Shown one piece after another: positions 1 through 49,065 of a DNA stretch of 49,065 bases (the first letter of the stretch is position 1; the number at the start of each line of letters is the position of its first letter). This DNA is from a virus. The stretch lies in the IMG/VR virus record IMGVR_UViG_3300023181_000012; one strand, written 5' to 3'. The notes below the pieces were generated by a model. That model was not told the DNA's origin. It saw nothing but the letters and a program-made list of their open reading frames with translations, and made no database searches. The position numbers were made by a program, and so were the translations under genes.

Positions 1-127
1 TGTAACGGAGGCAATGAAATGACCTTACTCGAAATAATGCGCCACCTCAAGGCCGACGGATGGACTCTTGAGGTCCGCCGAAACTTCTATAACAATTTCG
101 ATACTCAGTTTATCGGCGCTCTGGATG
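1..127. repeat. 127-bp exact terminal direct repeat, copy 1 (circular-closure overlap)
   Basis: Read directly: bases 1-127 (tgtaacggaggcaatgaaatgacc...ggcgctctggatg) recur exactly at 48939-49065, and the window ends inside the repeat. Confidence 0.95.
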
Positions 128-177
128 ATCTGAAATCGTCGATGGAAGAGTATGCGGAGTGGATCGAGTATTGTTAA
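19..177 (+). CDS. hypothetical protein, 52 aa (gene spans the circular junction; complete copy here)
   Basis: Hand translation gives MTLLEIMRHLKADGWTLEVRRNFYNNFDTQFIGALDDLKSSMEEYAEWIEYC*. A GGAGG Shine-Dalgarno lies 7 nt upstream of the ATG. The ORF is below the 60-aa cutoff of the track. It follows the + strand early genes ending at 48929. Confidence 0.55.
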   Translation: MTLLEIMRHLKADGWTLEVRRNFYNNFDTQFIGALDDLKSSMEEYAEWIEYC

Positions 178-599
178 GTCCCCATCCATTCCTCAATAAC
201 CGCCACCGCCTCCCGCCAGCCGCAGCAAACGCAAAACCCATAGCCGCTCCCCAACATTGCCTCACCGAACTCCAGTTGCTTAGCGCTGGCGTCGGTGGGC
301 TTTCCTCCGTGCTCTGGAGACTTCTTTAGTTCTATGAACAGCCCCGAGAGGTTGTGACGCGGAATCGGGAGGAAGATATCCGAGACCCCAGCCTTGACCC
401 CCGTGGCCTTGAGGCGGGCCCCTACGGCCATCGCCTGACCCTTATTCGAACCCCGCGATCCCCCGTTCGGAATGGCGAAGGCCCACTCGAGTAGCTCGTA
501 GTCTTGCCGGCCGGCGTTGATCTGATCCCTGATCCACGAGAAGATGGCAGTCTGCTCGCCGTCCTCGGTTCCGCTCTTGGCTAATTGTTCTGGTGACAT
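174..599 (-). CDS. VRR-NUC family (PD-(D/E)xK) nuclease
   Basis: The ORF 174..752 is trimmed to internal Met52 (MSPEQLAK...), which is preceded by AAGGAA. The motif GVSDIFLPIP...GLFIELKK matches the D...ExK catalytic core typical of VRR-NUC. Confidence 0.7.
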   Translation of the reverse strand: MSPEQLAKSGTEDGEQTAIFSWIRDQINAGRQDYELLEWAFAIPNGGSRGSNKGQAMAVGARLKATGVKAGVSDIFLPIPRHNLSGLFIELKKSPEHGGKPTDASAKQLEFGEAMLGSGYGFCVCCGWREAVAVIEEWMGT

Positions 600-789
600 A
601 TTGTTCCTTTGTGTACTTTTAGTTGAAAGTTGCTGAGTGCATATATCTTGCGAAAATGCCCCAAATTTATCGATTCCGATAATCCGATAGTTCTTCTCGA
701 TTAGTCTAGTACACCTTTTGTTCCTAACAAGTAGATTAAATCTTCTATTCACTTCTAGATAATTTCTTCTATATGTTCGATATTCAGCT

Positions 790-1092
790 CTATCCCTTAG
801 TCTATCCCGTGATCTATTCCTTTTGTTTTGATTGTAAGATATTGATTTTAAAGGATTTATATAATATAGATAGATAAATAGATATGATAGATATATATAG
901 GGGGATTAAACTATAATATAAGAGACTCATAAACATATACTATATAACATCATCTATTCAACCCCTCCCCGACCCCCGGCCTTCTATCCCCCTATCCCTT
1001 ATCCCTCTGTTTCAAAAACATATTTAGAATCAAGGGGTTAGGATCAAAACTCAAGGGATATTTAGGCCTATCCCCCGCTATCAGAGGGATAG
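790..1092. promoter_or_regulatory. iteron cluster flanking an AT-rich tract; putative replication origin or regulatory region
   Basis: CTATCCC occurs at 790, 802, 984, 992 and 1068. The inverted copy GGGATAG is at 1086. Degenerate copies are at 814, 999 and 1055. An AT-rich (TAGATA)n-like tract spans 841-960. The region is non-coding and lies between the nuclease gene start and the primase gene end. Confidence 0.45.
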
Positions 1093-1109
1093 ATTTGGGC
1101 CGGGTTTAT

Positions 1110-3419
1110 TCAGAACTGAGGGCCAATTGCGTATGCTTTCATACTATGCCCATTAGTGGCTTTCGGCAATTGGCTAATCGGAACAGGCAGAATAACTCCG
1201 GTATCAATCATTTCCTTCAGGGCCATTTCGATTGCCTTGCCATGACCCAACTTATGGCTCTTGAACGGTTCCCTTTGTTTGCAATACGAACTGATGAATG
1301 AGTAACTGATAAAGTTCGTCTCAGCAAGGATGATCGGCTGCTTTTGGTTGACCCGGGTTTTGGGTTCCATCTTGAAGTATTGATTGAGACATTTCCTCAT
1401 GACGGTTTCAAACTGCAAATCGCTGGCTTCCCCAACTTCGCCCGATTCAAATCTTGTGGTCAATATGGCGCTGGCTTTTTCAACAAAGGCAACTGCCCAT
1501 TCGGCAAGGGGTAGGGTCACTATCGGGTTGGTGAAGTTCGTAGCCACAGCACCGAGGCCAGCCAGCTTCAGGGCTTTAACATGGCTTCGATTCAGGGTTT
1601 CGGAAACTGCAGTTCGCCCGGCTTCAGCGGCTTCATTCATGCGGCGAGTCACGGCCTTATCATAATCGACAAGGTACTCTTGGGCTTCAGGGGTCATCGT
1701 GATATGTTCCACCAACTGCCGGGCTTGGAGGTCAGCCGCATGGTTCCTGATCGCCGCAAGGCTATTCACCAAAGCGGGGGGAGGGGGTTCGTTGCAGTCG
1801 TTATAATCGTTCCTCAGCCCGGTGTATTCAATTATCATTAGCCGACCGAGGAAGCCATCACGGGCGCTGGTTTCGTTGATCGTCGCATAGAAAGTGTCTG
1901 GAACCGACTCGCCAAGAATGGTCAAGTTCGGGCTTTGAATGGCCGTCATGTTGTTCTCAGCCTTAGAGTAGTTGATGGCATGATAAGTTTGCTTATCGCC
2001 ACTCTTATTATAAAGGTCCAGGTAGGCGGTCTTGATGGCAAGACTATTCGGATCGACTTTCGGGCTCAACATAATCTTGAACTCATTGGCAACTTCGCCG
2101 AGAATGGATAGGCCGCAGGGTTGAGCGATCAAGGATTTGTGGAGTCCTTGGGCCGATGCGGGTTTACCAATGACCACAGGAGTGGGGGTGGTGATCCCTT
2201 CATTGATGGCGGACTCGAGTCGACTAATGCCAGCGGCCATTCCCTCTTTGCCGGTCCCGGTTCCACCTAATGCGATGATGTATTGATTCAGACCGGTGCG
2301 GCTGATATTGAAGGCGCGGCCAGCAATGCCGGAAAGCATGGCCAGACTCGCGGCAACTGCGTATTCCTTGACTTGCCTTGGCGCAACCAGATAAATGTAG
2401 TCAGCCATCATGCCGAGCACTCCGGGCGGGTTCAACGCATCGAGTACCTTCGGCCGGATCGATGCCGGAAGTTTGGGGACCGATGGCGATCGCCGCTCAG
2501 GAATTTTAGGGATAGATGCCGGCTCGGCCAATTCGGCTTTGACCGCGGCCACTTTGTCTTCCATCGCCTGAACATCAATCGGCTGGATATCCTTACCGCG
2601 ACAGATGGTCAGTAGCCGATTGATATGGTTGTTGTCTTTCTGATACTTCTCACGCTTGCCGAGTTCGGTCATTCGGAACATGCGGCGGCATTGTTCATTG
2701 TCCTTGGAGTAAAACGCGAACATGGAAAGCAACGCCAAGTCGGCTTCAGACTGAGAAGGGAAATTGTAGTGCTGCCAATCGCCCCGGCAAAGATCGTTGA
2801 ACTTAGTTCCGTTATCGGCCGATCCGCCCATGTCGAAAATATCACCATCAGACATGTGGCCATCTTGTTGCTCAAGCACGACTTCAACGATAGGCTTCGA
2901 ACGCTCGCGGGCGGCATTCAGACCTTCATACATATTAGTCACTGCTTCGGCGTAGTCTTCAATCGGCATGTCTTTCACGACATCGCCAGTAAAGATCATC
3001 ATTCGGCCCCATGAGTACAACTCGATGTTGCCAAAGTTAATACCGATAGGTACTTCGCCCTTGACGACACAGTGATAACCAGTTGCCGAAATGGATCGCT
3101 CGATATATGAATCGATACCCTCCAGAATTTGGTTATGAATCTCCAACTGCGCAGGGGTCGCCGGATTATGCGGCTTATTGTCCAAGTCGATGATTGCGTA
3201 TTCATCTTCCTTGGTCAGCACGAAACCCGGGATGCGGCCATTAGCTGTTGCTTCTTCGAAAGTACCCCATGTGCCGCGGTCATTGACTTTGGCCGGCGTA
3301 TGGGTGAAACGAGGGTTCAGCGGCGATTTTTTGGGCAAGCCGTCTTCGTCATCAATTGACATATCGACAGAGACCCACTGAGGAAGCGCGCGCAGTTCCG
3401 CAGGGATATTATTGTGCAT
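1110..3419 (-). CDS. bifunctional primase-polymerase (prim-pol) with PriCT-like domain, fused to a P-loop NTPase (putative replicative helicase)
   Basis: 769-aa ORF. The N-terminus (LPQWV..., IIDLDNK, GYHCVVKG, ELYSWGRMMIFTG) resembles prim-pol domains. FPSQSEADLALLSMFAFYS resembles a primase C-terminal (PriCT) motif. A Walker A motif, GGTGTGKE, sits in the C-terminal half. Confidence 0.8.
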   Translation of the reverse strand: MHNNIPAELRALPQWVSVDMSIDDEDGLPKKSPLNPRFTHTPAKVNDRGTWGTFEEATANGRIPGFVLTKEDEYAIIDLDNKPHNPATPAQLEIHNQILEGIDSYIERSISATGYHCVVKGEVPIGINFGNIELYSWGRMMIFTGDVVKDMPIEDYAEAVTNMYEGLNAARERSKPIVEVVLEQQDGHMSDGDIFDMGGSADNGTKFNDLCRGDWQHYNFPSQSEADLALLSMFAFYSKDNEQCRRMFRMTELGKREKYQKDNNHINRLLTICRGKDIQPIDVQAMEDKVAAVKAELAEPASIPKIPERRSPSVPKLPASIRPKVLDALNPPGVLGMMADYIYLVAPRQVKEYAVAASLAMLSGIAGRAFNISRTGLNQYIIALGGTGTGKEGMAAGISRLESAINEGITTPTPVVIGKPASAQGLHKSLIAQPCGLSILGEVANEFKIMLSPKVDPNSLAIKTAYLDLYNKSGDKQTYHAINYSKAENNMTAIQSPNLTILGESVPDTFYATINETSARDGFLGRLMIIEYTGLRNDYNDCNEPPPPALVNSLAAIRNHAADLQARQLVEHITMTPEAQEYLVDYDKAVTRRMNEAAEAGRTAVSETLNRSHVKALKLAGLGAVATNFTNPIVTLPLAEWAVAFVEKASAILTTRFESGEVGEASDLQFETVMRKCLNQYFKMEPKTRVNQKQPIILAETNFISYSFISSYCKQREPFKSHKLGHGKAIEMALKEMIDTGVILPVPISQLPKATNGHSMKAYAIGPQF

Positions 3420-3634
3420 TAGTTAATCTCCAATTTCTTTCCCGACAGATGTTCATACAACTTAATAGTGCGACTCACGGCCGGATCGATGCCGATATTC
3501 CAGCGAACGGACTGTACCCAGTAAATAGGCAAGCCGGTTTCCTGAGCGATCAGGGCAGGACTCTTTCCGCATGAGCCGAGTAATTCAATGGTCTTTTGCA
3601 GCAATGGGCAATCGACCGGTTCTTTAGTGCGCAT
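3419..3634 (-). CDS. small helix-turn-helix DNA-binding protein (Cro/excisionase-like size)
   Basis: 71-aa ORF. Its stop overlaps the primase start (TAATG). KSPALIAQETGLPIYWVQSVRWN looks like an HTH. It is the first gene of the leftward unit. Confidence 0.55.
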   Translation of the reverse strand: MRTKEPVDCPLLQKTIELLGSCGKSPALIAQETGLPIYWVQSVRWNIGIDPAVSRTIKLYEHLSGKKLEIN

Positions 3635-3771
3635 ATGTCCTCCGGGTTAGTCATTCTATAGAGCCATTATATATTAGTTTTGATTGTCATCACCCATAAA
3701 ATTCTGTTGAATATATTAGAGGATGCTATATAATAGAGTCATTGGAGTTAAACACGAACAGGGGAAATGAA
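3635..3771. promoter_or_regulatory. divergent early promoter region
   Basis: On the + strand, TTGAAT (3707-3712) is followed after 16 nt by TATAAT (3729-3734), then AGAGTCAT. On the - strand a TATAAT is seen as attata at 3666-3671. The region is AT-rich and non-coding. Confidence 0.55.
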
Positions 3772-3948
3772 ATGACCTACATTGTTAGATTTTATCATCG
3801 CGATGAATATGAAACGGATCAAGAATTGTTTTATTCTGATGCCGGGGGTGAATGCGTAGCCGATGCGTTGAAAAGAGCCGATATGGCATATCTGCAAGCC
3901 GGTCACGATTTCTCTCTGATTAACCGCATAACGATCGATATGGAGTAA
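3772..3948 (+). CDS. hypothetical protein (58 aa)
   Basis: ATG at 3772 is preceded by AGGGGA. The track ORF starts upstream at a TTG. Confidence 0.55.
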   Translation: MTYIVRFYHRDEYETDQELFYSDAGGECVADALKRADMAYLQAGHDFSLINRITIDME

Positions 3949-3950
3949 TC

Positions 3951-4136
3951 ATGGCAGGTATAAATCGCATCCTCACGACCAACATCAAATCGGGTTTGGT
4001 TCGTGATCTGGACGAGGAAAAGTTCGACATGGCTTACGAAGAAGCCTATGATCAACTCAAAGCTGAACTCGGCGAGACCCCGACCGAAAGGGCGATCGTA
4101 GAACGTGCTTATGAAATCATCACAAAGGTGAAATAA
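3951..4136 (+). CDS. hypothetical protein (61 aa)
   Basis: ORF with a GGAG RBS, tightly packed with its neighbours. Confidence 0.6.
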   Translation: MAGINRILTTNIKSGLVRDLDEEKFDMAYEEAYDQLKAELGETPTERAIVERAYEIITKVK

Positions 4137-4321
4137 TGTCGAAACAATTCATGACCCCGGAAGACGTAGTGATTCAGGAGTTGCGGGCTCAGGTCGAAGT
4201 TATGACTAAAGCTTTGCAACATATCGCGAAGAAACCTAAAACCATGGACGAAGCCTACAACGGTGATCGTCTCCGCATTATAGCTAGGGAAGTTTTGGAC
4301 AAGTATAAAAAGGTGAAGTGA
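4136..4321 (+). CDS. hypothetical protein (61 aa)
   Basis: AAGGTGA RBS. The start overlaps the preceding stop (TAATG). Confidence 0.6.
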   Translation: MSKQFMTPEDVVIQELRAQVEVMTKALQHIAKKPKTMDEAYNGDRLRIIAREVLDKYKKVK

Positions 4322-4512
4322 TGCCCAAGACTCCCAAAACTGTCATCGTTCACAAATGGGTTCCAGACTATACCCGGAAATGTGAATGCTGCGGGACTTC
4401 CCCGGTGGTGACTGGGGAAACTGAAGGTAAAGTAGTCTATAAAGGTACCATGTGCGGCGTCTGCACATGGGGCGAATCAAAACTGGCTGATCCTGACAAT
4501 TGGAATGAATAA
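4321..4512 (+). CDS. hypothetical zinc-ribbon protein (63 aa)
   Basis: Two Cys pairs are present (CECCG ... CGVC). The start overlaps the upstream stop (TGATG), and AAGGTG lies upstream. Confidence 0.6.
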   Translation: MPKTPKTVIVHKWVPDYTRKCECCGTSPVVTGETEGKVVYKGTMCGVCTWGESKLADPDNWNE

Positions 4513-4729
4513 CATGGCTCTGTTTAGAAATTTCCTCAATACTCAACGTTGGATGAATCCGCGCCTTATCCCGAAGGCGCCAGGATTCAAGTTTCGCGCC
4601 CGGCTTAAGGATGGCCGCTCAGTCAACTGCGAAACCTGGCGCAAGGAGTTTGCAATCGCAATTTCCGTACGTTCGGATGAAGTTCCGGGTTTGAAGTTCG
4701 AAGACATCGATTCATGGGTTGGGTTCTGA
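4505..4729 (+). CDS. hypothetical protein (74 aa)
   Basis: ORF in the same operon. The start is ambiguous (ATG at 4505 or 4514). Confidence 0.5.
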   Translation: MNNMALFRNFLNTQRWMNPRLIPKAPGFKFRARLKDGRSVNCETWRKEFAIAISVRSDEVPGLKFEDIDSWVGF

Positions 4730-4730
4730 T

Positions 4731-4940
4731 ATGACTATCAAAATGATATTCGAAAAAGTAGAAACTGATACCGGTGGCTATTGGGAACGTGCCAAAGTAC
4801 CCGGTGGCTGGTTGATCCGCGAAACTCAGGAAGTTTGTCAAGATTTGACTGCCCACGGTCGCGGTATGATGGAGTCAGGTTGGCAGTGGCGCACAGCTTT
4901 GGTGTTCATTCCTGATCCGAACCATGAATGGGTGGACTGA
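4731..4940 (+). CDS. hypothetical protein (69 aa)
   Basis: ATG lies 1 nt after the upstream stop. The track ORF begins at an upstream TTG. Confidence 0.5.
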   Translation: MTIKMIFEKVETDTGGYWERAKVPGGWLIRETQEVCQDLTAHGRGMMESGWQWRTALVFIPDPNHEWVD

Positions 4941-4970
4941 GAAGTCTTAAAACATCGTGAAATAAACCGA

Positions 4971-4990
4971 ATTCTGTTCTATAATTAGAC
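4971..4990 (+). promoter_or_regulatory. predicted promoter (TATAAT at 4980-4985)
   Basis: attctgttcTATAATtagac. The ATTCTGTT...ATTAGA context also occurs at 3701-3720. It lies 30 nt upstream of the RBS of the next gene. Confidence 0.45.
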
Positions 4991-5021
4991 ATCATCAATC
5001 GAAACATAAACGGAGAAAATC

Positions 5022-5543
5022 ATGGCCCAAGACGAAACCCTGAAAGTTGAACTGACCCCGGAAGAGAAAGAAGAAGCCCGGGTCAAGGCCGAAGCGACTG
5101 TTGCCGAATGGTTCGACGCAGCAGCAAAGCTGGCGGTCCTGAAAGAACAGGAAATGAACCTGCGCAATGAAGTGGTTCGCTACTACTTCCCGAACGGCCT
5201 GAAAGAAGGTACGAACAAAGCCGATCTGCCTGAAGGATGGGGCATGACCGTCACCGGCGTTATCAATCGCAAGATCGATGTTGCGGTCAAGGACGCCGTC
5301 CATGCTCAACTGGTGGAGGAATTCCAGTTCGATTCCGGCGAAGCCATCAAGTATAAGCCGGAGCTCGATGTCCCGGTTTATCGCCTGATGCAGAAAGCCG
5401 TGATCGAAACTACCGGCGATAATCAAGAGAAGGCCCGCCGCTTCCTGAAGCTGTTCGAGTCGATGTTGATCGTGACGGATGGATCACCACAGGTCAAGCT
5501 GACCGAGCCGAAGAAGCCTAAAGCCAAAGTGAGCACCGTATGA
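5022..5543 (+). CDS. hypothetical protein (173 aa), acidic coiled-coil N-terminus
   Basis: ORF with a GGAG RBS. No family was recognised. Confidence 0.7.
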   Translation: MAQDETLKVELTPEEKEEARVKAEATVAEWFDAAAKLAVLKEQEMNLRNEVVRYYFPNGLKEGTNKADLPEGWGMTVTGVINRKIDVAVKDAVHAQLVEEFQFDSGEAIKYKPELDVPVYRLMQKAVIETTGDNQEKARRFLKLFESMLIVTDGSPQVKLTEPKKPKAKVSTV

Positions 5544-5746
5544 TTACCGACTACGCCGGTGTTATCGACGGTCTTTCCGCGATTCTTCGTGAAGAAATGT
5601 CCCGTCTCAGCCGCGAGGAAACTCAACCTTCCCGCGACCCCGATCAATCTGACGATTACATCAAGTCGCAACGTACCAAAGTAAGCAAACTTCGCGCAAT
5701 CCGCGAAGAACTTGAAATCATCGCAACCAAGTCGACGGCGGTCTAA
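5540..5746 (+). CDS. hypothetical protein (68 aa)
   Basis: ATGA start/stop overlap with the upstream gene. Confidence 0.55.
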   Translation: MITDYAGVIDGLSAILREEMSRLSREETQPSRDPDQSDDYIKSQRTKVSKLRAIREELEIIATKSTAV

Positions 5747-5747
5747 T

Positions 5748-5984
5748 ATGAAATTCGACGAACTGGAAGATAAGTGCCGGCCTTTGGAAGCAGTAATACT
5801 TTCTGCTTCCAAAATGATAATCGGCTACCAAAGCATGTTCGACGCAGCCGGGATATCAGGCGATTATGTCGAAATGGACCGCTACCGCGAAATGATGAAA
5901 ACTCAAATCGACATTCAGTGCGATGCGAAAATTTCTCAGTTTCGCCTGATTAACCAGTGGAAGAAGGAAGGGGCAGGACGATGA
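5748..5984 (+). CDS. hypothetical protein (78 aa)
   Basis: ATG lies 2 nt after the upstream stop. Confidence 0.5.
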   Translation: MKFDELEDKCRPLEAVILSASKMIIGYQSMFDAAGISGDYVEMDRYREMMKTQIDIQCDAKISQFRLINQWKKEGAGR

Positions 5985-6247
5985 GTAAGAAAGACAAAAA
6001 CTTCTGGCTCGGCGTCCTGGCGTTCTTCTTGCTCTATACCTTCCTGTCATCATGGATGCAAAAGAGCGACGAAGAAGCCAAGGAAGCCGAAGCTTTCGGG
6101 AACGGCGTCGCTCAAGGTATCGCGATGGAAGTCAAACTCAACAAAGCTCGTAGCGCTAGCAATGCACTCGAGTGGTGGGTTGGCTCCGACGAAATCGGGG
6201 CGGTCCGTGAACGTCTCTGCCGCAACTACTATCCAAAGGTGAAATAA
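5981..6247 (+). CDS. hypothetical membrane-anchored protein (88 aa)
   Basis: ATGA overlap with the upstream gene. The N-terminal segment FWLGVLAFFLLYTFLSSW is hydrophobic. Confidence 0.55.
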   Translation: MSKKDKNFWLGVLAFFLLYTFLSSWMQKSDEEAKEAEAFGNGVAQGIAMEVKLNKARSASNALEWWVGSDEIGAVRERLCRNYYPKVK

Positions 6248-6528
6248 TGAAAATTTCTGACTTGTATAAAAAGATCGACAGCCTTAAAACCAAACGCCAT
6301 CGCTTGAAAAAGGCGATGGAATATGTCCGCGTCTTCGAATACGAAACCCCGAAGCCGGCTGTTGGTGAAAAGACGACGCCTATCATGGTCGTCAGCGACT
6401 GGTTCGACTGCCCGATTGATGTTGCAGTGACAATGATGCAAACGATCGTCCTTGTCTTACGTGCCGAATGTCAGAACCTAGCCGAAGAACTGGGCGTCGA
6501 GCACGAAGAACTTCCACTGGACGAATAA
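6247..6528 (+). CDS. hypothetical protein (93 aa)
   Basis: AAGGTGA RBS and a TAATG overlap. Confidence 0.6.
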   Translation: MKISDLYKKIDSLKTKRHRLKKAMEYVRVFEYETPKPAVGEKTTPIMVVSDWFDCPIDVAVTMMQTIVLVLRAECQNLAEELGVEHEELPLDE

Positions 6529-6530
6529 TC

Positions 6531-6785
6531 ATGAGCCACAAACCTGATTGTAATCTATGGATGCCGGGGACTGCTGGGACCGACGCCGATTACTGCAACT
6601 GTCATGAATTACCGGAGTTGATCCAACCTGAACATGTGGCCATCGATAAACCTCGTCCCGAATTCTTGGACCTAGCCCTGAAATGCGGCGCTGATTTGAC
6701 TGGAAAGCCCGATGGTTACGAAGCAGTAACTGTCGTCTTTTCGATTGAAGCTTGGGCAAAGTTCGATCTGGCCAATCGAAAATAA
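6531..6785 (+). CDS. hypothetical protein (84 aa)
   Basis: ATG lies 2 nt after the upstream stop. The track ORF extends upstream in an Arg-rich, unlikely leader. Confidence 0.5.
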   Translation: MSHKPDCNLWMPGTAGTDADYCNCHELPELIQPEHVAIDKPRPEFLDLALKCGADLTGKPDGYEAVTVVFSIEAWAKFDLANRK

Positions 6786-6794
6786 CCACAAGAA

Positions 6795-6830
6795 AAGCTG
6801 AGTATTCTAGCAGGACTTTGATATAATAGG
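6795..6830 (+). promoter_or_regulatory. predicted promoter (TATAAT at 6822-6827)
   Basis: ttgaTATAATAGgatac matches the recurring TATAATAG motif. It is intergenic, upstream of the recombination module. Confidence 0.5.
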
Positions 6831-6851
6831 ATACTCAACCAAGGGGATAAC

Positions 6852-7583
6852 ATGGCACTTGAATTTACTACAACCGAGGAACTGACCGATGTCTCCGGCA
6901 TCAAGGTTCTGGCATACTCGGAATCGGGAGCCGGTAAAACGGTACTCTGCGCGACTGCCCCGGCTCCGATTATGCTGATGGCTGAAGGGGGTGCTCTGTC
7001 GTTGCGCGAAGCCAACCTGAAACGCATCTTCGGGGATGATCTGGAAGCGGCCGGCATCACCTCCAACATCCCAACGATCATCATCAGTACCGTCAAGGAT
7101 TTGGAAGACGCATACGAGTGGTTGACCTCGGCCAAGGAAATGGAACAGTTCGAAACCATCTGCCTTGACTCCTTCACGGAGATTGCCGAGAAAGTTCTGG
7201 TCAATGCCAAGCGGCTGGCCAAAGACCCTCGTCAGGCTTACGGGGATATGGCAGAAAAGATGATCGAACTTGCTAAGAAGTTCCGGGATATCCCCGGCAA
7301 GAATGTCGTCTTTCTGGCAAAGATGGAAAAGAGCAAAGATGAAGTATCGGGCATCATGTTGTATGGTCCAATGATGCCGGGTAAACAAACCGGACCACAG
7401 TTGCCGTACCTTTTTGATGAAGTTTTTCGTATGGGGGTGGGGAAAGAAAAAGACGGAACAATTTACCGGTTCGTTCAGACCGGAGCAGATATGCAGTACA
7501 CAGCGAAGGACCGTTCGGGGGCACTCGACCCGATTGAATACCCCCACTTGGGGATGATCTTTAACAAAATCAAAGGAATATAA
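6852..7583 (+). CDS. RecA-fold ATPase, AAA_24 / Sak4-like single-strand annealing protein
   Basis: Walker A motif SESGAGKT is present. The Walker B-like ICLDSFTEI and the overall pattern are typical of phage AAA_24 proteins. The gene is immediately followed by a DUF669-like gene, as is usual for this family. Confidence 0.75.
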   Translation: MALEFTTTEELTDVSGIKVLAYSESGAGKTVLCATAPAPIMLMAEGGALSLREANLKRIFGDDLEAAGITSNIPTIIISTVKDLEDAYEWLTSAKEMEQFETICLDSFTEIAEKVLVNAKRLAKDPRQAYGDMAEKMIELAKKFRDIPGKNVVFLAKMEKSKDEVSGIMLYGPMMPGKQTGPQLPYLFDEVFRMGVGKEKDGTIYRFVQTGADMQYTAKDRSGALDPIEYPHLGMIFNKIKGI

Positions 7584-7585
7584 TC

Positions 7586-8458
7586 ATGGCAAAGCTCGGA
7601 ATTGACTTTAGTACCGTTACCGCATCGGCAGGCCGCATGCCCGCTATCCCGACCGGCTGGCAAAATGTCCAGATCATCGAGACCGAACACAAGCCGTCGT
7701 CGAATCATGCGAGCACCGGTAACGAACTGATCGCCATCAAAGTCGAAGTGATCGACGGCCCCCATGCCGGCCGCGTTCTGTACAAAACCTTCAACTACAA
7801 GAACACCAACCAGCAAGCGCAGGACATCGGCTGGGGTGAAATGAAAGCCGTCAACGAGGCCACCGGCACCGACGGTGAAGACACCGACGACTGGATCAAC
7901 AAGCCGCTGAAAATGTACATCAAGTTCAAGCCGGCGAAGAAAATGCCAGACGCCGAAGACGGTACGCCGGGCAAGGAATACGCCGAAGGCAACGACATCG
8001 ACGGCTTCAAGTCCATCGACGACACCTCGGTCGAAGTCAACCATGCAGTCCCCGGCGTTTCCGGCGGCCAGACCGTCAGCGTCGCCCCATCCTTCAACAA
8101 GGGCGCCGGCTCGCCAGTCCCAACCGTCGGCAAGCTGGCTCCGGGCGCAGCAAAACCTGCCCCAGCCGCCGCGGTAGCTAAAGCCGCACCGAAACCGGCC
8201 GTCCCGGCCAAACCTGCACCGAAGCCAGTACCGGCCAAACCGAAGACCGAAAAAGTCTTCCAGATGACCGAAAAGGCACAAGGCGCCACCGAAGAAGCCT
8301 TCCAGGCCGACGACCCTGACTGGACCCGTGAGTTGCTGGTGCAGGAAGGCTACGCCGAATGGGTCGAAGTAGCAGTCGAAGTCGCTGCCGAAGAAACCCC
8401 GACCGCCGCCGAAACGCCAGCAGTTCCCGGCAAGAAAAAAGCTCCTTGGGAAAAGTAA
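7586..8458 (+). CDS. DUF669-like ssDNA-binding protein with Ala/Pro/Lys-rich linker and acidic tail
   Basis: The N-terminal ~130 aa resemble DUF669 (IPTGWQNVQI..., LIAIKVEVIDGPHAGR). A low-complexity tract (KPAPAAAVAKAAPKPAVPAKPAPKPVPAKPK) follows. Confidence 0.6.
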   Translation: MAKLGIDFSTVTASAGRMPAIPTGWQNVQIIETEHKPSSNHASTGNELIAIKVEVIDGPHAGRVLYKTFNYKNTNQQAQDIGWGEMKAVNEATGTDGEDTDDWINKPLKMYIKFKPAKKMPDAEDGTPGKEYAEGNDIDGFKSIDDTSVEVNHAVPGVSGGQTVSVAPSFNKGAGSPVPTVGKLAPGAAKPAPAAAVAKAAPKPAVPAKPAPKPVPAKPKTEKVFQMTEKAQGATEEAFQADDPDWTRELLVQEGYAEWVEVAVEVAAEETPTAAETPAVPGKKKAPWEK

Positions 8459-8481
8459 TACCAAAGTAGCTTGTTAATCAG

Positions 8482-8506
8482 ACAGCCCATTCGTGGGCTG
8501 TTTTTC
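8482..8506 (+). terminator. rho-independent terminator/attenuator
   Basis: ACAGCCCA-ttcg-TGGGCTGT forms an 8-bp stem, followed by TTTT. Confidence 0.7.
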
Positions 8507-8519
8507 ACTGGAGATTGGT

Positions 8520-9497
8520 ATGGGTAACGTTGTCCTGGCATTACAAACATTAGCAAAGATTGACGAAATGGTGTACGCGGATCAGGGTGCGGCATTCCGT
8601 CAGCATTTGAAGCCACTCATGATGGAAGCGTCCGACGCCTATGAAGGCCAGAAAGACCCATTTCGTAGTCATTTAGGCGGCTCGATGATCGGTCGCGAGT
8701 GCCCGCGTCAGCTGTGGTACAATTTTCGTTGGGCCAAAGCCCCGATGTTCCCCGGTCAGATCATACGTCTGTTCAATCGCGGCCACTTAGAAGAACCCCG
8801 CCTTGTTGCTTTGATGTTGATGATCGGCTGCGAAGTCTGGTGCCAAGACGAAAATGGGTCGCAATTCAAAGTGTCTTATTATGGTGGGCACTTTGGTTCG
8901 GCAATCGACGCAGTCATAAATGGTTGTATTGAAGTTCCTGACCAGCCGATACTGGGTGAGTTCAAAACTCACAGTGATAAGTATTTCAAGGAAATGGCCG
9001 GTTCGAACTGGAAGAAGTACCTCGCCTATACTCAAGACCCGTCACTCCCAGCCGAGAGGTTTGAAGGGGGTGGTGTGAAAGTCGCCAAGTTCGAACACTA
9101 TGTTCAGATGGTTCTGTACATGGGCTACTATAGTTTAAAAAAGGCGATTTATTTGGCAGTCAACAAGGATAACGACCTTTTGTACGCCGAAATTGTTGAC
9201 TTCGATCAAGCCATATACGATATGTACGTAGGTCGTGCGGGTAAGATCGTTTTCATGAACACAGGTATCCCTGCTCGTATTAGCGAGAACTCCGGTTTCT
9301 TCAAGTGCAAGTTCTGTGACTTTAAAGATATCTGTCATCGAGGCGAACCACCCGCCCGTAATTGCCGGACCTGCGCCGCGTCCTGTACAGTCGACACCGG
9401 CGAATGGCAGTGTATCACGTTCGAAAAGTATATCGACAAAAAGACCCAAATGGCAGGGTGCCCCGAGTACGACCGCAAGATGGAGTTTAAAGACTAA
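8520..9497 (+). CDS. PD-(D/E)xK exonuclease, Cas4/RecB-like with C-terminal Cys cluster
   Basis: Start at MGNVV with a GGAG RBS. GSAIDAV...GEFKT forms a D...ExK core. A QMVLY motif is present. C-terminal cysteines (CKFCDFKDIC ... CRTCAASC) are typical of Fe-S Cas4-like nucleases. Confidence 0.7.
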   Translation: MGNVVLALQTLAKIDEMVYADQGAAFRQHLKPLMMEASDAYEGQKDPFRSHLGGSMIGRECPRQLWYNFRWAKAPMFPGQIIRLFNRGHLEEPRLVALMLMIGCEVWCQDENGSQFKVSYYGGHFGSAIDAVINGCIEVPDQPILGEFKTHSDKYFKEMAGSNWKKYLAYTQDPSLPAERFEGGGVKVAKFEHYVQMVLYMGYYSLKKAIYLAVNKDNDLLYAEIVDFDQAIYDMYVGRAGKIVFMNTGIPARISENSGFFKCKFCDFKDICHRGEPPARNCRTCAASCTVDTGEWQCITFEKYIDKKTQMAGCPEYDRKMEFKD

Positions 9498-11206
9498 TGA
9501 AGCTTATTCCACGAGAATATCAGGACTTCGCCGCCCGAGCTCTGATAGAGTACTTCCAAGAAGGAGGTACAGGTAATCCGCTCGTGGCGGCTCCTACCGG
9601 GGTGGGTAAGTCGGTCATGATAGCCCGCTTTTTAAACCTCGTATTCGAAATGTGGGGGTATCAACCTTTGAAGGCGATGATGCTGACTCACTCTAAAATT
9701 CTTATCGAGCAGAATCTAGAAAAGCTCCTTCAATTGTGGCCAACTGCTCCGGTCGGTATCTGCTCAGCTGGCCTAAAACGCCAGGACACCAAGAACCCTA
9801 TTATATTCGGGGGTATCGGTTCTGTTGCCAATATTCCTCTATACTTCGGTCATGTTGACTTCATTTTGGTTGACGAAGCCCACATGATATCACTGAAGGA
9901 AAGCGGTCAGTACCGTCAATTCATAAACGATATCAAAACTGTCAATCCGAATTGTGTTGTCGTCGGTTTCACCGCGACTAAATTCCGAATGGGGCAAGGT
10001 CTCTTGACCGAGGGGGATGGCGCGTTATTCACCGACATCGTTTGCGATATGACCACAATGGACGCCTTCAATTGGTTCATCGACGAGGGCTATCTCTGCC
10101 GACTCCGCCCGGTTGTCACCGAAAACGAATACGATACCACCGGAGTCCGAACTCAGGCCGGCGAGTATCATCAAGGGGATTTGGCAGCTGCCGTCGATAA
10201 GAAAAACTTGACAGAAGCGGTTATTGCTGAGTCCATCCGAATCGGCCGGGATAAAAAGTCATGGTGCGTATTCGCGTCAGGAGTCAAGCATACCATCCAC
10301 ATGGCTGACGAACTAAATCGCCAAGGGATAAAGACGACCTATGTTCATTCGAACACAAAAGAATTCAAAATGTCCGATGCTGAGGTAGAGGAACGCATCG
10401 CCGCATATCAGGCCGGCGAATATCGGGCAATCGTCAGTAATGGGATTCTGACTACCGGGTTTGACCATCCGGCGTTGGACTTTATCGTAATGACCCGCAA
10501 GACCAAATCAGTAGTATTGTGGATTCAAATGCTCGGACGAGGTACCCGCCCGTTCTATGAGTTCGGTTACGATCTATCAACTAAAGAAGGACGACTCGAT
10601 GCGATTGCTAATTCTGATAAACCTTATTGCCTTGTTGCCGATTTTGCTGGTAATTGCCGAGAACTCGGCCCAATCAACGATCCGCAAATACCTAAGCCTA
10701 AAGGAAAGAAGGAGCCCGGCGATGCGCCTGTACGTATTTGCGGTGAATGTGGCACTTATAACCACGCTTCTGCTACTTGTTGTGAACATTGCGGTGTTGA
10801 GTTCCCCCGGCTTTTGCAACTGAATGTTAAGGCTGCGAAAGAGGAACTTATAAAAGAATCCAAACCAGCCGAGCCGATAGAGGTAAAAATATTCCCGGTC
10901 AAGCGGGTTGAATATGCCCCTCACAATAAGCCGGGGCGCCCTCCGAGCATCCGTGTGACCTATATAACCGGCCAGACCCGCCGAACCCTTGAGTGGATTT
11001 GCCTTGAGCATGGCGGGAATATAAGCAGTCGCGCTAAGAATTGGTGGCGTCAGCGCTGTGATATTCCACCGCCAGACTCGACTGATGAAGCCCTGATGAT
11101 AATTCACGAACTCCGTGAGCCGACTCACATCCATGTTCGGGTAGATGGCGGACGATCGGATATCATCAACTATGATTTTGCGAAACCGCTTGTCGAAACC
11201 GAGTAA
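9497..11206 (+). CDS. superfamily 2 DEAD/DEAH-box DNA helicase with zinc ribbon
   Basis: Motif I is APTGVGKS and motif II is VDEAH. Further motifs are TATKFR and QMLGRGTR. A CGECG...CCEHCG zinc ribbon is present. Confidence 0.85.
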   Translation: MKLIPREYQDFAARALIEYFQEGGTGNPLVAAPTGVGKSVMIARFLNLVFEMWGYQPLKAMMLTHSKILIEQNLEKLLQLWPTAPVGICSAGLKRQDTKNPIIFGGIGSVANIPLYFGHVDFILVDEAHMISLKESGQYRQFINDIKTVNPNCVVVGFTATKFRMGQGLLTEGDGALFTDIVCDMTTMDAFNWFIDEGYLCRLRPVVTENEYDTTGVRTQAGEYHQGDLAAAVDKKNLTEAVIAESIRIGRDKKSWCVFASGVKHTIHMADELNRQGIKTTYVHSNTKEFKMSDAEVEERIAAYQAGEYRAIVSNGILTTGFDHPALDFIVMTRKTKSVVLWIQMLGRGTRPFYEFGYDLSTKEGRLDAIANSDKPYCLVADFAGNCRELGPINDPQIPKPKGKKEPGDAPVRICGECGTYNHASATCCEHCGVEFPRLLQLNVKAAKEELIKESKPAEPIEVKIFPVKRVEYAPHNKPGRPPSIRVTYITGQTRRTLEWICLEHGGNISSRAKNWWRQRCDIPPPDSTDEALMIIHELREPTHIHVRVDGGRSDIINYDFAKPLVETE

Positions 11207-11218
11207 ACGGGATATAAT
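11190..11218 (+). promoter_or_regulatory. predicted promoter
   Basis: TTGTCG, then 17 nt, then TATAAT (11213-11218). Confidence 0.45.
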
Positions 11219-11242
11219 TTAAACATTGAGTGAGGCAATCAA

Positions 11243-11455
11243 ATGACTTCGATAGATTGGAAACAAACGAAGGCGATGAATCGGCAGGTGATTGAAATAC
11301 AAAAACTTGCCATCGAGTTTGATCGGATTCAGACCTGCACGAATTGTCAGCATTGGAATAAACAAAGCCAGCGCTGCGACGAATTTAAAATGCTTCCACC
11401 GGCTGAGGTTATCGTGACCGGATGTGAAGAGTGGATTTACATTATACCTTTTTAA
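11243..11455 (+). CDS. hypothetical Cys-rich protein (70 aa)
   Basis: ORF with an RBS. It carries CTNCQHW...RCDEF...GCEEW. Confidence 0.6.
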   Translation: MTSIDWKQTKAMNRQVIEIQKLAIEFDRIQTCTNCQHWNKQSQRCDEFKMLPPAEVIVTGCEEWIYIIPF

Positions 11456-11464
11456 GAGGACATC

Positions 11465-12130
11465 ATGGGTAAGTACGACTTTCAAGGCAAATGGGCCATC
11501 ATCGACCGGGAGGCTATGAAGTTTGTGGCCATCGCTAACGGGCATGAATTGGCCACATTGATCGCGGATATCGCATCGGTGGAAACCACCATCGTATCTT
11601 TCCCGCTCGATGTTCAGCGTCATTTTTCCCACTTCTCGGCGTTGGAAATGAAAATGCTTCACAAGAACACCACCGGGATTCCGACGGTCCCCGGCTCGGT
11701 ACTGAGCTACGGAAGCACGATCAAGGATTGCTATGATCTGGCAGTCAACCAAATTCCGGTCGACACCCGTACCGTGTTCGAACTCAACGCCGAGATTGCG
11801 AAACTGCCACCGCCTGAAGAATCGGACCATAAGACCAAAACGCCGCCATTCTTGACCAAGTTGTCCGACGCGCAGAATTATCCTGCGACGAGTACTGTCA
11901 AGTCGGCCATCCCTAAAGTACCTCGCGCCGCAGCATCGCCGGGTGCGGCCCCATCCAAAGGGGCAACAGGTAAAGTCTGGACGATCGCCGACCGGGTCCG
12001 CGCCGAATCGGGTAACAGTCCGGTAGATAAAACCCTCCGTGCGAAGATCATCGCCGCGTGTGAGGCCGAAGGTATCAACGCAGGAACCGCAGCAACGCAA
12101 TACGGGAAATGGAAAGCAACCCAATCCTGA
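11465..12130 (+). CDS. hypothetical protein with shared C-terminal VW-IAD...TQY-W module (paralog 1)
   Basis: AGAGGA RBS. The C-terminus KVWTIADRV...RAKIIAACEAEGINAGTAATQYGKWK aligns with the C-terminal regions of 12245..12751 and 47962..48840. Confidence 0.7.
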   Translation: MGKYDFQGKWAIIDREAMKFVAIANGHELATLIADIASVETTIVSFPLDVQRHFSHFSALEMKMLHKNTTGIPTVPGSVLSYGSTIKDCYDLAVNQIPVDTRTVFELNAEIAKLPPPEESDHKTKTPPFLTKLSDAQNYPATSTVKSAIPKVPRAAASPGAAPSKGATGKVWTIADRVRAESGNSPVDKTLRAKIIAACEAEGINAGTAATQYGKWKATQS

Positions 12131-12244
12131 AAATAGCAACAATAAAGGTCTAGTCAATGACCAGACCTTATGACATAATGAAGTTCTGGAAGCAAAAACG
12201 ATTCACCCGGATTTATCTAAACTCAACCACGAAAAGGAAACAAA

Positions 12245-12751
12245 ATGAAAACCTCCCGCGTACTGTTTGCAACCGCCATGATGGCCTGCCTGATGTCCCC
12301 GACCGATGGCGAAGCCTCGACCAATGCCGGCGCCGCTCCGACCGCGATCCCGCCAGCACCGGTGAAAGCCCCGACCAAAGCCGAGCAGAAAGCCGCCGAC
12401 AAGAAAGTCAAGGACGACGCCAAGGCCAAGGACAAAGCCGAGAAAGAAGCCAAGGCCAAGGAAGCCGCCGCAGCCAAGACCGAAAAAGTCGAGCAGAACG
12501 GCGTCACCCGCCCGGCCTCCGGCAAGACCAAACTGGTGTGGGATATCGCCGACGCCATGTCGAAAGAACTGAAAGCGCCGGTCACCCGCAAAGCCGTCAC
12601 CGACGCCCTGATCGCGGCGCCGCACCTGCTGGTCATCGGTACCATTCATACCCAGTACGGTAAATGGCGCAAGTTCCACGGTCTGGTGAAAGAAGTCGCT
12701 GCTCCTGCTGAAGCGCCAGCGCCGGCCGGCGAAGCCCCAGCCGCCGAGTAA
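12245..12751 (+). CDS. hypothetical protein with hydrophobic N-terminus, Lys/Ala-rich tract and shared VW-IAD...TQY-W module (paralog 2)
   Basis: AAGGAA RBS. This frame was chosen over three other open frames in the same interval because it carries the conserved module (KLVWDIADAM...TQYGKWRK). Confidence 0.65.
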   Translation: MKTSRVLFATAMMACLMSPTDGEASTNAGAAPTAIPPAPVKAPTKAEQKAADKKVKDDAKAKDKAEKEAKAKEAAAAKTEKVEQNGVTRPASGKTKLVWDIADAMSKELKAPVTRKAVTDALIAAPHLLVIGTIHTQYGKWRKFHGLVKEVAAPAEAPAPAGEAPAAE

Positions 12752-12768
12752 TACCAAGTCGTCGGAAT

Positions 12769-12809
12769 AGCGGGGCCGTCCCCTCACAATACGGCCCCGC
12801 TTTCTTTTT
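12769..12809 (+). terminator. strong rho-independent terminator
   Basis: AGCGGGGCCGT-(11 nt)-ACGGCCCCGCT forms a perfect 11-bp stem, followed by TTCTTTTT. Confidence 0.85.
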
Positions 12810-12858
12810 GTAGTAAGTCCGGGTACCGCGAAAGCGATCCCTTAACTCGGAAACCAAA

Positions 12859-13569
12859 ATGCTGAACAAGCAAATCCCCATCAAACAGGACTTGGGCCAC
12901 CCCAACTCCTTGGCAGTAAACTCGATCTTCTATACCATTCAGGGTGAGGGTCCGTTCGCCGGAACCCCGGCAGTCTTCGTTCGTCTGGCCGGCTGCAACC
13001 TGCAATGCCCCGATTGCGATACCGAATATGGATTGTGGAAGGTAATGTCGGTTAGCGACATTCTGGAGGCGATCGCCGAAGTAACGCCAGAAACCAATCG
13101 GGTTCGCTGCCCGTTGATCGTCATCACTGGCGGCGAGCCATTCCGCCAGAACATCCGCAAGCTGACTATCGCCCTGCTGGAAAATCTCTACCAGGTTCAG
13201 GTCGAAACCAACGGTACGCTTTTCGCCGATCTGGATTACGCGTTCGCGCATCATAGTTTCACGATCGTTTGCTCGCCGAAGGGTTCCAAGGTCAACGCAT
13301 TACTGTGGCCACATATCAAGGCGTTGAAATATGTCTTGAACGCGGATTCGCAGAATGCCGACGACGGCCTGCCAATTCTGGCGCTCGGTCACGGTACAAA
13401 ACAGGTCGCTCGTTGGCCTGAGCATTGGAAGGGTGAAGTCTACATCCAACCGGTCGACGTTCAAGACGAGAACGCAAACAAACGTCACCTGAAAGCCGCA
13501 GTCGATGCGTCGCTGAAGTTCGGTTATCGTCTGTGCCTGCAAGTTCACAAAATCATCGGGGTGGCATGA
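12859..13569 (+). CDS. queE: 7-carboxy-7-deazaguanine synthase (radical SAM)
   Basis: IFYTIQGEGPFAGTPAVFVRLAGCNLQCPDCDT contains the CX3CX2C radical-SAM motif in the QueE context, and ITGGEP follows. Confidence 0.85.
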   Translation: MLNKQIPIKQDLGHPNSLAVNSIFYTIQGEGPFAGTPAVFVRLAGCNLQCPDCDTEYGLWKVMSVSDILEAIAEVTPETNRVRCPLIVITGGEPFRQNIRKLTIALLENLYQVQVETNGTLFADLDYAFAHHSFTIVCSPKGSKVNALLWPHIKALKYVLNADSQNADDGLPILALGHGTKQVARWPEHWKGEVYIQPVDVQDENANKRHLKAAVDASLKFGYRLCLQVHKIIGVA

Positions 13570-13751
13570 TGGCAAAAGCTCTTATCATTCCGGCGCCTAC
13601 TCGCCGGCTTATCATCGATCTGGAACCTTTCGAAGCTGAAACGCTGAAGGCCGTTATGCAAAATCCTCTGTACGACGGCGCCGAGTCGGCGGAAATGCGT
13701 GCAATTCGTGAAGTTATTTGGAACGCCTTACACAAAGATGGGGTGGCGTAA
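13566..13751 (+). CDS. hypothetical protein (61 aa) inside the deazaguanine operon
   Basis: The start overlaps the queE stop (ATGATG). The stop overlaps the next start. Confidence 0.5.
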   Translation: MMAKALIIPAPTRRLIIDLEPFEAETLKAVMQNPLYDGAESAEMRAIREVIWNALHKDGVA

Positions 13752-13999
13752 TGAACCAAACCCGCGTGGGCAGTTTGATCGAAGCCGTCATCAATACGGT
13801 GATCGGCTTCGTCATTAACTTCACCGCCAACATGTTCATCTTCCCCCTGTTTGGTTTCAATATCAACTTGGGGCAAAACTTGGTCATGGGCCTGATCTAT
13901 ACGGCGATCAGTGTCGCCCGGTCCTATACCATTCGTCGCTGGTTCAATGCGTACCTGCATCGTCTGGCCTTAAAAATCGAAAAGGAACTCACCAAATGA
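13751..13999 (+). CDS. small membrane protein (82 aa, two predicted TM segments) inside the deazaguanine operon
   Basis: TAATG overlap with the upstream gene. The segments IEAVINTVIGFVINFTANMFIF and LVMGLIYTAISV are hydrophobic, followed by RSYTIRRWF. Confidence 0.6.
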   Translation: MNQTRVGSLIEAVINTVIGFVINFTANMFIFPLFGFNINLGQNLVMGLIYTAISVARSYTIRRWFNAYLHRLALKIEKELTK

Positions 14000-14775
14000 A
14001 AACCAAAGCACTCGTCGTCCTGAGCGGCGGCCAAGATTCAACCACCTGCCTGTTTTGGGCTAAGAAGTATTTCGACGAGGTCCATGCGATCACGTTCGAT
14101 TATGGCCAGCGTCACGCCATCGAAATCGAAGCCGCGAAGGAAGTGGCCTTGATGGCTTCGACGGCCTCCCACGAGATCGTTCTGGTACCTGATATCCTCC
14201 GGTCGACCTCCCCGCTGACCTCCGGCGCCGAACTGGAACAGTACGAAAATCACGACCAAATGGAAGCCGTCATCGGCGACCGGGTCGAGAAGACTTTCGT
14301 TCCGATGCGTAATACCCTGTTCTTGACGATCGCTATGAACCGCGCTGTCGACCTGGGTTGCTCGACCATCGTGACCGGCATCTGTCAGGCCGACAACGCG
14401 AACTACCCGGACTGCACCGACGAGTTCCGTCGTCAGTTTCAAAATATGGCAAACGAATCACTGGGACTGCGCGAGCATGAGTCGCAATATTTCAAAATCG
14501 GCGCCCCGCTCATGAACATGAGCAAAGCCGAGTCGGTCGCACTGGCCATGACCCTACCCGGCTGCATGGAAGCACTGGCCTACAGCCACACCAGCTACGA
14601 CGGTAAGTATCCGCCGACCGACATGAACCACGCAAACGTCTTGCGCGCCAAGGGCTTCGAAGACGCCGGCGTTCCTGATCCGCTGGTTGTTCGGGCGTGG
14701 AAAGAAAATCTGATGAACCTGCCGGATACCCGCAATTATCTGATGCTGGTAGCTGACATGCCGGAGGATGAATAA
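13996..14775 (+). CDS. queC: QueC-family PP-loop ATPase (7-cyano-7-deazaguanine synthase homolog), atypical C-terminus
   Basis: The PP-loop VLSGGQDSTTC is present, along with FDYGQRH, FVPMRN and NYPDC. The canonical C-terminal CX8CX2CX2C zinc motif is replaced by S..D..H..V (TSYDGKYPPTDMNHANVLR). Confidence 0.8.
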   Translation: MKTKALVVLSGGQDSTTCLFWAKKYFDEVHAITFDYGQRHAIEIEAAKEVALMASTASHEIVLVPDILRSTSPLTSGAELEQYENHDQMEAVIGDRVEKTFVPMRNTLFLTIAMNRAVDLGCSTIVTGICQADNANYPDCTDEFRRQFQNMANESLGLREHESQYFKIGAPLMNMSKAESVALAMTLPGCMEALAYSHTSYDGKYPPTDMNHANVLRAKGFEDAGVPDPLVVRAWKENLMNLPDTRNYLMLVADMPEDE

Positions 14776-15344
14776 TGTATAAGTCCACCAAAAAATACGG
14801 CCATGATGTCGGTCTGTCCGCGGTATTCCGCCAACATCGGGCGACTCATTCCCATTGCTCCAAGCTCCACGGCTACGCGCTGGCGGTCAAGCTGGTTTTC
14901 GGCTGCGCGGAACTTGACGACAAGAACTGGGTGATGGACTTCGGCGGCCTGAAGTACATCAAAAAGTTCCTGACCAATACGTTCGACCATAAAATGATCG
15001 TCGCCGAAGATGATCCGATGCTGCCGGCTTTCCGCATGTTTCACGATCAAGGTATCGCCGATCTTGTGACCATGCCCAATGTCGGCTGCGAAGCGTTCGC
15101 GAAGTATATTTTCGACTTCGTGGAAGCCTTCATTCGCCATAGCGTCCAGACTGAACGCGTCTGGATCGAATCGGTCGAAGTCATGGAACATGGCGCCAAC
15201 TCGGCTATCTATGTTCTTGAACCCAAGGCTCTGACCGAGTTCAAGAACATCGTGAGCGACTTTTCGGTGAAGCTAAACGAAATCAAAGCCGTCGGCGATG
15301 AGTTCTCGGCAAACATCAAATCTTTCATGGAAGTGGTTAAATAA
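14775..15344 (+). CDS. queD: 6-carboxy-5,6,7,8-tetrahydropterin synthase (PTPS/QueD family) with C-terminal extension
   Basis: FRQHRATHSHCSKLHGYAL...NWVMDFGGLK...FDHK matches the viral PTPS/QueD pattern. Confidence 0.75.
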   Translation: MYKSTKKYGHDVGLSAVFRQHRATHSHCSKLHGYALAVKLVFGCAELDDKNWVMDFGGLKYIKKFLTNTFDHKMIVAEDDPMLPAFRMFHDQGIADLVTMPNVGCEAFAKYIFDFVEAFIRHSVQTERVWIESVEVMEHGANSAIYVLEPKALTEFKNIVSDFSVKLNEIKAVGDEFSANIKSFMEVVK

Positions 15345-15925
15345 TGTCGCAACTGATTAATACTGACCAAGACGTAATTAAAGCCCTGTTGTACCGCGTG
15401 ATCGGCGAGCAGGAACGCGGGGGTCTGATCGAGACCCCCGACCGGGTTATCAAAGCCTGGCGCGAATGGACTGCCGGCTACGAACAGAACGGCGCCGAAT
15501 CGGACGCTAGCATTCTGAAAGTCTTCGACGACGGCGCCGAGCAGTGCGACGAAATGGTCATCGTCAAAGACATTCCGATCTACTCCAAGTGTGAACACCA
15601 CTTGGCCGATATCTTCGGAACCGCGACGATCGCCTATATCCCGAATGGCCACATCGTAGGCCTGTCCAAGTTGAGCCGGCTCGCCGATAAATACGCTCGT
15701 CGTCTGCAAGTGCAAGAGCGTCTTACCAACCAGATCGCCAATGCCCTTTTCGAAGGTATCGGTGCAAAGGGCGTGGGCGTCATCATCAAGGCGCGCCACA
15801 TGTGCATGGAATCGCGCGGTACTCGTCAACAGGGTCATCACACGATCACGTCGGCGCTGCGCGGGGTAATGAAGGATGAACCGGCCACCCGGGCCGAGTT
15901 CTTAATGTTTGCTAACTCGAAATAA
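15344..15925 (+). CDS. folE: GTP cyclohydrolase I
   Basis: ETPDRV, the catalytic CEHHL motif, GLSKLSR and QVQERLT are present. Confidence 0.85.
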   Translation: MSQLINTDQDVIKALLYRVIGEQERGGLIETPDRVIKAWREWTAGYEQNGAESDASILKVFDDGAEQCDEMVIVKDIPIYSKCEHHLADIFGTATIAYIPNGHIVGLSKLSRLADKYARRLQVQERLTNQIANALFEGIGAKGVGVIIKARHMCMESRGTRQQGHHTITSALRGVMKDEPATRAEFLMFANSK

Positions 15926-15934
15926 GGAACTGAA

Positions 15935-16837
15935 ATGAATAACAAAGACATTTATGCCGGTCATGACAATTTGGCCGAAATGATTAAAGGTCATATCGGC
16001 AACTGGCGCGACGCGCTGAACCATCAAAAGATCGATCAGCACGACACTTCATATCTGGACCATGAACTCTCGGCACTGGATCAGATCGAAAAGGCCGCGT
16101 CGGAGGTAGCCCAACCGAGCTACGTTCAACAAGCCATTCGCACCGAATCCCGGCCGGAATCCCTGAAAGTCAATCAGTTCGTTTTGGTCGATCTGATGCG
16201 CATGATTGTCGCGCTGGGATCGGCCGCCGATCTGGTAAAGAAAAACATCTTTTACGGTAAGCCGATTGAAGTCGGACTGTACCATGACTTTCTGACCAAT
16301 CTGAGCGCGACCGTGGAAAAGCAGCTGGAAATGATCGACCAAGTCGATGACGAAACAATCAGTCGTATGTACGATATTGGCGAACTGGCAGGTATCACTT
16401 CCGACGTGACGAAGCGTTTGACCGGCCTGACCGAACATATCCCGGTCCGCCTGTTGCATTGCGCGCTCGGCATTCATACCGAAGCCGGCGAAATGTTCGA
16501 AAACCTGCTGGAAGCCTACGAATGCGGTGAAGTCGACGAACTGAACTTCGCCGAAGAACTGGGCGATGTCGACTGGTATAAAGCCATCGGCCATGATGCG
16601 ACCGGCGTCAGCGAAGAAACGCTGCGCGAGGCGAATATCGCAAAGCTGCGCAAACGCTACCCCGAGAAGTTCACCGACGAATCTGCGCTCAATCGTGATT
16701 TGTCGGGCGAGCGTGGTGTGCTGAACGAACACCTGGCCTTGACTCAAGGTGTCGCAGTGTACGACAAGCCGGTCGAATATAAAGCCGGCGATACGGTAAA
16801 ACTGCCCGATGGTGTGGGCGGAACCATTATCAGCTAA
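15935..16837 (+). CDS. MazG-like nucleoside triphosphate pyrophosphohydrolase domain with ~150-aa uncharacterised N-terminal region
   Basis: The C-terminal half carries HTEAGEMFE...AEELGDVDWY...NIAKLRKRYPEKF, typical of all-alpha MazG NTP-PPases. Confidence 0.65.
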   Translation: MNNKDIYAGHDNLAEMIKGHIGNWRDALNHQKIDQHDTSYLDHELSALDQIEKAASEVAQPSYVQQAIRTESRPESLKVNQFVLVDLMRMIVALGSAADLVKKNIFYGKPIEVGLYHDFLTNLSATVEKQLEMIDQVDDETISRMYDIGELAGITSDVTKRLTGLTEHIPVRLLHCALGIHTEAGEMFENLLEAYECGEVDELNFAEELGDVDWYKAIGHDATGVSEETLREANIAKLRKRYPEKFTDESALNRDLSGERGVLNEHLALTQGVAVYDKPVEYKAGDTVKLPDGVGGTIIS

Positions 16838-16855
16838 ACCAGTCTGACCCAGTCC

Positions 16856-16884
16856 AAAATGGCCGCTATCATGTGGCCATTTTT
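16856..16884 (+). terminator. rho-independent terminator (A/T-flanked, potentially bidirectional)
   Basis: AAAATGGCC-(10 nt)-GGCCATTTTT. Confidence 0.7.
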
Positions 16885-16905
16885 CTACTTCAAACAAGAT
16901 TCACA

Positions 16906-16934
16906 TTGATGGGCTAGGCTCGTCCTGATATAAT
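16906..16934 (+). promoter_or_regulatory. predicted promoter
   Basis: TTGATG, then 17 nt, then TATAAT (16929-16934), followed by AGAACAT. Confidence 0.6.
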
Positions 16935-16962
16935 AGAACATTAGAACAGATTAGGTGACCAC

Positions 16963-17268
16963 ATGGATATCCCCGATCCAGTCGACGAAAGCGAAGTCGC
17001 TGAAATGAAGCAACTGTATGATTACGGTCCAGAACGGGCCTGCCTTGATCGCATGATTTGGTTGGAAGTTGAACATGCGAGACTCACCGATAGCGAAAAC
17101 TATTTGATGGAAGCTCTACAATACGTGAAGCCTGATCTGATCGAAAAGGTAACTATTGCCGGTCAAGAGGCTTTGCGCGAAGCCCTGAAAGAACTCGCCA
17201 AGATGGCTCGTACCACCGAACAGCTGGACTTTGTACATCAATTGAATTGCCGGGGGTTGTTGAAATGA
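16963..17268 (+). CDS. hypothetical protein (101 aa)
   Basis: ORF with an AGGTGA RBS. Confidence 0.65.
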   Translation: MDIPDPVDESEVAEMKQLYDYGPERACLDRMIWLEVEHARLTDSENYLMEALQYVKPDLIEKVTIAGQEALREALKELAKMARTTEQLDFVHQLNCRGLLK

Positions 17269-17531
17269 ACAAGCTTAATATTGTCGTAGCGTATGAAATC
17301 CATCATGCTCGTCATTTTGCCGAAGTTGAAAAACAATGGGCTCGTAAAGATTACAAAATAGTATTAAACCAAACAGACTACCTGCGCGGTTTGGTCAATG
17401 TGACTGTATGGGTTTTGGAAGCACCACGGTTCCATCCGACCCCGTACCAACTTCATCAACGCCAAATTATGGAATATGTACTAAAGCCGCAGCTTCATCG
17501 TATTAAAGTGGAACGAGTGACCCTGCCATGA
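17265..17531 (+). CDS. hypothetical protein (88 aa)
   Basis: ATGA overlap with the upstream gene. Confidence 0.55.
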   Translation: MNKLNIVVAYEIHHARHFAEVEKQWARKDYKIVLNQTDYLRGLVNVTVWVLEAPRFHPTPYQLHQRQIMEYVLKPQLHRIKVERVTLP

Positions 17532-18427
17532 AAATCTACATCGCCGGCCTCTATACTTCAAACTTCCATAAAACCGGAAACTACTATGCAAAACTTACCG
17601 ACCAAGAAAAAGCCGGTCACGATGGCTGTATCGACCGTCTGGAGTCCTACCACTATATTGGGAAGCAATCTTACGTGGATCGTATCCGCGAGCAGGGCGA
17701 TAAAGTTTTCCTCGATTCTGGCGCGTTTTCCGCTTTCACCCTTGGTAAGGAAATTGATCTACCTGCATACTGTGACTACATACACCGGAATGCCGACATT
17801 ATCGACATGGCCTCTGTGCTCGATGGCATCGGTGATCCTCAACGTACCTATGAAAACCAATGCGAAATGGAACGACTTGGAACTCGACCATTACCTTGCT
17901 TTCACTATGGCGAAGATGAAAGATACCTTGAGTACTACATTGCGAATTATGAGTACATCACCATCGGCGGTATGGTTCCGATTTCCACCCCTCAACTAAT
18001 CTTATGGCTTGACAGAATATGGGCAAAATATCTGACCGACGGAAGCGGGCGAGCACGCTTGAAAGTACACGGATTCGGCCTTACTTCGGTTCCCCTGATG
18101 ACTCGGTATCCGTGGTATTCGGTCGACTCGTCATCATGGATTCAACTGGCAGCGCACGGAAACATCTTCATACCGAAATTCGGTCAATTCGCGATCAGCG
18201 CAAGGTCGCCAAACGTAAAAGTTGAGGGACAACATGTTGACACTTTACCTCCTGTTGTTAGAGCTCGCTTGGAGCAAGAACTTATCGACGAAGGCTACGA
18301 GCCCGACCGCATGCGAGACCTCAACTACCCCCGATGGGCGTACAACGTCTACGCCTACGGGGAACTTGCCCGAATGATGACTGCACTTGAAAAACCATTC
18401 CAGATCAACCAAGAGGAGTTATTCTGA
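17528..18427 (+). CDS. dpdA: DpdA-family DNA-guanine transglycosylase (TGT-like)
   Basis: FLDSGAFS corresponds to the TGT DSGGFQ catalytic Asp region. ITIGGMVP and HGFGLTS...YSVDSSSW are also present. The 299-aa size and the position next to preQ0-pathway genes fit phage DpdA. Confidence 0.75.
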   Translation: MKIYIAGLYTSNFHKTGNYYAKLTDQEKAGHDGCIDRLESYHYIGKQSYVDRIREQGDKVFLDSGAFSAFTLGKEIDLPAYCDYIHRNADIIDMASVLDGIGDPQRTYENQCEMERLGTRPLPCFHYGEDERYLEYYIANYEYITIGGMVPISTPQLILWLDRIWAKYLTDGSGRARLKVHGFGLTSVPLMTRYPWYSVDSSSWIQLAAHGNIFIPKFGQFAISARSPNVKVEGQHVDTLPPVVRARLEQELIDEGYEPDRMRDLNYPRWAYNVYAYGELARMMTALEKPFQINQEELF

Positions 18428-18627
18428 TGCCTTTCGCATATTCGTTACACCGGATACTGTCCGAGCTTGAAAAGCCGCCAACAAATTTTGGCGGGGATAC
18501 CTTTGTCATGCGCAAAGTTCGCGACGAAGACCTGCGCGCGTTGATTGAAGACTGGGGGCGGCTCGACAAAATCGTCCGGGCCAATGCGGCTTATCAACAC
18601 GGTGGTAAAGCTGAGGTGGTGCGATGA
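18427..18627 (+). CDS. hypothetical protein (66 aa)
   Basis: The start overlaps the dpdA stop (TGATG). Confidence 0.55.
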   Translation: MPFAYSLHRILSELEKPPTNFGGDTFVMRKVRDEDLRALIEDWGRLDKIVRANAAYQHGGKAEVVR

Positions 18628-19595
18628 TCGATGCACTCAAATTTGTCAAAGGCGCCGTTGCCAAGAAAGACATAATTCCTGGCATGACCCATTTCCGGGT
18701 CCATCAAGGGACGATCAAGGCCCACAACGGGATTATCACCATTTCAAGCCCGATTGACCTCGGTATCGATTGCCAGCCAAAAGCGGTCGACTTTGTCAAG
18801 GCTATCGAACAATGCGACGGTGCTGTTGCTATGGCAATGACCCCGGCCGGACGTCTTAGCGTTCGCTCCGGCAAGTTCAAGGCATTCATCAACTGCGGTG
18901 TGGACGGAACCTTCCCTGATGTCGAGCCGGAGGGTGAAGTGCATCCACTCCCCGAAGGCGGACTCATGAAAGCGTTGAAAGTCCTTGAAACCATGATCGC
19001 CGAAGACGCTAGCCGGCCTTGGGCAAGGGGTATCCTGTTCCGGGGGGAATTCGCCCATGCAACCAATAATGTGGTCATTTGCCAGTATTGGCTCGGCTAC
19101 GAATTCCCCTTCGACCTGGTTATTCCGCACCTCGCCGTCAATGAACTTATGCGCATCGGTATCGAGCCGATCAGCGTTCAGTTTACCGAAAATTCGGTCA
19201 CGTTCCACTATCCCGACGGTCAGTGGTTCCGTACCCAAACCAATCCAACTACTTGGCCGAACATCGCTATGGTTCTGGATAAGGAAAACATCGAAGCGCA
19301 AGACCTACCGCCGACGTTCTTTAAAGACCTGGAGTTGCTCCGTCCATTCGTGGATGATCTGAATCACTTGTACTTCGTGCAAGGGGCGATGGCCACACAT
19401 ATCGATGAAGGACTCGGCGCCCGCGTTGAACATGACGGCGACTTCGCCCACGTTTTCCCGACCGAAGCCTGCTATAACATCAACATGATGCGCATGCTTT
19501 CCTCGGTCGCAACATCGATGGACTTCAATCAGGTTCCGGCATTGTTTTTCGGCGAGAACCTGCGTGGGGCAATCATGCATATGAAACATCAATAG
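18624..19595 (+). CDS. putative DNA polymerase sliding clamp (DnaN-like beta clamp)
   Basis: 323 aa. The N-terminus LKFVKGAVAKKDIIPGMTHF and the internal FAHATNNVV and FPFDLVIP resemble clamp signatures (ATDGHRL / P..vIP). The gene lies upstream of the polymerase. Confidence 0.45.
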   Translation: MIDALKFVKGAVAKKDIIPGMTHFRVHQGTIKAHNGIITISSPIDLGIDCQPKAVDFVKAIEQCDGAVAMAMTPAGRLSVRSGKFKAFINCGVDGTFPDVEPEGEVHPLPEGGLMKALKVLETMIAEDASRPWARGILFRGEFAHATNNVVICQYWLGYEFPFDLVIPHLAVNELMRIGIEPISVQFTENSVTFHYPDGQWFRTQTNPTTWPNIAMVLDKENIEAQDLPPTFFKDLELLRPFVDDLNHLYFVQGAMATHIDEGLGARVEHDGDFAHVFPTEACYNINMMRMLSSVATSMDFNQVPALFFGENLRGAIMHMKHQ

Positions 19596-19603
19596 GGGGT
19601 GAT

Positions 19604-19789
19604 ATGAAAATTGACGATGCCGCTTTGGACGAACGAGCTGCGACCATAGCGTTGATAGTTGAACAAACTGATACCGATCAACGTAACGTTCTCTATGATA
19701 AAATCGCTACGAAACTCCGTCAGAAGAACCAACATTACTCGGGTAAACTTTTTGAAGCAATAGCTTTTTATGAACGGGGTGGAAAATGA
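19604..19789 (+). CDS. hypothetical protein (61 aa)
   Basis: ORF with a GGGGTG RBS. Confidence 0.55.
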   Translation: MKIDDAALDERAATIALIVEQTDTDQRNVLYDKIATKLRQKNQHYSGKLFEAIAFYERGGK

Positions 19790-20049
19790 GTAATACAGTG
19801 CAACGGGTACCGACTGAATCGGAAAACAAGAATTGGGCGATCTTCGAATATCGCGACGAGTTTGCCGTATGCCATTTGGGTACGATCAAGGTTGCTGGTC
19901 AAGACCTGTTCCAAACCGGCTGGGTGATCGATCACATTTGCCCGACTTTGGATCAGGCTGTCACCTGCCAGACTAACGAAATCAAAAAGGCAAAAGTGCG
20001 CAATGCCCAAATCATGGCCGATATGGCTGCTCGCGCTCGTCGCAAATGA
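19786..20049 (+). CDS. hypothetical protein (87 aa)
   Basis: ATGA overlap with the upstream gene. Confidence 0.55.
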   Translation: MSNTVQRVPTESENKNWAIFEYRDEFAVCHLGTIKVAGQDLFQTGWVIDHICPTLDQAVTCQTNEIKKAKVRNAQIMADMAARARRK

Positions 20050-20402
20050 TTCTGGTCATTCAATGTTCGCAGTTGAAAAGCAACCTTGAGAAGGGGGCCG
20101 CCCGTGAGATATACAAGGGTCAGGTTCTACTTCTCGGTTTGCGTTTCGCTGACAGATGGAACCTTGAACCTTATATATTGTCAGGAAAGTACGGTATAAT
20201 CAAACCTGACGATGTGATCGAAAACTATGATTTGAAATCGCCCGGGTATGATGGTCCTTGGCCAACCGAGGTTGGGTATTGGTTGGGAGGCAAGAAGTAT
20301 TTTAAAAACGCTCCGTCTAATCTGCAACCTCTGATAACGGGTCATCGCGGATATGGTGATATGAAAAATTGGTTAGGAAAGTGTATAAATGAGCCGATTT
20401 GA
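20046..20402 (+). CDS. hypothetical protein, DUF6884-like
   Basis: ILVIQCSQLK...EIYKGQ...ILSGKYGIIKPDDVIENYD resembles the DUF6884 pattern recalled from memory. The gene overlaps the polymerase start by 14 nt. Confidence 0.5.
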   Translation: MILVIQCSQLKSNLEKGAAREIYKGQVLLLGLRFADRWNLEPYILSGKYGIIKPDDVIENYDLKSPGYDGPWPTEVGYWLGGKKYFKNAPSNLQPLITGHRGYGDMKNWLGKCINEPI

Positions 20403-22554
20403 CGCCCTCGGTATGTTTTGGGAAGACCTTGCCCCGGTAAAGCCACCGAAAAAGGAAAAGGTCAAGGCTGTTCCACCTGAGCCGGTATGGCTTGCTGCTA
20501 CCTATTTACCGGGCCTTCACGAAGCGCGGAATATGATCCTTGATCTATTCACGGTAGAGGAGCTAATTGAGGCGTCACGGACCGGTGAAAGGCTTAACTA
20601 CGATATCGAATGCTATCCAAATTACTTCCTTTTGACCGCGAGGGGGATCGATGGGAAAAAATGCGTATGCTTTGAAGCCCATGACGACGAAGCGTTGAGC
20701 GAAGAAGATCAGCAAAAGCTTACTTGGGTTCTGGAAAACTTCACCATGGTCGGATTCAATATCCTGCACTATGACAATACGATGGCCACAATAGCGGCTG
20801 CCGGCGCTACGACCGAGCAGCTTTGGCTGGCGAACTGTAAGATATTCGAAAAGGCTGACCGCAAGCCTGGCGATACCGGAATGCCGCGACCGAAGTATAA
20901 AGCGCACCAAATCCTGAAAGCGTTTAAGGTCAAGAAGTTGGCTATCGATTCCATCGACTTGATACAGTACACCGCAGGGGCGCCGTCGCTCAAGAAACTT
21001 GCCGGCCGCATCCATTCCCGGCGAATGCAAGACCTCCCATTCGTACCCGGAACCTATCTTACGCCTGACCAAAAACTGATCGTCAAATGGTACAACATTA
21101 ACGATCTGGATATTGTCGAACTCGTCTATGCGTGGTATCTGGAACGGGTTCAGTTGCGCGAGAAGTTGTCGACCAAATACAACATCGATCTTCGTTCCAA
21201 GTCGGATGCCCAAATGGCAGAAGCCATTATGGAGTCGGAAATCAAGAAGTTGACCAAGCAGACGTTTATCGTCAAAGATAAAGTCGAGGTCGGCAAAACC
21301 TTTCAGTACAAAAAGCCGGCTTTCATCGACTTCCATACCGAACAGATGCAAGAGGCTTTGAAAGTCGTTCTTGATTCGGAAATGGTCATATCGGCAAAGG
21401 GTTCGGTCATACTTCCCCAGTCGCTGAAAGACCTTGAAATCCGAATCGGCAAAGGTCTTTATACCTTCGGTATCGGCGGGCTGCATAGTAACGAGAAGTC
21501 GGTAGGTCATGTATCTGACGAAAAGTATCAGATTGTCGATATTGATGCGACTTCGTTCTATCCGTTCCTGATGCTCAATGCCGGGATGACTCCCAAGAAT
21601 CTCGGCAAGGCGTTCTTGGTCGTTTATAACGGCGTAGTGGTTGACCGAGTTAATGCCAAGAAAGCCGGCGATATCATCGCGGCCGAAGGGTTGAAGATCA
21701 CCGCCAACGGAACTTACGGCAAACTGGGTTCCCGTTATTCGATCATGTATGCCCCTGAGCTGCTTATTCAGGTAACCATAACCGGCCAACTAGTTCTGTT
21801 GATGTATATCGAAATGATGGAGTATCAAGGTTTCGAAGTCATCAGTGCCAATACCGATGGTATCGTCTGCATGGTTGAACGTGAGCGCAAGCAGGAATTC
21901 GACGATCTGGTCAAGTATTGGGAATCGAGGACCGGCCTGAGCACCGAAGAAACCCTGTATGAAGCCGTTTATAGCCGCGATGTAAATACATATGTGGCCA
22001 TCTATACCGAGCCTGAAAAGCAGAAGGGGAAACTGTTCAAGAGTAAAGGAAACATTTTCAACATTCGTCATCCTGATAAATCGTCGGATGCTAGTACCGT
22101 CGATTTGAAAAAGAACCCTGTCACGGAGATTTGCACGTATGCTATCATCGAAAAAATACTACATGGGACTCCCATCGAAACCACGATCCGAGAGTGCACA
22201 GACGCTTCTAGATTCGTCGAAGTCAGGGAGGTCAAAGGAGGTGGCGTTTACCTTGGGGCCGAAGGATACATTGATTATCTCGGTAAAACGGTCCGGTGGT
22301 ATCATGCGACAGGTGTTGGATCAGATGCACGAGTCGTCTACGCAAAGTCAGGAAACAAAGTTGCAAATTCTGACTCTAGTAAGCCGTTGATGACTCTTCC
22401 TGTCGACGGAGTTCCCGACGACATAAACTACGAGTGGTATGAACAGAAAACCCGAGACAATATGATCGTTATGGGTTATACTAAGGGTGAAGTGTCGGCG
22501 GATTACGTCGATGAAACCGAAGATGATGAACAACTTGAGGAAGAAACAACATGA
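20389..22554 (+). CDS. family B DNA polymerase with 3'-5' exonuclease domain
   Basis: Exo I is YDIE, Exo II is FNILHYD and Exo III is YNINDLD. Pol motif A is DIDATSFYP, motif B is KITANGTYGKLG and motif C is SANTDGI. Confidence 0.85.
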   Translation: MSRFDALGMFWEDLAPVKPPKKEKVKAVPPEPVWLAATYLPGLHEARNMILDLFTVEELIEASRTGERLNYDIECYPNYFLLTARGIDGKKCVCFEAHDDEALSEEDQQKLTWVLENFTMVGFNILHYDNTMATIAAAGATTEQLWLANCKIFEKADRKPGDTGMPRPKYKAHQILKAFKVKKLAIDSIDLIQYTAGAPSLKKLAGRIHSRRMQDLPFVPGTYLTPDQKLIVKWYNINDLDIVELVYAWYLERVQLREKLSTKYNIDLRSKSDAQMAEAIMESEIKKLTKQTFIVKDKVEVGKTFQYKKPAFIDFHTEQMQEALKVVLDSEMVISAKGSVILPQSLKDLEIRIGKGLYTFGIGGLHSNEKSVGHVSDEKYQIVDIDATSFYPFLMLNAGMTPKNLGKAFLVVYNGVVVDRVNAKKAGDIIAAEGLKITANGTYGKLGSRYSIMYAPELLIQVTITGQLVLLMYIEMMEYQGFEVISANTDGIVCMVERERKQEFDDLVKYWESRTGLSTEETLYEAVYSRDVNTYVAIYTEPEKQKGKLFKSKGNIFNIRHPDKSSDASTVDLKKNPVTEICTYAIIEKILHGTPIETTIRECTDASRFVEVREVKGGGVYLGAEGYIDYLGKTVRWYHATGVGSDARVVYAKSGNKVANSDSSKPLMTLPVDGVPDDINYEWYEQKTRDNMIVMGYTKGEVSADYVDETEDDEQLEEETT

Positions 22555-23270
22555 AAACAGGCGTGATATTGGATAGTGGTAAATATGTCATCAACTTTGA
22601 TGACTCGACCGGTGAAATGAAATTTTTCCGCAACGGTGAAGACTGGCCGGCTGGGAATGAGTTGCGCCACGCTAAAGTAGTGGCGGCGTTGGTTCAACGG
22701 GTGATCGAGCTGGAATCGAAGCCGATTCCGAACGAGAACCTGACCGTATTTGCTCAACCCCTGAGCGATCCACCGTTCTTCAAAATGGACGATAAACCGG
22801 TCACCCCCGACATCGAGGAAGACCTCGGCCGCATGATGGTCGAAATTGTCGCCGCGTTTGACTTCATCAAGAATGGTCCGGTGATCGATATGCCGACCGC
22901 CGATCTGGATAAAATGTTCGACGACAAAGTCTGGAAGCTGACGCCGCGCATTCAAACATTGGTCGCCAATCGCGTGATGGCAAAGCATCCGTTTTCGGTT
23001 CTGGCTGATATGGAATTCAACGGTTACAACGGTCGTTGCAACGGGTCTGAACGATTCAACATCGCAAGCATGAATTTGTTGCAAATTCCGGTCGACATGC
23101 GCGAAGTTCTGAATCTCGGTCGTCTCAACACTGCCGAAGGCGCTGCAATCAACATGGAAGCCTTGGCCAAAATGACCACATCCATGCAGATCATTATGAA
23201 CCTCTACGGTTGGTCGTGGGACGATATCAAACTGAAGGCGCGACAGCAAATGGCGAAAGCCGGCGTGTAA
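22551..23270 (+). CDS. hypothetical protein (239 aa)
   Basis: ATGA overlap with the polymerase gene. It is the last gene of the rightward unit. Confidence 0.65.
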   Translation: MKTGVILDSGKYVINFDDSTGEMKFFRNGEDWPAGNELRHAKVVAALVQRVIELESKPIPNENLTVFAQPLSDPPFFKMDDKPVTPDIEEDLGRMMVEIVAAFDFIKNGPVIDMPTADLDKMFDDKVWKLTPRIQTLVANRVMAKHPFSVLADMEFNGYNGRCNGSERFNIASMNLLQIPVDMREVLNLGRLNTAEGAAINMEALAKMTTSMQIIMNLYGWSWDDIKLKARQQMAKAGV

Positions 23271-23272
23271 AG

Positions 23273-23304
23273 AAAAAGGCCCGGTGATTCGGGCCTTTGT
23301 TTTA
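23273..23304. terminator. bidirectional rho-independent terminator between convergent early and late units
   Basis: AAAAAGGCCCG-gtgatt-CGGGCCTTTGTTTT. Confidence 0.85.
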
Positions 23305-23538
23305 TTCTGGATCAGGTTCCGGTTCAGGGTCCGGAGGCGGAGTGCGCTTCACCAACTTACCGTCGATGTAGTCGTAATCTGACAGACGTTCACCGGGAGG
23401 TAAAGTCAAGTCGATAATACTGCACTCGCCGACGACGCTGTACGGAACTTCAGCACCGTCAACATAGGCCCGATCTTCGCCGAGTTCGATCAGGGTATAG
23501 GGACCGAGCAAACCGGCGAGTGTAGTATTCAGAATCAT
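23302..23538 (-). CDS. hypothetical protein (78 aa), possible tail fibre assembly/accessory protein
   Basis: ATGA overlap with the fibre gene. The C-terminus is DPEPEPDPE. The call rests on position only. Confidence 0.45.
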   Translation of the reverse strand: MILNTTLAGLLGPYTLIELGEDRAYVDGAEVPYSVVGECSIIDLTLPPGERLSDYDYIDGKLVKRTPPPDPEPEPDPE

Positions 23539-25829
23539 GCAAGCCTCACTTGTAAAAGATAAAAAGCCAAGTTCGGGCCTTGGCTGTAGCCCATCCAAAT
23601 CGACGAAGTGTCAAAGCCCTGAGCGGCGTTTGCCGTGTCGCCCGGAATGAGAAGATCAGTTGACAGCGCGCGCAGGCCGATTGGCGCGTTTGCGCAGTAC
23701 AGCGGCGGTTTGCTGCCGTCGCCGAGGGATACGCTCCGGCTCGTATTCGGCACCGTCAACGTGCCGCCCGGCAGGCTGGCCTTCGGATAAATAGCCGGCA
23801 CCGGCAGCGCCAGCGAGCCGGGAATCGCGCCTTTGCGGGAGGCGAGACTAGCGAAGAAGAAATTGCCGAAGCTTACCACCTCCTTGCACGCGAACACAGA
23901 CACCTCTTTAGCGGTTGCAACCTGCCAGTTGACGTGGACTCCGCTACCGGTACCTACGCCATCGGCGCCGGTCAGGTCGACAGCCAAGGGCGCCACTGAG
24001 GCGACTGCTGCACTGGTTGCACGGAACGTGTCGGTGCTGGTATTGGTGCTGAGAGTGGTTCCCGTATCTATGAAGCTGAAAAATTCAACACCGAACTCAC
24101 CGCTCGCCAGTGTCCCATAGACAGCGGTCGCCATCGTGGCGAGGTAACCGACAGTCGCGACCCCTGAAACCGTGGTGAGGTTCGGCGAAGCGTTAGCGCT
24201 AGGCCCGATTGTGGCGACCGGCGACGCCCCGGAAAACGTTACTAATGCGACTGTGACCCGGAATCCGCTGGAGTTCATATACGCGATGATCCAGCGCTGG
24301 TAGGTAGTAAAAGCCCCCGGCTTGACTGTAATATTTGACGCCGACGTGACTGGAGCGGTTGCTGGCGTGCCGACCGTTGATACCGTGGCTGCAACGGCGT
24401 ATGGTGTGATGGTCAGCACGGTGGCGCTCGCCGTCATGACCGCAAACCGCGTAGAGTCAATCGGTAGCAGCGCCGGGGGTGCAACAGTGGCTAGCGCCGT
24501 TTCTGCTCCGGCAGCAGGAATGTCGGACACGGTAGTCAGAGCGCGGAAACGGATACTGGTAGTTCCGACCATGAAGCCGAGAACGTAGCTCGTCCCTACC
24601 GCAATCAGATCGACCAGACGGTTGCACGCCCCGCCGAGGGTAACCGCAGTCGCCGCCCCGGGAGTGATGACGTTACCCGCACTTCCGCCCCAAACCACCA
24701 TCGCCATCCCGGCGGTTTGCCCCTCGCCAACAGAAAACACCAAGAGCTGCCCCGGCGTGGCTGTCGGCACCGCCATGACATTATCGACAGCCCCTGCCGT
24801 TGCAAAGGCGGTACGCAGCAACACGACACCGCCCCACTGGTTCGTCGTCTGGTTATAAATCACGGCGTGCAGGGAGACGCCGTGCAGCAGAAGCATAATC
24901 CGGTCCGCATCAAGCGGGAATGCCTTTACGAACATCCCGGCCGTGCCGCCGATAACGGTGCTTGCGTTGGCGATGCGGCGGGCGCGCACACCGATAGGTG
25001 ACAGATTCTCGAAGCTCCAGACACCGCCTACCGTCGCGTTTTCAACAAGGTTTGCCCGCACTGATTCACCGGGCAGGACAAATCCTTTCAGTAAAACACC
25101 AACCTGACTAACCCCGATGTCATTCGCCACCGCGTTCAAGCTGGCAGGCTGGACGGCGTTGGTCAAAGTGAATTGCGCTTGGCCGAGGACAAGCGTGGTG
25201 GCGTTCGGTAGGTCGAAATCCAGTCCCGACACAGTAGGACTGACCGACTGCAAGCGTGCGCTCGCTGAGTTCAGCACGCGGTCGGCGGCCAGCGCGTAAT
25301 CGGCGTATGCGCCACCGGCTGCGAAAGGCGTCACGTAAGGGCCGGAGATTGTGATGGTCCACGCGCTGAAAGTGCCGGAGCCCACAAACGTCTCCGCGCC
25401 CATCAACAAAATCCCGGTCACCTTGTCATACGTCGCAACCCGGCCAATGAACCGGTTCCCCGTGCTCATCGTGGGGGATGCCACGATCATCATGCCCGGA
25501 GCGAATCCTTTGTTCGGCTGGACGTTGAAGGTGATCGCGGCGGCGCTCAGGGTCCGCGTGTCGGTGCTGGTCGCAACCAGGTCGACTGCCGCCACGCTGT
25601 TTGTCGCAGCTGTTTGAGCTTGTAGCGCCGAGCCAGCAGCGGCAACTGCGCTGTTATATGCTTCCAGTGCGTTATGCGCGACGTTGAGCGACGACATATA
25701 GAACTGCATAACCGCAGTCGTCAGCCAAGTGATAAACGCATCGACTCGATTGGCGAATGTTGACTTCTCGCCGCGCTGTGGAGCGGGTAAGGGAGTCGGT
25801 GTTAAGGTTGGTGGAGTTTCGATAGCCAT
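23535..25829 (-). CDS. tail fibre / distal tail protein (764 aa, Ala/Thr/Gly/Val-rich)
   Basis: Large ORF downstream of the tape measure. The N-terminal helical segment and the long low-charge, beta-rich composition are typical of fibres. Confidence 0.6.
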   Translation of the reverse strand: MAIETPPTLTPTPLPAPQRGEKSTFANRVDAFITWLTTAVMQFYMSSLNVAHNALEAYNSAVAAAGSALQAQTAATNSVAAVDLVATSTDTRTLSAAAITFNVQPNKGFAPGMMIVASPTMSTGNRFIGRVATYDKVTGILLMGAETFVGSGTFSAWTITISGPYVTPFAAGGAYADYALAADRVLNSASARLQSVSPTVSGLDFDLPNATTLVLGQAQFTLTNAVQPASLNAVANDIGVSQVGVLLKGFVLPGESVRANLVENATVGGVWSFENLSPIGVRARRIANASTVIGGTAGMFVKAFPLDADRIMLLLHGVSLHAVIYNQTTNQWGGVVLLRTAFATAGAVDNVMAVPTATPGQLLVFSVGEGQTAGMAMVVWGGSAGNVITPGAATAVTLGGACNRLVDLIAVGTSYVLGFMVGTTSIRFRALTTVSDIPAAGAETALATVAPPALLPIDSTRFAVMTASATVLTITPYAVAATVSTVGTPATAPVTSASNITVKPGAFTTYQRWIIAYMNSSGFRVTVALVTFSGASPVATIGPSANASPNLTTVSGVATVGYLATMATAVYGTLASGEFGVEFFSFIDTGTTLSTNTSTDTFRATSAAVASVAPLAVDLTGADGVGTGSGVHVNWQVATAKEVSVFACKEVVSFGNFFFASLASRKGAIPGSLALPVPAIYPKASLPGGTLTVPNTSRSVSLGDGSKPPLYCANAPIGLRALSTDLLIPGDTANAAQGFDTSSIWMGYSQGPNLAFYLLQVRLA

Positions 25830-26759
25830 TTAGATCATCCCGTTTACGCTGAGGGTTAAGATAATTTTCTTGTGATAATTATAGCCGAATGAGGCCGATA
25901 CTAAACCGTACACTTGGAGTGCCTCGTACCCCGGCAAATTACTACCAATGACAACACAAGGAATATCCAACGACCTTTGAACCACTCGGACTGCTTTATT
26001 GGCTTGTTCCAAATCTACTTGGGCCGTTGCCTTCATATCTGTGGCAAATGGACGACGGACGATAGAAGTTACACCAAACTTATCGGTTGCAATAGTACTG
26101 AATGTACGAGGGGATAAGGTCACCCCGAACTGTGTTTCGCCAAGATTTTCAGTTCGACCCATGAACAGTGAACCTACTGCCACATTACCGCTCGCTTTGG
26201 TGTATGTCACAGTTACTTCAGGATTGAAATAAACATCGATATCGTCAACCAAGAAAGAAGTCAGGAAATCATAACCGTCGAAGAAATATTCGTCATAGTC
26301 TGAAACATCAGAACTATCCATATCAATGTGTTTGGTATAAATAACGGTACCGCCGACTTGATCCTTGACAGAAACGTCAACATAATCGGCATCTATGTTG
26401 GACGAAAAGATAGACCCCACCGAACCTGTTACCATGACCACAGTTAAGGTTGATCCGCCGACGGTTTGGGTTGAATTCTGCTGATCGAACATAGCCCACC
26501 GGTTCGTCGCACCTAAATCGTTCCACCACGGGGTGACTCCGTTACGGTTTGCGACCAACGAAGGATCATGACCTAAATTCCCGGTCCTCAAGTTCTCATA
26601 AACATGGTGATTTTTTATGACCCGATCGCCGATGGTGTTGTAAGTAGTTCCGGCGACGTAAGCCGGATAGTCGGTTTCAGGTACAGTGCTACTAACCAAA
26701 CCCGCGTCAGTCAACGTGTTCGGTATGAGCAGTTCTAATTGGGATACTAAGTCAGCCAT
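25830..26759 (-). CDS. distal tail protein (309 aa)
   Basis: Lies immediately downstream of the tape measure. YVAGTTYNTIGDRV...VTPWWNDLGATNRWAMFD recalls N-termini of phage tail/host-specificity proteins. Confidence 0.5.
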   Translation of the reverse strand: MADLVSQLELLIPNTLTDAGLVSSTVPETDYPAYVAGTTYNTIGDRVIKNHHVYENLRTGNLGHDPSLVANRNGVTPWWNDLGATNRWAMFDQQNSTQTVGGSTLTVVMVTGSVGSIFSSNIDADYVDVSVKDQVGGTVIYTKHIDMDSSDVSDYDEYFFDGYDFLTSFLVDDIDVYFNPEVTVTYTKASGNVAVGSLFMGRTENLGETQFGVTLSPRTFSTIATDKFGVTSIVRRPFATDMKATAQVDLEQANKAVRVVQRSLDIPCVVIGSNLPGYEALQVYGLVSASFGYNYHKKIILTLSVNGMI

Positions 26760-26762
26760 TAT

Positions 26763-29700
26763 TTATCCGTTCGCAATTACCATCGCACCACCACCACCGG
26801 TGACCTTGTAGAGCATGTCGCCCGATTGTTCGGAGCCATCGGCGCCGCGCTTGACTTCATCATAGATCATTTCCAGACCGGCATTCAACCCTTCAATGGC
26901 AGCAGCTACTTCAGACCAATCACCACTGCCCATCATTTGAGCCGTTTGCTGCGCGGTGTATACCCGAGCCGGATTAGTGAAGTTCACCATTTCAGGACCA
27001 CGTTCACCTACCATAGACCAGCCCGAAGCGATACCACCATTAGCATGCGAATGGGATTTGATATATTCGTCCGAACTGTAGAAGTACGAAATCAGTTCCG
27101 CACCACTGAGGTTCTTTTCGGCAGCGGTTTTAGTCCACCAATCAACAGCACCTGCTTCGGGATCGCGACCCAATATGGTCTTATATAACGAAGTTACGTC
27201 GTCTGCGCTAGCTGTTGCGGGTTTGGTTATTTGTCCTCCGCCCGGAGTAGCGCCAGGCGCGGCGATCCCGCCCCCTTTACCTATCAGCGCCAAAGCATTA
27301 TTCACAGAGGATGTAAAGGCCGCCAACAGCGATCCCATATCCTTGATGGCCAGCTGAGTGCCGTTCATTGCATCAAGCTGTGATTGAGCCAATTTCAGTA
27401 CCAGGTCATATTGGGCGATTTCCGAATCGTATGCTTTCTGCGCCAATGCAATTGCGTCAGTGTAGAACTTTGCGGCATCGTCTTTAGCTTTAGTAGCCAC
27501 ATCCAATGCGAGTTGGGCTTTATCGACTTGCTTGCCGGTCAAAGCATTCAACTCCGAAATCCGGCCGGCCGTCACATACAGATCACGGTTATAGTCGGCA
27601 CGGCTGGAGAAGTCTTCTTCGTTCGATTGGCTTGCAGTTTTCAATGCACCTGCGATGTCTTCGGCTTTCGGCAACACTCCAGTGGCTTTAGCGACATCCA
27701 ATGCCCTTTTAATCTGATCGATTGCGCTCGCACGATTGTCCGCGGTCGTTCCGGCCGGTGCGAACGAATTCAGCGTTGAAGTCAAGGATGTTTGTAAACT
27801 CTTAGTCGCGTCGAGAGTCGCTTTAGCCGCATCGATTTGTTTATCATACAATTCCTTAGCCGACGAAGCTTGAGCATTCAGAACCGCGACTTGCGCATCC
27901 AAGTTAGCTTTCGCTTTGTCTTTCAACAAATTGATATTCCCACTCAAAGCGGCGAACGCATCGGACGCGACACCTTTCAGTTTATCGATAGCCGCCTTTT
28001 CGTCGGTCAGCAGATTAATGCGTTCTTGTAGAGGACGAAGGGAGGCGTCCATTGCGGACAGTTCGATTGCACGTTGTTGAGCAATGATAGCCGTGGACGC
28101 AGACGAATTGCTTTCCAAGTCTGCGATAGTAAGTTGCATAGACAACGACTTGTCACGGAGGCTGTTAGCTTTTTCAAGTGCTGCTGCGGTTTTTTCAAGT
28201 GCGTCAGCCTCGTCGTTCAAAGCGTTAATTCGTTCTTGGTATGGGCGCAACAATGGGTCCATCGCAGCCAGTTCCAAGCGACGTTGTTCGGCGATGATCG
28301 CGACCGCAGCAGCTGTATTGTTTTCTAGATTGGCGATCGTCAATTGCATGGACAAACGTTTATTCGTCAATTCAAGCTGCTTGGCGGCCTGTTCTTCGGC
28401 AGCCTTGGTTGTCTCTTTCAGCGCATCGGTTACCGTTTTGAAAGCTGGTCCCAAGGCAAGCAGAGCCACGTAAGTATCGGCCCCTTCTTTTGTGGCCAAT
28501 TTACCGGAGTTCGTCAGATCAAGCACAGCCTGTTTATATTGTTCGGACGTAGTAACCGCACCGTAGCCGAGCTTAGCTAGTTGCTCGTTCAAAGTTTGTT
28601 GAACCGGGGCCAGTTGCTCAGCGGCGGTTAAGAAGTTTTGCGAGAAGAAACCGACCAAACTGTCAAGATTTTCGATACCCCCGGCAGCCGCGATAAGCTG
28701 TTCGGTCGACTTCAAGGCAGCTTCACCGACTGCACCGAATGCTTTCTGCATAGTCGATCCACTAGCAACAATCACGGCTTGAACCGCGGCGTAGTTGCCA
28801 GTAACGCGTTGCAGAGTTGCAGCCGCAGTTTCACCCTCAGCAGTGAAGTCTTTCAAACTAGGAACAAGTTTGTTCGCCATTTCGTCACCCAAGTCGGAGA
28901 AGAACTTGGTTATGATTTCGCTGTCTTTAGTCTTATCACCGGTCGTTTTGATATCGAATGTTTTGCTAAAACCGTTGAGCGCACTTCCGTCATTCCCCAA
29001 TATCCCGGCAAAGCTCTTGACGGTGGCCACAATACCTTTGATGGTATTGTCGAACTCTTTATCGGTATTGGCATCCAAGCCACCTGCAATTTCATAACGT
29101 TTGCTACTGCGGAAAATACCGCCTTTTTCGATAATTTTGGCGTAGCTTTCACCGGTCAGGCCTTCGGTGTTTACTGTACCGCGGAAACCTTGGCTTTCCA
29201 TTCGCGGGTCAGCACGACCGAACAATTTGGTGTTGATAGAGGCGCCCGACAAAATGTTAGCCAAAGCACCGCCGACACCTAACTTTTCCAAAACGGTGTT
29301 GGTCATGTTGGTCGGAGCGGAAATAGCTTTGCCGATGCCAGTGATGGTACCGTTGTTGGCAGTGAAGCCTTCTTTGCGGAATCCGTTAGCTGCTGCCATA
29401 CCTGCGATGATCCAACCGATGACAGGGATGGCCGCAGCAGCGCTTGCACCTGCAGAGATACCCCCAGCCGCAGCGGTCCCGGCAGTGGCGCTGATCGTAC
29501 CTTCAGCCACCGCAGCACTATAAGCAGCTGAAGCAGTAGCTGCCTGAGAAGCCGACATACCCAAACCTGCGCCGAATGAGGATGCGGCGGTCGAACCGAA
29601 CAAATTGCCGATACCGGATACTACCGTTCCCAAGCTACCGGCCACACCAGACGCGAATCCGTTGTAGATGGTTTTGCCAATAGTGAACAGACTTGAGCCT

Positions 29701-32168
29701 TGGTTAAACATGCTCATTATACTTGTACCGGCACCGGCCTCACCCGAAGCACTACCACCGGTAATCAAGCTCGCGCCAAAGTTCGCAATCGGCTTGATGA
29801 TCGGTTCCAACACCAATCGAGCGAACCAGCTTTTAACATCAGTCATCAACTTCTTGAATCCAGCTTCACCGCCTCGACCGATGGCGTTATACAAACCTTC
29901 TTCGATCTTGTTTGACGACTTTTCGAACTCGTCTTCGTATTTTTTGGCCGCCTTTTTCATGGCATCAGTAGCTGCTTTTTCTTCTTCCTTTTCGGCGCCG
30001 GCGAACAAAGCAGTGGCCAAGCCGCGTTTAGCTTTTGCCAGGCGATCCAATTCGGCCGCGTAGTCCATCAATTGTTTGGTGCTTTCCGGCGAGTAGATGG
30101 CGTTCAAACGGATACCTGAAGCAGTCTGTTCATCACTAGCAGCAGCATCGTTCAGACGAATAGCCTTCAGATCGTCAATCATGGCTTTGGTCTTACCGAT
30201 CAAATCGTTTGCTTCGATTTGTTTTTGAGTCTTTTCTTGCATCTTGTCAGCTTCGTCCGACAGTTCTTTGATCGACTTGGCGTTTGCTTTTTCTTCTTCC
30301 TTGCGCAGCGTCAAGTTTCGGTCATCGATTACATACTCTTCCAACTTGGCGGCGATAATCCGTTTCTGCTGATCGATGGACATACCGCGGGCTGCGACCA
30401 GACCCAAGGTACCATTCTTCATGTCTTCCATGACCTTGGCAGCGAACTTCTCAGCTTCAGTCAACTTGGTTTCGCTGGTCAACGAGAGTTTGAGAACTGC
30501 ATCTTTCTCGGCGATCTTCTCAATCAGCGAACCAAAGCTTTGTTCGTATTGACGGTTGAGTTTGTCATTCTCTTTGTTGGCTTTCGTCAAATCCTTACCT
30601 GCCGTCGAAGCCGCATAGGTTTTGGTCGCAAGTTCTTCGACCAGACCTACATATTCAGACTGAGACAGCTTTCCGTCTTCATACGATTTGTACAGTGCAT
30701 TCAAATCCTTGAAATAGTTTTTGGTGATTCCAGCCAAACGAGACCGAGCTTCAAACAAATCCTTTTCGCTAGAAGTGGCTTTCAACATGGTCATGTCGTC
30801 ACTACCTGGACCGGTGTTCATAGCATCACGAGCTTTCAAAGCCTCGTTGGTGATTTGGCCGATACGATCCTGATAACGTTTAAGTTCGGTTTCAGCATTC
30901 TTATTGTCTTCCTGCATGGCCGAACGGATAGTGGCCACATCCTTGAAGTTCCCGGAAAGGACGGCGGCAAACTGCGCAGCGATACCGCCAATCTCACGGC
31001 CGATACCTTTAAAGACGTAGACTACATCGGAACTCAGCAAAAGGATAGTTTCAAGAACCGAACCGACAACCCGCATGGTGATAGCCATGCCGTCGAGTCC
31101 GGTAGTTGCGACTTTGGTGCCATCGGCGACTTCATCTTTAAAGACTTTACCCATTTGGAACAGCAAAAGGGACAAACCTTCAACTTGATTAGCAAACATT
31201 CCACTGGCACCAGTCATCTTATCGAACCAACCCACGGTGCGGGTAGCATCATTGTTCAAGTCACTGAAAGCACCCGAAACGGTATTGCCGACATTTACGG
31301 CTTCCGCACGCAGCTTGTCCAAGTTCTTCAACAGGGCATTTGCGATGACATCGGAAGTCAATTGCCCTTGGCTCGACAAACCTTTAAGTGCCCCGGTAGG
31401 GACATCCAGCGAGTCAGCAAGAACCTGCATGAATCGAGGTGAGTTCTCAGCCAAGCTACGGAATTCATCACCGGCCAACTTGCCCGAACCCATCGCTTGT
31501 GCGAACTGGAGAACTGAGGACGCCGATTCACTTGCGCTAGCTCCGCCAATTTTCAGCGCCGCCCCGAAGGCTTCAACGATACCCGCCACTTCTTTTGCAC
31601 CACCCCCTAAACGCATGACCGGATCATATAGCTTAGTATAGAGGCTACCGGTCTCTTTAAGACCAGTATTATTGACCTGCGAAATGCGGTAGATATCCTC
31701 TTGCGCCATATTATAGTCTTGGGCGCTTTTAGTAACGATACGAAGCCGGCCGTCAAGCTGCGTGACAGCATCGGCCATTTCAAAGAACTTATCGGCGAGG
31801 TATACGACACTCAAGCCGCCAAGTAAAGATTTTATTGCGCCGAATACTGTGGTCATTCGATTACCGCTATTGACAATGTTAATAACACTGTTGTTTACGG
31901 TAATCAGAGTTTGATTGAAATTGTTGGTCGTGTTGTTGACCGTGTTGAATGTCTGATTGAGACTACCCACACTACCTGCCAGCTGTTGGAACAACGAGGT
32001 AATAGACGACAAACGACCTGCGATATTCAGGAAGTTCGTCAGAGTGGTATTGAGATTGTTGACACGGGCAGCCGCTTGGTCAGCAGCCGCCGCAATGTCC
32101 AAAATATTACGCTGAACAACACGCGCTCCGTCTTCACGGATATTGATGATGATGTTTTCAGTCGTCAT
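26763..32168 (-). CDS. tail tape measure protein (1801 aa) with DUF4214-like segment
   Basis: The size, long coiled-coil/Ala-rich regions and Gly/Ala hydrophobic central segment fit a tape measure. The C-terminal VGERGPEMV motif is present. The gene lies after frameshifted chaperones. DDVTSLYKTILGRDPEAGAVDWW resembles DUF4214. Confidence 0.85.
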   Translation of the reverse strand: MTTENIIINIREDGARVVQRNILDIAAAADQAAARVNNLNTTLTNFLNIAGRLSSITSLFQQLAGSVGSLNQTFNTVNNTTNNFNQTLITVNNSVINIVNSGNRMTTVFGAIKSLLGGLSVVYLADKFFEMADAVTQLDGRLRIVTKSAQDYNMAQEDIYRISQVNNTGLKETGSLYTKLYDPVMRLGGGAKEVAGIVEAFGAALKIGGASASESASSVLQFAQAMGSGKLAGDEFRSLAENSPRFMQVLADSLDVPTGALKGLSSQGQLTSDVIANALLKNLDKLRAEAVNVGNTVSGAFSDLNNDATRTVGWFDKMTGASGMFANQVEGLSLLLFQMGKVFKDEVADGTKVATTGLDGMAITMRVVGSVLETILLLSSDVVYVFKGIGREIGGIAAQFAAVLSGNFKDVATIRSAMQEDNKNAETELKRYQDRIGQITNEALKARDAMNTGPGSDDMTMLKATSSEKDLFEARSRLAGITKNYFKDLNALYKSYEDGKLSQSEYVGLVEELATKTYAASTAGKDLTKANKENDKLNRQYEQSFGSLIEKIAEKDAVLKLSLTSETKLTEAEKFAAKVMEDMKNGTLGLVAARGMSIDQQKRIIAAKLEEYVIDDRNLTLRKEEEKANAKSIKELSDEADKMQEKTQKQIEANDLIGKTKAMIDDLKAIRLNDAAASDEQTASGIRLNAIYSPESTKQLMDYAAELDRLAKAKRGLATALFAGAEKEEEKAATDAMKKAAKKYEDEFEKSSNKIEEGLYNAIGRGGEAGFKKLMTDVKSWFARLVLEPIIKPIANFGASLITGGSASGEAGAGTSIMSMFNQGSSLFTIGKTIYNGFASGVAGSLGTVVSGIGNLFGSTAASSFGAGLGMSASQAATASAAYSAAVAEGTISATAGTAAAGGISAGASAAAAIPVIGWIIAGMAAANGFRKEGFTANNGTITGIGKAISAPTNMTNTVLEKLGVGGALANILSGASINTKLFGRADPRMESQGFRGTVNTEGLTGESYAKIIEKGGIFRSSKRYEIAGGLDANTDKEFDNTIKGIVATVKSFAGILGNDGSALNGFSKTFDIKTTGDKTKDSEIITKFFSDLGDEMANKLVPSLKDFTAEGETAAATLQRVTGNYAAVQAVIVASGSTMQKAFGAVGEAALKSTEQLIAAAGGIENLDSLVGFFSQNFLTAAEQLAPVQQTLNEQLAKLGYGAVTTSEQYKQAVLDLTNSGKLATKEGADTYVALLALGPAFKTVTDALKETTKAAEEQAAKQLELTNKRLSMQLTIANLENNTAAAVAIIAEQRRLELAAMDPLLRPYQERINALNDEADALEKTAAALEKANSLRDKSLSMQLTIADLESNSSASTAIIAQQRAIELSAMDASLRPLQERINLLTDEKAAIDKLKGVASDAFAALSGNINLLKDKAKANLDAQVAVLNAQASSAKELYDKQIDAAKATLDATKSLQTSLTSTLNSFAPAGTTADNRASAIDQIKRALDVAKATGVLPKAEDIAGALKTASQSNEEDFSSRADYNRDLYVTAGRISELNALTGKQVDKAQLALDVATKAKDDAAKFYTDAIALAQKAYDSEIAQYDLVLKLAQSQLDAMNGTQLAIKDMGSLLAAFTSSVNNALALIGKGGGIAAPGATPGGGQITKPATASADDVTSLYKTILGRDPEAGAVDWWTKTAAEKNLSGAELISYFYSSDEYIKSHSHANGGIASGWSMVGERGPEMVNFTNPARVYTAQQTAQMMGSGDWSEVAAAIEGLNAGLEMIYDEVKRGADGSEQSGDMLYKVTGGGGAMVIANG
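27942..28361 (-). repeat. in-frame tandem duplication (2 x 210 nt / 70 aa) inside the tape measure gene
   Basis: KRLSMQLTIANLENNTAAAVAIIAEQRRLELAAMDPLLRPYQERINALNDE aligns with KSLSMQLTIADLESNSSASTAIIAQQRAIELSAMDASLRPLQERINLLTDE. The unit starts are at 28361 and 28151. Confidence 0.8.
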
Positions 32169-32593
32169 GGTAATATTTTCTTGTTTGTTACTGCACGAAC
32201 GCCGACCATAATTGCCTGTTCGACGAAATTGGCCGGGGCTTGGCTGGATGATCCGTTATTTAGATCATCGATGTAATCGAGGTTATTGGTGATGAATAAA
32301 CCTTCTTGCTGACCGGTGTAACGGCTCGCCGCAGATCGGATTGAAGCCATTGCGACAGTGGCACCCTCCCCGGGTGACGAAGGCTGTGAGGGATAAGGTT
32401 TCAGTACCCCTTGAGCCGGAGCGCCGACAGTCCCTTGCCAGTTTAAACGGGCGCGAGAAGTATCGACTGGAGTTCCGTACACAACAGTGCTGCCGACCTT
32501 TTCATACACTTCTTTGACAACGCGAACCCGACCGACATCAACTTCTTGAGCGGTAGCTCTCATTCGATTAGCAAGGTCACTCAGGTTCGCCAT
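32165..32593 (-). CDS. virion protein, HK97 gp10-like (143 aa)
   Basis: Start at MANLSDL with a GAAGGA RBS. ATGA overlap with the tape measure start. VDTSRARLNWQ and NNGSSSQAPANFVEQA resemble the HK97 gp10 family. Confidence 0.5.
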   Translation of the reverse strand: MANLSDLANRMRATAQEVDVGRVRVVKEVYEKVGSTVVYGTPVDTSRARLNWQGTVGAPAQGVLKPYPSQPSSPGEGATVAMASIRSAASRYTGQQEGLFITNNLDYIDDLNNGSSSQAPANFVEQAIMVGVRAVTNKKILP

Positions 32594-33406
32594 TATTGTC
32601 GTCCTTCTCCGGTTTCTTTTTCCCGGGTGGGTTTTCTTTGGCCACATGCTCTTGATACACGGCGTCCATCTGCAAAATCAACTCCGCGAAATCGTCCATA
32701 TCCTCGTATGCTACTTCATGCTCCCGGCAATACTGGGTGCACATAAAATACGTGATGCTTCCCAAACCCATCAAGTTCAAACGGCAAGTCGACAGTTTAA
32801 AGAAAGCGTTATAGACGAAAACATTATGCAGATGCAACGTCGGTGCGTTTTTCAAGGCGTCCGGCAGAGGCATTTTGTAGCGCAACGCCCTCTGATAAAT
32901 CGCCTTTTCGGTTTTGCCCTGCTGAAGTGTGAACAGCAGGACTTCCTTTAGTTTTTTGCGTCTTCTTCCAGCGCCATGACGCGGAACAGCGACTGTTTGT
33001 TGGCCTGGACTTGGATGTCGGTGAACAGGTCCGGCAGCATTTCCATGTACGACTCGCAGTTCTTTTTGGTGAACTCGATGAATTCACCGTCTTGGTCCTG
33101 CACGTTGTTCCAGCCGAGGATTACGGTTTCGGCGAAGGTCTCACGCATGATGCGCTTGCCGATTTCAGGCGGCAACGAGTCGGCTTGGATCATACGTTTG
33201 TAGGGTTTGGTCTTCACTTCGAACACTTTATCGAAGCGGGTGTTGCTACCGCCGGCGCGGGCGATCGTGAATTCGATTGGTACTTCTTTACCGTCGCGGG
33301 TAGTGGTGCCGTATTGCAGAACAATGCCGGTCTTTTCCAGATTACGGTCGGTGTCGAAGGTTTCGAACAATGGGGATGCTTTTTGCACTGCGACGTCTTT
33401 GCTCAT
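32577..33406 (-). CDS. tail assembly chaperone -1 frameshift fusion product (GT-like)
   Basis: Hand translation: after a -1 slip on A_AAA_AAC (plus coordinates 32951-32957), the reading continues CTA AAG GAA GTC ... TTG CGC TAC AAA ATG. There is no stop, and it runs into ORF 32577..32885 (RYKMPLPDALK...). Confidence 0.7.
32916..32957 (-). promoter_or_regulatory. programmed -1 ribosomal frameshift signal (slippery AAAAAAC plus downstream hairpin)
   Basis: The heptamer lies at 32951-32957. After an 8-nt spacer, GUCCUGCUG-uucacacuu-CAGCAGGGC forms a 9-bp stem including one G.U pair (32916-32942). Confidence 0.65.
32948..33406 (-). CDS. tail assembly chaperone (G-like, 152 aa)
   Basis: Start at MSKDVAV with an AGGAG RBS. 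The gene lies upstream of the tape measure and ends in the slippery heptamer A_AAA_AAC followed by TAA. Confidence 0.75.
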   Translation of the reverse strand: MSKDVAVQKASPLFETFDTDRNLEKTGIVLQYGTTTRDGKEVPIEFTIARAGGSNTRFDKVFEVKTKPYKRMIQADSLPPEIGKRIMRETFAETVILGWNNVQDQDGEFIEFTKKNCESYMEMLPDLFTDIQVQANKQSLFRVMALEEDAKN

Positions 33407-33426
33407 TTTGAAACTCCTGAAAGGTT

Positions 33427-33461
33427 GAACGGGCGTGACCACAATTGATCGGCGCCCGTTC
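33427..33461 (-). other. stem-loop between SGNH gene and chaperone gene
   Basis: GAACGGGCG-(17 nt)-CGCCCGTTC forms a 9-bp stem. There is no clear U-run. Confidence 0.5.
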
Positions 33462-33549
33462 ATTCTAACCTATCTCAAGTGGCAGGGACAGGTCTTCTAG
33501 TACACTTCATTCGGCAGGCCGGCGCCGGTCTCGGTGTTGAGGGTCATGG

Positions 33550-35322
33550 TTAGGCGGACGCAAGCAGATTAGCCAGCGGGACGGCCTCGCTTTGATACCC
33601 GACCTCCGTTGGGTGCAGGTTATCGGACATCAGGCCGTTGGCATTGGCGGTCGCGAACGGCCCCATTTCAGCGTTCAGGTCCAGCAAATAGATGTTGTTG
33701 ACCAGCGCGTAGTTGATGATAGCCGCGTTGTACGCATCAACCGTCGACTGGGTAACGTTGATGCAGTTCGGGGTGCAAATAACGACGTCGGCGCCGGACG
33801 CTTTGGCCGCGATGACCGTATTGTCGAGCGCGGTGAGGTAGTCGGGAAGCGCAGCCACGCCACCGATGTTCTGGTCGTTGATGGACATGTTAATCACGAC
33901 CAGATCGTAAAGATCGGACAGGAAGGCGGCGGCGAAACTGGAAATGGCGTATTCCTGTGATAGGCGCAACCCGTACTCGCCCAGCCCGATTAGATTTACC
34001 GCCGGAACAGTCGAATCATATAACCAAACGCCACGGAATACTGTCGCTCCGGTATTCGGCGACCCCGTCACGCCGCCAATGCGTAACGACTCCGTCCCCT
34101 TGACTTTGGTGATGACCTTGGTGGCGAACGATGATTTGCTGATATTGGTGGTGCTAATCGACGCGCCGCCTGTGATACCTACAGTACTCAGGCCGCCGTC
34201 AATGCTCAGCGATGCTGTGCCGACGCTGCAATTGACCGTGTGGAATCGGGCGGTGTCCCACGGCTGACTGGTGGCAAGCGTGATGGAATCAGTTGCCGCC
34301 GGAAGACGGAAGTAGATGCCCCCCAAGGAACGGTACGATCCGTCGGGGAACAGCGCGGTGGTTCCGGTAAATGAAAATGCAACGCGTGGGTCGTAGGATG
34401 GGTATGCCAAATTGCCAAGCGTACTGCTAACGAACTGGTCGCCCATGAAGCTGTCATCGATGCAACGGACGCCCTTAGTATTGACGATGCCCTTGACAGC
34501 CGCAACAATATTTTTTTGGCGGGCATTTACCAGAAGGGTGATGCCGCTCGTCCCGGCCCCTGCGCCAGTAGTAGTCGAGTCACCGACGAGGCCAACGCGC
34601 AGCTGCCCATCAATCCCGTTTGTCCCCGTGGTTTTGCCAGCCCGGATCTTTGCCAGCTTAGCGGTGGTTTTAGGAAGCTGGCTACGGGAATTACCATTCA
34701 GCACATACTTGAATCCGCCGGGGCCTGTGATTTGATTAGGAATCGCACCCACAGAAAGCGCCCCAAGCACCGCATCCCCCACCTCCGCACTTATGCTGCC
34801 TGCGGTCGGGGTCATGATAATCTGGCGACTGTACTGGACCGGACCGATAACTTTTGACGAATTCGCGGTAATGTTCACTGTCATGTCGACTGTGACGCCG
34901 TTTTGGGTGCTTACAGTCACCGAAGCCGCAGCAGTCGCATCACCGGTAATAGTAGCACTTTGACCTTCTGCCAAAGTGAAAGTATTCGGGGACTTCGGAC
35001 CGGCGAGAAGTGGCGGGCGTTGGCTGATGCGGTTGTACGAGCGGACTTTATCGCCGATAGCCCATGCGGCAGCTTTCGAATTGTCACGATTGCGCAGGAT
35101 GTTGGCAACATCGCCGGTGACTGAAATGATATACACACGTTCAGTCGACGTTTCGGTACCGGCTTGGGTCAGTTCGACGCGAAAGAAGTCACCTTCACTA
35201 CCGACGCCGGCGTTACGCAGGATTTGCCCCTGACCGGTAGCCAAGGTCATTTGCGTAGCGGTCGCGCTCAGAGTGGCCGCCAATACTGTGGCGAATCCAT
35301 TAACAAACAACTGTTGGTTCAT
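33550..35322 (-). CDS. virion-associated SGNH/GDSL hydrolase (esterase) with fibre-like N-terminus
   Basis: Block I is GLVGDSTTTG, the block III-like motif is NMSINDQ and block V is SDNLHPT. The N-terminus MNQQLFVNGFATVLAATLSATATQMTLA is fibre-like. Confidence 0.7.
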   Translation of the reverse strand: MNQQLFVNGFATVLAATLSATATQMTLATGQGQILRNAGVGSEGDFFRVELTQAGTETSTERVYIISVTGDVANILRNRDNSKAAAWAIGDKVRSYNRISQRPPLLAGPKSPNTFTLAEGQSATITGDATAAASVTVSTQNGVTVDMTVNITANSSKVIGPVQYSRQIIMTPTAGSISAEVGDAVLGALSVGAIPNQITGPGGFKYVLNGNSRSQLPKTTAKLAKIRAGKTTGTNGIDGQLRVGLVGDSTTTGAGAGTSGITLLVNARQKNIVAAVKGIVNTKGVRCIDDSFMGDQFVSSTLGNLAYPSYDPRVAFSFTGTTALFPDGSYRSLGGIYFRLPAATDSITLATSQPWDTARFHTVNCSVGTASLSIDGGLSTVGITGGASISTTNISKSSFATKVITKVKGTESLRIGGVTGSPNTGATVFRGVWLYDSTVPAVNLIGLGEYGLRLSQEYAISSFAAAFLSDLYDLVVINMSINDQNIGGVAALPDYLTALDNTVIAAKASGADVVICTPNCINVTQSTVDAYNAAIINYALVNNIYLLDLNAEMGPFATANANGLMSDNLHPTEVGYQSEAVPLANLLASA

Positions 35323-35345
35323 AAATACTCCCTAATTTTATATAC

Positions 35346-35381
35346 AAAAATCGCCGATGTCGAACTAGTCAACACCGGCGA
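35346..35381 (-). terminator. rho-independent terminator after the major tail gene
   Basis: On the - strand, TCGCCGGTGTTGA-ctag-TTCGACATCGGCGA is followed by TTTTTG. Confidence 0.65.
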
Positions 35382-35405
35382 AGTTACCAACTTGCCGACC
35401 AGGTT

Positions 35406-36911
35406 TTACGACGCGACGTTAGGCAGGTACGCGAAGTTCTGATAGATCATGGTGTGACCGAACTTCGACTGCGCGCCCATCGCATCGATTGGGATGGTGA
35501 TGGGCTTGTCCTTTTCCACCTTGTTCAGACCGCCACCCAGCGAAATCAGCGGGAGGTCGAAGACCATGCCGGCGTTCTGCTTGGCGATGACCACATCAAT
35601 GGTGACGTCCGCGTTGTTACGCACGGCCGAAGTCGCGGTCACGTTGGAGAAGTAGGCTTCCAGCTTACCGTCGGCAGTGAACATACCTGCCGTGGTATCG
35701 AAGGCACCCAGTTTGCCCAACGCCTTGTTCGGCGTGACGTTGTTGCCGATGTTGATGGTCAGGTCCATCAGATAGGCGAACAGTGGCGTCACGTTCGACG
35801 AGGTCGGATCAACCAGCGACATTTTGATACGCGAGAAGTCGTCGGCGGTGTTGAACGCGTCGGTCGAGTCCAGCGGGATGCGAGTACCTGTCATCAGGCC
35901 TTGCGTGCCGGTGCGAGTCGAACCGTCGATGGCGACATAGCCCAGGTCCAGACTGATTTTGTTCGCCATCGGCATGTTGATCGCCAACGTGTTGGCGCAA
36001 GAGCCGGACACGTATTCGGCTTGCTGGCCGTTCGCGTCGAAACCCAGCGTCCGCTCGATGGTACCGGTGAAGCGTTTTTGCAACGCCGGGTCTTCTTCGG
36101 TGCGCAGAACACTGCCGATGAACACTTGAGCAGTTTTGCCGGTACCCGCTTCAGCGGTCGGAACCCAGTCGGTTTTGTCGAACTCGATGTAGCCCGCAGT
36201 GACGATCGAAGCACGAGCCCAGCCGCGACTGATGGCGAATGCCGAAGGACCGGAGTCGCCGCCGACAAAAACCCATTCGCCGGGGATCAAACCGAGCACG
36301 CCGAGTGCGTTCGCCGTACTGGTCATGCGAGCCAGACCACCGTTCAGGGTCATGGCGACATCGGATGCAGCGAACTGGTGGCCTACTTTTTGCAGCTTGG
36401 CAGCAGCTGGTGGCGAGGCCTCGGTCACTTGGGCATTCATGATGACAGCCGGTGCAGTCGAGCTGACCACAGTCTTGATGCCGTTATTGGCGGTCAGCGC
36501 GAAGCCGGAAGCCTTGACGATATTGCCGGCAGCAAAGCCGGTGGAACCCGCAGCAGCATAGCCGGTCGACGCATCGACGGCAGTGACTGGCACCTGGTTG
36601 GCGTTCATCGGCTTGGTCGTGTACTTTTCGCGGATCGCGGCGAACATGAAACCTTGCATGTGACGCGTCATGTTGTCTTGCGTCAAGTCTTGGTTCCAGC
36701 CGGCAGTCGCGTCCAGATCGGTCACGAAACCTTTGCGACGCTGGCGCGATTGGCTGATCGGCTCACGCGGCGTGGTTTTGATGTTCGGGCCGAAATCGCT
36801 GTAGCTGTTGGGCTCCAGTGGATACCAGACTGGGGTGACCGGCAACACGCCGATGTCGGTTTCGTAAGCAATGCTGAGACCGGTTACGTTGGAGTCGATT
36901 TTATTCGCCAT
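35406..36911 (-). CDS. major tail (tube) protein, large form (501 aa)
   Basis: The gene lies after the tail terminator and before the chaperones and tape measure. It is followed by a terminator, as for abundant structural genes. No sheath or baseplate genes are present. Confidence 0.55.
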   Translation of the reverse strand: MANKIDSNVTGLSIAYETDIGVLPVTPVWYPLEPNSYSDFGPNIKTTPREPISQSRQRRKGFVTDLDATAGWNQDLTQDNMTRHMQGFMFAAIREKYTTKPMNANQVPVTAVDASTGYAAAGSTGFAAGNIVKASGFALTANNGIKTVVSSTAPAVIMNAQVTEASPPAAAKLQKVGHQFAASDVAMTLNGGLARMTSTANALGVLGLIPGEWVFVGGDSGPSAFAISRGWARASIVTAGYIEFDKTDWVPTAEAGTGKTAQVFIGSVLRTEEDPALQKRFTGTIERTLGFDANGQQAEYVSGSCANTLAINMPMANKISLDLGYVAIDGSTRTGTQGLMTGTRIPLDSTDAFNTADDFSRIKMSLVDPTSSNVTPLFAYLMDLTINIGNNVTPNKALGKLGAFDTTAGMFTADGKLEAYFSNVTATSAVRNNADVTIDVVIAKQNAGMVFDLPLISLGGGLNKVEKDKPITIPIDAMGAQSKFGHTMIYQNFAYLPNVAS

Positions 36912-36916
36912 TTTTA

Positions 36917-37369
36917 TTACCTCTGTTCGTCAAATTGATACTCGATTATGGTGTTGAACTGATACCATCCACCGGAGGCACCAATACGGTTGGTACGACA
37001 GTTGCGAAACCAAATTCCGTTCGGGGAAGTCTTGCCTTGGAAAACCCGCTTTGCCATTATAGCGAGGAAATTGGCGACTTCATACCCGTTATCCCATTGC
37101 AACGGGCCGAAACTTTGTACATTAATCAGACCGTCGTTACAATAGCGTCGCGTGGTATCGGCACCGGCCAATGAACCTTGTTCAGCCATTACCGGAGTCA
37201 CTGTGAAACGTAAAAAAGGCTTATCGGGGTCAGGCGGAGCCGAGGTCTTACGGCCTTCCCACAAGATCGTAGGAGGCTCCACAAGGCCGATAGGGCTGAA
37301 GTCGACAAGGGGCCAGGCCTCCCCCATCATCGCGCTCAACTCTTCAGTGGCGAGTACCTCGTCGATCAT
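36917..37369 (-). CDS. tail terminator / tail completion protein (DUF4128-like)
   Basis: 150 aa. The call rests on position and on the C-terminal GGWYQFNTIIEYQF pattern. Confidence 0.5.
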   Translation of the reverse strand: MIDEVLATEELSAMMGEAWPLVDFSPIGLVEPPTILWEGRKTSAPPDPDKPFLRFTVTPVMAEQGSLAGADTTRRYCNDGLINVQSFGPLQWDNGYEVANFLAIMAKRVFQGKTSPNGIWFRNCRTNRIGASGGWYQFNTIIEYQFDEQR

Positions 37370-37734
37370 TGACGCACCTGTATTTTATAGATAATATTGG
37401 TATCACCGGGGCAGAGCGGTTCAATTTTGACTATCGTCCACTTTTCGGTGCCACGTTTCAGAAACCCGGTCAAGTTCGGAGGCATTGTTATTCCCTGAGC
37501 AGCGATCAAGACTTTCTGGTCGCCTCGTTGGATAACTGTACCATCGACGAATTTTTCCTCGTATTTGGTAAAGACGCCTTTAAGCTTTGTTTCATATGGG
37601 GTGCTGACGCCAGGCTTCCACCCTTGCGGATTCGGAACGATTGATGTGGCCACAATATCAAGATCACCGCCGAACCGATCAATCAGGCGTTTGGCACTTT
37701 TTGCAATCCGGGCGTAGTTAAAAGCCGCGGTCAT
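37366..37734 (-). CDS. head-tail adaptor / head closure protein
   Basis: 122 aa. ATGA overlaps on both sides. The size and position are typical. Confidence 0.5.
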   Translation of the reverse strand: MTAAFNYARIAKSAKRLIDRFGGDLDIVATSIVPNPQGWKPGVSTPYETKLKGVFTKYEEKFVDGTVIQRGDQKVLIAAQGITMPPNLTGFLKRGTEKWTIVKIEPLCPGDTNIIYKIQVRQ

Positions 37735-38249
37735 ACTCGTACCGTCGTAATCAGGCCACCCATGTTATCGAGCAAGGGGTCTATCCATGCTTGAGCTTTC
37801 GGGAACTGTGGTGCAGCCGGGAGCGAGTTACCGCTCAACCGACCGCCCGAAGCATATTCAATTTCAATGACATCCACCTTTTCGCTGGCGATTGCATAAC
37901 CGTCAGTCGATGGGGACAGGTCGCCGTATTCGGCACAGTCAATGCACAACTGGCACTGAGCGTTTTTCAATTCTTGCGGAATGGCGTCCGACGGAAATGC
38001 GTCACCATCCACGGTGCTGCCTACGCGCGGGTACTGGAGGACTTGCGTAACTGACGTTTTCTTGCCCGAGAACTGTCCACGGAACGATTCAAGGTAGTCT
38101 TTCGCTTTAACAGCGAAGCCCTCGATTTCAGAATCACTTGATGCAAAAGGTTCACCGCGGGCCGTCGCATAATCTTTAACCTCGTCAAGAGTTACGTACG
38201 AGTTGACCCCGATTACAGTACCACTACCGTCTTCAACAATCAGGGCCAT
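37731..38249 (-). CDS. head-tail connector protein (gp6-like / DnaT-like fold family)
   Basis: MALIVEDGSGTVIGVNSYVTLDEVKDYATARG...LQYPR matches the common N-terminal signature of gp6-like connectors. Confidence 0.6.
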   Translation of the reverse strand: MALIVEDGSGTVIGVNSYVTLDEVKDYATARGEPFASSDSEIEGFAVKAKDYLESFRGQFSGKKTSVTQVLQYPRVGSTVDGDAFPSDAIPQELKNAQCQLCIDCAEYGDLSPSTDGYAIASEKVDVIEIEYASGGRLSGNSLPAAPQFPKAQAWIDPLLDNMGGLITTVRV

Positions 38250-38261
38250 TTCGGTCTTTCG

Positions 38262-38720
38262 TTATGCGTTAGCGAACGGGTTCGGTTCTTCGGCGCCGGC
38301 TTTGCCCGGTACTGGTGGAACTTTCGGCAGGCCGGTGTCCGAGGTTTCGGTCGACTGCTCGGCGGACGATTCCAGCTGTGCGGCCAGACGTTGGATTTGC
38401 TCGTCGCGTTCGGCGATCGCCGATTCCAGATCGGTGACACGCTCTTGCCATGCTGCGGCCACACTGACCACTTCTTGCTCAAGGAAAGTGACCCGGTCAC
38501 GCAGGTCTTTTTCGACTTTCGACGAACCACCCTTGGCCGGCTTGACTTCGCCGACTTCGACCAGACCGAACTGTTCTTTCGCAACTTCCTTTTCCTGCAA
38601 TTCGGTTTCGGTCGCGACGTTCTTGTCGATTTGGTTGCTGGCAGCCAGCAGGTCTTGCAGACTGAATTCTTGATGTTCGTCTTCTTCTTCGAAGGCGGGC
38701 GCTGCGACTTTCTTGGTCAT
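38262..38720 (-). CDS. hypothetical acidic coiled-coil protein (152 aa) downstream of capsid gene
   Basis: ORF with a GGAG RBS. This frame was chosen over several shadow ORFs because it continues the operon. Confidence 0.55.
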   Translation of the reverse strand: MTKKVAAPAFEEEDEHQEFSLQDLLAASNQIDKNVATETELQEKEVAKEQFGLVEVGEVKPAKGGSSKVEKDLRDRVTFLEQEVVSVAAAWQERVTDLESAIAERDEQIQRLAAQLESSAEQSTETSDTGLPKVPPVPGKAGAEEPNPFANA

Positions 38721-38736
38721 GTCATACTCCTTGCAA

Positions 38737-38762
38737 CGCCCCGGAGTTTGAAGTCCGGGGCG
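38737..38762 (-). terminator. stem-loop (attenuator) after the major capsid gene
   Basis: CGCCCCGGA-(8 nt)-TCCGGGGCG forms a 9-bp stem. The U-run is weak. Confidence 0.5.
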
Positions 38763-38769
38763 ACGGTTA

Positions 38770-39792
38770 TTAGCCGTTGGTTTTCAGGAAGGCCAGCGGG
38801 ACGTTTTTGCGGTACTGCGTCGCACGGGTCCAGTTGGCTGCCAGGCGCAGGTTTGCCAGCGTCGGCGACAGACCGGGGCCGGTCACGGTGGTTTCCGTCC
38901 AGTTGAAGCCGAACGGATGGATCATCCAGGTGTGGCGTTCCATGATGGTTTCGACACCGCCACCGTGACCGGCGGTCATGTCGCGTTCCATTTCGACCGG
39001 GACTTCCGGCGTACCTTCACCGTAGCCGATGGCGGCTTCACCGAACAGGATCGACGTGTAGACGAAGCCCGAGGTGGCGCCGGCGACGACTGGCAGACTG
39101 TCATCGACGATGATGCGACGGCCGAGGTAGGTCGGGATCGTCAGGTCGCCTTTGGAGTCCGGGATGAAGTCGATATCGTCGTTCGTGGTCATACGTTTGA
39201 GCACGACGGAGTGGACGGCGATCGCCTTGATGTCGGTAACTTGGTCGCCCAGCGTGAAGCAAGCATTCACGAAGTTCGTACGGCTGAACAGGTTACCGGC
39301 TGCAGCGTTGTTACCGTCGGCGATCGAAACGTCGACCACCATATCGCCGGAGTTGTTCGCCACATTCGAAGCAGCGACGCCGACCAGCATTGCGATCACG
39401 CGACGCTGCCACTGACGTTGCCAGTAGGTGCCGAAACGGTTTTTGATGCGTTTCATCGGATCGGAACCGGCCAGTTCCTTGACCAGATCGGCGGCGGAGA
39501 AAGCTTGGTTGAGATACGACTTGCGGGCTTGGAATTCGCCCGAGCCAATTTTGTTCGGCGTGATGTGATCGGCCGGGTCGTCGTTCGAATAGTTCGGCTC
39601 GATGGACGGGTCGATGTCTTTCCAGAATGGGACGTGGACTTTGAAGCCCTTGTCGTCGGCGGCCTCGTCCAGCATGGCGTTGCGCACGGCAATACCCGAC
39701 TGGAAGAAGACGGTGGATTCAGGGTTGTTGTCCGCGGTGTACGACATGTACACTTCGGTAACTACCGCATCGGAGAGTCGGACTGCTGCCAT
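38770..39792 (-). CDS. major capsid protein
   Basis: 340 aa, immediately after the scaffold gene and followed by a stem-loop. The sequence (FWKDIDPS..., AGSDPMKRI, YWQRQWQ) recalls HK97-fold capsid families. Confidence 0.75.
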   Translation of the reverse strand: MAAVRLSDAVVTEVYMSYTADNNPESTVFFQSGIAVRNAMLDEAADDKGFKVHVPFWKDIDPSIEPNYSNDDPADHITPNKIGSGEFQARKSYLNQAFSAADLVKELAGSDPMKRIKNRFGTYWQRQWQRRVIAMLVGVAASNVANNSGDMVVDVSIADGNNAAAGNLFSRTNFVNACFTLGDQVTDIKAIAVHSVVLKRMTTNDDIDFIPDSKGDLTIPTYLGRRIIVDDSLPVVAGATSGFVYTSILFGEAAIGYGEGTPEVPVEMERDMTAGHGGGVETIMERHTWMIHPFGFNWTETTVTGPGLSPTLANLRLAANWTRATQYRKNVPLAFLKTNG

Positions 39793-39804
39793 GATGTGTT
39801 TCCT

Positions 39805-40509
39805 TTATTTCGCTTGTTTTTGGGCTTCGACCAGTTGCTTGAACTTAGCCGGGTCGGCTTTGGCCAACGCGATCCGTTCTTGGTCGTTCATTTCGCTGAG
39901 CTTCTTGCCGGCACCGCCGTCACCTTCCTTGCCGCCCCCGCCACCGCCGGAGCCTTTACTGCCGACAATCACCGGCGCGAGTTCCGGGTCTGCCTTGAAT
40001 TCGTTTTTCAGGTCTTCCACCGACAGCGCCGATGGCTGGCCGTTCTTGTCCAGTACGCGGGTGACCGCGACGCCGTTCGTGATTTCGGTCTTCAGACGCG
40101 ACCGGATCATCGGAATCATGGCGCTCGGTGCCAGGAACATCGAAGCCACGTCTTTAGCGGTCGTGTTGACCGTCAGATTGTTGATCGTGGTGTCGCGTTC
40201 GGCGAGCTCACCTTTGTAACGGTTTTCCGTGTCTGCGACTTTCGTCTTCCACGAGTTTTCCAGCGCTTCCACGTCGTCTTTCGGGATGGCACCCCGGCGA
40301 ACATTGTCCAGTTCTTCTTGGATAGTTTCGACTTTCTTTTCAGCTTTCTTACGGTGGTCAGCTTCGATTTCGCGTTTCGCTTTCCAGTCGATACCGTCGT
40401 CGCCTTCGATGTCCAGAATGAAGTTCTCGCCCGAAGCTTTGTATTCGGTCTGGAAGGATGCTGGGAGTGCGTCGAATTCCGCTTTAGTCAATTTCTTTTT
40501 GAGTGCCAT
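39805..40509 (-). CDS. capsid scaffolding protein
   Basis: 234 aa, charged and helical, lying between portal and capsid. It contains a GGGGGKEGDGG linker. Confidence 0.65.
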   Translation of the reverse strand: MALKKKLTKAEFDALPASFQTEYKASGENFILDIEGDDGIDWKAKREIEADHRKKAEKKVETIQEELDNVRRGAIPKDDVEALENSWKTKVADTENRYKGELAERDTTINNLTVNTTAKDVASMFLAPSAMIPMIRSRLKTEITNGVAVTRVLDKNGQPSALSVEDLKNEFKADPELAPVIVGSKGSGGGGGGKEGDGGAGKKLSEMNDQERIALAKADPAKFKQLVEAQKQAK

Positions 40510-40562
40510 TTTAGATCACCGATCGTGTGAGTGTTTAGTACGTCCAACATGAACGTACATTG

Positions 40563-40593
40563 ATTATAAAATAGGTTGCCAAAATAACAACCT
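40563..40593 (-). promoter_or_regulatory. hairpin plus TATAAT upstream of scaffold/capsid genes
   Basis: On the - strand, AGGTTG-(9 nt)-CAACCT is followed by ATTTTATAAT. Confidence 0.4.
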
Positions 40594-40608
40594 ACTTAAG
40601 TGTACCTA

Positions 40609-42198
40609 CTACGTTTTATTTTGATTACCGCCGTTGTTTTCCGAATCCTTGTTTTTCTTCGGCTCGTTATCGGAACCGCCTTCACCGCCGTTATTTTTCA
40701 TTTCGGCCGGGACTGGCGGTGGATTGGCCACAATATCTGCTTTGAACTCCGCGAGGTCTTGAGTGGCGACGCCAGCTTTCCGCATCGCCGCACGCATTTC
40801 GGTCAGGCTAATTGCACCGGCTTGCCATTCCAGAACAGTTTCGGTACGTTCGTTCGGAGTCAGACGCGAAGCAGGGAAGTCGGTATTGAGCGAATACGAA
40901 ATGTCTTTCGGATCGACGTTATGCAGACGTGCAGCCATTTTCATCGCCAGTGTGTAGACCAGCGAAACGTTTTTAGCAGAAGTCGCGAGCATCGACGATT
41001 CGGTACTTTCGTCAAGCTGGGCTTGACCGAGAGTGTTTTGTCCGCCGCCCGACTCGATCAGCTTGGCGCCGAGTGCCGCCATTTGCAGTTCTTTCTGGTC
41101 CATTGCCTCTTTAGGCATACTGTTCGGATTAGCTTGCATCAAGCTGGCAGTACCACCAACAGGAAGGGCGACTGATCCGCGCGAACCCAACTGAATAGGT
41201 TTGTTCTTGAACACGTCTTGAACCCATTGCTTGGTCAAGCCGGCGAACACTGGAGTAGGCTGACCGACCAGATAGCACGAGTCTTCATAGTCGGCAGAAT
41301 TCCGGTAGTGCGCACGATTCAGCACCGCCAGATCATATAGTGCCGGCTTGTCCGGTGCCGCGTTGTTGTTCAGGACGCCGCAGAAGTAGAACGGAATTTC
41401 GTCCAGCGGCAAACCTTTACCATCAGTCGGCCGAACCGTCGCTTCTTTAACGACATAGTTTTTCGCTTTTTCGTCATAGCGCCAAACGGTGATGGAATAA
41501 ACATCATTGATGAGTTCCAGAACACGCCACTGTGCTTCGCAGACTTCTTCGAAACCGTCATCGCTGGCGACACCCTGTTCGCTGATAACGACCAGCGAAA
41601 GAACCTTGACACCGCCGCGTTTCTTCCAACGCCAGTTGATAATCGATTTCCGCGTGTACTGGGTGATTGTAGGGCGGATGGTGCCGGCCTTCTGCTCGGC
41701 CAAGGATATGGCACCGGATGTGACAGGGTAGTCCACAAGCAGGCCAAAGCCGCCATAGGAAATACTGCGCATCAAGCCTTGTTTGGCCTGTTGATCGAGG
41801 CTCACCATTTCACCATCGACGTTATCGACCATCGACTTGAGTTCATCGGGAATGGTCGTAATCGGATCACGGCTGAACACTTGACCAACCAGACCTTCCA
41901 ACGTGCGGCCGACAACATTGTAGAAAACGGCGCGTGCAAGATACGAGTCATAGCGGGCGAGGTTTTCAGCGGTCACGTCTTTCGAGTTCGGACGAGGAAG
42001 GTACTTATCCTCACGAGCTTTCATGGCGTCTTCGCCTTCCAAGCAGTCTTCTACCAACTCCCACTTGGAAGCCAGGTTCGACACTTCTTGGCGGGTGTAG
42101 CCGATATTCGGGGACTGTTCAGGATTGGCCACATTACTGCCGAGGCGTAAATCGGGGCCGATGGTTTCGCGTTTCTTACGGATGTTTGGAGTAGGCAT
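40609..42198 (-). CDS. portal protein (DUF4055-type)
   Basis: 529 aa, directly after TerL. CLEGEDAMKAREDKYLPRP...YDSYLARAVFYN is typical of DUF4055 portals. Confidence 0.8.
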   Translation of the reverse strand: MPTPNIRKKRETIGPDLRLGSNVANPEQSPNIGYTRQEVSNLASKWELVEDCLEGEDAMKAREDKYLPRPNSKDVTAENLARYDSYLARAVFYNVVGRTLEGLVGQVFSRDPITTIPDELKSMVDNVDGEMVSLDQQAKQGLMRSISYGGFGLLVDYPVTSGAISLAEQKAGTIRPTITQYTRKSIINWRWKKRGGVKVLSLVVISEQGVASDDGFEEVCEAQWRVLELINDVYSITVWRYDEKAKNYVVKEATVRPTDGKGLPLDEIPFYFCGVLNNNAAPDKPALYDLAVLNRAHYRNSADYEDSCYLVGQPTPVFAGLTKQWVQDVFKNKPIQLGSRGSVALPVGGTASLMQANPNSMPKEAMDQKELQMAALGAKLIESGGGQNTLGQAQLDESTESSMLATSAKNVSLVYTLAMKMAARLHNVDPKDISYSLNTDFPASRLTPNERTETVLEWQAGAISLTEMRAAMRKAGVATQDLAEFKADIVANPPPVPAEMKNNGGEGGSDNEPKKNKDSENNGGNQNKT

Positions 42199-42199
42199 A

Positions 42200-43756
42200 T
42201 CAAGTCCCGAATGTCGCGTAAACGACGGTTGCGTAGCGGTTGCTACCTTTTAATACACGGTAGCGGATTTCGTCATAAATGTGATCTTCGGCGTCGGTAT
42301 CAACGTCGTCGATCTTGTCTTCGTCTCGCGGCAGCACTGGTACTGTGGCCAATGTAGCTTTACAGTTATCCATGAAGTATAACCCGGGTTCCTCACCACG
42401 GGAACTGTTTTCTAACATATCACGTACTAGCTGGAGTCCGTTTATGCGCGAGCCTGGCGATTTGTCGGCCTCAATCCAATCCACGCCATTGTCAGACATT
42501 TTGGTCGCAATGGCATCGACATCCTTTTGCATGACTGCATAAATCTGTCCATCGGCCGGGCCGTCATTGACTTCACCGACGATCCATCGCCCGAGTCGGA
42601 GTTGCTTTTCAAACTCGACAATACCCTTGGCGATGTCACCCGCCGACATTTTGAGACCTTTGTTCGTGCCGATTTCTTCAGTACCGTACCATTCGGCGAT
42701 TCGGACCAGTGACCCGGCCGGAGGGCAGAACTTGGTCCCATCCGGCATGGTCGCATACTCTCCGTTCGCTTCGGCCCACCAACCCACCGAAAACGGGTGC
42801 GATGAACCCCAGTCAAACGAGCGGTCAATAGTCCATGAATGAGGTACTTTAAATCGGGCCTTCACGCAGAATTCGGGATTCCATACATCATCCAGCGCGC
42901 CGCCCGCCACAACGTCCCAATCCCCCCACAACCAAGCTTTACGCTTATTCTTATCCTTGATGCCTTCAAGCTCGGCAATGTATTCCGGCGAGAGATAAAT
43001 GTTCTCTTTATAGGAACCAAAGATGCGGACTTGAGTTTTGGTGACTGGTTCACGCTGCTGAGTCTTCGGATTGAAGACATCGAACACACGCTTTACGACT
43101 TCACCTGGTTTGGCAACGTCGATGAATTTGGCTTTGACCCAGTTGTGACCGGAGCCATACGGATTAGTGGTGCTAAACACGACCAATGGGATAGCCGGCA
43201 GAGTCCACGTCCCACCTTTACCGTCAGGAAGTGGATAGTCTTCAGGACGGAACGACGAGCGGTTGCAAGACATCATTTCGTCGAACAGTTCCGACGTAGG
43301 ATATTTGGACAACTCGTTCCAACCAATGAATGGGAACTCCTGACCGTGGTAGTTCCAGTAGTCAGACTTTTTCTTGATCTGACGGAACAAGAGTTCTTCA
43401 CCGGTCGGCCAGACCCACTTGTAGTCCGAACGACTCGCAATAAAGCGTGCGCCATCTTCGAACTGAGGGAACCAACGTTTAGATTTGGAAATCAAGTCAT
43501 CCAAGTTTTTATACTCACGGTCAAAGATGACGCCACGCCAGAACGCACCGTAACCTTTGCCGACGTTCTTGCGGAAGAACATCAATTGCGAGTCAGTCTT
43601 ACCTGGACCCCGAGTACCTTCATAAAGGATCGAATTGCACGGGCAAGACATGACCAGCGATTGAGAACCCGGCAGTGGACGCCAGATAACCTTATAGGCT
43701 TGACGTACTGCGTCGTTCTTGATAATGAGGACCGGGTCCGACGGTTTGACGACCAT
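42200..43756 (-). CDS. terL: terminase large subunit
   Basis: 518 aa. A Walker A-like motif GTRGPGKT is present, and the C-terminal half is nuclease-like. The position fits. Confidence 0.85.
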   Translation of the reverse strand: MVVKPSDPVLIIKNDAVRQAYKVIWRPLPGSQSLVMSCPCNSILYEGTRGPGKTDSQLMFFRKNVGKGYGAFWRGVIFDREYKNLDDLISKSKRWFPQFEDGARFIASRSDYKWVWPTGEELLFRQIKKKSDYWNYHGQEFPFIGWNELSKYPTSELFDEMMSCNRSSFRPEDYPLPDGKGGTWTLPAIPLVVFSTTNPYGSGHNWVKAKFIDVAKPGEVVKRVFDVFNPKTQQREPVTKTQVRIFGSYKENIYLSPEYIAELEGIKDKNKRKAWLWGDWDVVAGGALDDVWNPEFCVKARFKVPHSWTIDRSFDWGSSHPFSVGWWAEANGEYATMPDGTKFCPPAGSLVRIAEWYGTEEIGTNKGLKMSAGDIAKGIVEFEKQLRLGRWIVGEVNDGPADGQIYAVMQKDVDAIATKMSDNGVDWIEADKSPGSRINGLQLVRDMLENSSRGEEPGLYFMDNCKATLATVPVLPRDEDKIDDVDTDAEDHIYDEIRYRVLKGSNRYATVVYATFGT

Positions 43757-43757
43757 T

Positions 43758-43952
43758 TTACACCTTAGCTACAATGTCGAACTCGATATTGACGAAACCC
43801 AGCTTAGCCTCAATTTCGTCTTTGTTATTCATAGGTTTGAAGTCGATCGTGACTACGTTGGTGAGTTTAATTTCGACACCAGTCACTTCATCGATGGCAA
43901 AAATTTCCGTGGTCATCGGGGTGCCACCTGATACGATACGAATCTTAGACAT
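43758..43952 (-). CDS. hypothetical protein (64 aa) between terS and terL
   Basis: Tightly packed ORF. Confidence 0.55.
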   Translation of the reverse strand: MSKIRIVSGGTPMTTEIFAIDEVTGVEIKLTNVVTIDFKPMNNKDEIEAKLGFVNIEFDIVAKV

Positions 43953-43953
43953 T

Positions 43954-44628
43954 TTATTTCCTCACATCATTCTTGAGTTGGAGTTGAGAAGCTGATGCTT
44001 GTTCTTCCCACTGAACGTCGGTATATGGCATCGGAATTTCCATGACGCCACCGCGAGGCTTATCGTCTTCCGGCTCTTTCGGCTGCGGGTTGTCCATACC
44101 TTTGATTTTGGCCAGCATACCCCACGCACGAACCCGGGCGGACGAGGAACCGTCCTCACCCATATAGTTAGCTTCCCGCTTGATGCCCAGCAAAACCTCG
44201 TTGCGCGTTACGATTTGTTCTTCGTCGATCTGTTCGCTGACAATACGCAATTGCTGTTGAACATAAGCGGTGCGTAAGGATTCAGGACCACCGGTAGTTG
44301 CGTGGCTGACTGCACCGCCAGCACGAATCCATGCCATACTAGAATTGAAATCGTGTAGATATTCATAAATGAAACGATCCAGAAAGAGTTTTTTCTTCAG
44401 CGAGATATTATCTTCAGTCGCAGCGTCCGCCTTGGCTTGAGCAGCAGCATTGGTACGTTTACGACCCGGTTTGCCGGTACCGTCACTTTTCGGCAGATCG
44501 GGAAGCCCGGCCGCTTTTCTGGCAGCAAAGGCCAATCCGCCGAGTTTGCCTGCTTCTTTTGGAGTCAAGACTTTGGACTCCTTGGCAACAAAACCTTGTT
44601 CCCAAGGTCGCAGTGGGACTTCAGACAT
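43954..44628 (-). CDS. terS: terminase small subunit
   Basis: Start at MSEVPL with a GAGGG RBS. FIYEYLHDFNSSMAWIRAGG resembles Terminase_2-type small subunits. The gene lies upstream of terL. Confidence 0.65.
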   Translation of the reverse strand: MSEVPLRPWEQGFVAKESKVLTPKEAGKLGGLAFAARKAAGLPDLPKSDGTGKPGRKRTNAAAQAKADAATEDNISLKKKLFLDRFIYEYLHDFNSSMAWIRAGGAVSHATTGGPESLRTAYVQQQLRIVSEQIDEEQIVTRNEVLLGIKREANYMGEDGSSSARVRAWGMLAKIKGMDNPQPKEPEDDKPRGGVMEIPMPYTDVQWEEQASASQLQLKNDVRK

Positions 44629-44634
44629 AAAAAT

Positions 44635-44677
44635 ACCCTCGTATACAGTTGAGCTAATGTTCAAAATATACGAGGGT
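44635..44677 (-). promoter_or_regulatory. 11-bp perfect-stem hairpin overlapping the terS Shine-Dalgarno; terminator-like
   Basis: On the plus strand, accctcgtata (44635-44645) and tatacgagggt (44667-44677) are exact reverse complements. On the mRNA the 3' arm contains GAGGG and is followed by AUUUUUAUG. Confidence 0.7.
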
Positions 44678-44713
44678 GGCAGCTATTTAGCAACAGATAC
44701 TTAGTACCTATTA

Positions 44714-45022
44714 TCAAATACAGCACTTTGGGCAGTACAAATTACAAGTTTTTATGTATTGTTGAAAATACCGATTCACCCAACGATTGCCAATTTTAGT
44801 TAATCGACTAGTGGATTTTGCCACCAAACCGAACAACTTACCATCGTCATTCTGATAATAAGCATCGCGTCCATCTATGTATAAAATGTGAACATAGTTC
44901 GGTATACTTTCTACCATCAACGCATTTTCGATGTCGAATTGAACACCGTTATCATCGACAAAACCTTTAGCGCTGACATTTGAAGCAAAAAACATCAAAC
45001 CGATAAGTAGTAAGTTTTTCAT
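44714..45022 (-). CDS. secreted small protein with C-terminal Cys cluster (102 aa), low-GC moron
   Basis: The signal peptide is MKNLLLIGLMFFASNVSA. The C-terminus is CNLYCPKCCI. The start forms an ATGA overlap with the o-spanin stop. The region is clearly AT-richer than its flanks. Confidence 0.65.
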   Translation of the reverse strand: MKNLLLIGLMFFASNVSAKGFVDDNGVQFDIENALMVESIPNYVHILYIDGRDAYYQNDDGKLFGLVAKSTSRLTKIGNRWVNRYFQQYIKTCNLYCPKCCI

Positions 45023-45291
45023 TTCTTGGCATCCCGAACCCAGTTACGGATTTTTTCAATCTGACTCACGGCCTTTTGGTAAGCGAGCTTGAAAGCATCC
45101 GAATTTGCGATGATGTCATCGACAATGGCCACATTAATGAGGGCCGGTTCTTCCGGTGGTTGCAACAGCGCTTCCGGCGGATACACCTTCTCGATTCGGG
45201 TATCCGTCACCAGTTGCGGGGGCTGGACCGTTGAGCAGGCGACGCAACTCGACAGGAACAGGAGTGCTAAGAAAAGCTTGGACTTGGACAT
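45019..45291 (-). CDS. outer-membrane spanin (o-spanin, lipoprotein)
   Basis: Start at MSKSKLFLALLFLSSC (lipobox LSSC) with a GGGAG RBS. The mature part is Pro-rich. The start lies inside the 3' end of the i-spanin gene in another frame. Confidence 0.7.
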   Translation of the reverse strand: MSKSKLFLALLFLSSCVACSTVQPPQLVTDTRIEKVYPPEALLQPPEEPALINVAIVDDIIANSDAFKLAYQKAVSQIEKIRNWVRDAKK

Positions 45292-45625
45292 TTTGGGCTC
45301 CCAACGCTTTACGCGTTTCGGTTTGAGTACGAGCCAGTTTGTTGAGGCTCTGATTGTCAGCGTACATTTGCACGATCGTCGTGGAGTCAATCTCACGGAA
45401 CTTGTTGAGGGACTCGATCGTTTCTTGCTGGCTCTTGTTTGCGGTCAGAGCCGTACCGAGGTTCAGTTCGGCGGCGACCAGATTGGCTTTTGCCAGATCG
45501 CGTTCGGACTGAACATGTTGCAGATACCAACTACCCGCCCCGATTAGGGTCAACAGGAGCAGTGCTGGTATCAACCAGTGGAGCACTTTCTGTACTAACT
45601 GGGATTGAAGGAACAGGGTCAACAT
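45134..45625 (-). CDS. inner-membrane spanin (i-spanin, Rz-like)
   Basis: An N-terminal TM segment (WLIPALLLLTLIGAGSW) is followed by a coiled coil. PVPVELRRLL resembles the Rz C-terminal motif. Confidence 0.7.
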   Translation of the reverse strand: MLTLFLQSQLVQKVLHWLIPALLLLTLIGAGSWYLQHVQSERDLAKANLVAAELNLGTALTANKSQQETIESLNKFREIDSTTIVQMYADNQSLNKLARTQTETRKALGAQNVQVQAFLSTPVPVELRRLLNGPAPATGDGYPNREGVSAGSAVATTGRTGPH

Positions 45626-45929
45626 GTTCGATTCCTAACTTCTTGCGCACTGTGCGCTCAAATAAAACCATAGAAGTGGCCGCACCGAGCCACCCCAAAA
45701 CCCCTGCAATGAAACCCATCCATTCGTAAGGCACATTGGTCGCACGGCACAACATCACCGTAAGAAAGCCGATGAACCCCGACGCAAGGGTTTCTAGCAG
45801 GGAACGTGGCCAGGTTATAGCCCGGCGTTCATTGACACTACGCATAAGATGCCCCAACAGACCAGCGAAGGCCGCAAGACAACTGAATGCGAAATTGTCG
45901 AACCAGTTGTCATTTGGTGGAATGTTCAT
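45531..45929 (-). CDS. holin (three predicted TM segments)
   Basis: 132 aa with three hydrophobic segments and a charged C-terminus. It lies between the endolysin candidate and the spanins. Confidence 0.6.
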   Translation of the reverse strand: MNIPPNDNWFDNFAFSCLAAFAGLLGHLMRSVNERRAITWPRSLLETLASGFIGFLTVMLCRATNVPYEWMGFIAGVLGWLGAATSMVLFERTVRKKLGIEHVDPVPSIPVSTESAPLVDTSTAPVDPNRGG

Positions 45930-46023
45930 TCTACTTCCCTAGGCTGTTCGGACATTATTGCCCGGTTGGGCTTCTTGTAGGTGGGGAACGATTACGTGAT
46001 CCGAAGACCCCGACCCCGTTGAT

Positions 46024-46437
46024 CTAGCTAACTTCGATCCAGACTTGCTCGCCGCGGTCCAGCGCCCGGTGGATCATCTTGTCGACGATCTGGAACGCAT
46101 CGCGCGAGGAACCGACGAAGTCCTTGGCACCGGTCAAACCCGGCAGCAGGCAGCCGTCGGTATCGGCAGGGGTATTACCCGGGTGGATGCGGATGCCTTC
46201 GAAACCCGGCACCTTCAGCAAGAGCGGGAGGACTTTAGCGAAGCGTTGCGACATGGTGGCCACAATTTGATACCGGCCGCGAGGGATCGCCGTTTTGCCG
46301 TAGACCTTTCCCGAAGGATTTGTCTCTAAGTGGCGGTCGGTATCTTCCAAAATGTGGCAAAGAAAGACTCCGCCGCAGAAAAGCGAGCCGATGGTCGATT
46401 GAGACGTGAAAGTCTCGCGTTCCAGTTTGAGTTCCAT
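46024..46437 (-). CDS. DUF5675-like protein, candidate endolysin
   Basis: ETFTSQSTIGSLF...CHILED...YGKTAIPRGRY...VPGFEGIRIHPGNTPADTDGC matches the DUF5675 pattern recalled from memory. It is the first gene of the lysis cassette. Confidence 0.55.
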   Translation of the reverse strand: MELKLERETFTSQSTIGSLFCGGVFLCHILEDTDRHLETNPSGKVYGKTAIPRGRYQIVATMSQRFAKVLPLLLKVPGFEGIRIHPGNTPADTDGCLLPGLTGAKDFVGSSRDAFQIVDKMIHRALDRGEQVWIEVS

Positions 46438-46657
46438 GATATGTCCATGTAAGTAGATGGACGGAATCTATCAGATTTCGCGCAAGAAATCAAGGTATCT
46501 GTTGTACCTAAAGGTCTCACGGGAATCTAGATATTTTAACAAAAGAAGGGGAACCCCTCGTCCCGGTCCCCTATACTCCGAGCTTGTATGACGGATGGTC
46601 AACCGTCGCTCTATCGCAGAACATTACAAATCTACTCCCATGCAATGTTAGGACTAT

Positions 46658-46663
46658 TATAAT
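46658..46663 (+). promoter_or_regulatory. predicted -10 element (TATAAT) with CTCCCA at -35
   Basis: cTCCCAtgcaatgttaggactatTATAATcgag parallels TTCCCA-17 nt-TATAAT at 47578-47606. Confidence 0.4.
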
Positions 46664-46682
46664 CGAGTGAGGTGGAATGTCA

Positions 46683-46787
46683 ATGGTGATGAAGTATATT
46701 TCCGTGGAGAAAGAGTCAATGTCCAGTTTTCTGAGGATATTTTTTGCGGGGGTGGCCGCCTCTGTCCTCCCAGCAATAGGGGTATAG
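46683..46787 (+). CDS. possible small hydrophobic peptide (34 aa)
   Basis: Hand translation gives MVMKYISVEKESMSSFLRIFFAGVAASVLPAIGV*. A GAGGTGG RBS lies 8 nt upstream, and a promoter-like element lies upstream of that. Confidence 0.3.
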   Translation: MVMKYISVEKESMSSFLRIFFAGVAASVLPAIGV

Positions 46788-46841
46788 GGGGGTGGTGCCC
46801 ATAGTCAGAAACTATGGCGCCCCCGGATCGATAGTCTGGTC

Positions 46842-46982
46842 CTATCGCTTCACTTGAGTCAATAAGTCCTTATACCAGCCCATAGCCATACGATTCTTTT
46901 CTTCCTGAGCCGGGCGTAGCTTATTGGCGGCTTCGATTTCGCGGCAGCGATCGCTGAAGTTCTTGGTGGCTGGTTGATTCAT
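46842..46982 (-). CDS. hypothetical small protein (46 aa)
   Basis: Hand translation gives MNQPATKNFSDRCREIEAANKLRPAQEEKNRMAMGWYKDLLTQVKR*. An AAGGGGA RBS is present, and a consensus promoter lies directly upstream. Confidence 0.5.
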   Translation of the reverse strand: MNQPATKNFSDRCREIEAANKLRPAQEEKNRMAMGWYKDLLTQVKR

Positions 46983-47000
46983 TTTATTCCCCTTCGCTAG

Positions 47001-47021
47001 TTGATGAATCTATTATATCCC
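47001..47021 (-). promoter_or_regulatory. predicted promoter (consensus TATAATAGATTCATCA on - strand)
   Basis: The plus-strand sequence ttgatgaatctattatatccc is the reverse complement of gggaTATAATAGATTCATCAa. Confidence 0.55.
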
Positions 47022-47075
47022 ACTCTTCGTGGAGGATCAAGATAATGTTTTATATTGATCCATCCAATCCGATAG

Positions 47076-47285
47076 TCAAAGACTGAATCCGTGAATCATC
47101 CCCGGTTCGTTATGTTTAGGGAGTTCATCAGTCATGCTTATGATGGAATTAAGTTCCTCATTCGCCGAATCTTCCCATTCGCCAGATTGGATTTTCAGTT
47201 CTTCTTTGAGCTGAGCCGATCCCGCTTTGAGAGCTTTCAGGATCAGTTCCCGTTGGTATTCGCTGATTTCGATAATGTATGCCAT
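47076..47285 (-). CDS. hypothetical protein (69 aa)
   Basis: ORF with an AGGAAC-type RBS. A promoter lies upstream at 47335-47340. Confidence 0.6.
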   Translation of the reverse strand: MAYIIEISEYQRELILKALKAGSAQLKEELKIQSGEWEDSANEELNSIISMTDELPKHNEPGMIHGFSL

Positions 47286-47324
47286 GATAGTTCCTTAGTT
47301 CTGAGTGGGGATCATTTCCTGATC

Positions 47325-47343
47325 CGATGAATATATTATATAG
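47325..47343 (-). promoter_or_regulatory. predicted promoter (TATAATATATTCATC on - strand)
   Basis: The plus-strand sequence gatgaatatattatatag is the reverse complement of cTATATAATATATTCATC. Confidence 0.5.
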
Positions 47344-47370
47344 CATATTCTAGATTCATCAACAACTAAG

Positions 47371-47577
47371 TTCCTATCGATTCGCCCATATCCATAGTCT
47401 ATGCCTACCGCTCAGATCGCGCCATATGAGGCGATCGTGATGATGCCCTTATGATCCATCATCCCTAGTCCTGATCGCCTCCTAGCCCCCTTAGATCGCG
47501 TCCAAATCGATATAGTGATTCCCTATTGATTCCCTAGTCCTAATTAGATCAATGTTCCTATTTATCTCATATATCCG
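47371..47577. repeat. cluster of short direct and inverted repeats in the divergent early control region
   Basis: TCCCTAGTCCT occurs at 47462 and 47531. AGATCGCG occurs at 47414 and 47493. GATCGC-10 nt-GCGATC spans 47415-47436. TTCC(C)TAT variants occur at 47371, 47519 and 47555. Confidence 0.7.
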
Positions 47578-47616
47578 TTCCCATCCTCTAAAATCCTCTA
47601 TATAATAGATTCATCA
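47578..47616 (+). promoter_or_regulatory. predicted early promoter
   Basis: TTCCCA, then 17 nt, then TATAAT (47601-47606), followed by AGATTCATCA. Confidence 0.6.
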
Positions 47617-47657
47617 GATCAGGAACAGAATGATCTTAAACGAATAGGGGAATCAAA

Positions 47658-47897
47658 ATGATTAAGAAATTCATCGATAATGCACCTGAAGAAGAAGGTT
47701 GCCAATTGATCCTGAACGAAGAGCTCAGCCATCAAGAATTGGCCTCTATCGAAGCAGTAGATGCCAATTCCGATTATGAATCCGAGCTCTATGAAGGCGA
47801 ATTCGAATCGGCATGGATCAATTGCGATCGTGAATCGGCTGAAGCCATCAAAGCAATTCTGATCGAATCCGGCTGGATCGAAGCAAAAACTTTCTAA
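47658..47897 (+). CDS. highly acidic small protein (79 aa), first early gene
   Basis: GGGGAA RBS. A hand count gives 16 Glu plus 4 Asp against 5 Lys/Arg. Confidence 0.7.
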   Translation: MIKKFIDNAPEEEGCQLILNEELSHQELASIEAVDANSDYESELYEGEFESAWINCDRESAEAIKAILIESGWIEAKTF

Positions 47898-47920
47898 ATA
47901 CTTCGTGGCGATTCAAACAA

Positions 47921-47945
47921 GAGTCGCTATAATAGATCATCAACT
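47921..47945 (+). promoter_or_regulatory. predicted promoter (TATAAT at 47928-47933)
   Basis: gcTATAATAGATCATCAAc matches the recurring motif. Confidence 0.5.
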
Positions 47946-47961
47946 AAAGGAGAACTAAATC

Positions 47962-48840
47962 ATGAAAACCTACAAACTCAAATCCTCCGCTCAGCGCGCC
48001 GCCAAAAAAGAAATGGGCGACGATTGGGCTCAATTCGCTATCATCGTGGATATGGGCCTTGGTGAATTCGCTATCGAGCTCAAGCCAACTCCTAAAGCTC
48101 CTTCCCCTGAACTGGCGAAATCGATCCAGCTGGCGGCCGTTCTGGCAGACCAAGAAGAAGCCGAGAAGGAAAAAGCCATCAAAAAGGCCGAAATCGAATC
48201 CCGGAAGCCCGTTCATATCCCTTCACTCCCCGCCAGCATCCTCGTGGCGAAGGAATCGGCCCCGGCCCCTAAGCCTTCCCTTCCCTCCTTCCTGAAAATC
48301 GCGCCACCGGCCGAAAAGGAAGTGGCTGAATTGGCCCCACCTCCGGAAGAAATCCAGATCGATATGAGCGCCGGCGATAAAGCAGCGAACGAAGCGGTGC
48401 TCAAAGACAAACATTTCGAAGTGATGAATACCACTATCTGCCCGGACTGCGGCGGCGAAGAACTTTATAAAGGCGAAGTCAATGAATCCACGGCCGCTGT
48501 TCAATACGAAGAATTTATTATTGGCTGCCATAGCTGCGATTGGCATGTTGATCTTCGCAGCAGCGCTCCTGCTAAAACTCCTCGGCCTCGTCTTTCAACT
48601 GCTGAACTCCCAACGAAGAAAGTTTGGCATATCGCCGATGAAATGCTGGCAGCGGCTAAAGCGGCTGGCCTCCCAGCTCCGAAGCGGAAGGATGTGATAG
48701 CCGAATGCGTGGCACGCGGCATTGCTTATGGGACTTCCCGTACCCAATACCAACATTGGTTCAAGTGCCTGAATGACTCGGCAGCCACCCCAATCGCGAC
48801 GATCGGCGCCGATGGCAAAATCTCGATGCCCGGCAAATGA
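47962..48840 (+). CDS. hypothetical protein with zinc ribbon and shared VW-IAD...TQY-W module (paralog 3)
   Basis: AAGGAG RBS. It carries CPDCGG...CHSCDW. The C-terminus KKVWHIADEM...KRKDVIAECVARGIAYGTSRTQYQHWFK aligns with the two proteins at 11465-12751. Confidence 0.75.
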   Translation: MKTYKLKSSAQRAAKKEMGDDWAQFAIIVDMGLGEFAIELKPTPKAPSPELAKSIQLAAVLADQEEAEKEKAIKKAEIESRKPVHIPSLPASILVAKESAPAPKPSLPSFLKIAPPAEKEVAELAPPPEEIQIDMSAGDKAANEAVLKDKHFEVMNTTICPDCGGEELYKGEVNESTAAVQYEEFIIGCHSCDWHVDLRSSAPAKTPRPRLSTAELPTKKVWHIADEMLAAAKAAGLPAPKRKDVIAECVARGIAYGTSRTQYQHWFKCLNDSAATPIATIGADGKISMPGK

Positions 48841-48929
48841 TCCTGAACCTAGCCCTGGCAATTCACTGGGGCGCTTTGGTTTATTTCCTGAGCGCCCTTC
48901 TCAAAGACTTATGGAGCCGATGGTTCTGA
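48837..48929 (+). CDS. possible small membrane peptide (30 aa)
   Basis: Hand translation gives MILNLALAIHWGALVYFLSALLKDLWSRWF*. ATGA overlap with the upstream gene. Confidence 0.4.
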   Translation: MILNLALAIHWGALVYFLSALLKDLWSRWF

Positions 48930-48938
48930 ATGGCCACA

Positions 48939-49065
48939 TGTAACGGAGGCAATGAAATGACCTTACTCGAAATAATGCGCCACCTCAAGGCCGACGGATG
49001 GACTCTTGAGGTCCGCCGAAACTTCTATAACAATTTCGATACTCAGTTTATCGGCGCTCTGGATG
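48939..49065. repeat. 127-bp exact terminal direct repeat, copy 2
   Basis: Identical to 1-127. Confidence 0.95.
48957..49065 (+). CDS. 5' part of the junction-spanning 52-aa gene (duplicate of 19..127, truncated by window end)
   Basis: Identical to 19-127. An alternative in-frame ATG lies at 48930. Confidence 0.5.
   Translation, partial: MTLLEIMRHLKADGWTLEVRRNFYNNFDTQFIGALD

Follow-up and report, generated by a model that had tools for sequence, protein, structure and literature searches.

Three genes of one viral genome end in a similar short segment behind N-terminal parts that differ completely, which raises the question of what this segment is and what it does for the phage. The window, i.e. 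the whole stretch of DNA analyzed here, comprises 49,065 nucleotides of the record IMGVR_UViG_3300023181_000012. All three open reading frames were found on its + strand. They encode protein A (221 aa, positions 11465..12130), protein B (168 aa, 12245..12751) and protein C (292 aa, 47962..48840), referred to below as A-, B- and C-type paralogs.

A module shared by three proteins

The initial annotation had proposed one C-terminal module common to the three proteins. Every pairwise BLASTP comparison of this region is significant (A/B, E = 7e-7; A/C, E = 2e-9; B/C, E = 3e-4). When run against the complete set of six-frame ORFs in the window, a three-sequence HMM, a check that had also been suggested, recovered A, B and C with E-values between 1e-28 and 1e-32. 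No fourth copy better than E = 3 was found by this HMM; the window therefore contains exactly three. With both the pairwise and the profile comparison significant, the early reservation that the resemblance might be insignificant can be dropped. A, B and C match the same PHROG families, and they do so through the module region only. The module is a real, independent and autonomous domain of about 55–66 residues, the range of length of the three copies. As described before, its genes are located in the early/middle (replication) region, and the N-terminal parts are mutually unrelated (an α/β domain in A, a CxxC...CxxC zinc ribbon in C).

Protein A consists of an α/β domain (residues 9–112), a disordered linker (residues 113–165) and the module (residues 166–219; 11960..12121, + strand), which was assigned by BLASTP, HMM and AF2 and comprises the helices 167–181, 189–201 and 206–219. 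The AF2 model of full-length A has a pLDDT of 78.5, with about 90 for the N-domain. A Foldseek search of the PDB with this model yielded nothing significant, including for the N-domain. The Ala/Pro/Lys-rich linkers noted in front of the module are present, that of A being predicted as disordered (pLDDT < 50 at residues 145–159), and disordered segments rich in Lys, Ala, Glu and Pro occur on the flanks of the module. Protein A matches phrog_7864 with E = 1.1e-24; its A-type orthologs are P0160–P0185.

Protein B is built up from a hydrophobic leader, a Lys/Ala/Glu-rich tract, a β-hairpin followed by the module, and an Ala/Pro-rich tail. Its module copy (residues 84–148; 12494..12688, + strand) was modeled by AF2 and contains an 'NGVTRP' β-hairpin together with three helices. 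In B and in its many orthologs the conserved unit begins about 15 residues further upstream than was described earlier, at this hairpin. The leader (residues 1–25) is present in the ORF as described but is missing from the closest ortholog, that of L009 (131 aa), and from all other homologs of ~100 aa, and hence is no feature of the family. The true start codon of B is uncertain on comparison of these sequences. A reading of the leader as a signal peptide was rejected, as the orthologs do not conserve it. Protein B matches phrog_18634 (E = 5.9e-20), and its B-type orthologs are P0001–P0009.

Protein C begins with a conserved N-terminal motif (MKTYKLKSSAQRAAKK...), which also occurs in a 170-aa paralog of locus L002. 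It continues with an acidic/Pro-rich linker, a Cys4 zinc ribbon, a second linker and the module (residues 216–270; 48607..48771, + strand; BLASTP and HMM). The zinc ribbon (CPDC...CHSC, about residues 159–195; 48436..48546, + strand) was read directly from the sequence; Pfam zinc-ribbon matches at residues 158–201 are weak. Phages of Stenotrophomonas, Pseudomonas and Vibrio retain zinc ribbon and module (residues 160–274) together as one unit. The match of C to phrog_7864 has E = 2e-7.

Genomic neighborhood

All features of this region lie on the + strand. The gene cluster with A and B is preceded by an SF2 (ResIII/DEAD) helicase (9497..11206; Pfam), which is the constant upstream neighbor of the module genes and is common to 491 deposited phages. 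Between helicase and A, an ORF (11243..11455) encodes a 70-aa Cys-rich protein with a clear homolog in L009. Small ORFs of 65–75 aa, compared by position and size, occupy the same place behind the helicase in the module-less relatives Kakheti25 (gp29) and Langgrundblatt2 (gp55). Directly downstream of B, the genes for preQ0 synthesis (12859..15925 as a whole; Pfam) encode QueE (12859–13569), QueC (13996–14775), QueD (14775–15344) and FolE (15344–15925). They are followed by the DNA guanine transglycosylase DpdA (17528..18427), with 53% identity to gp03 of phage 9g and 57–60% to the homologs of Me-ZS1 and BcepGomr. A megablast search with this region against deposited phages gave no match.

B and QueE are separated by an intrinsic terminator (12764..12811) with an 11-bp G+C-rich stem, an 11-nt loop and a U-tract. 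Its predicted RNA fold has a ΔG of -25.1 kcal/mol (z = -3.85), and none of 200 shuffled sequences was equally stable. In 46 of 65 related loci the last module gene has a comparable hairpin with a T-run behind it, as compared with 10 of 318 control windows. Such strong terminators after B-type genes hint at a separate and possibly high expression.

Predicted structure of the module

The B-type module was modeled by AF2 on alignment A3 as a three-helix bundle (pLDDT 82.8, pTM 0.66). In this model, in which residue 1 corresponds to residue 78 of B, two short strands (residues 6–7 and 10–11) are followed by helices at residues 17–32, 38–47 and 54–67. The conserved polar residues T56, T59, Q60 and K63 line one face of helix 3, and the W and Y residues point towards the core. 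The same three-helix fold is predicted with confidence for the module alone and, behind the disordered linker, within full-length A.

The initial annotation could not assign the module to a named family, and the databases agree: whether single proteins, the consensus or two profiles served as query, no family was identified for it in Pfam, in NCBIfam or among PDB sequences, and its PHROG matches are of 'unknown function'. The module thus corresponds to no characterized domain in Pfam, NCBIfam or the PDB. Matches to PPR and RNAP A'' profiles were discarded as repeat or low-score artefacts. The helix-turn-helix (HTH) label proposed earlier agrees with the predicted three-helix bundle, but no Foldseek match in the PDB was better than E = 1, and the label can be kept only tentatively. 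The top matches are HTH and winged-helix DNA binders, all of them weak (E ≥ 1, TM 0.40–0.54). A search of BFVD with the module returned only uncharacterized family members. The DNA-binding domain of Rok (5zux) gave a weak profile alignment (E = 1.4).

PF18780 was the only Pfam model reached by the family consensus (13.2 bits, E = 0.12, compared with a gathering threshold of 26 bits). The alignment keeps one consistent register, in which profile positions 12–47 run along helices 2 and 3 and end in aromatic-G-x-W...G-L. Six of the 150 best relatives give marginal matches to PF18780 at E ≤ 0.01, in most cases through the combined score of two copies (at best 29 bits); three of the 150 match Sigma70_r3. 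A, B and C themselves gave no match to PF18780 at E ≤ 1, and an HNH domain was found neither in them nor in the 150 best representatives. HNH genes do occur in related loci, as separate insertions elsewhere.

A large family of phage proteins

An exhaustive profile search collected 3,055 cluster representatives (50% identity) containing the module, apparently almost all from phages. From these matches the module appears to define a large, previously unnamed and almost phage-restricted family. Its PHROG occurrence is confined to families of unknown function (phrog_7864 and phrog_18634, also 11298, 22313 and 17772). A scan of 185,579 species genomes with one exact peptide pattern, which detects only close relatives, hit 3 MAG contigs; as far as such relatives are concerned, this argues against a cellular origin. 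In the text searched of Jamet 2017 (PMC5576092), Iyer 2017 (PMC5512222), the iggy paper and the R7M paper, the domain is neither named nor characterized.

The module may be placed N-terminally, centrally or C-terminally, with one to three tandem copies per protein. Among 162 single-module proteins its net charge averages +4.3 ± 2.0 and is positive in 98%; the flanks consist of K, A, E and P to 57%, and the mean net charge of these tails is neutral. The 150 best representatives include seven MuF head proteins in which two copies of the module lie internally; three of the seven have ADP-ribosyltransferase domains. One module-bearing MuF protein was found in the TerL-portal-MuF position. A, B and C contain neither a MuF (PF04233) nor a toxin domain according to Pfam; only distant family members have them.

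Proposed role of the module

The explanation that best accounts for the whole is that the module serves as a portable anchor for nucleic acids, most likely double-stranded DNA. We consider the chances of this proposal to be about even. Suggestive of nucleic-acid binding are the basic charge, the composition of the flanks, the marginal similarity to PF18780 (an HTH-type repeat of homing endonucleases), the weak Foldseek matches to HTH and winged-helix proteins, the Rok alignment and the insertions into MuF proteins. MuF proteins of the SPP1 gp7 type are packaged with DNA. The initial annotation had left a choice between DNA and a host factor as the target; basic charge and fusion partners, as read from the sequences, suggest nucleic-acid binding rather than host-factor binding. 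A basic charge would equally suit RNA binding or the docking of the module onto an acidic protein. Against the proposal count the best PDB Foldseek match of only E = 1, the negative PDB sequence searches and the PF18780 scores of single modules, which stay far under the threshold. The homology, the basic charge, the size of the family, the synteny, the terminator and the phyletic pattern were observed and the fold was predicted, whereas nucleic-acid binding, the abundance of B and the timing of expression are inferred.

Based on these data we propose the following model. During the early/replication phase the module would anchor three unlike N-terminal parts on a common kind of target: the α/β domain of A, the Lys/Ala-rich tails of B and the zinc ribbon of C. 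B-type proteins, with the module between charged low-complexity tails and a strong terminator behind the gene, may be the trio's abundant, histone-like component. In Queuovirinae-like phages the module genes form part of the helicase/recombination replication block; they have travelled with the 7-deazaguanine cassette without depending on it.

A rather unlikely alternative, though the strongest one, is that the module mediates protein-protein docking and that A, B and C use it to bind one conserved replication protein of the phage (the SF2 helicase, clamp, polymerase or DUF669 SSB) or a host machine (RNA polymerase, SSB or clamp), each bringing its own effector part there. The conservation pattern speaks for it. 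In A-type orthologs the whole module is near-invariant, including helix 2 ('IIAACEAEGIN'), while the N-domain drifts (mean identities of 69% and 39%); judged by these values, the module is under strong constraint. Identical surface residues are kept in all paralogs and in phages of hosts from Microcystis to E. coli, and this conservation of helix 3 fits a protein partner equally well as non-specific DNA binding. A docking domain would also agree with a gene that always adjoins the helicase, and with the finding that no known DNA-binding fold is matched significantly. However, five relatives without Que genes or DpdA (DoCa1, RcSpartan, Kakheti25, Langgrundblatt2 and AB_SZL7) have the same replication block but no module in the sequence examined, which for DoCa1 was the whole genome. 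Since their helicase, exonuclease, clamp and polymerase are the same, none of these proteins needs the module. Tandem arrays of two to three copies and insertions into MuF toxins of a different phage type are more typical of nucleic-acid-binding repeats than of docking domains, and the consistently strong basic charge likewise points away from docking.

Synteny with the deazaguanine cassette

In nearly all of the 80 viral loci, the stretch from the SF2 helicase to QueE contains two to three tandem paralogous module genes. The same order of helicase, module and QueE is found in Me-ZS1, Vibrio CA8, Pseudomonas PSASB_03, BcepGomr, Achromobacter ART and the E. coli phages 9g and CAjan. Including the terminator, the order of helicase, module genes, terminator and QueE is fixed from cyanophage-like to E. 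coli phages. This fixed position and the large family go beyond an earlier observation on a single phage. In the published descriptions searched (PMC10484667), the deazaguanine cluster begins at queE.

Such an arrangement could mean that the module proteins are accessories of 7-deazaguanine modification, which would act as readers or shields of modified DNA or direct DpdA to DNA. The SPO1 protein TF1, which prefers hydroxymethyluracil DNA, would be comparable. By analogy, the A/B/C trio would be dedicated to handling the phage's own 7-deazaguanine-modified DNA, the shared 'reader' recognizing or coating modified (or not-yet-modified) DNA and bringing three activities to it. The trio would then add to the DNA-modification cassette of Queuovirinae an accessory layer that has been overlooked, with Rosemountvirus copies that are derived or more general. 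We regard this as improbable, for the accessory function and for the dedicated trio alike. In its favor, the last module gene lies 30–900 bp 5' of QueE in about 74 of the 80 viral loci and in every deposited Que-positive relative inspected, and the five relatives without the Que/DpdA cassette also lack the module, including the separately located C-type copy. This co-absence, however, could go back to no more than one or a few insertions or deletions in an ancestor, and the strong terminator sets B apart from QueE.

The phyletic pattern further breaks an obligate functional link to the deazaguanine cassette, which had seemed attractive in view of synteny in 80 of 80 loci and the five co-absent relatives and which we rejected. 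Rosemountvirus-type phages (62 records) carry a B-type module gene after the helicase and lie outside the DpdA-positive records; in Rosemountvirus SE13 the module gene follows the helicase directly, and the region examined contains no Que genes. Locus L014 has B- and C-type genes and no Que gene within 10 kb. Conversely, no module was found near the DpdA/Que clusters of the unrelated phages Streptococcus MS1, Rosebush and Cellulophaga phiSM. Module genes in Que-less Rosemountvirus and DpdA phages without a module indicate that the module belongs to the replication block, independent of Que. Xp10 was considered as a Que-less control and proved uninformative, because its DnaB-type replication module differs.

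Promoter-like elements

A promoter-like element, TATAATAGATCAT (47928..47940, + strand), is located about 20 nt 5' of the start codon of C and is a variant of a repeated 17-mer. A pattern search for the element in the window gave 4 exact matches compared with 0 expected. The 17-mer ATATAATAGATTCATCA itself has 6 copies at ≤ 3 mismatches (0.06 expected). Of the two repeat regions pointed out in the initial annotation, that at 47371–47577 is bounded by a 39-nt inverted repeat on one side and by promoter-like 17-mers on the other; for the second, at 790–1092, a repeat search of positions 1–1200 found no notable repeat family.

Least probable of all, and very doubtful in our view, are sequence-specific transcription factors that switch phage promoters, e.g. 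at the repeated TATAATAGATTCATCA elements: the HTH-like three-helix prediction, the 'transcriptional activator' annotation of Vibrio, Alteromonas and CAjan records and the 17-mer copy directly 5' of C would suit them, but the regulator families of Pfam and NCBIfam give no match, the CAjan record refers to nothing beyond an 'FtrA domain', the recognition-helix residues, at which sequence-specific regulators normally diverge, are constant across unrelated hosts and paralogs, and tandem arrays and MuF-toxin fusions are unexpected for operator-specific regulators.

Significance and comparison with known systems

Every Queuovirinae-like phage inspected, including the E. coli models 9g and CAjan, has two to three module genes between its replication helicase and its deazaguanine cassette. 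In the sources searched, their products are called "hypothetical" or, unsupported, "transcriptional activator"; the domain itself is absent from Pfam and NCBIfam, and its structure has not been solved. A definition of the domain would help to annotate thousands of phage proteins better and would account for a recurrent insert in MuF-type injected toxins. The module proteins are a candidate family of phage-encoded, DNA-associated proteins in phages with modified DNA. Non-specific DNA binding, if true, would be a modest addition to the small DNA-binding folds; discrimination of modified DNA or replisome docking would bear on genome replication and protection in these phages.

The PHROG families contain the same proteins, clustered by whole-protein similarity; they are split by the variable parts, and the module is not recognized in them as a domain. 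Some head proteins of the MuF polymorphic toxin/polyvalent protein type contain the module, whereas A, B and C, encoded in the replication region, have neither a MuF nor a toxin domain. The homing endonuclease associated repeat PF18780 (HNH_repeat) resembles the module in that both occur in tandem copies. It differs in that single modules score far below threshold, no HNH nuclease is fused or adjacent, and the N-terminal helix and β-hairpin are not covered.

Among HTH and winged-helix domains, the best, albeit weak, structural or profile matches are the DNA-binding domain of StbA (7pc1), the winged helix of KAT6A (8h7a), the N-domains of Fur and LexA, and the DNA-binding domain of Rok. The module, known from prediction, shares with them a small basic three-helix bundle, a polar face on the last helix and, in the B-type, a β-hairpin. 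Its hairpin, however, is N-terminal and does not form a C-terminal wing, and no match is significant.

In composition, B-type proteins resemble histone-like or linker-histone-like proteins whose tails are rich in Lys, Ala and Pro (eukaryotic H1, the bacterial Hc2/AlgP type) and TF1, the histone-like protein of phage SPO1. They are not related in sequence to H1/H5, HU or TF1, nor significantly so in structure, and the mean net charge of their tails is neutral. They share with the histone-like proteins a small basic globular domain with tails rich in Lys, Ala, Glu and Pro. By composition only, a basic domain with Lys/Ala-rich tails is found in B, SE13 gp60, 9g gp09 and CAjan gp46, and one family member matches the Pfam HC2 histone-like model. 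The strong terminator behind the B-type gene is what one would expect if this gene were highly expressed.

A common C-terminal module in three proteins

The window encodes three plus-strand ORFs, A (11465–12130, 221 aa), B (12245–12751, 168 aa) and C (47962–48840, 292 aa), which end in a common module of about 55–66 residues. Pairwise BLASTP comparisons gave E-values of 7e-7 (A/B), 2e-9 (A/C) and 3e-4 (B/C) with approximately 40% identity across 53–70 residues. The similarity is restricted to the C-terminal parts; beyond them the three proteins are unrelated. When all six-frame ORFs of the window were searched with a three-segment HMM, only A, B and C were recovered (next best E = 3.4). The C-terminal likeness between proteins with differing N-terminal parts, as described in the initial annotation, is confirmed as genuine by these comparisons.

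An AlphaFold2 model of the module (12-sequence module alignment, pLDDT 82.8, pTM 0.66) comprises a two-stranded hairpin across the 'NGVTRP' motif and three helices. In the model of full-length A (pLDDT 78.5) an N-terminal α/β domain (residues 9–112, pLDDT about 90) is connected by a Pro/Ala/Lys-rich linker, predicted to be disordered (residues 113–165), to the module helices (residues 167–181, 189–201 and 206–219); the hairpin is absent from this model. In the family profile the core is formed by V-W-x-I-A-D (helix 1), a valine (helix 2) and Tyr/Trp (helix 3). One face of helix 3 carries a conserved polar T-x-x-T-Q-x-x-K/R motif, followed by W-R-K-F-x-G-L. The mean net charge of the module is +4.3 (sd 2.0); among 162 single-module proteins, 98% have a positively charged module, and the flanks consist to 57% of Lys, Ala, Glu and Pro.

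Three architectures are kept across hosts: N-domain and module (A-type), tails, hairpin and module (B-type), and N-terminal motif, zinc ribbon and module (C-type). The hydrophobic N-terminal leader of B is missing in the closest ortholog (related locus L009, 131 aa) and in all other homologs of about 100 aa, and is therefore no feature of the family; the start codon of B is uncertain. The C-type motif, MKTYKLKSSAQRAAKK...G..F.I (47962–48090, residues 1–43 of C), is also found in L002:6747–7256, L014:6237–6923, gp37 of E. coli phage 9g and the homologs P0036, P0126 and P0013. This second small conserved element is thus shared with module proteins from distant phages, some of which lack the zinc ribbon.

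Family size and database search

Searching 1.84 billion representatives exhaustively with HMMER yielded 3,055 family proteins at E ≤ 1e-3, of which 1,120 reach E ≤ 1e-10; most of the best 150 representatives are 100–180 aa long. Two modules occur in 16 and three in 2 of all family proteins retrieved. Among the best 150, seven are MuF head proteins with an internal pair of modules, and three of these also have ADP-ribosyltransferase toxin domains; the gene of one of them occupies the TerL–portal–MuF position on a 57-kb contig. When 185,579 species-representative genomes were scanned for one exact peptide pattern, only three MAG contigs matched (55, 69 and 7 kb).

Pfam and NCBIfam contain no model of the module, and PHROGs assigns A and C to phrog_7864 and B to phrog_18634, both labelled 'unknown function'. 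Within Pfam the module resembles only PF18780 (homing endonuclease associated repeat), and below threshold: the consensus scores 13 bits (cutoff 26), and 6 of the 150 members match marginally, all in one register. PDB sequence searches with two profiles gave no match, and a BFVD search returned only uncharacterised phage proteins of the same fold. Foldseek found nothing better than E = 1 in the PDB; the weak top matches (E ≥ 1) are the HTH or winged-helix DNA binders StbA, KAT6A winged helix, Fur and LexA. In the literature searched, on polyvalent/MuF proteins and Queuovirinae, the domain is neither named nor characterised. The family is unnamed and apparently restricted to phages, with thousands of members. 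The initial annotation had found no named family, which holds, for a family far larger than it knew. Its proposal of an HTH-type domain used three times agrees with the three copies and the predicted helices, the HTH likeness itself being weak.

Genomic context

In the window an AAA_24 ATPase, a DUF669 protein and a 334-aa ORF, at the position of an annotated exonuclease in relatives, precede an SF2 helicase (9497–11206). A 70-aa Cys-rich protein, A and B follow, and an intrinsic terminator (12764–12811, dG −25.1, z = −3.85) is located after B. On its 3' side are the 7-deazaguanine DNA-modification genes QueE, QueC, QueD and FolE, two unassigned ORFs and DpdA (17528–18427), then a clamp and a polymerase.

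The 70-aa protein (11243–11455), directly after the helicase, has four conserved cysteines and a clear homolog in L009; similar-sized ORFs, likened by position and size, are Kakheti25 gp29 and Langgrundblatt2 gp55, from relatives without module and Que cassette. A perfect hairpin with an 11-bp stem (12145–12169, AAGGTCTAGTC-AAT-GACCAGACCTT region) lies in the 114-nt A–B spacer, with no T-run after it on the plus strand; it may serve as operator, processing site or opposite-strand terminator. The 300-aa ORF between FolE and DpdA (15935–16837) has no Pfam or NCBIfam match and is ruled out as DpdA, which is 17528–18427. Since phmmer matches it (E ≤ 1e-3) in the Que-less DoCa1, Kakheti25, Langgrundblatt2 and AB_SZL7 and also in CAjan, this ORF is apparently part of the replication block and not of the modification cassette. 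Third-position G+C is raised to 0.64–0.74 across the A–FolE block (11465–15925; 0.82 in B's module); the value is 0.56 for C and 0.51–0.52 for the helicase and DpdA on either side of the block. This points to another codon bias (expression level) or a separate history of this block. A 768-aa protein (1110–3419, minus strand) with an NrS-1-polymerase-type helix-bundle domain (PF22763) is positioned where relatives annotate a replicative primase-helicase and is probably a primase-polymerase/helicase fusion.

We retrieved 80 IMG/VR loci with the module profile and located their module ORFs by local HMM. Two to three (up to five) tandem same-strand module ORFs lie between helicase and QueE, with roughly 30–900 bp from the last module to the QueE start in most of the ~74 QueE-positive loci. 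Behind the last module gene, 46 of 65 loci have a terminator-like hairpin with T-run, compared with 10 of 318 control windows. The helicase–module–QueE order is also present in Microcystis phage Me-ZS1, Vibrio phage CA8, Pseudomonas PSASB_03, Burkholderia BcepGomr, Achromobacter ART, and E. coli 9g (gp09, E = 4e-16; gp37, 1e-10; gp10, weak) and CAjan (gp46, 2e-23). In related contigs, faint LAGLIDADG matches in an enlarged helicase (899 aa, L001 975–3674) and an enlarged QueC (480 aa, L002 9190–10632) suggest inteins or homing-endonuclease insertions. The 'jumbo' Schizotequatrovirus record of Vibrio phage V07 (L090, MT135025.1, 349 kb, UNVERIFIED_ORG) contains a complete Queuovirinae-type helicase–module–Que segment, essentially collinear with CA8; two phages have probably been joined in this record by chimeric assembly.

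C is 12.5 kb from the other module genes if the genome is circularly permuted, in a small plus-strand island with terminase/lysis genes on one side and the primase-polymerase on the other. ART has a C-type copy in the same kind of island, the C-type copy of BcepGomr (gp65) is also far from its B-type gene, and 9g gp37 adjoins annotated divergent promoters. A promoter-like TATAAT element that recurs within the window precedes C. The 17-mer ATATAATAGATTCATCA, which includes this hexamer, has six copies at ≤3 mismatches (0.06 expected): 916–932, 3728–3744, 47345–47361 and 47600–47616, and on the minus strand 47002–47018 and 47325–47341; a variant one base shorter (47928–47940) is directly upstream of C. 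The copies head divergent transcription units and immediately precede C; the 17-mer probably represents a class of phage early promoters. A 39-nt inverted repeat (47316–47354/47587–47625, 85% complementary) encloses 232 nt of non-coding sequence with short direct repeats (TCCCTAGTCCTGAT twice, 69 nt apart). The region 47316–47625, with minus-strand lysis/terminase genes on one side and the island of C on the other, is a candidate for an origin or for a control region of divergent transcription.

Proposed function

We propose, at about even odds, that the module is a portable anchor that binds nucleic acid, most likely DNA. This is based on the basic charge of the three-helix domain and the conserved polar face of its last helix, the use of modules in tandem arrays, their insertion in MuF proteins, which are packaged into the capsid, the combination with zinc ribbons and Lys/Ala-rich tails, and the HTH-type DNA binders as the only, weak, resemblances. 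The main rival, in which the module docks onto a single conserved protein, is rather unlikely; it would account for the higher identity of A-type orthologs in the module (69%) than in the N-domain (39%) and for the same surface being retained in all paralogs.

It is improbable that the module proteins are accessories of the deazaguanine system. Five relatives with the same ATPase–exonuclease–helicase–clamp–polymerase block (Xanthomonas DoCa1, RcSpartan, Kakheti25, Langgrundblatt2 and Acinetobacter AB_SZL7) have neither a Que/DpdA cassette nor a module match at E ≤ 1 in the sequence examined (for DoCa1, the whole genome), and this co-absence, alone, would suggest a functional link. Against an obligate link, Salmonella phage SE13 (Rosemountvirus) encodes a B-type protein, gp60 (E = 3e-11), directly 3' of the helicase, and Que genes are absent from the 15-kb region examined; gp60 is common to 62 records, 46 of them Salmonella, whereas a DpdA search gave only 3 Salmonella records. 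Locus L014 has B- and C-type genes and no Que gene within the following 10 kb. Conversely, Streptococcus MS1, Mycobacterium Rosebush and Cellulophaga phiSM have no module in the sequence surrounding their Que/DpdA clusters. The constant neighbour of the module is therefore the helicase/replication block. The association is strong within one lineage, not obligate, and may result from few ancestral events only. A role of the module proteins as sequence-specific regulators is slightly less probable still.

For the nucleic-acid anchor, B-type proteins (module and tails only, with a strong terminator after the gene) would be the abundant, histone-like members, and A and C would carry other functions to the target of B. 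The family occupies a constant position within a replication block of wide distribution and is present in tractable E. coli phages; its importance would be high only if a link to modified DNA or a replisome partner proves true. In kind, the module is probably another small HTH-like DNA-binding domain.

Follow-up and report, generated by a model that had tools for sequence, protein, structure and literature searches.

A candidate base-tailoring gene accompanies a predicted DpdA1-type 7-deazaguanine DNA-modification system in the genome of an uncultured siphovirus

The presence of genes resembling those of the preQ0 pathway next to a transglycosylase gene raises the question of whether this virus modifies its DNA, and with which base. 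The window, meaning the whole 49,065-nt stretch of DNA that was analysed, is a complete, circularly assembled genome of 48.9 kb with an identical 127-nt stretch at both ends, and contains terminase, portal, capsid, tail and lysis genes. It is very probably the whole genome of an uncultured metagenomic siphovirus, with a 7-deazaguanine DNA-modification system of the DpdA1 type encoded in its replication module. Gene-family identities, the DpdA fold, the DpdA1 subfamily and synteny were established for the window itself. [quoted passage not shown] All features described here are on the plus strand.

The first gene, queE (12859–13569, 236 aa), encodes a predicted radical-SAM 7-carboxy-7-deazaguanine (CDG) synthase (PHROG QueE-like, 9.6e-50). 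Its top PDB sequence matches are all QueE (6nhl, 8e-15; 4njg; 5tgs), and it contains CNLQCPDC, of the form CX3CX2C (C46/C50/C53), GGEP, and QVHK at the C-terminus. All NCBIfam QueE models matched at 1e-15 to 1e-23, yet below their cut-offs, and the NCBIfam models for QueD and DpdA likewise all scored under the curated cut-offs. QueC (13996–14775, 259 aa), a predicted 7-cyano-7-deazaguanine (preQ0) synthase, matched Pfam QueC (4.6e-51), PHROG QueC-like (1.3e-57) and TIGR00364 (159.5, above the cut-off of 150.3). QueD (14775–15344, 189 aa), a predicted 6-carboxytetrahydropterin synthase of the PTPS family, matched Pfam PTPS (5.3e-16) and PHROG QueD-like (1.4e-38), with the CPH4 synthase 7v0f as its closest PDB match. 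The GTP cyclohydrolase I gene folE (15344–15925, 193 aa) contains CEHHL and HMCMESRG, and matched Pfam GTP_cyclohydroI (1.9e-63), PHROG GTP cyclohydrolase (2.9e-70) and the NCBIfam FolE models above their cut-offs (for example 209 versus 162).

The product of dpdA (17528–18427, 299 aa) matched phrog_887 (4.6e-77) and contains FLDSGAFS, HGFG and DSSSW. It belongs to subfamily DpdA1, because it is 53% identical to the DpdA of phage 9g (2e-111) and 50% identical to those of Seuratvirus and of iggy. In its AlphaFold2 model (pLDDT 89.8), the best 50 Foldseek PDB matches were all tRNA-guanine transglycosylases (TGTs; E 2.6e-7, probability 1.0, TM 0.57), and D63, D99, GGM147–149 and D200 are invariant among 30 homologues. 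The profile match, the 50–53% full-length identity to phage DpdAs characterised by experiment and the fold thus place 17528–18427 in the TGT/DpdA superfamily, in agreement with the earlier reading of a TGT-like, DpdA-sized protein, and together with the pathway genes they support DNA hypermodification by the preQ0 route.

From queE to folE every junction overlaps, by 1–4 nt. The four pathway genes had been described as consecutive and coupled; the coupling holds, but two ORFs intervene between queE and queC. The first (13566–13751, 61 aa; phrog_7471, 1.3e-9) is translationally coupled between its neighbours and has same-slot homologues in the related clusters L011 (75% identity), L009 and L007 and in BcepGomr (gp36). 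The second (13751–13999, 82 aa) encodes a DUF7220 small membrane protein (Pfam, 6.1e-29; PHROG 4276, 2.4e-29); the related clusters L001–L012 yielded no homologue of it, and its gene is an accessory one, inserted where the gene content varies. Downstream of folE lies the gene for a MazG-like nucleotide pyrophosphohydrolase (15935–16837, 300 aa; PHROG_229, 2.3e-35). Pfam MazG matched at just 0.039, over residues 180–246. The ExxE...EELGD metal motifs can be seen in the translation. An additional N-terminal segment of about 55 aa is present, of which residues 9–55 resemble the N-terminus of BcepGomr gp30. The gene has the same position in the nearest relatives, L009–L012, whereas it follows polB in BcepGomr and ART.

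Two intrinsic terminators lie where the preliminary description had put them, and proved on folding to be genuine hairpins with T-runs. The one at 12770–12809, upstream of queE, closes the preceding gene (12245–12751); its hairpin (−24.1 kcal/mol, z −6.06; equalled by none of 200 shuffles) is followed on the 3' side by the tail TTTCTTTTT. The other, at 16856–16884 (−16.6 kcal/mol, z −6.83), closes the unit from queE to the MazG-like gene. A consensus terminator scanner with a loop limit of 8 nt passed over both, missing the former because its loop measures 11 nt. The two had been thought to bracket the island; the second instead splits it, into a unit from queE through the MazG-like gene and a unit of dpdA, the clamp gene and polB. 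A sigma-70-like match at 16906–16934 (TTGATG-17-TATAAT, 10 of 12 consensus positions, extended −10 TG) is a candidate promoter for the latter.

Small ORFs also flank dpdA. That at 16963–17268 (101 aa) occupies a variable slot; it gave no match in Pfam, NCBIfam, PHROG and PADLOC profile scans, and is weakly similar only to a 91-aa ORF upstream of dpdA in L009 (1e-5). The next (17259–17531, 90 aa; no family match) ends in a stop that shares 4 nt with the start of dpdA, and a homologue takes its place in L007 and L008 (35% identity, 1e-9); in ART, BcepGomr and GottfriedDienst, too, a small ORF overlaps the start of dpdA, with no detectable similarity to it. The third (18427–18627, 66 aa; no family match) is coupled to dpdA and the clamp gene and is weakly similar to the same-slot ORF of L012 (3.5e-7).

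We considered which base these genes would supply. Six-frame tblastn of the window revealed neither QueF nor a Gat domain, DpdA2 or YhhQ, nor was ArcS found in it. PHROG and Pfam profile scans, which covered most of the other ORFs and every one of 90 aa or more outside the virion module, gave no tailoring genes of this kind. With none of QueF, Gat, ArcS and YhhQ detected, the base exchanged for guanine is most likely preQ0. In the proposed pathway, FolE would convert GTP to H2NTP, QueD would convert H2NTP to CPH4, QueE would form CDG from CPH4, and QueC would carry CDG through ADG to preQ0. After replication, DpdA would replace guanine by preQ0 within short sequence motifs of the phage DNA, presumably by a TGT-like double displacement with D200 as the nucleophile and D63 as the general acid/base. 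The resulting dPreQ0 would protect the injected genome against restriction enzymes and some Cas nucleases. Enzyme activities, inserted base, target motif, extent and anti-restriction role are here carried over from characterised relatives, and the extent would be that of DpdA1 phages, 0.1–30% of G. A co-transcribed DUF6884 protein may then hydrolyse dPreQ0 to dADG, partly or wholly.

That protein (20046–20402, 118 aa; Pfam DUF6884, 1.2e-9, 38.9 bits versus a cut-off of 30) calls for a softer form of the earlier statement on the lack of tailoring enzymes, as this candidate is encoded beyond the region then described. Its gene lies in the dpdA operon between the clamp and PolB genes, overlapping both flanking ORFs. 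The final virion base could accordingly be dADG rather than dPreQ0, with DpdA inserting preQ0 and the DUF6884 protein flipping the base out and hydrating its nitrile to an amide; we regard this as possible but somewhat unlikely. Bacterial DpdC acts in this way once DpdA and DpdB have acted. A DUF6884 domain is present in DpdC (PMC12235509), which in vitro turns dPreQ0-DNA into dADG-DNA (PMC10164549). The window protein passes the Pfam threshold of this domain family, keeps the conserved CxxxK (C7–K11) and LS[AG]xxG (L45–G50) motifs (PMC11701544), and aligns with phage DUF6884 proteins in hhalign (probability 99%, E 3.4e-18); its translationally coupled gene is retained in L009, L010 and L011. 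DUF6884 genes also lie within dpdA clusters of at least three other, independent phage lineages; the gene order is dpdA-DUF6884-YhhQ in IMG/VR contig L021, ParB-like, dpdA, DUF6884, YhhQ in Fusobacterium phage phiFN37, and DUF6884, queE, queC, queD, folE, dpdA in Acinetobacter phage HD01. Among 13 DUF6884-positive phage records 2 contain dpdA, versus a background of 236 in 50,697 (Poisson P = 0.0018). However, the window protein is no orthologue of DpdC: the PADLOC DpdC model matched at only 0.0056 over about 55 residues, and the best PADLOC model was PDC-M57A (2.9e-9), as it was for ten relatives picked mostly on length. It is compacted, lacking the central helical insert of the family, and its gene is separated from dpdA by 1.6 kb, at a site that relatives use for other accessory genes (YAcAr). 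DUF6884 further occurs in phages without dpdA nearby (Naby, TMCBR2, BDU-MI-1, Mx4), and it is missing both in MED16, a phage that contains dADG, and in the first 45 kb of phage 7-11. We retain dPreQ0 as the most likely base, and the DUF6884 protein as a candidate for its conversion to dADG.

A second alternative, which we consider improbable, is that the variant QueC, the variant QueD or both do not function as the canonical enzymes do, so that the pathway halts early (CDG or ADG being inserted to give dCDG or dADG) or needs host-made precursors. QueC lacks all four zinc cysteines, C...CxxCxxC being replaced by S...YPPTDMNHANV, identically in 120 of 120 nearest clusters. These cysteines are conserved in QueC, QatC and Cap9, and QatC requires them for function (PMC13639016). 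QueD reads CSKLHGY (CxxxHGY), the motif noted earlier and indeed present, but the canonical signature is CxxxHGH (PMC10516641), and the first zinc histidine is missing in most of its clade; in the absence of QueC, CDG can be inserted by DpdA2 (PMC10516641). Against this, the QueC PP-loop (SGGQDS) and the catalytic Cys28, Asp71-His72 and Glu106 of QueD are intact, QueD also containing NWVMDFG, and the QueC AlphaFold2 model is confident and QueC-like (pLDDT 86.8; closest structures QueC 2pg3 and 3bl5, E ~1e-15). Both variants are strongly conserved, always inside queE-queC-queD-folE-dpdA clusters, in phages whose hosts range over Alpha-, Beta- and Gammaproteobacteria and include a cyanobacterium. 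The HGY form recurs in iggy, ART, BcepGomr and four metagenomic relatives, and the window QueC falls in a large phage clade with iggy among its members (59–61% identity to iggy QueC, depending on the aligner). The predicted preQ0-pathway activity of both variants leans on iggy, whose Pseudomonas host is also able to make preQ0. The DNA of iggy, a phage with both variants, carries dPreQ0 exclusively, at ~97% of GA sites (PMC10484667).

It is very improbable that the genes instead serve to raise queuosine in host or phage tRNA with no modification of DNA, even though homologues of DpdA are labelled 'queuine tRNA-ribosyltransferase' in PHROG (including phrog_887) and GenBank. The 53%-identical 9g enzyme modifies E. 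coli DNA with preQ0, and queuosine was not restored by it in E. coli delta-tgt (PMC6884629). A Pfam profile scan found no TGT domain in the window DpdA, nor is one present in any of the 120 listed among its 4471 database homologues, and its sequence lacks the zinc motif CxCxxC...H of TGTs and bacterial DpdA (PMC10164549). Consistent with a role in DNA modification, dpdA is located among replication genes, and ORF family scans gave no match to queF, queA or queG, with queF also missing from the tblastn results. A bacterial Dpd restriction-modification island or prophage remnant, rather than lytic-phage counter-defence, is hinted at by weak PADLOC matches to the DpdA and DpdC models but is extremely improbable, given the absence of dpdB and dpdD–K in a PADLOC scan of ten island and neighbouring ORFs, a self-contained phage genome with identical ends and no bacterial flanks seen, and a DpdA of 299 aa that is of the phage type, DpdA1, and has neither the zinc site nor the large insertions of its bacterial counterpart.

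The gene set and order are known from hundreds of phages (PMC6884629, PMC10484667, PMC10516641). In the window, the order Cas4 exonuclease, helicase, queE, queC, queD, folE, dpdA, clamp, PolB matches that of BcepGomr, ART, iggy, 9g, GottfriedDienst, HD01 and seven metagenomic relatives, and its queE–queC–queD–folE–dpdA–clamp–PolB part is the conserved Queuovirinae/BcepGomr/iggy layout. The virus is therefore an ordinary added member of an already described group. The exception is the small DpdC-family gene near dpdA, which might turn the base into its amide form.

The first and last 127 nt of the window (1–127 and 48939–49065) are identical (100%), an overlap typical of a circular assembly, and we therefore regard the window as a phage genome that is complete at 48,938 bp. 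The plus strand carries genes for a primase, Sak4, SSB, a Cas4-type exonuclease, a helicase, a clamp and PolB, and the minus strand carries the terminase, portal, scaffold, capsid, tail and lysis genes. The capsid protein is nearest to those of the Achromobacter JWX-like siphoviruses (51% identity). A megablast search of the 7-deazaguanine island (12859–18427) against 50,697 phage records did not reveal any close cultured relative at the DNA level, and returned only short folE and queC matches with a coverage of at most 7%. Five metagenome contigs, including one of 49,079 bp, carry a record of the identical QueC protein.

The ORFs of the island are densely packed on the plus strand at the positions given in the preliminary description. 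The genes queE, queC, queD and folE are located 1.6–4.7 kb upstream of dpdA on the same strand, in the order Cas4 exonuclease, helicase, queE, (small ORFs), queC, queD, folE, (small ORF), dpdA, (small ORF), clamp, PolB. This order is shared with the phages BcepGomr, ART, iggy, 9g, GottfriedDienst and HD01, and with seven metagenomic relatives. A Cas4 exonuclease-to-PolB layout containing the queE–dpdA genes has already been published (PMC10484667), and the system in the window is thus a further case of known biology. Both terminators that had been proposed to bracket the island are strong hairpins with T-tails, but the second (16856–16884) falls within it. This terminator is followed by a sigma-70-like site (16906–16934, consensus match), which suggests that the genes from queE to the MazG-like gene form one unit, and dpdA, the clamp gene and polB the next. 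Upstream of the island, and at the far end of the genome, the proteins encoded at 11465–12130, 12245–12751 and 47962–48840 share the C-terminal-domain families phrog_7864 and phrog_18634, and the 12245–12751 protein contains a Lys/Ala/Glu-rich, histone-H1-like stretch. In all relatives examined, homologs of these proteins are encoded immediately 5′ of queE; in iggy and HD01 they bear the annotation "transcriptional activator".

The key enzyme of the island is encoded at 17528–18427 (plus strand), and had been assigned to the TGT/DpdA superfamily from its motifs. The protein matched phrog_887, "queuine tRNA-ribosyltransferase" (4.6e-77), but not the Pfam TGT model, and the NCBIfam DpdA model gave 7e-4 only. 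Nothing better than a match over 25 residues to 7ui4, a bacterial DpdA (E 0.33), came from sequence and profile searches of the PDB. As these searches were too weak, the superfamily assignment was drawn from a fold search. The AlphaFold2 model (pLDDT 89.8) is a (beta/alpha)8 barrel with eight alternating strand–helix units, and its best 50 Foldseek matches in the PDB are all tRNA-guanine transglycosylases (probability 1.0, E down to 2.6e-7). Full-length comparison gave 53% identity to DpdA of phage 9g (E 2e-111) and 50% to that of a CAjan-type Seuratvirus (E 5e-106), and the protein is 50% identical to that of iggy; in all three systems DNA modification has been demonstrated by experiment (PMC6884629, PMC7544227, PMC10484667). 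The PHROG match, the 50–53% identity to characterized DpdAs and the fold together confirm the superfamily assignment. A database search returned 4471 homologs of the same size, and many of the 120 listed are on phage-sized contigs of ~40–60 kb. The "queuine tRNA-ribosyltransferase" label carried by homologs is misleading, and the assignment is of value for their annotation.

An alignment of 30 homologs showed that D63 (in FLDSGAF, together with F67), D99, G147–G148 and D200 (in VDSSSW) are invariant, and the D63 and D200 columns are conserved in more distant DpdAs as well. Their spacing is that of D95/F99, D130, G206/G207 and D256 in bacterial DpdA, an enzyme that requires D95 and D256 for catalysis (PMC10164549). 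The CxCxxC...H zinc motif, a conserved feature of TGTs and bacterial DpdA alike (PMC10164549), is absent from the translation of the window gene, which contains no Cys after residue 124; C124 is the sole invariant Cys among the 30 homologs. CxCxxC is also not seen in the aligned part of 9g DpdA, and the absence of the zinc site therefore looks like a trait of DpdA1 rather than a defect. A 458-aa protein of Vibrio phage VH7D, encoded in the folE–queF interval and presumed from its position only to be a DpdA2, had no match anywhere in the window at E ≤ 10. Based on sequence comparison with the DpdAs of 9g, Seuratvirus and iggy, and with this putative DpdA2, we placed the protein in subfamily DpdA1. 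The reading of the whole island as phage 7-deazaguanine DNA-modification genes is supported, with a system of the DpdA1 type.

The identities of the four genes upstream were upheld by profile searches, and PDB sequence searches agreed for QueC, QueD and QueE. The queE gene (12859–13569, plus strand; PHROG 9.6e-50) encodes a QueE-like radical-SAM enzyme with the CX3CX2C motif, with PDB sequence matches exclusively to QueE and scores below the cut-off of every NCBIfam QueE equivalog model. The folE gene (15344–15925, plus strand; Pfam 1.9e-63) encodes a GTP cyclohydrolase I scoring above the cut-off of the NCBIfam FolE models (TIGR00063, 199.8 against 181.6), with the zinc motifs CEHH and HxC present. 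In two related metagenomic loci (L007, 6601–7503; L008, 5647–6549), FolE is a 300-aa protein with a ~125-aa N-terminal extension fused to the cyclohydrolase domain.

QueC (13996–14775, plus strand) matched its Pfam family (4.6e-51) and scored above the curated cut-off of TIGR00364. It contains the PP-loop SGGQDS, and its structural model is confidently QueC-like, with 2pg3 and 3bl5 as the best Foldseek matches. However, all four Cys of the QueC zinc site (one Cys plus CxxCxxC, at residues ~195–225) are replaced, C...CGECPAC in B. subtilis QueC corresponding to S...TDMNHANV in the window. The replacement, YPP[TIL]xxNHxNVLRAxGF followed by a helical C-terminal extension, is present in QueC from iggy, ART, Rhizobium RHEph04, Sphingomonas MMDA13, Edwardsiella ZHS and Microcystis Me-ZS1, and CxxCxxC is absent in all 120 of the 120 nearest database clusters of the window QueC. 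The zinc Cys are kept in QueC from phiSM, GottfriedDienst, BcepGomr and Campylobacter CPt10. Both QueC and QatC have the zinc site as a conserved feature, and QatC depends on it for function (PMC13639016). The replacement is a real clade-level change, in which a large clade of phage QueC proteins has given up a zinc site otherwise conserved across the QueC/QatC/Cap9 family. We found no mention of this loss in the cited literature.

QueD (14775–15344, plus strand; Pfam PTPS 5.3e-16, PHROG 1.4e-38) also departs from its published signature, CxxxHGH, in which both His bind zinc (PMC10516641). The alignment shows no variation at the catalytic residues C28, D71–H72 and E106, but the window protein reads CSKLHGY. 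The second His is replaced by Tyr in the window QueD and in each of the seven clade members aligned (iggy, ART, BcepGomr and four metagenomic relatives), while HGH is retained in QueD of 9g and GottfriedDienst, which BLAST searches from the window QueD failed to detect. The same clade has a conserved "SHC" in the region of residues 18–34, and most of its members carry Trp or Pro where the His of the first zinc ligand would align. These features suggest a rearranged or lost metal site across a whole clade of phage QueD proteins. CSKLHGY differs, too, from the DpdL motif, LxxxHRHxF (PMC10516641).

The Pseudomonas phage iggy (Iggyvirus, Queuovirinae) is among the closest known systems. Its DNA contains dPreQ0, at GA motifs, as the sole modification (PMC10484667). 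iggy shares with the window the order queE, small ORF, queC, queD, folE, dpdA, small ORF, clamp, PolB, despite a nucleotide similarity of <10%. Its QueC is the nearest characterized homolog (59–61% identity, depending on the aligner) and its QueD is 54–55% identical, with the zinc-less form of QueC and the CxxxHGY form of QueD in both phages. Since iggy makes dPreQ0 with these two variants, we regard both as probably functional, although the Pseudomonas host of iggy can make preQ0 itself. iggy differs from the window phage in an additional C-terminal extension of ~100 aa in QueC, in the lack of a MazG-like gene in its island, and in the lack of a DUF6884 gene in the 16.8-kb region examined.

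The type DpdA1 systems are those of Enterobacteria phage 9g (dG+) and the CAjan/Seuratvirus phages (dPreQ0), which show the same replication-module synteny as the window, and QueE and FolE that are clearly orthologous to those of the window. Phage 9g carries a Gat-QueC fusion, accounting for dG+, whereas the window contains no Gat domain; GottfriedDienst, a Seuratvirus used here as a stand-in for CAjan, has YhhQ and a canonical four-Cys QueC, both of which the window lacks. The nearest cultured relatives by DpdA are Achromobacter phage vB_Ade_ART (75% identity by alignment, 73% by tblastn) and Burkholderia phage BcepGomr (61% and 60%). Both share the cluster order of the window, with MazG located after polB instead of in the island, and BcepGomr QueC differs from the window QueC in retaining CxxCxxC. 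We know of no measurement of the DNA modifications of either phage.

The remaining genes of the island include a MazG-like gene (15935–16837, plus strand; PHROG_229, 2.3e-35), the product of which scored below the Pfam MazG cut-off (0.039) and had no PDB sequence match, with the EAGE and EELGD motifs spotted by eye only. The gene lies between folE and dpdA in this lineage only. Elsewhere it follows polB, and it therefore looks like a part of the replication/nucleotide module rather than a step in the pathway. Residues 9–55 of the protein (15935–16100; phrog_24659, 5.7e-14) resemble the N-terminus of BcepGomr gp30, encoded directly 3′ of dpdA, and this small N-terminal domain appears to be mobile within these clusters. 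A 239-aa gene after polB (22551–23270) was rejected as a second MazG, having neither similarity to the MazG-like protein of the island nor metal motifs. Its product, with a short phrog_3052 match only, occupies the MazG slot of BcepGomr and ART, and is kept in three related loci (L006, L009 and L011).

The 61-aa ORF at 13566–13751 (phrog_7471) has homologs at the equivalent position in several relatives, gp36 of BcepGomr among them. DUF7220 (13751–13999) has no counterpart in the related clusters examined, and was taken to be an accessory insertion. The ORFs at 16963–17268, 17259–17531 and 18427–18627 (101, 90 and 66 aa) had no family match in Pfam, PHROGs or PADLOC, nor, for the first two, in NCBIfam, and their conservation in relatives is patchy. 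There is thus no basis for the earlier suggestion that these three could be new pathway components. Judging from their distribution among related sequences, DUF7220 and these three ORFs count as variable accessory elements, and so does the N-terminal extension of the MazG-like protein.

With respect to the base produced, the minimal FolE/QueD/QueE/QueC/DpdA set leads to dPreQ0, while Gat-QueC leads to dG+ and QueF to dPreQ1, and further derivatives are formed via DpdL, DpdM and DpdN (PMC6884629, PMC10516641). Six-frame tblastn searches of the window with VH7D QueF, the 9g Gat domain and YhhQ did not reveal any match, in agreement with the claimed absence of QueF and a Gat amidotransferase. PHROG and Pfam scans of most of the remaining ORFs, including all those of at least 90 aa outside the virion module, did not reveal a tailoring enzyme. 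As the nearest characterized QueC is from iggy, with solely dPreQ0 in its DNA, dPreQ0 is the default prediction, and by this analogy is most likely the base in the DNA of the window phage.

An alternative product is suggested by a 118-aa protein encoded at 20046–20402, between the clamp and polB genes, in an ORF that shares 4 nt with the preceding ORF and 14 nt with polB. The protein matched Pfam DUF6884 (38.9 bits against a cut-off of 30, E 1.2e-9), a domain of bacterial DpdC (PMC12235509), and also gave a weak YaaA/DUF328 match, the family in which earlier papers placed DpdC (PMC5699537, PMC12839542). It belongs to a narrow and compact subfamily, yet its hhalign alignment to typical DUF6884 proteins of phages runs from one end to the other (probability 99%, E 3.4e-18). 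It contains C7SQLK11 and L45SGKYG50, corresponding to the CxxxK and LSAxxG motifs predicted to form the site into which the DUF6884 family flips a base (PMC11701544). We hypothesized base flipping by this protein, with dPreQ0 leaving the duplex and its nitrile being hydrated, probably via the conserved Cys of CxxxK, to form dADG. A profile of the subfamily matched polyubiquitin in the PDB (E to 2e-16), and this match was discarded as a summed-repeat artefact (~6 bits per repeat).

This alternative is testable, and draws on the recurrence of DUF6884 genes inside the dpdA clusters of unrelated phages. In the IMG/VR contig L021, a dpdA (28% identical to that of the window) is followed by DUF6884 and a Vut_1/YhhQ preQ0-type transporter, and in Fusobacterium phage phiFN37 the order is ParB-like, dpdA, DUF6884, YhhQ. 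Moreover, dpdA is present in 2 of 13 cultured-phage DUF6884 records, compared with a background of 236 in 50,697 (Poisson P = 0.0018). IMG/VR scans with single DUF6884 proteins matched only L021 and two further contigs (L022 and L025). Against it, the 20046–20402 protein is not a DpdC orthologue: the PADLOC DpdC profile gave no full-length match (E 0.0056 over ~55 residues), and the best PADLOC model, for this protein as for ten relatives, was PDC-M57A. DUF6884 also occurs in phages without dpdA nearby (Naby, TMCBR2, BDU-MI-1 and Mx4), and the slot at 20046–20402 can carry a YAcAr protein instead in close relatives of the window phage. [quoted passage not shown] On balance, we consider dADG in the window phage possible but rather unlikely, and dPreQ0 remains the preferred prediction.

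The compact dpdA–DUF6884–YhhQ modules (phiFN37, 4724–7033, with the ParB-like gene first; L021, 3287–5606, with an unannotated gene 5′ of dpdA) look like a phage copy of bacterial dpdB–dpdA–dpdC plus a preQ0 transporter, and the transporter implies salvage of the base rather than synthesis. In the bacterial Dpd system (DpdA/DpdB/DpdC, Salmonella Montevideo), a TGT-fold enzyme with the same three Asp as the window DpdA inserts preQ0 into DNA, and a DUF6884-family protein is encoded alongside, as in the window (PMC10164549, PMC12235509). The window differs in that ten island and neighbouring ORFs gave no PADLOC match to the DpdB ATPase or the restriction genes dpdD–K, and its DpdA lacks a zinc site and is shorter by ~100 aa. 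Its 118-aa DUF6884 protein, compared with ~310 positions in the PADLOC DpdC profiles, is related only distantly. While bacterial Dpd marks self DNA for restriction, the window system would by analogy serve in counter-defence.

The window phage is one more uncultured member of a well-mapped class of anti-restriction DNA-modification phages, and its predicted modification is relevant to cutting, cloning or nanopore-sequencing its DNA. The side findings, namely the zinc-less QueC, the altered QueD and DUF6884, may matter more. A broader proposal, which we hold only tentatively, is that the small phage DUF6884 proteins are counterparts of DpdC, that phages with both dpdA and DUF6884 (this lineage, HD01, phiFN37 and L021) package dADG-containing DNA, and that the QueC and QueD variants belong to a separate version of the pathway. 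If true, the recurring pair of zinc-less QueC and CxxxHGY QueD would mark out a preQ0 pathway of a distinct phage type, and DpdA1-type phages would gain an enzyme so far missing for making dADG. DUF6884, found repeatedly within phage dpdA clusters, is a testable candidate for the phage dADG step that the cited papers left open.
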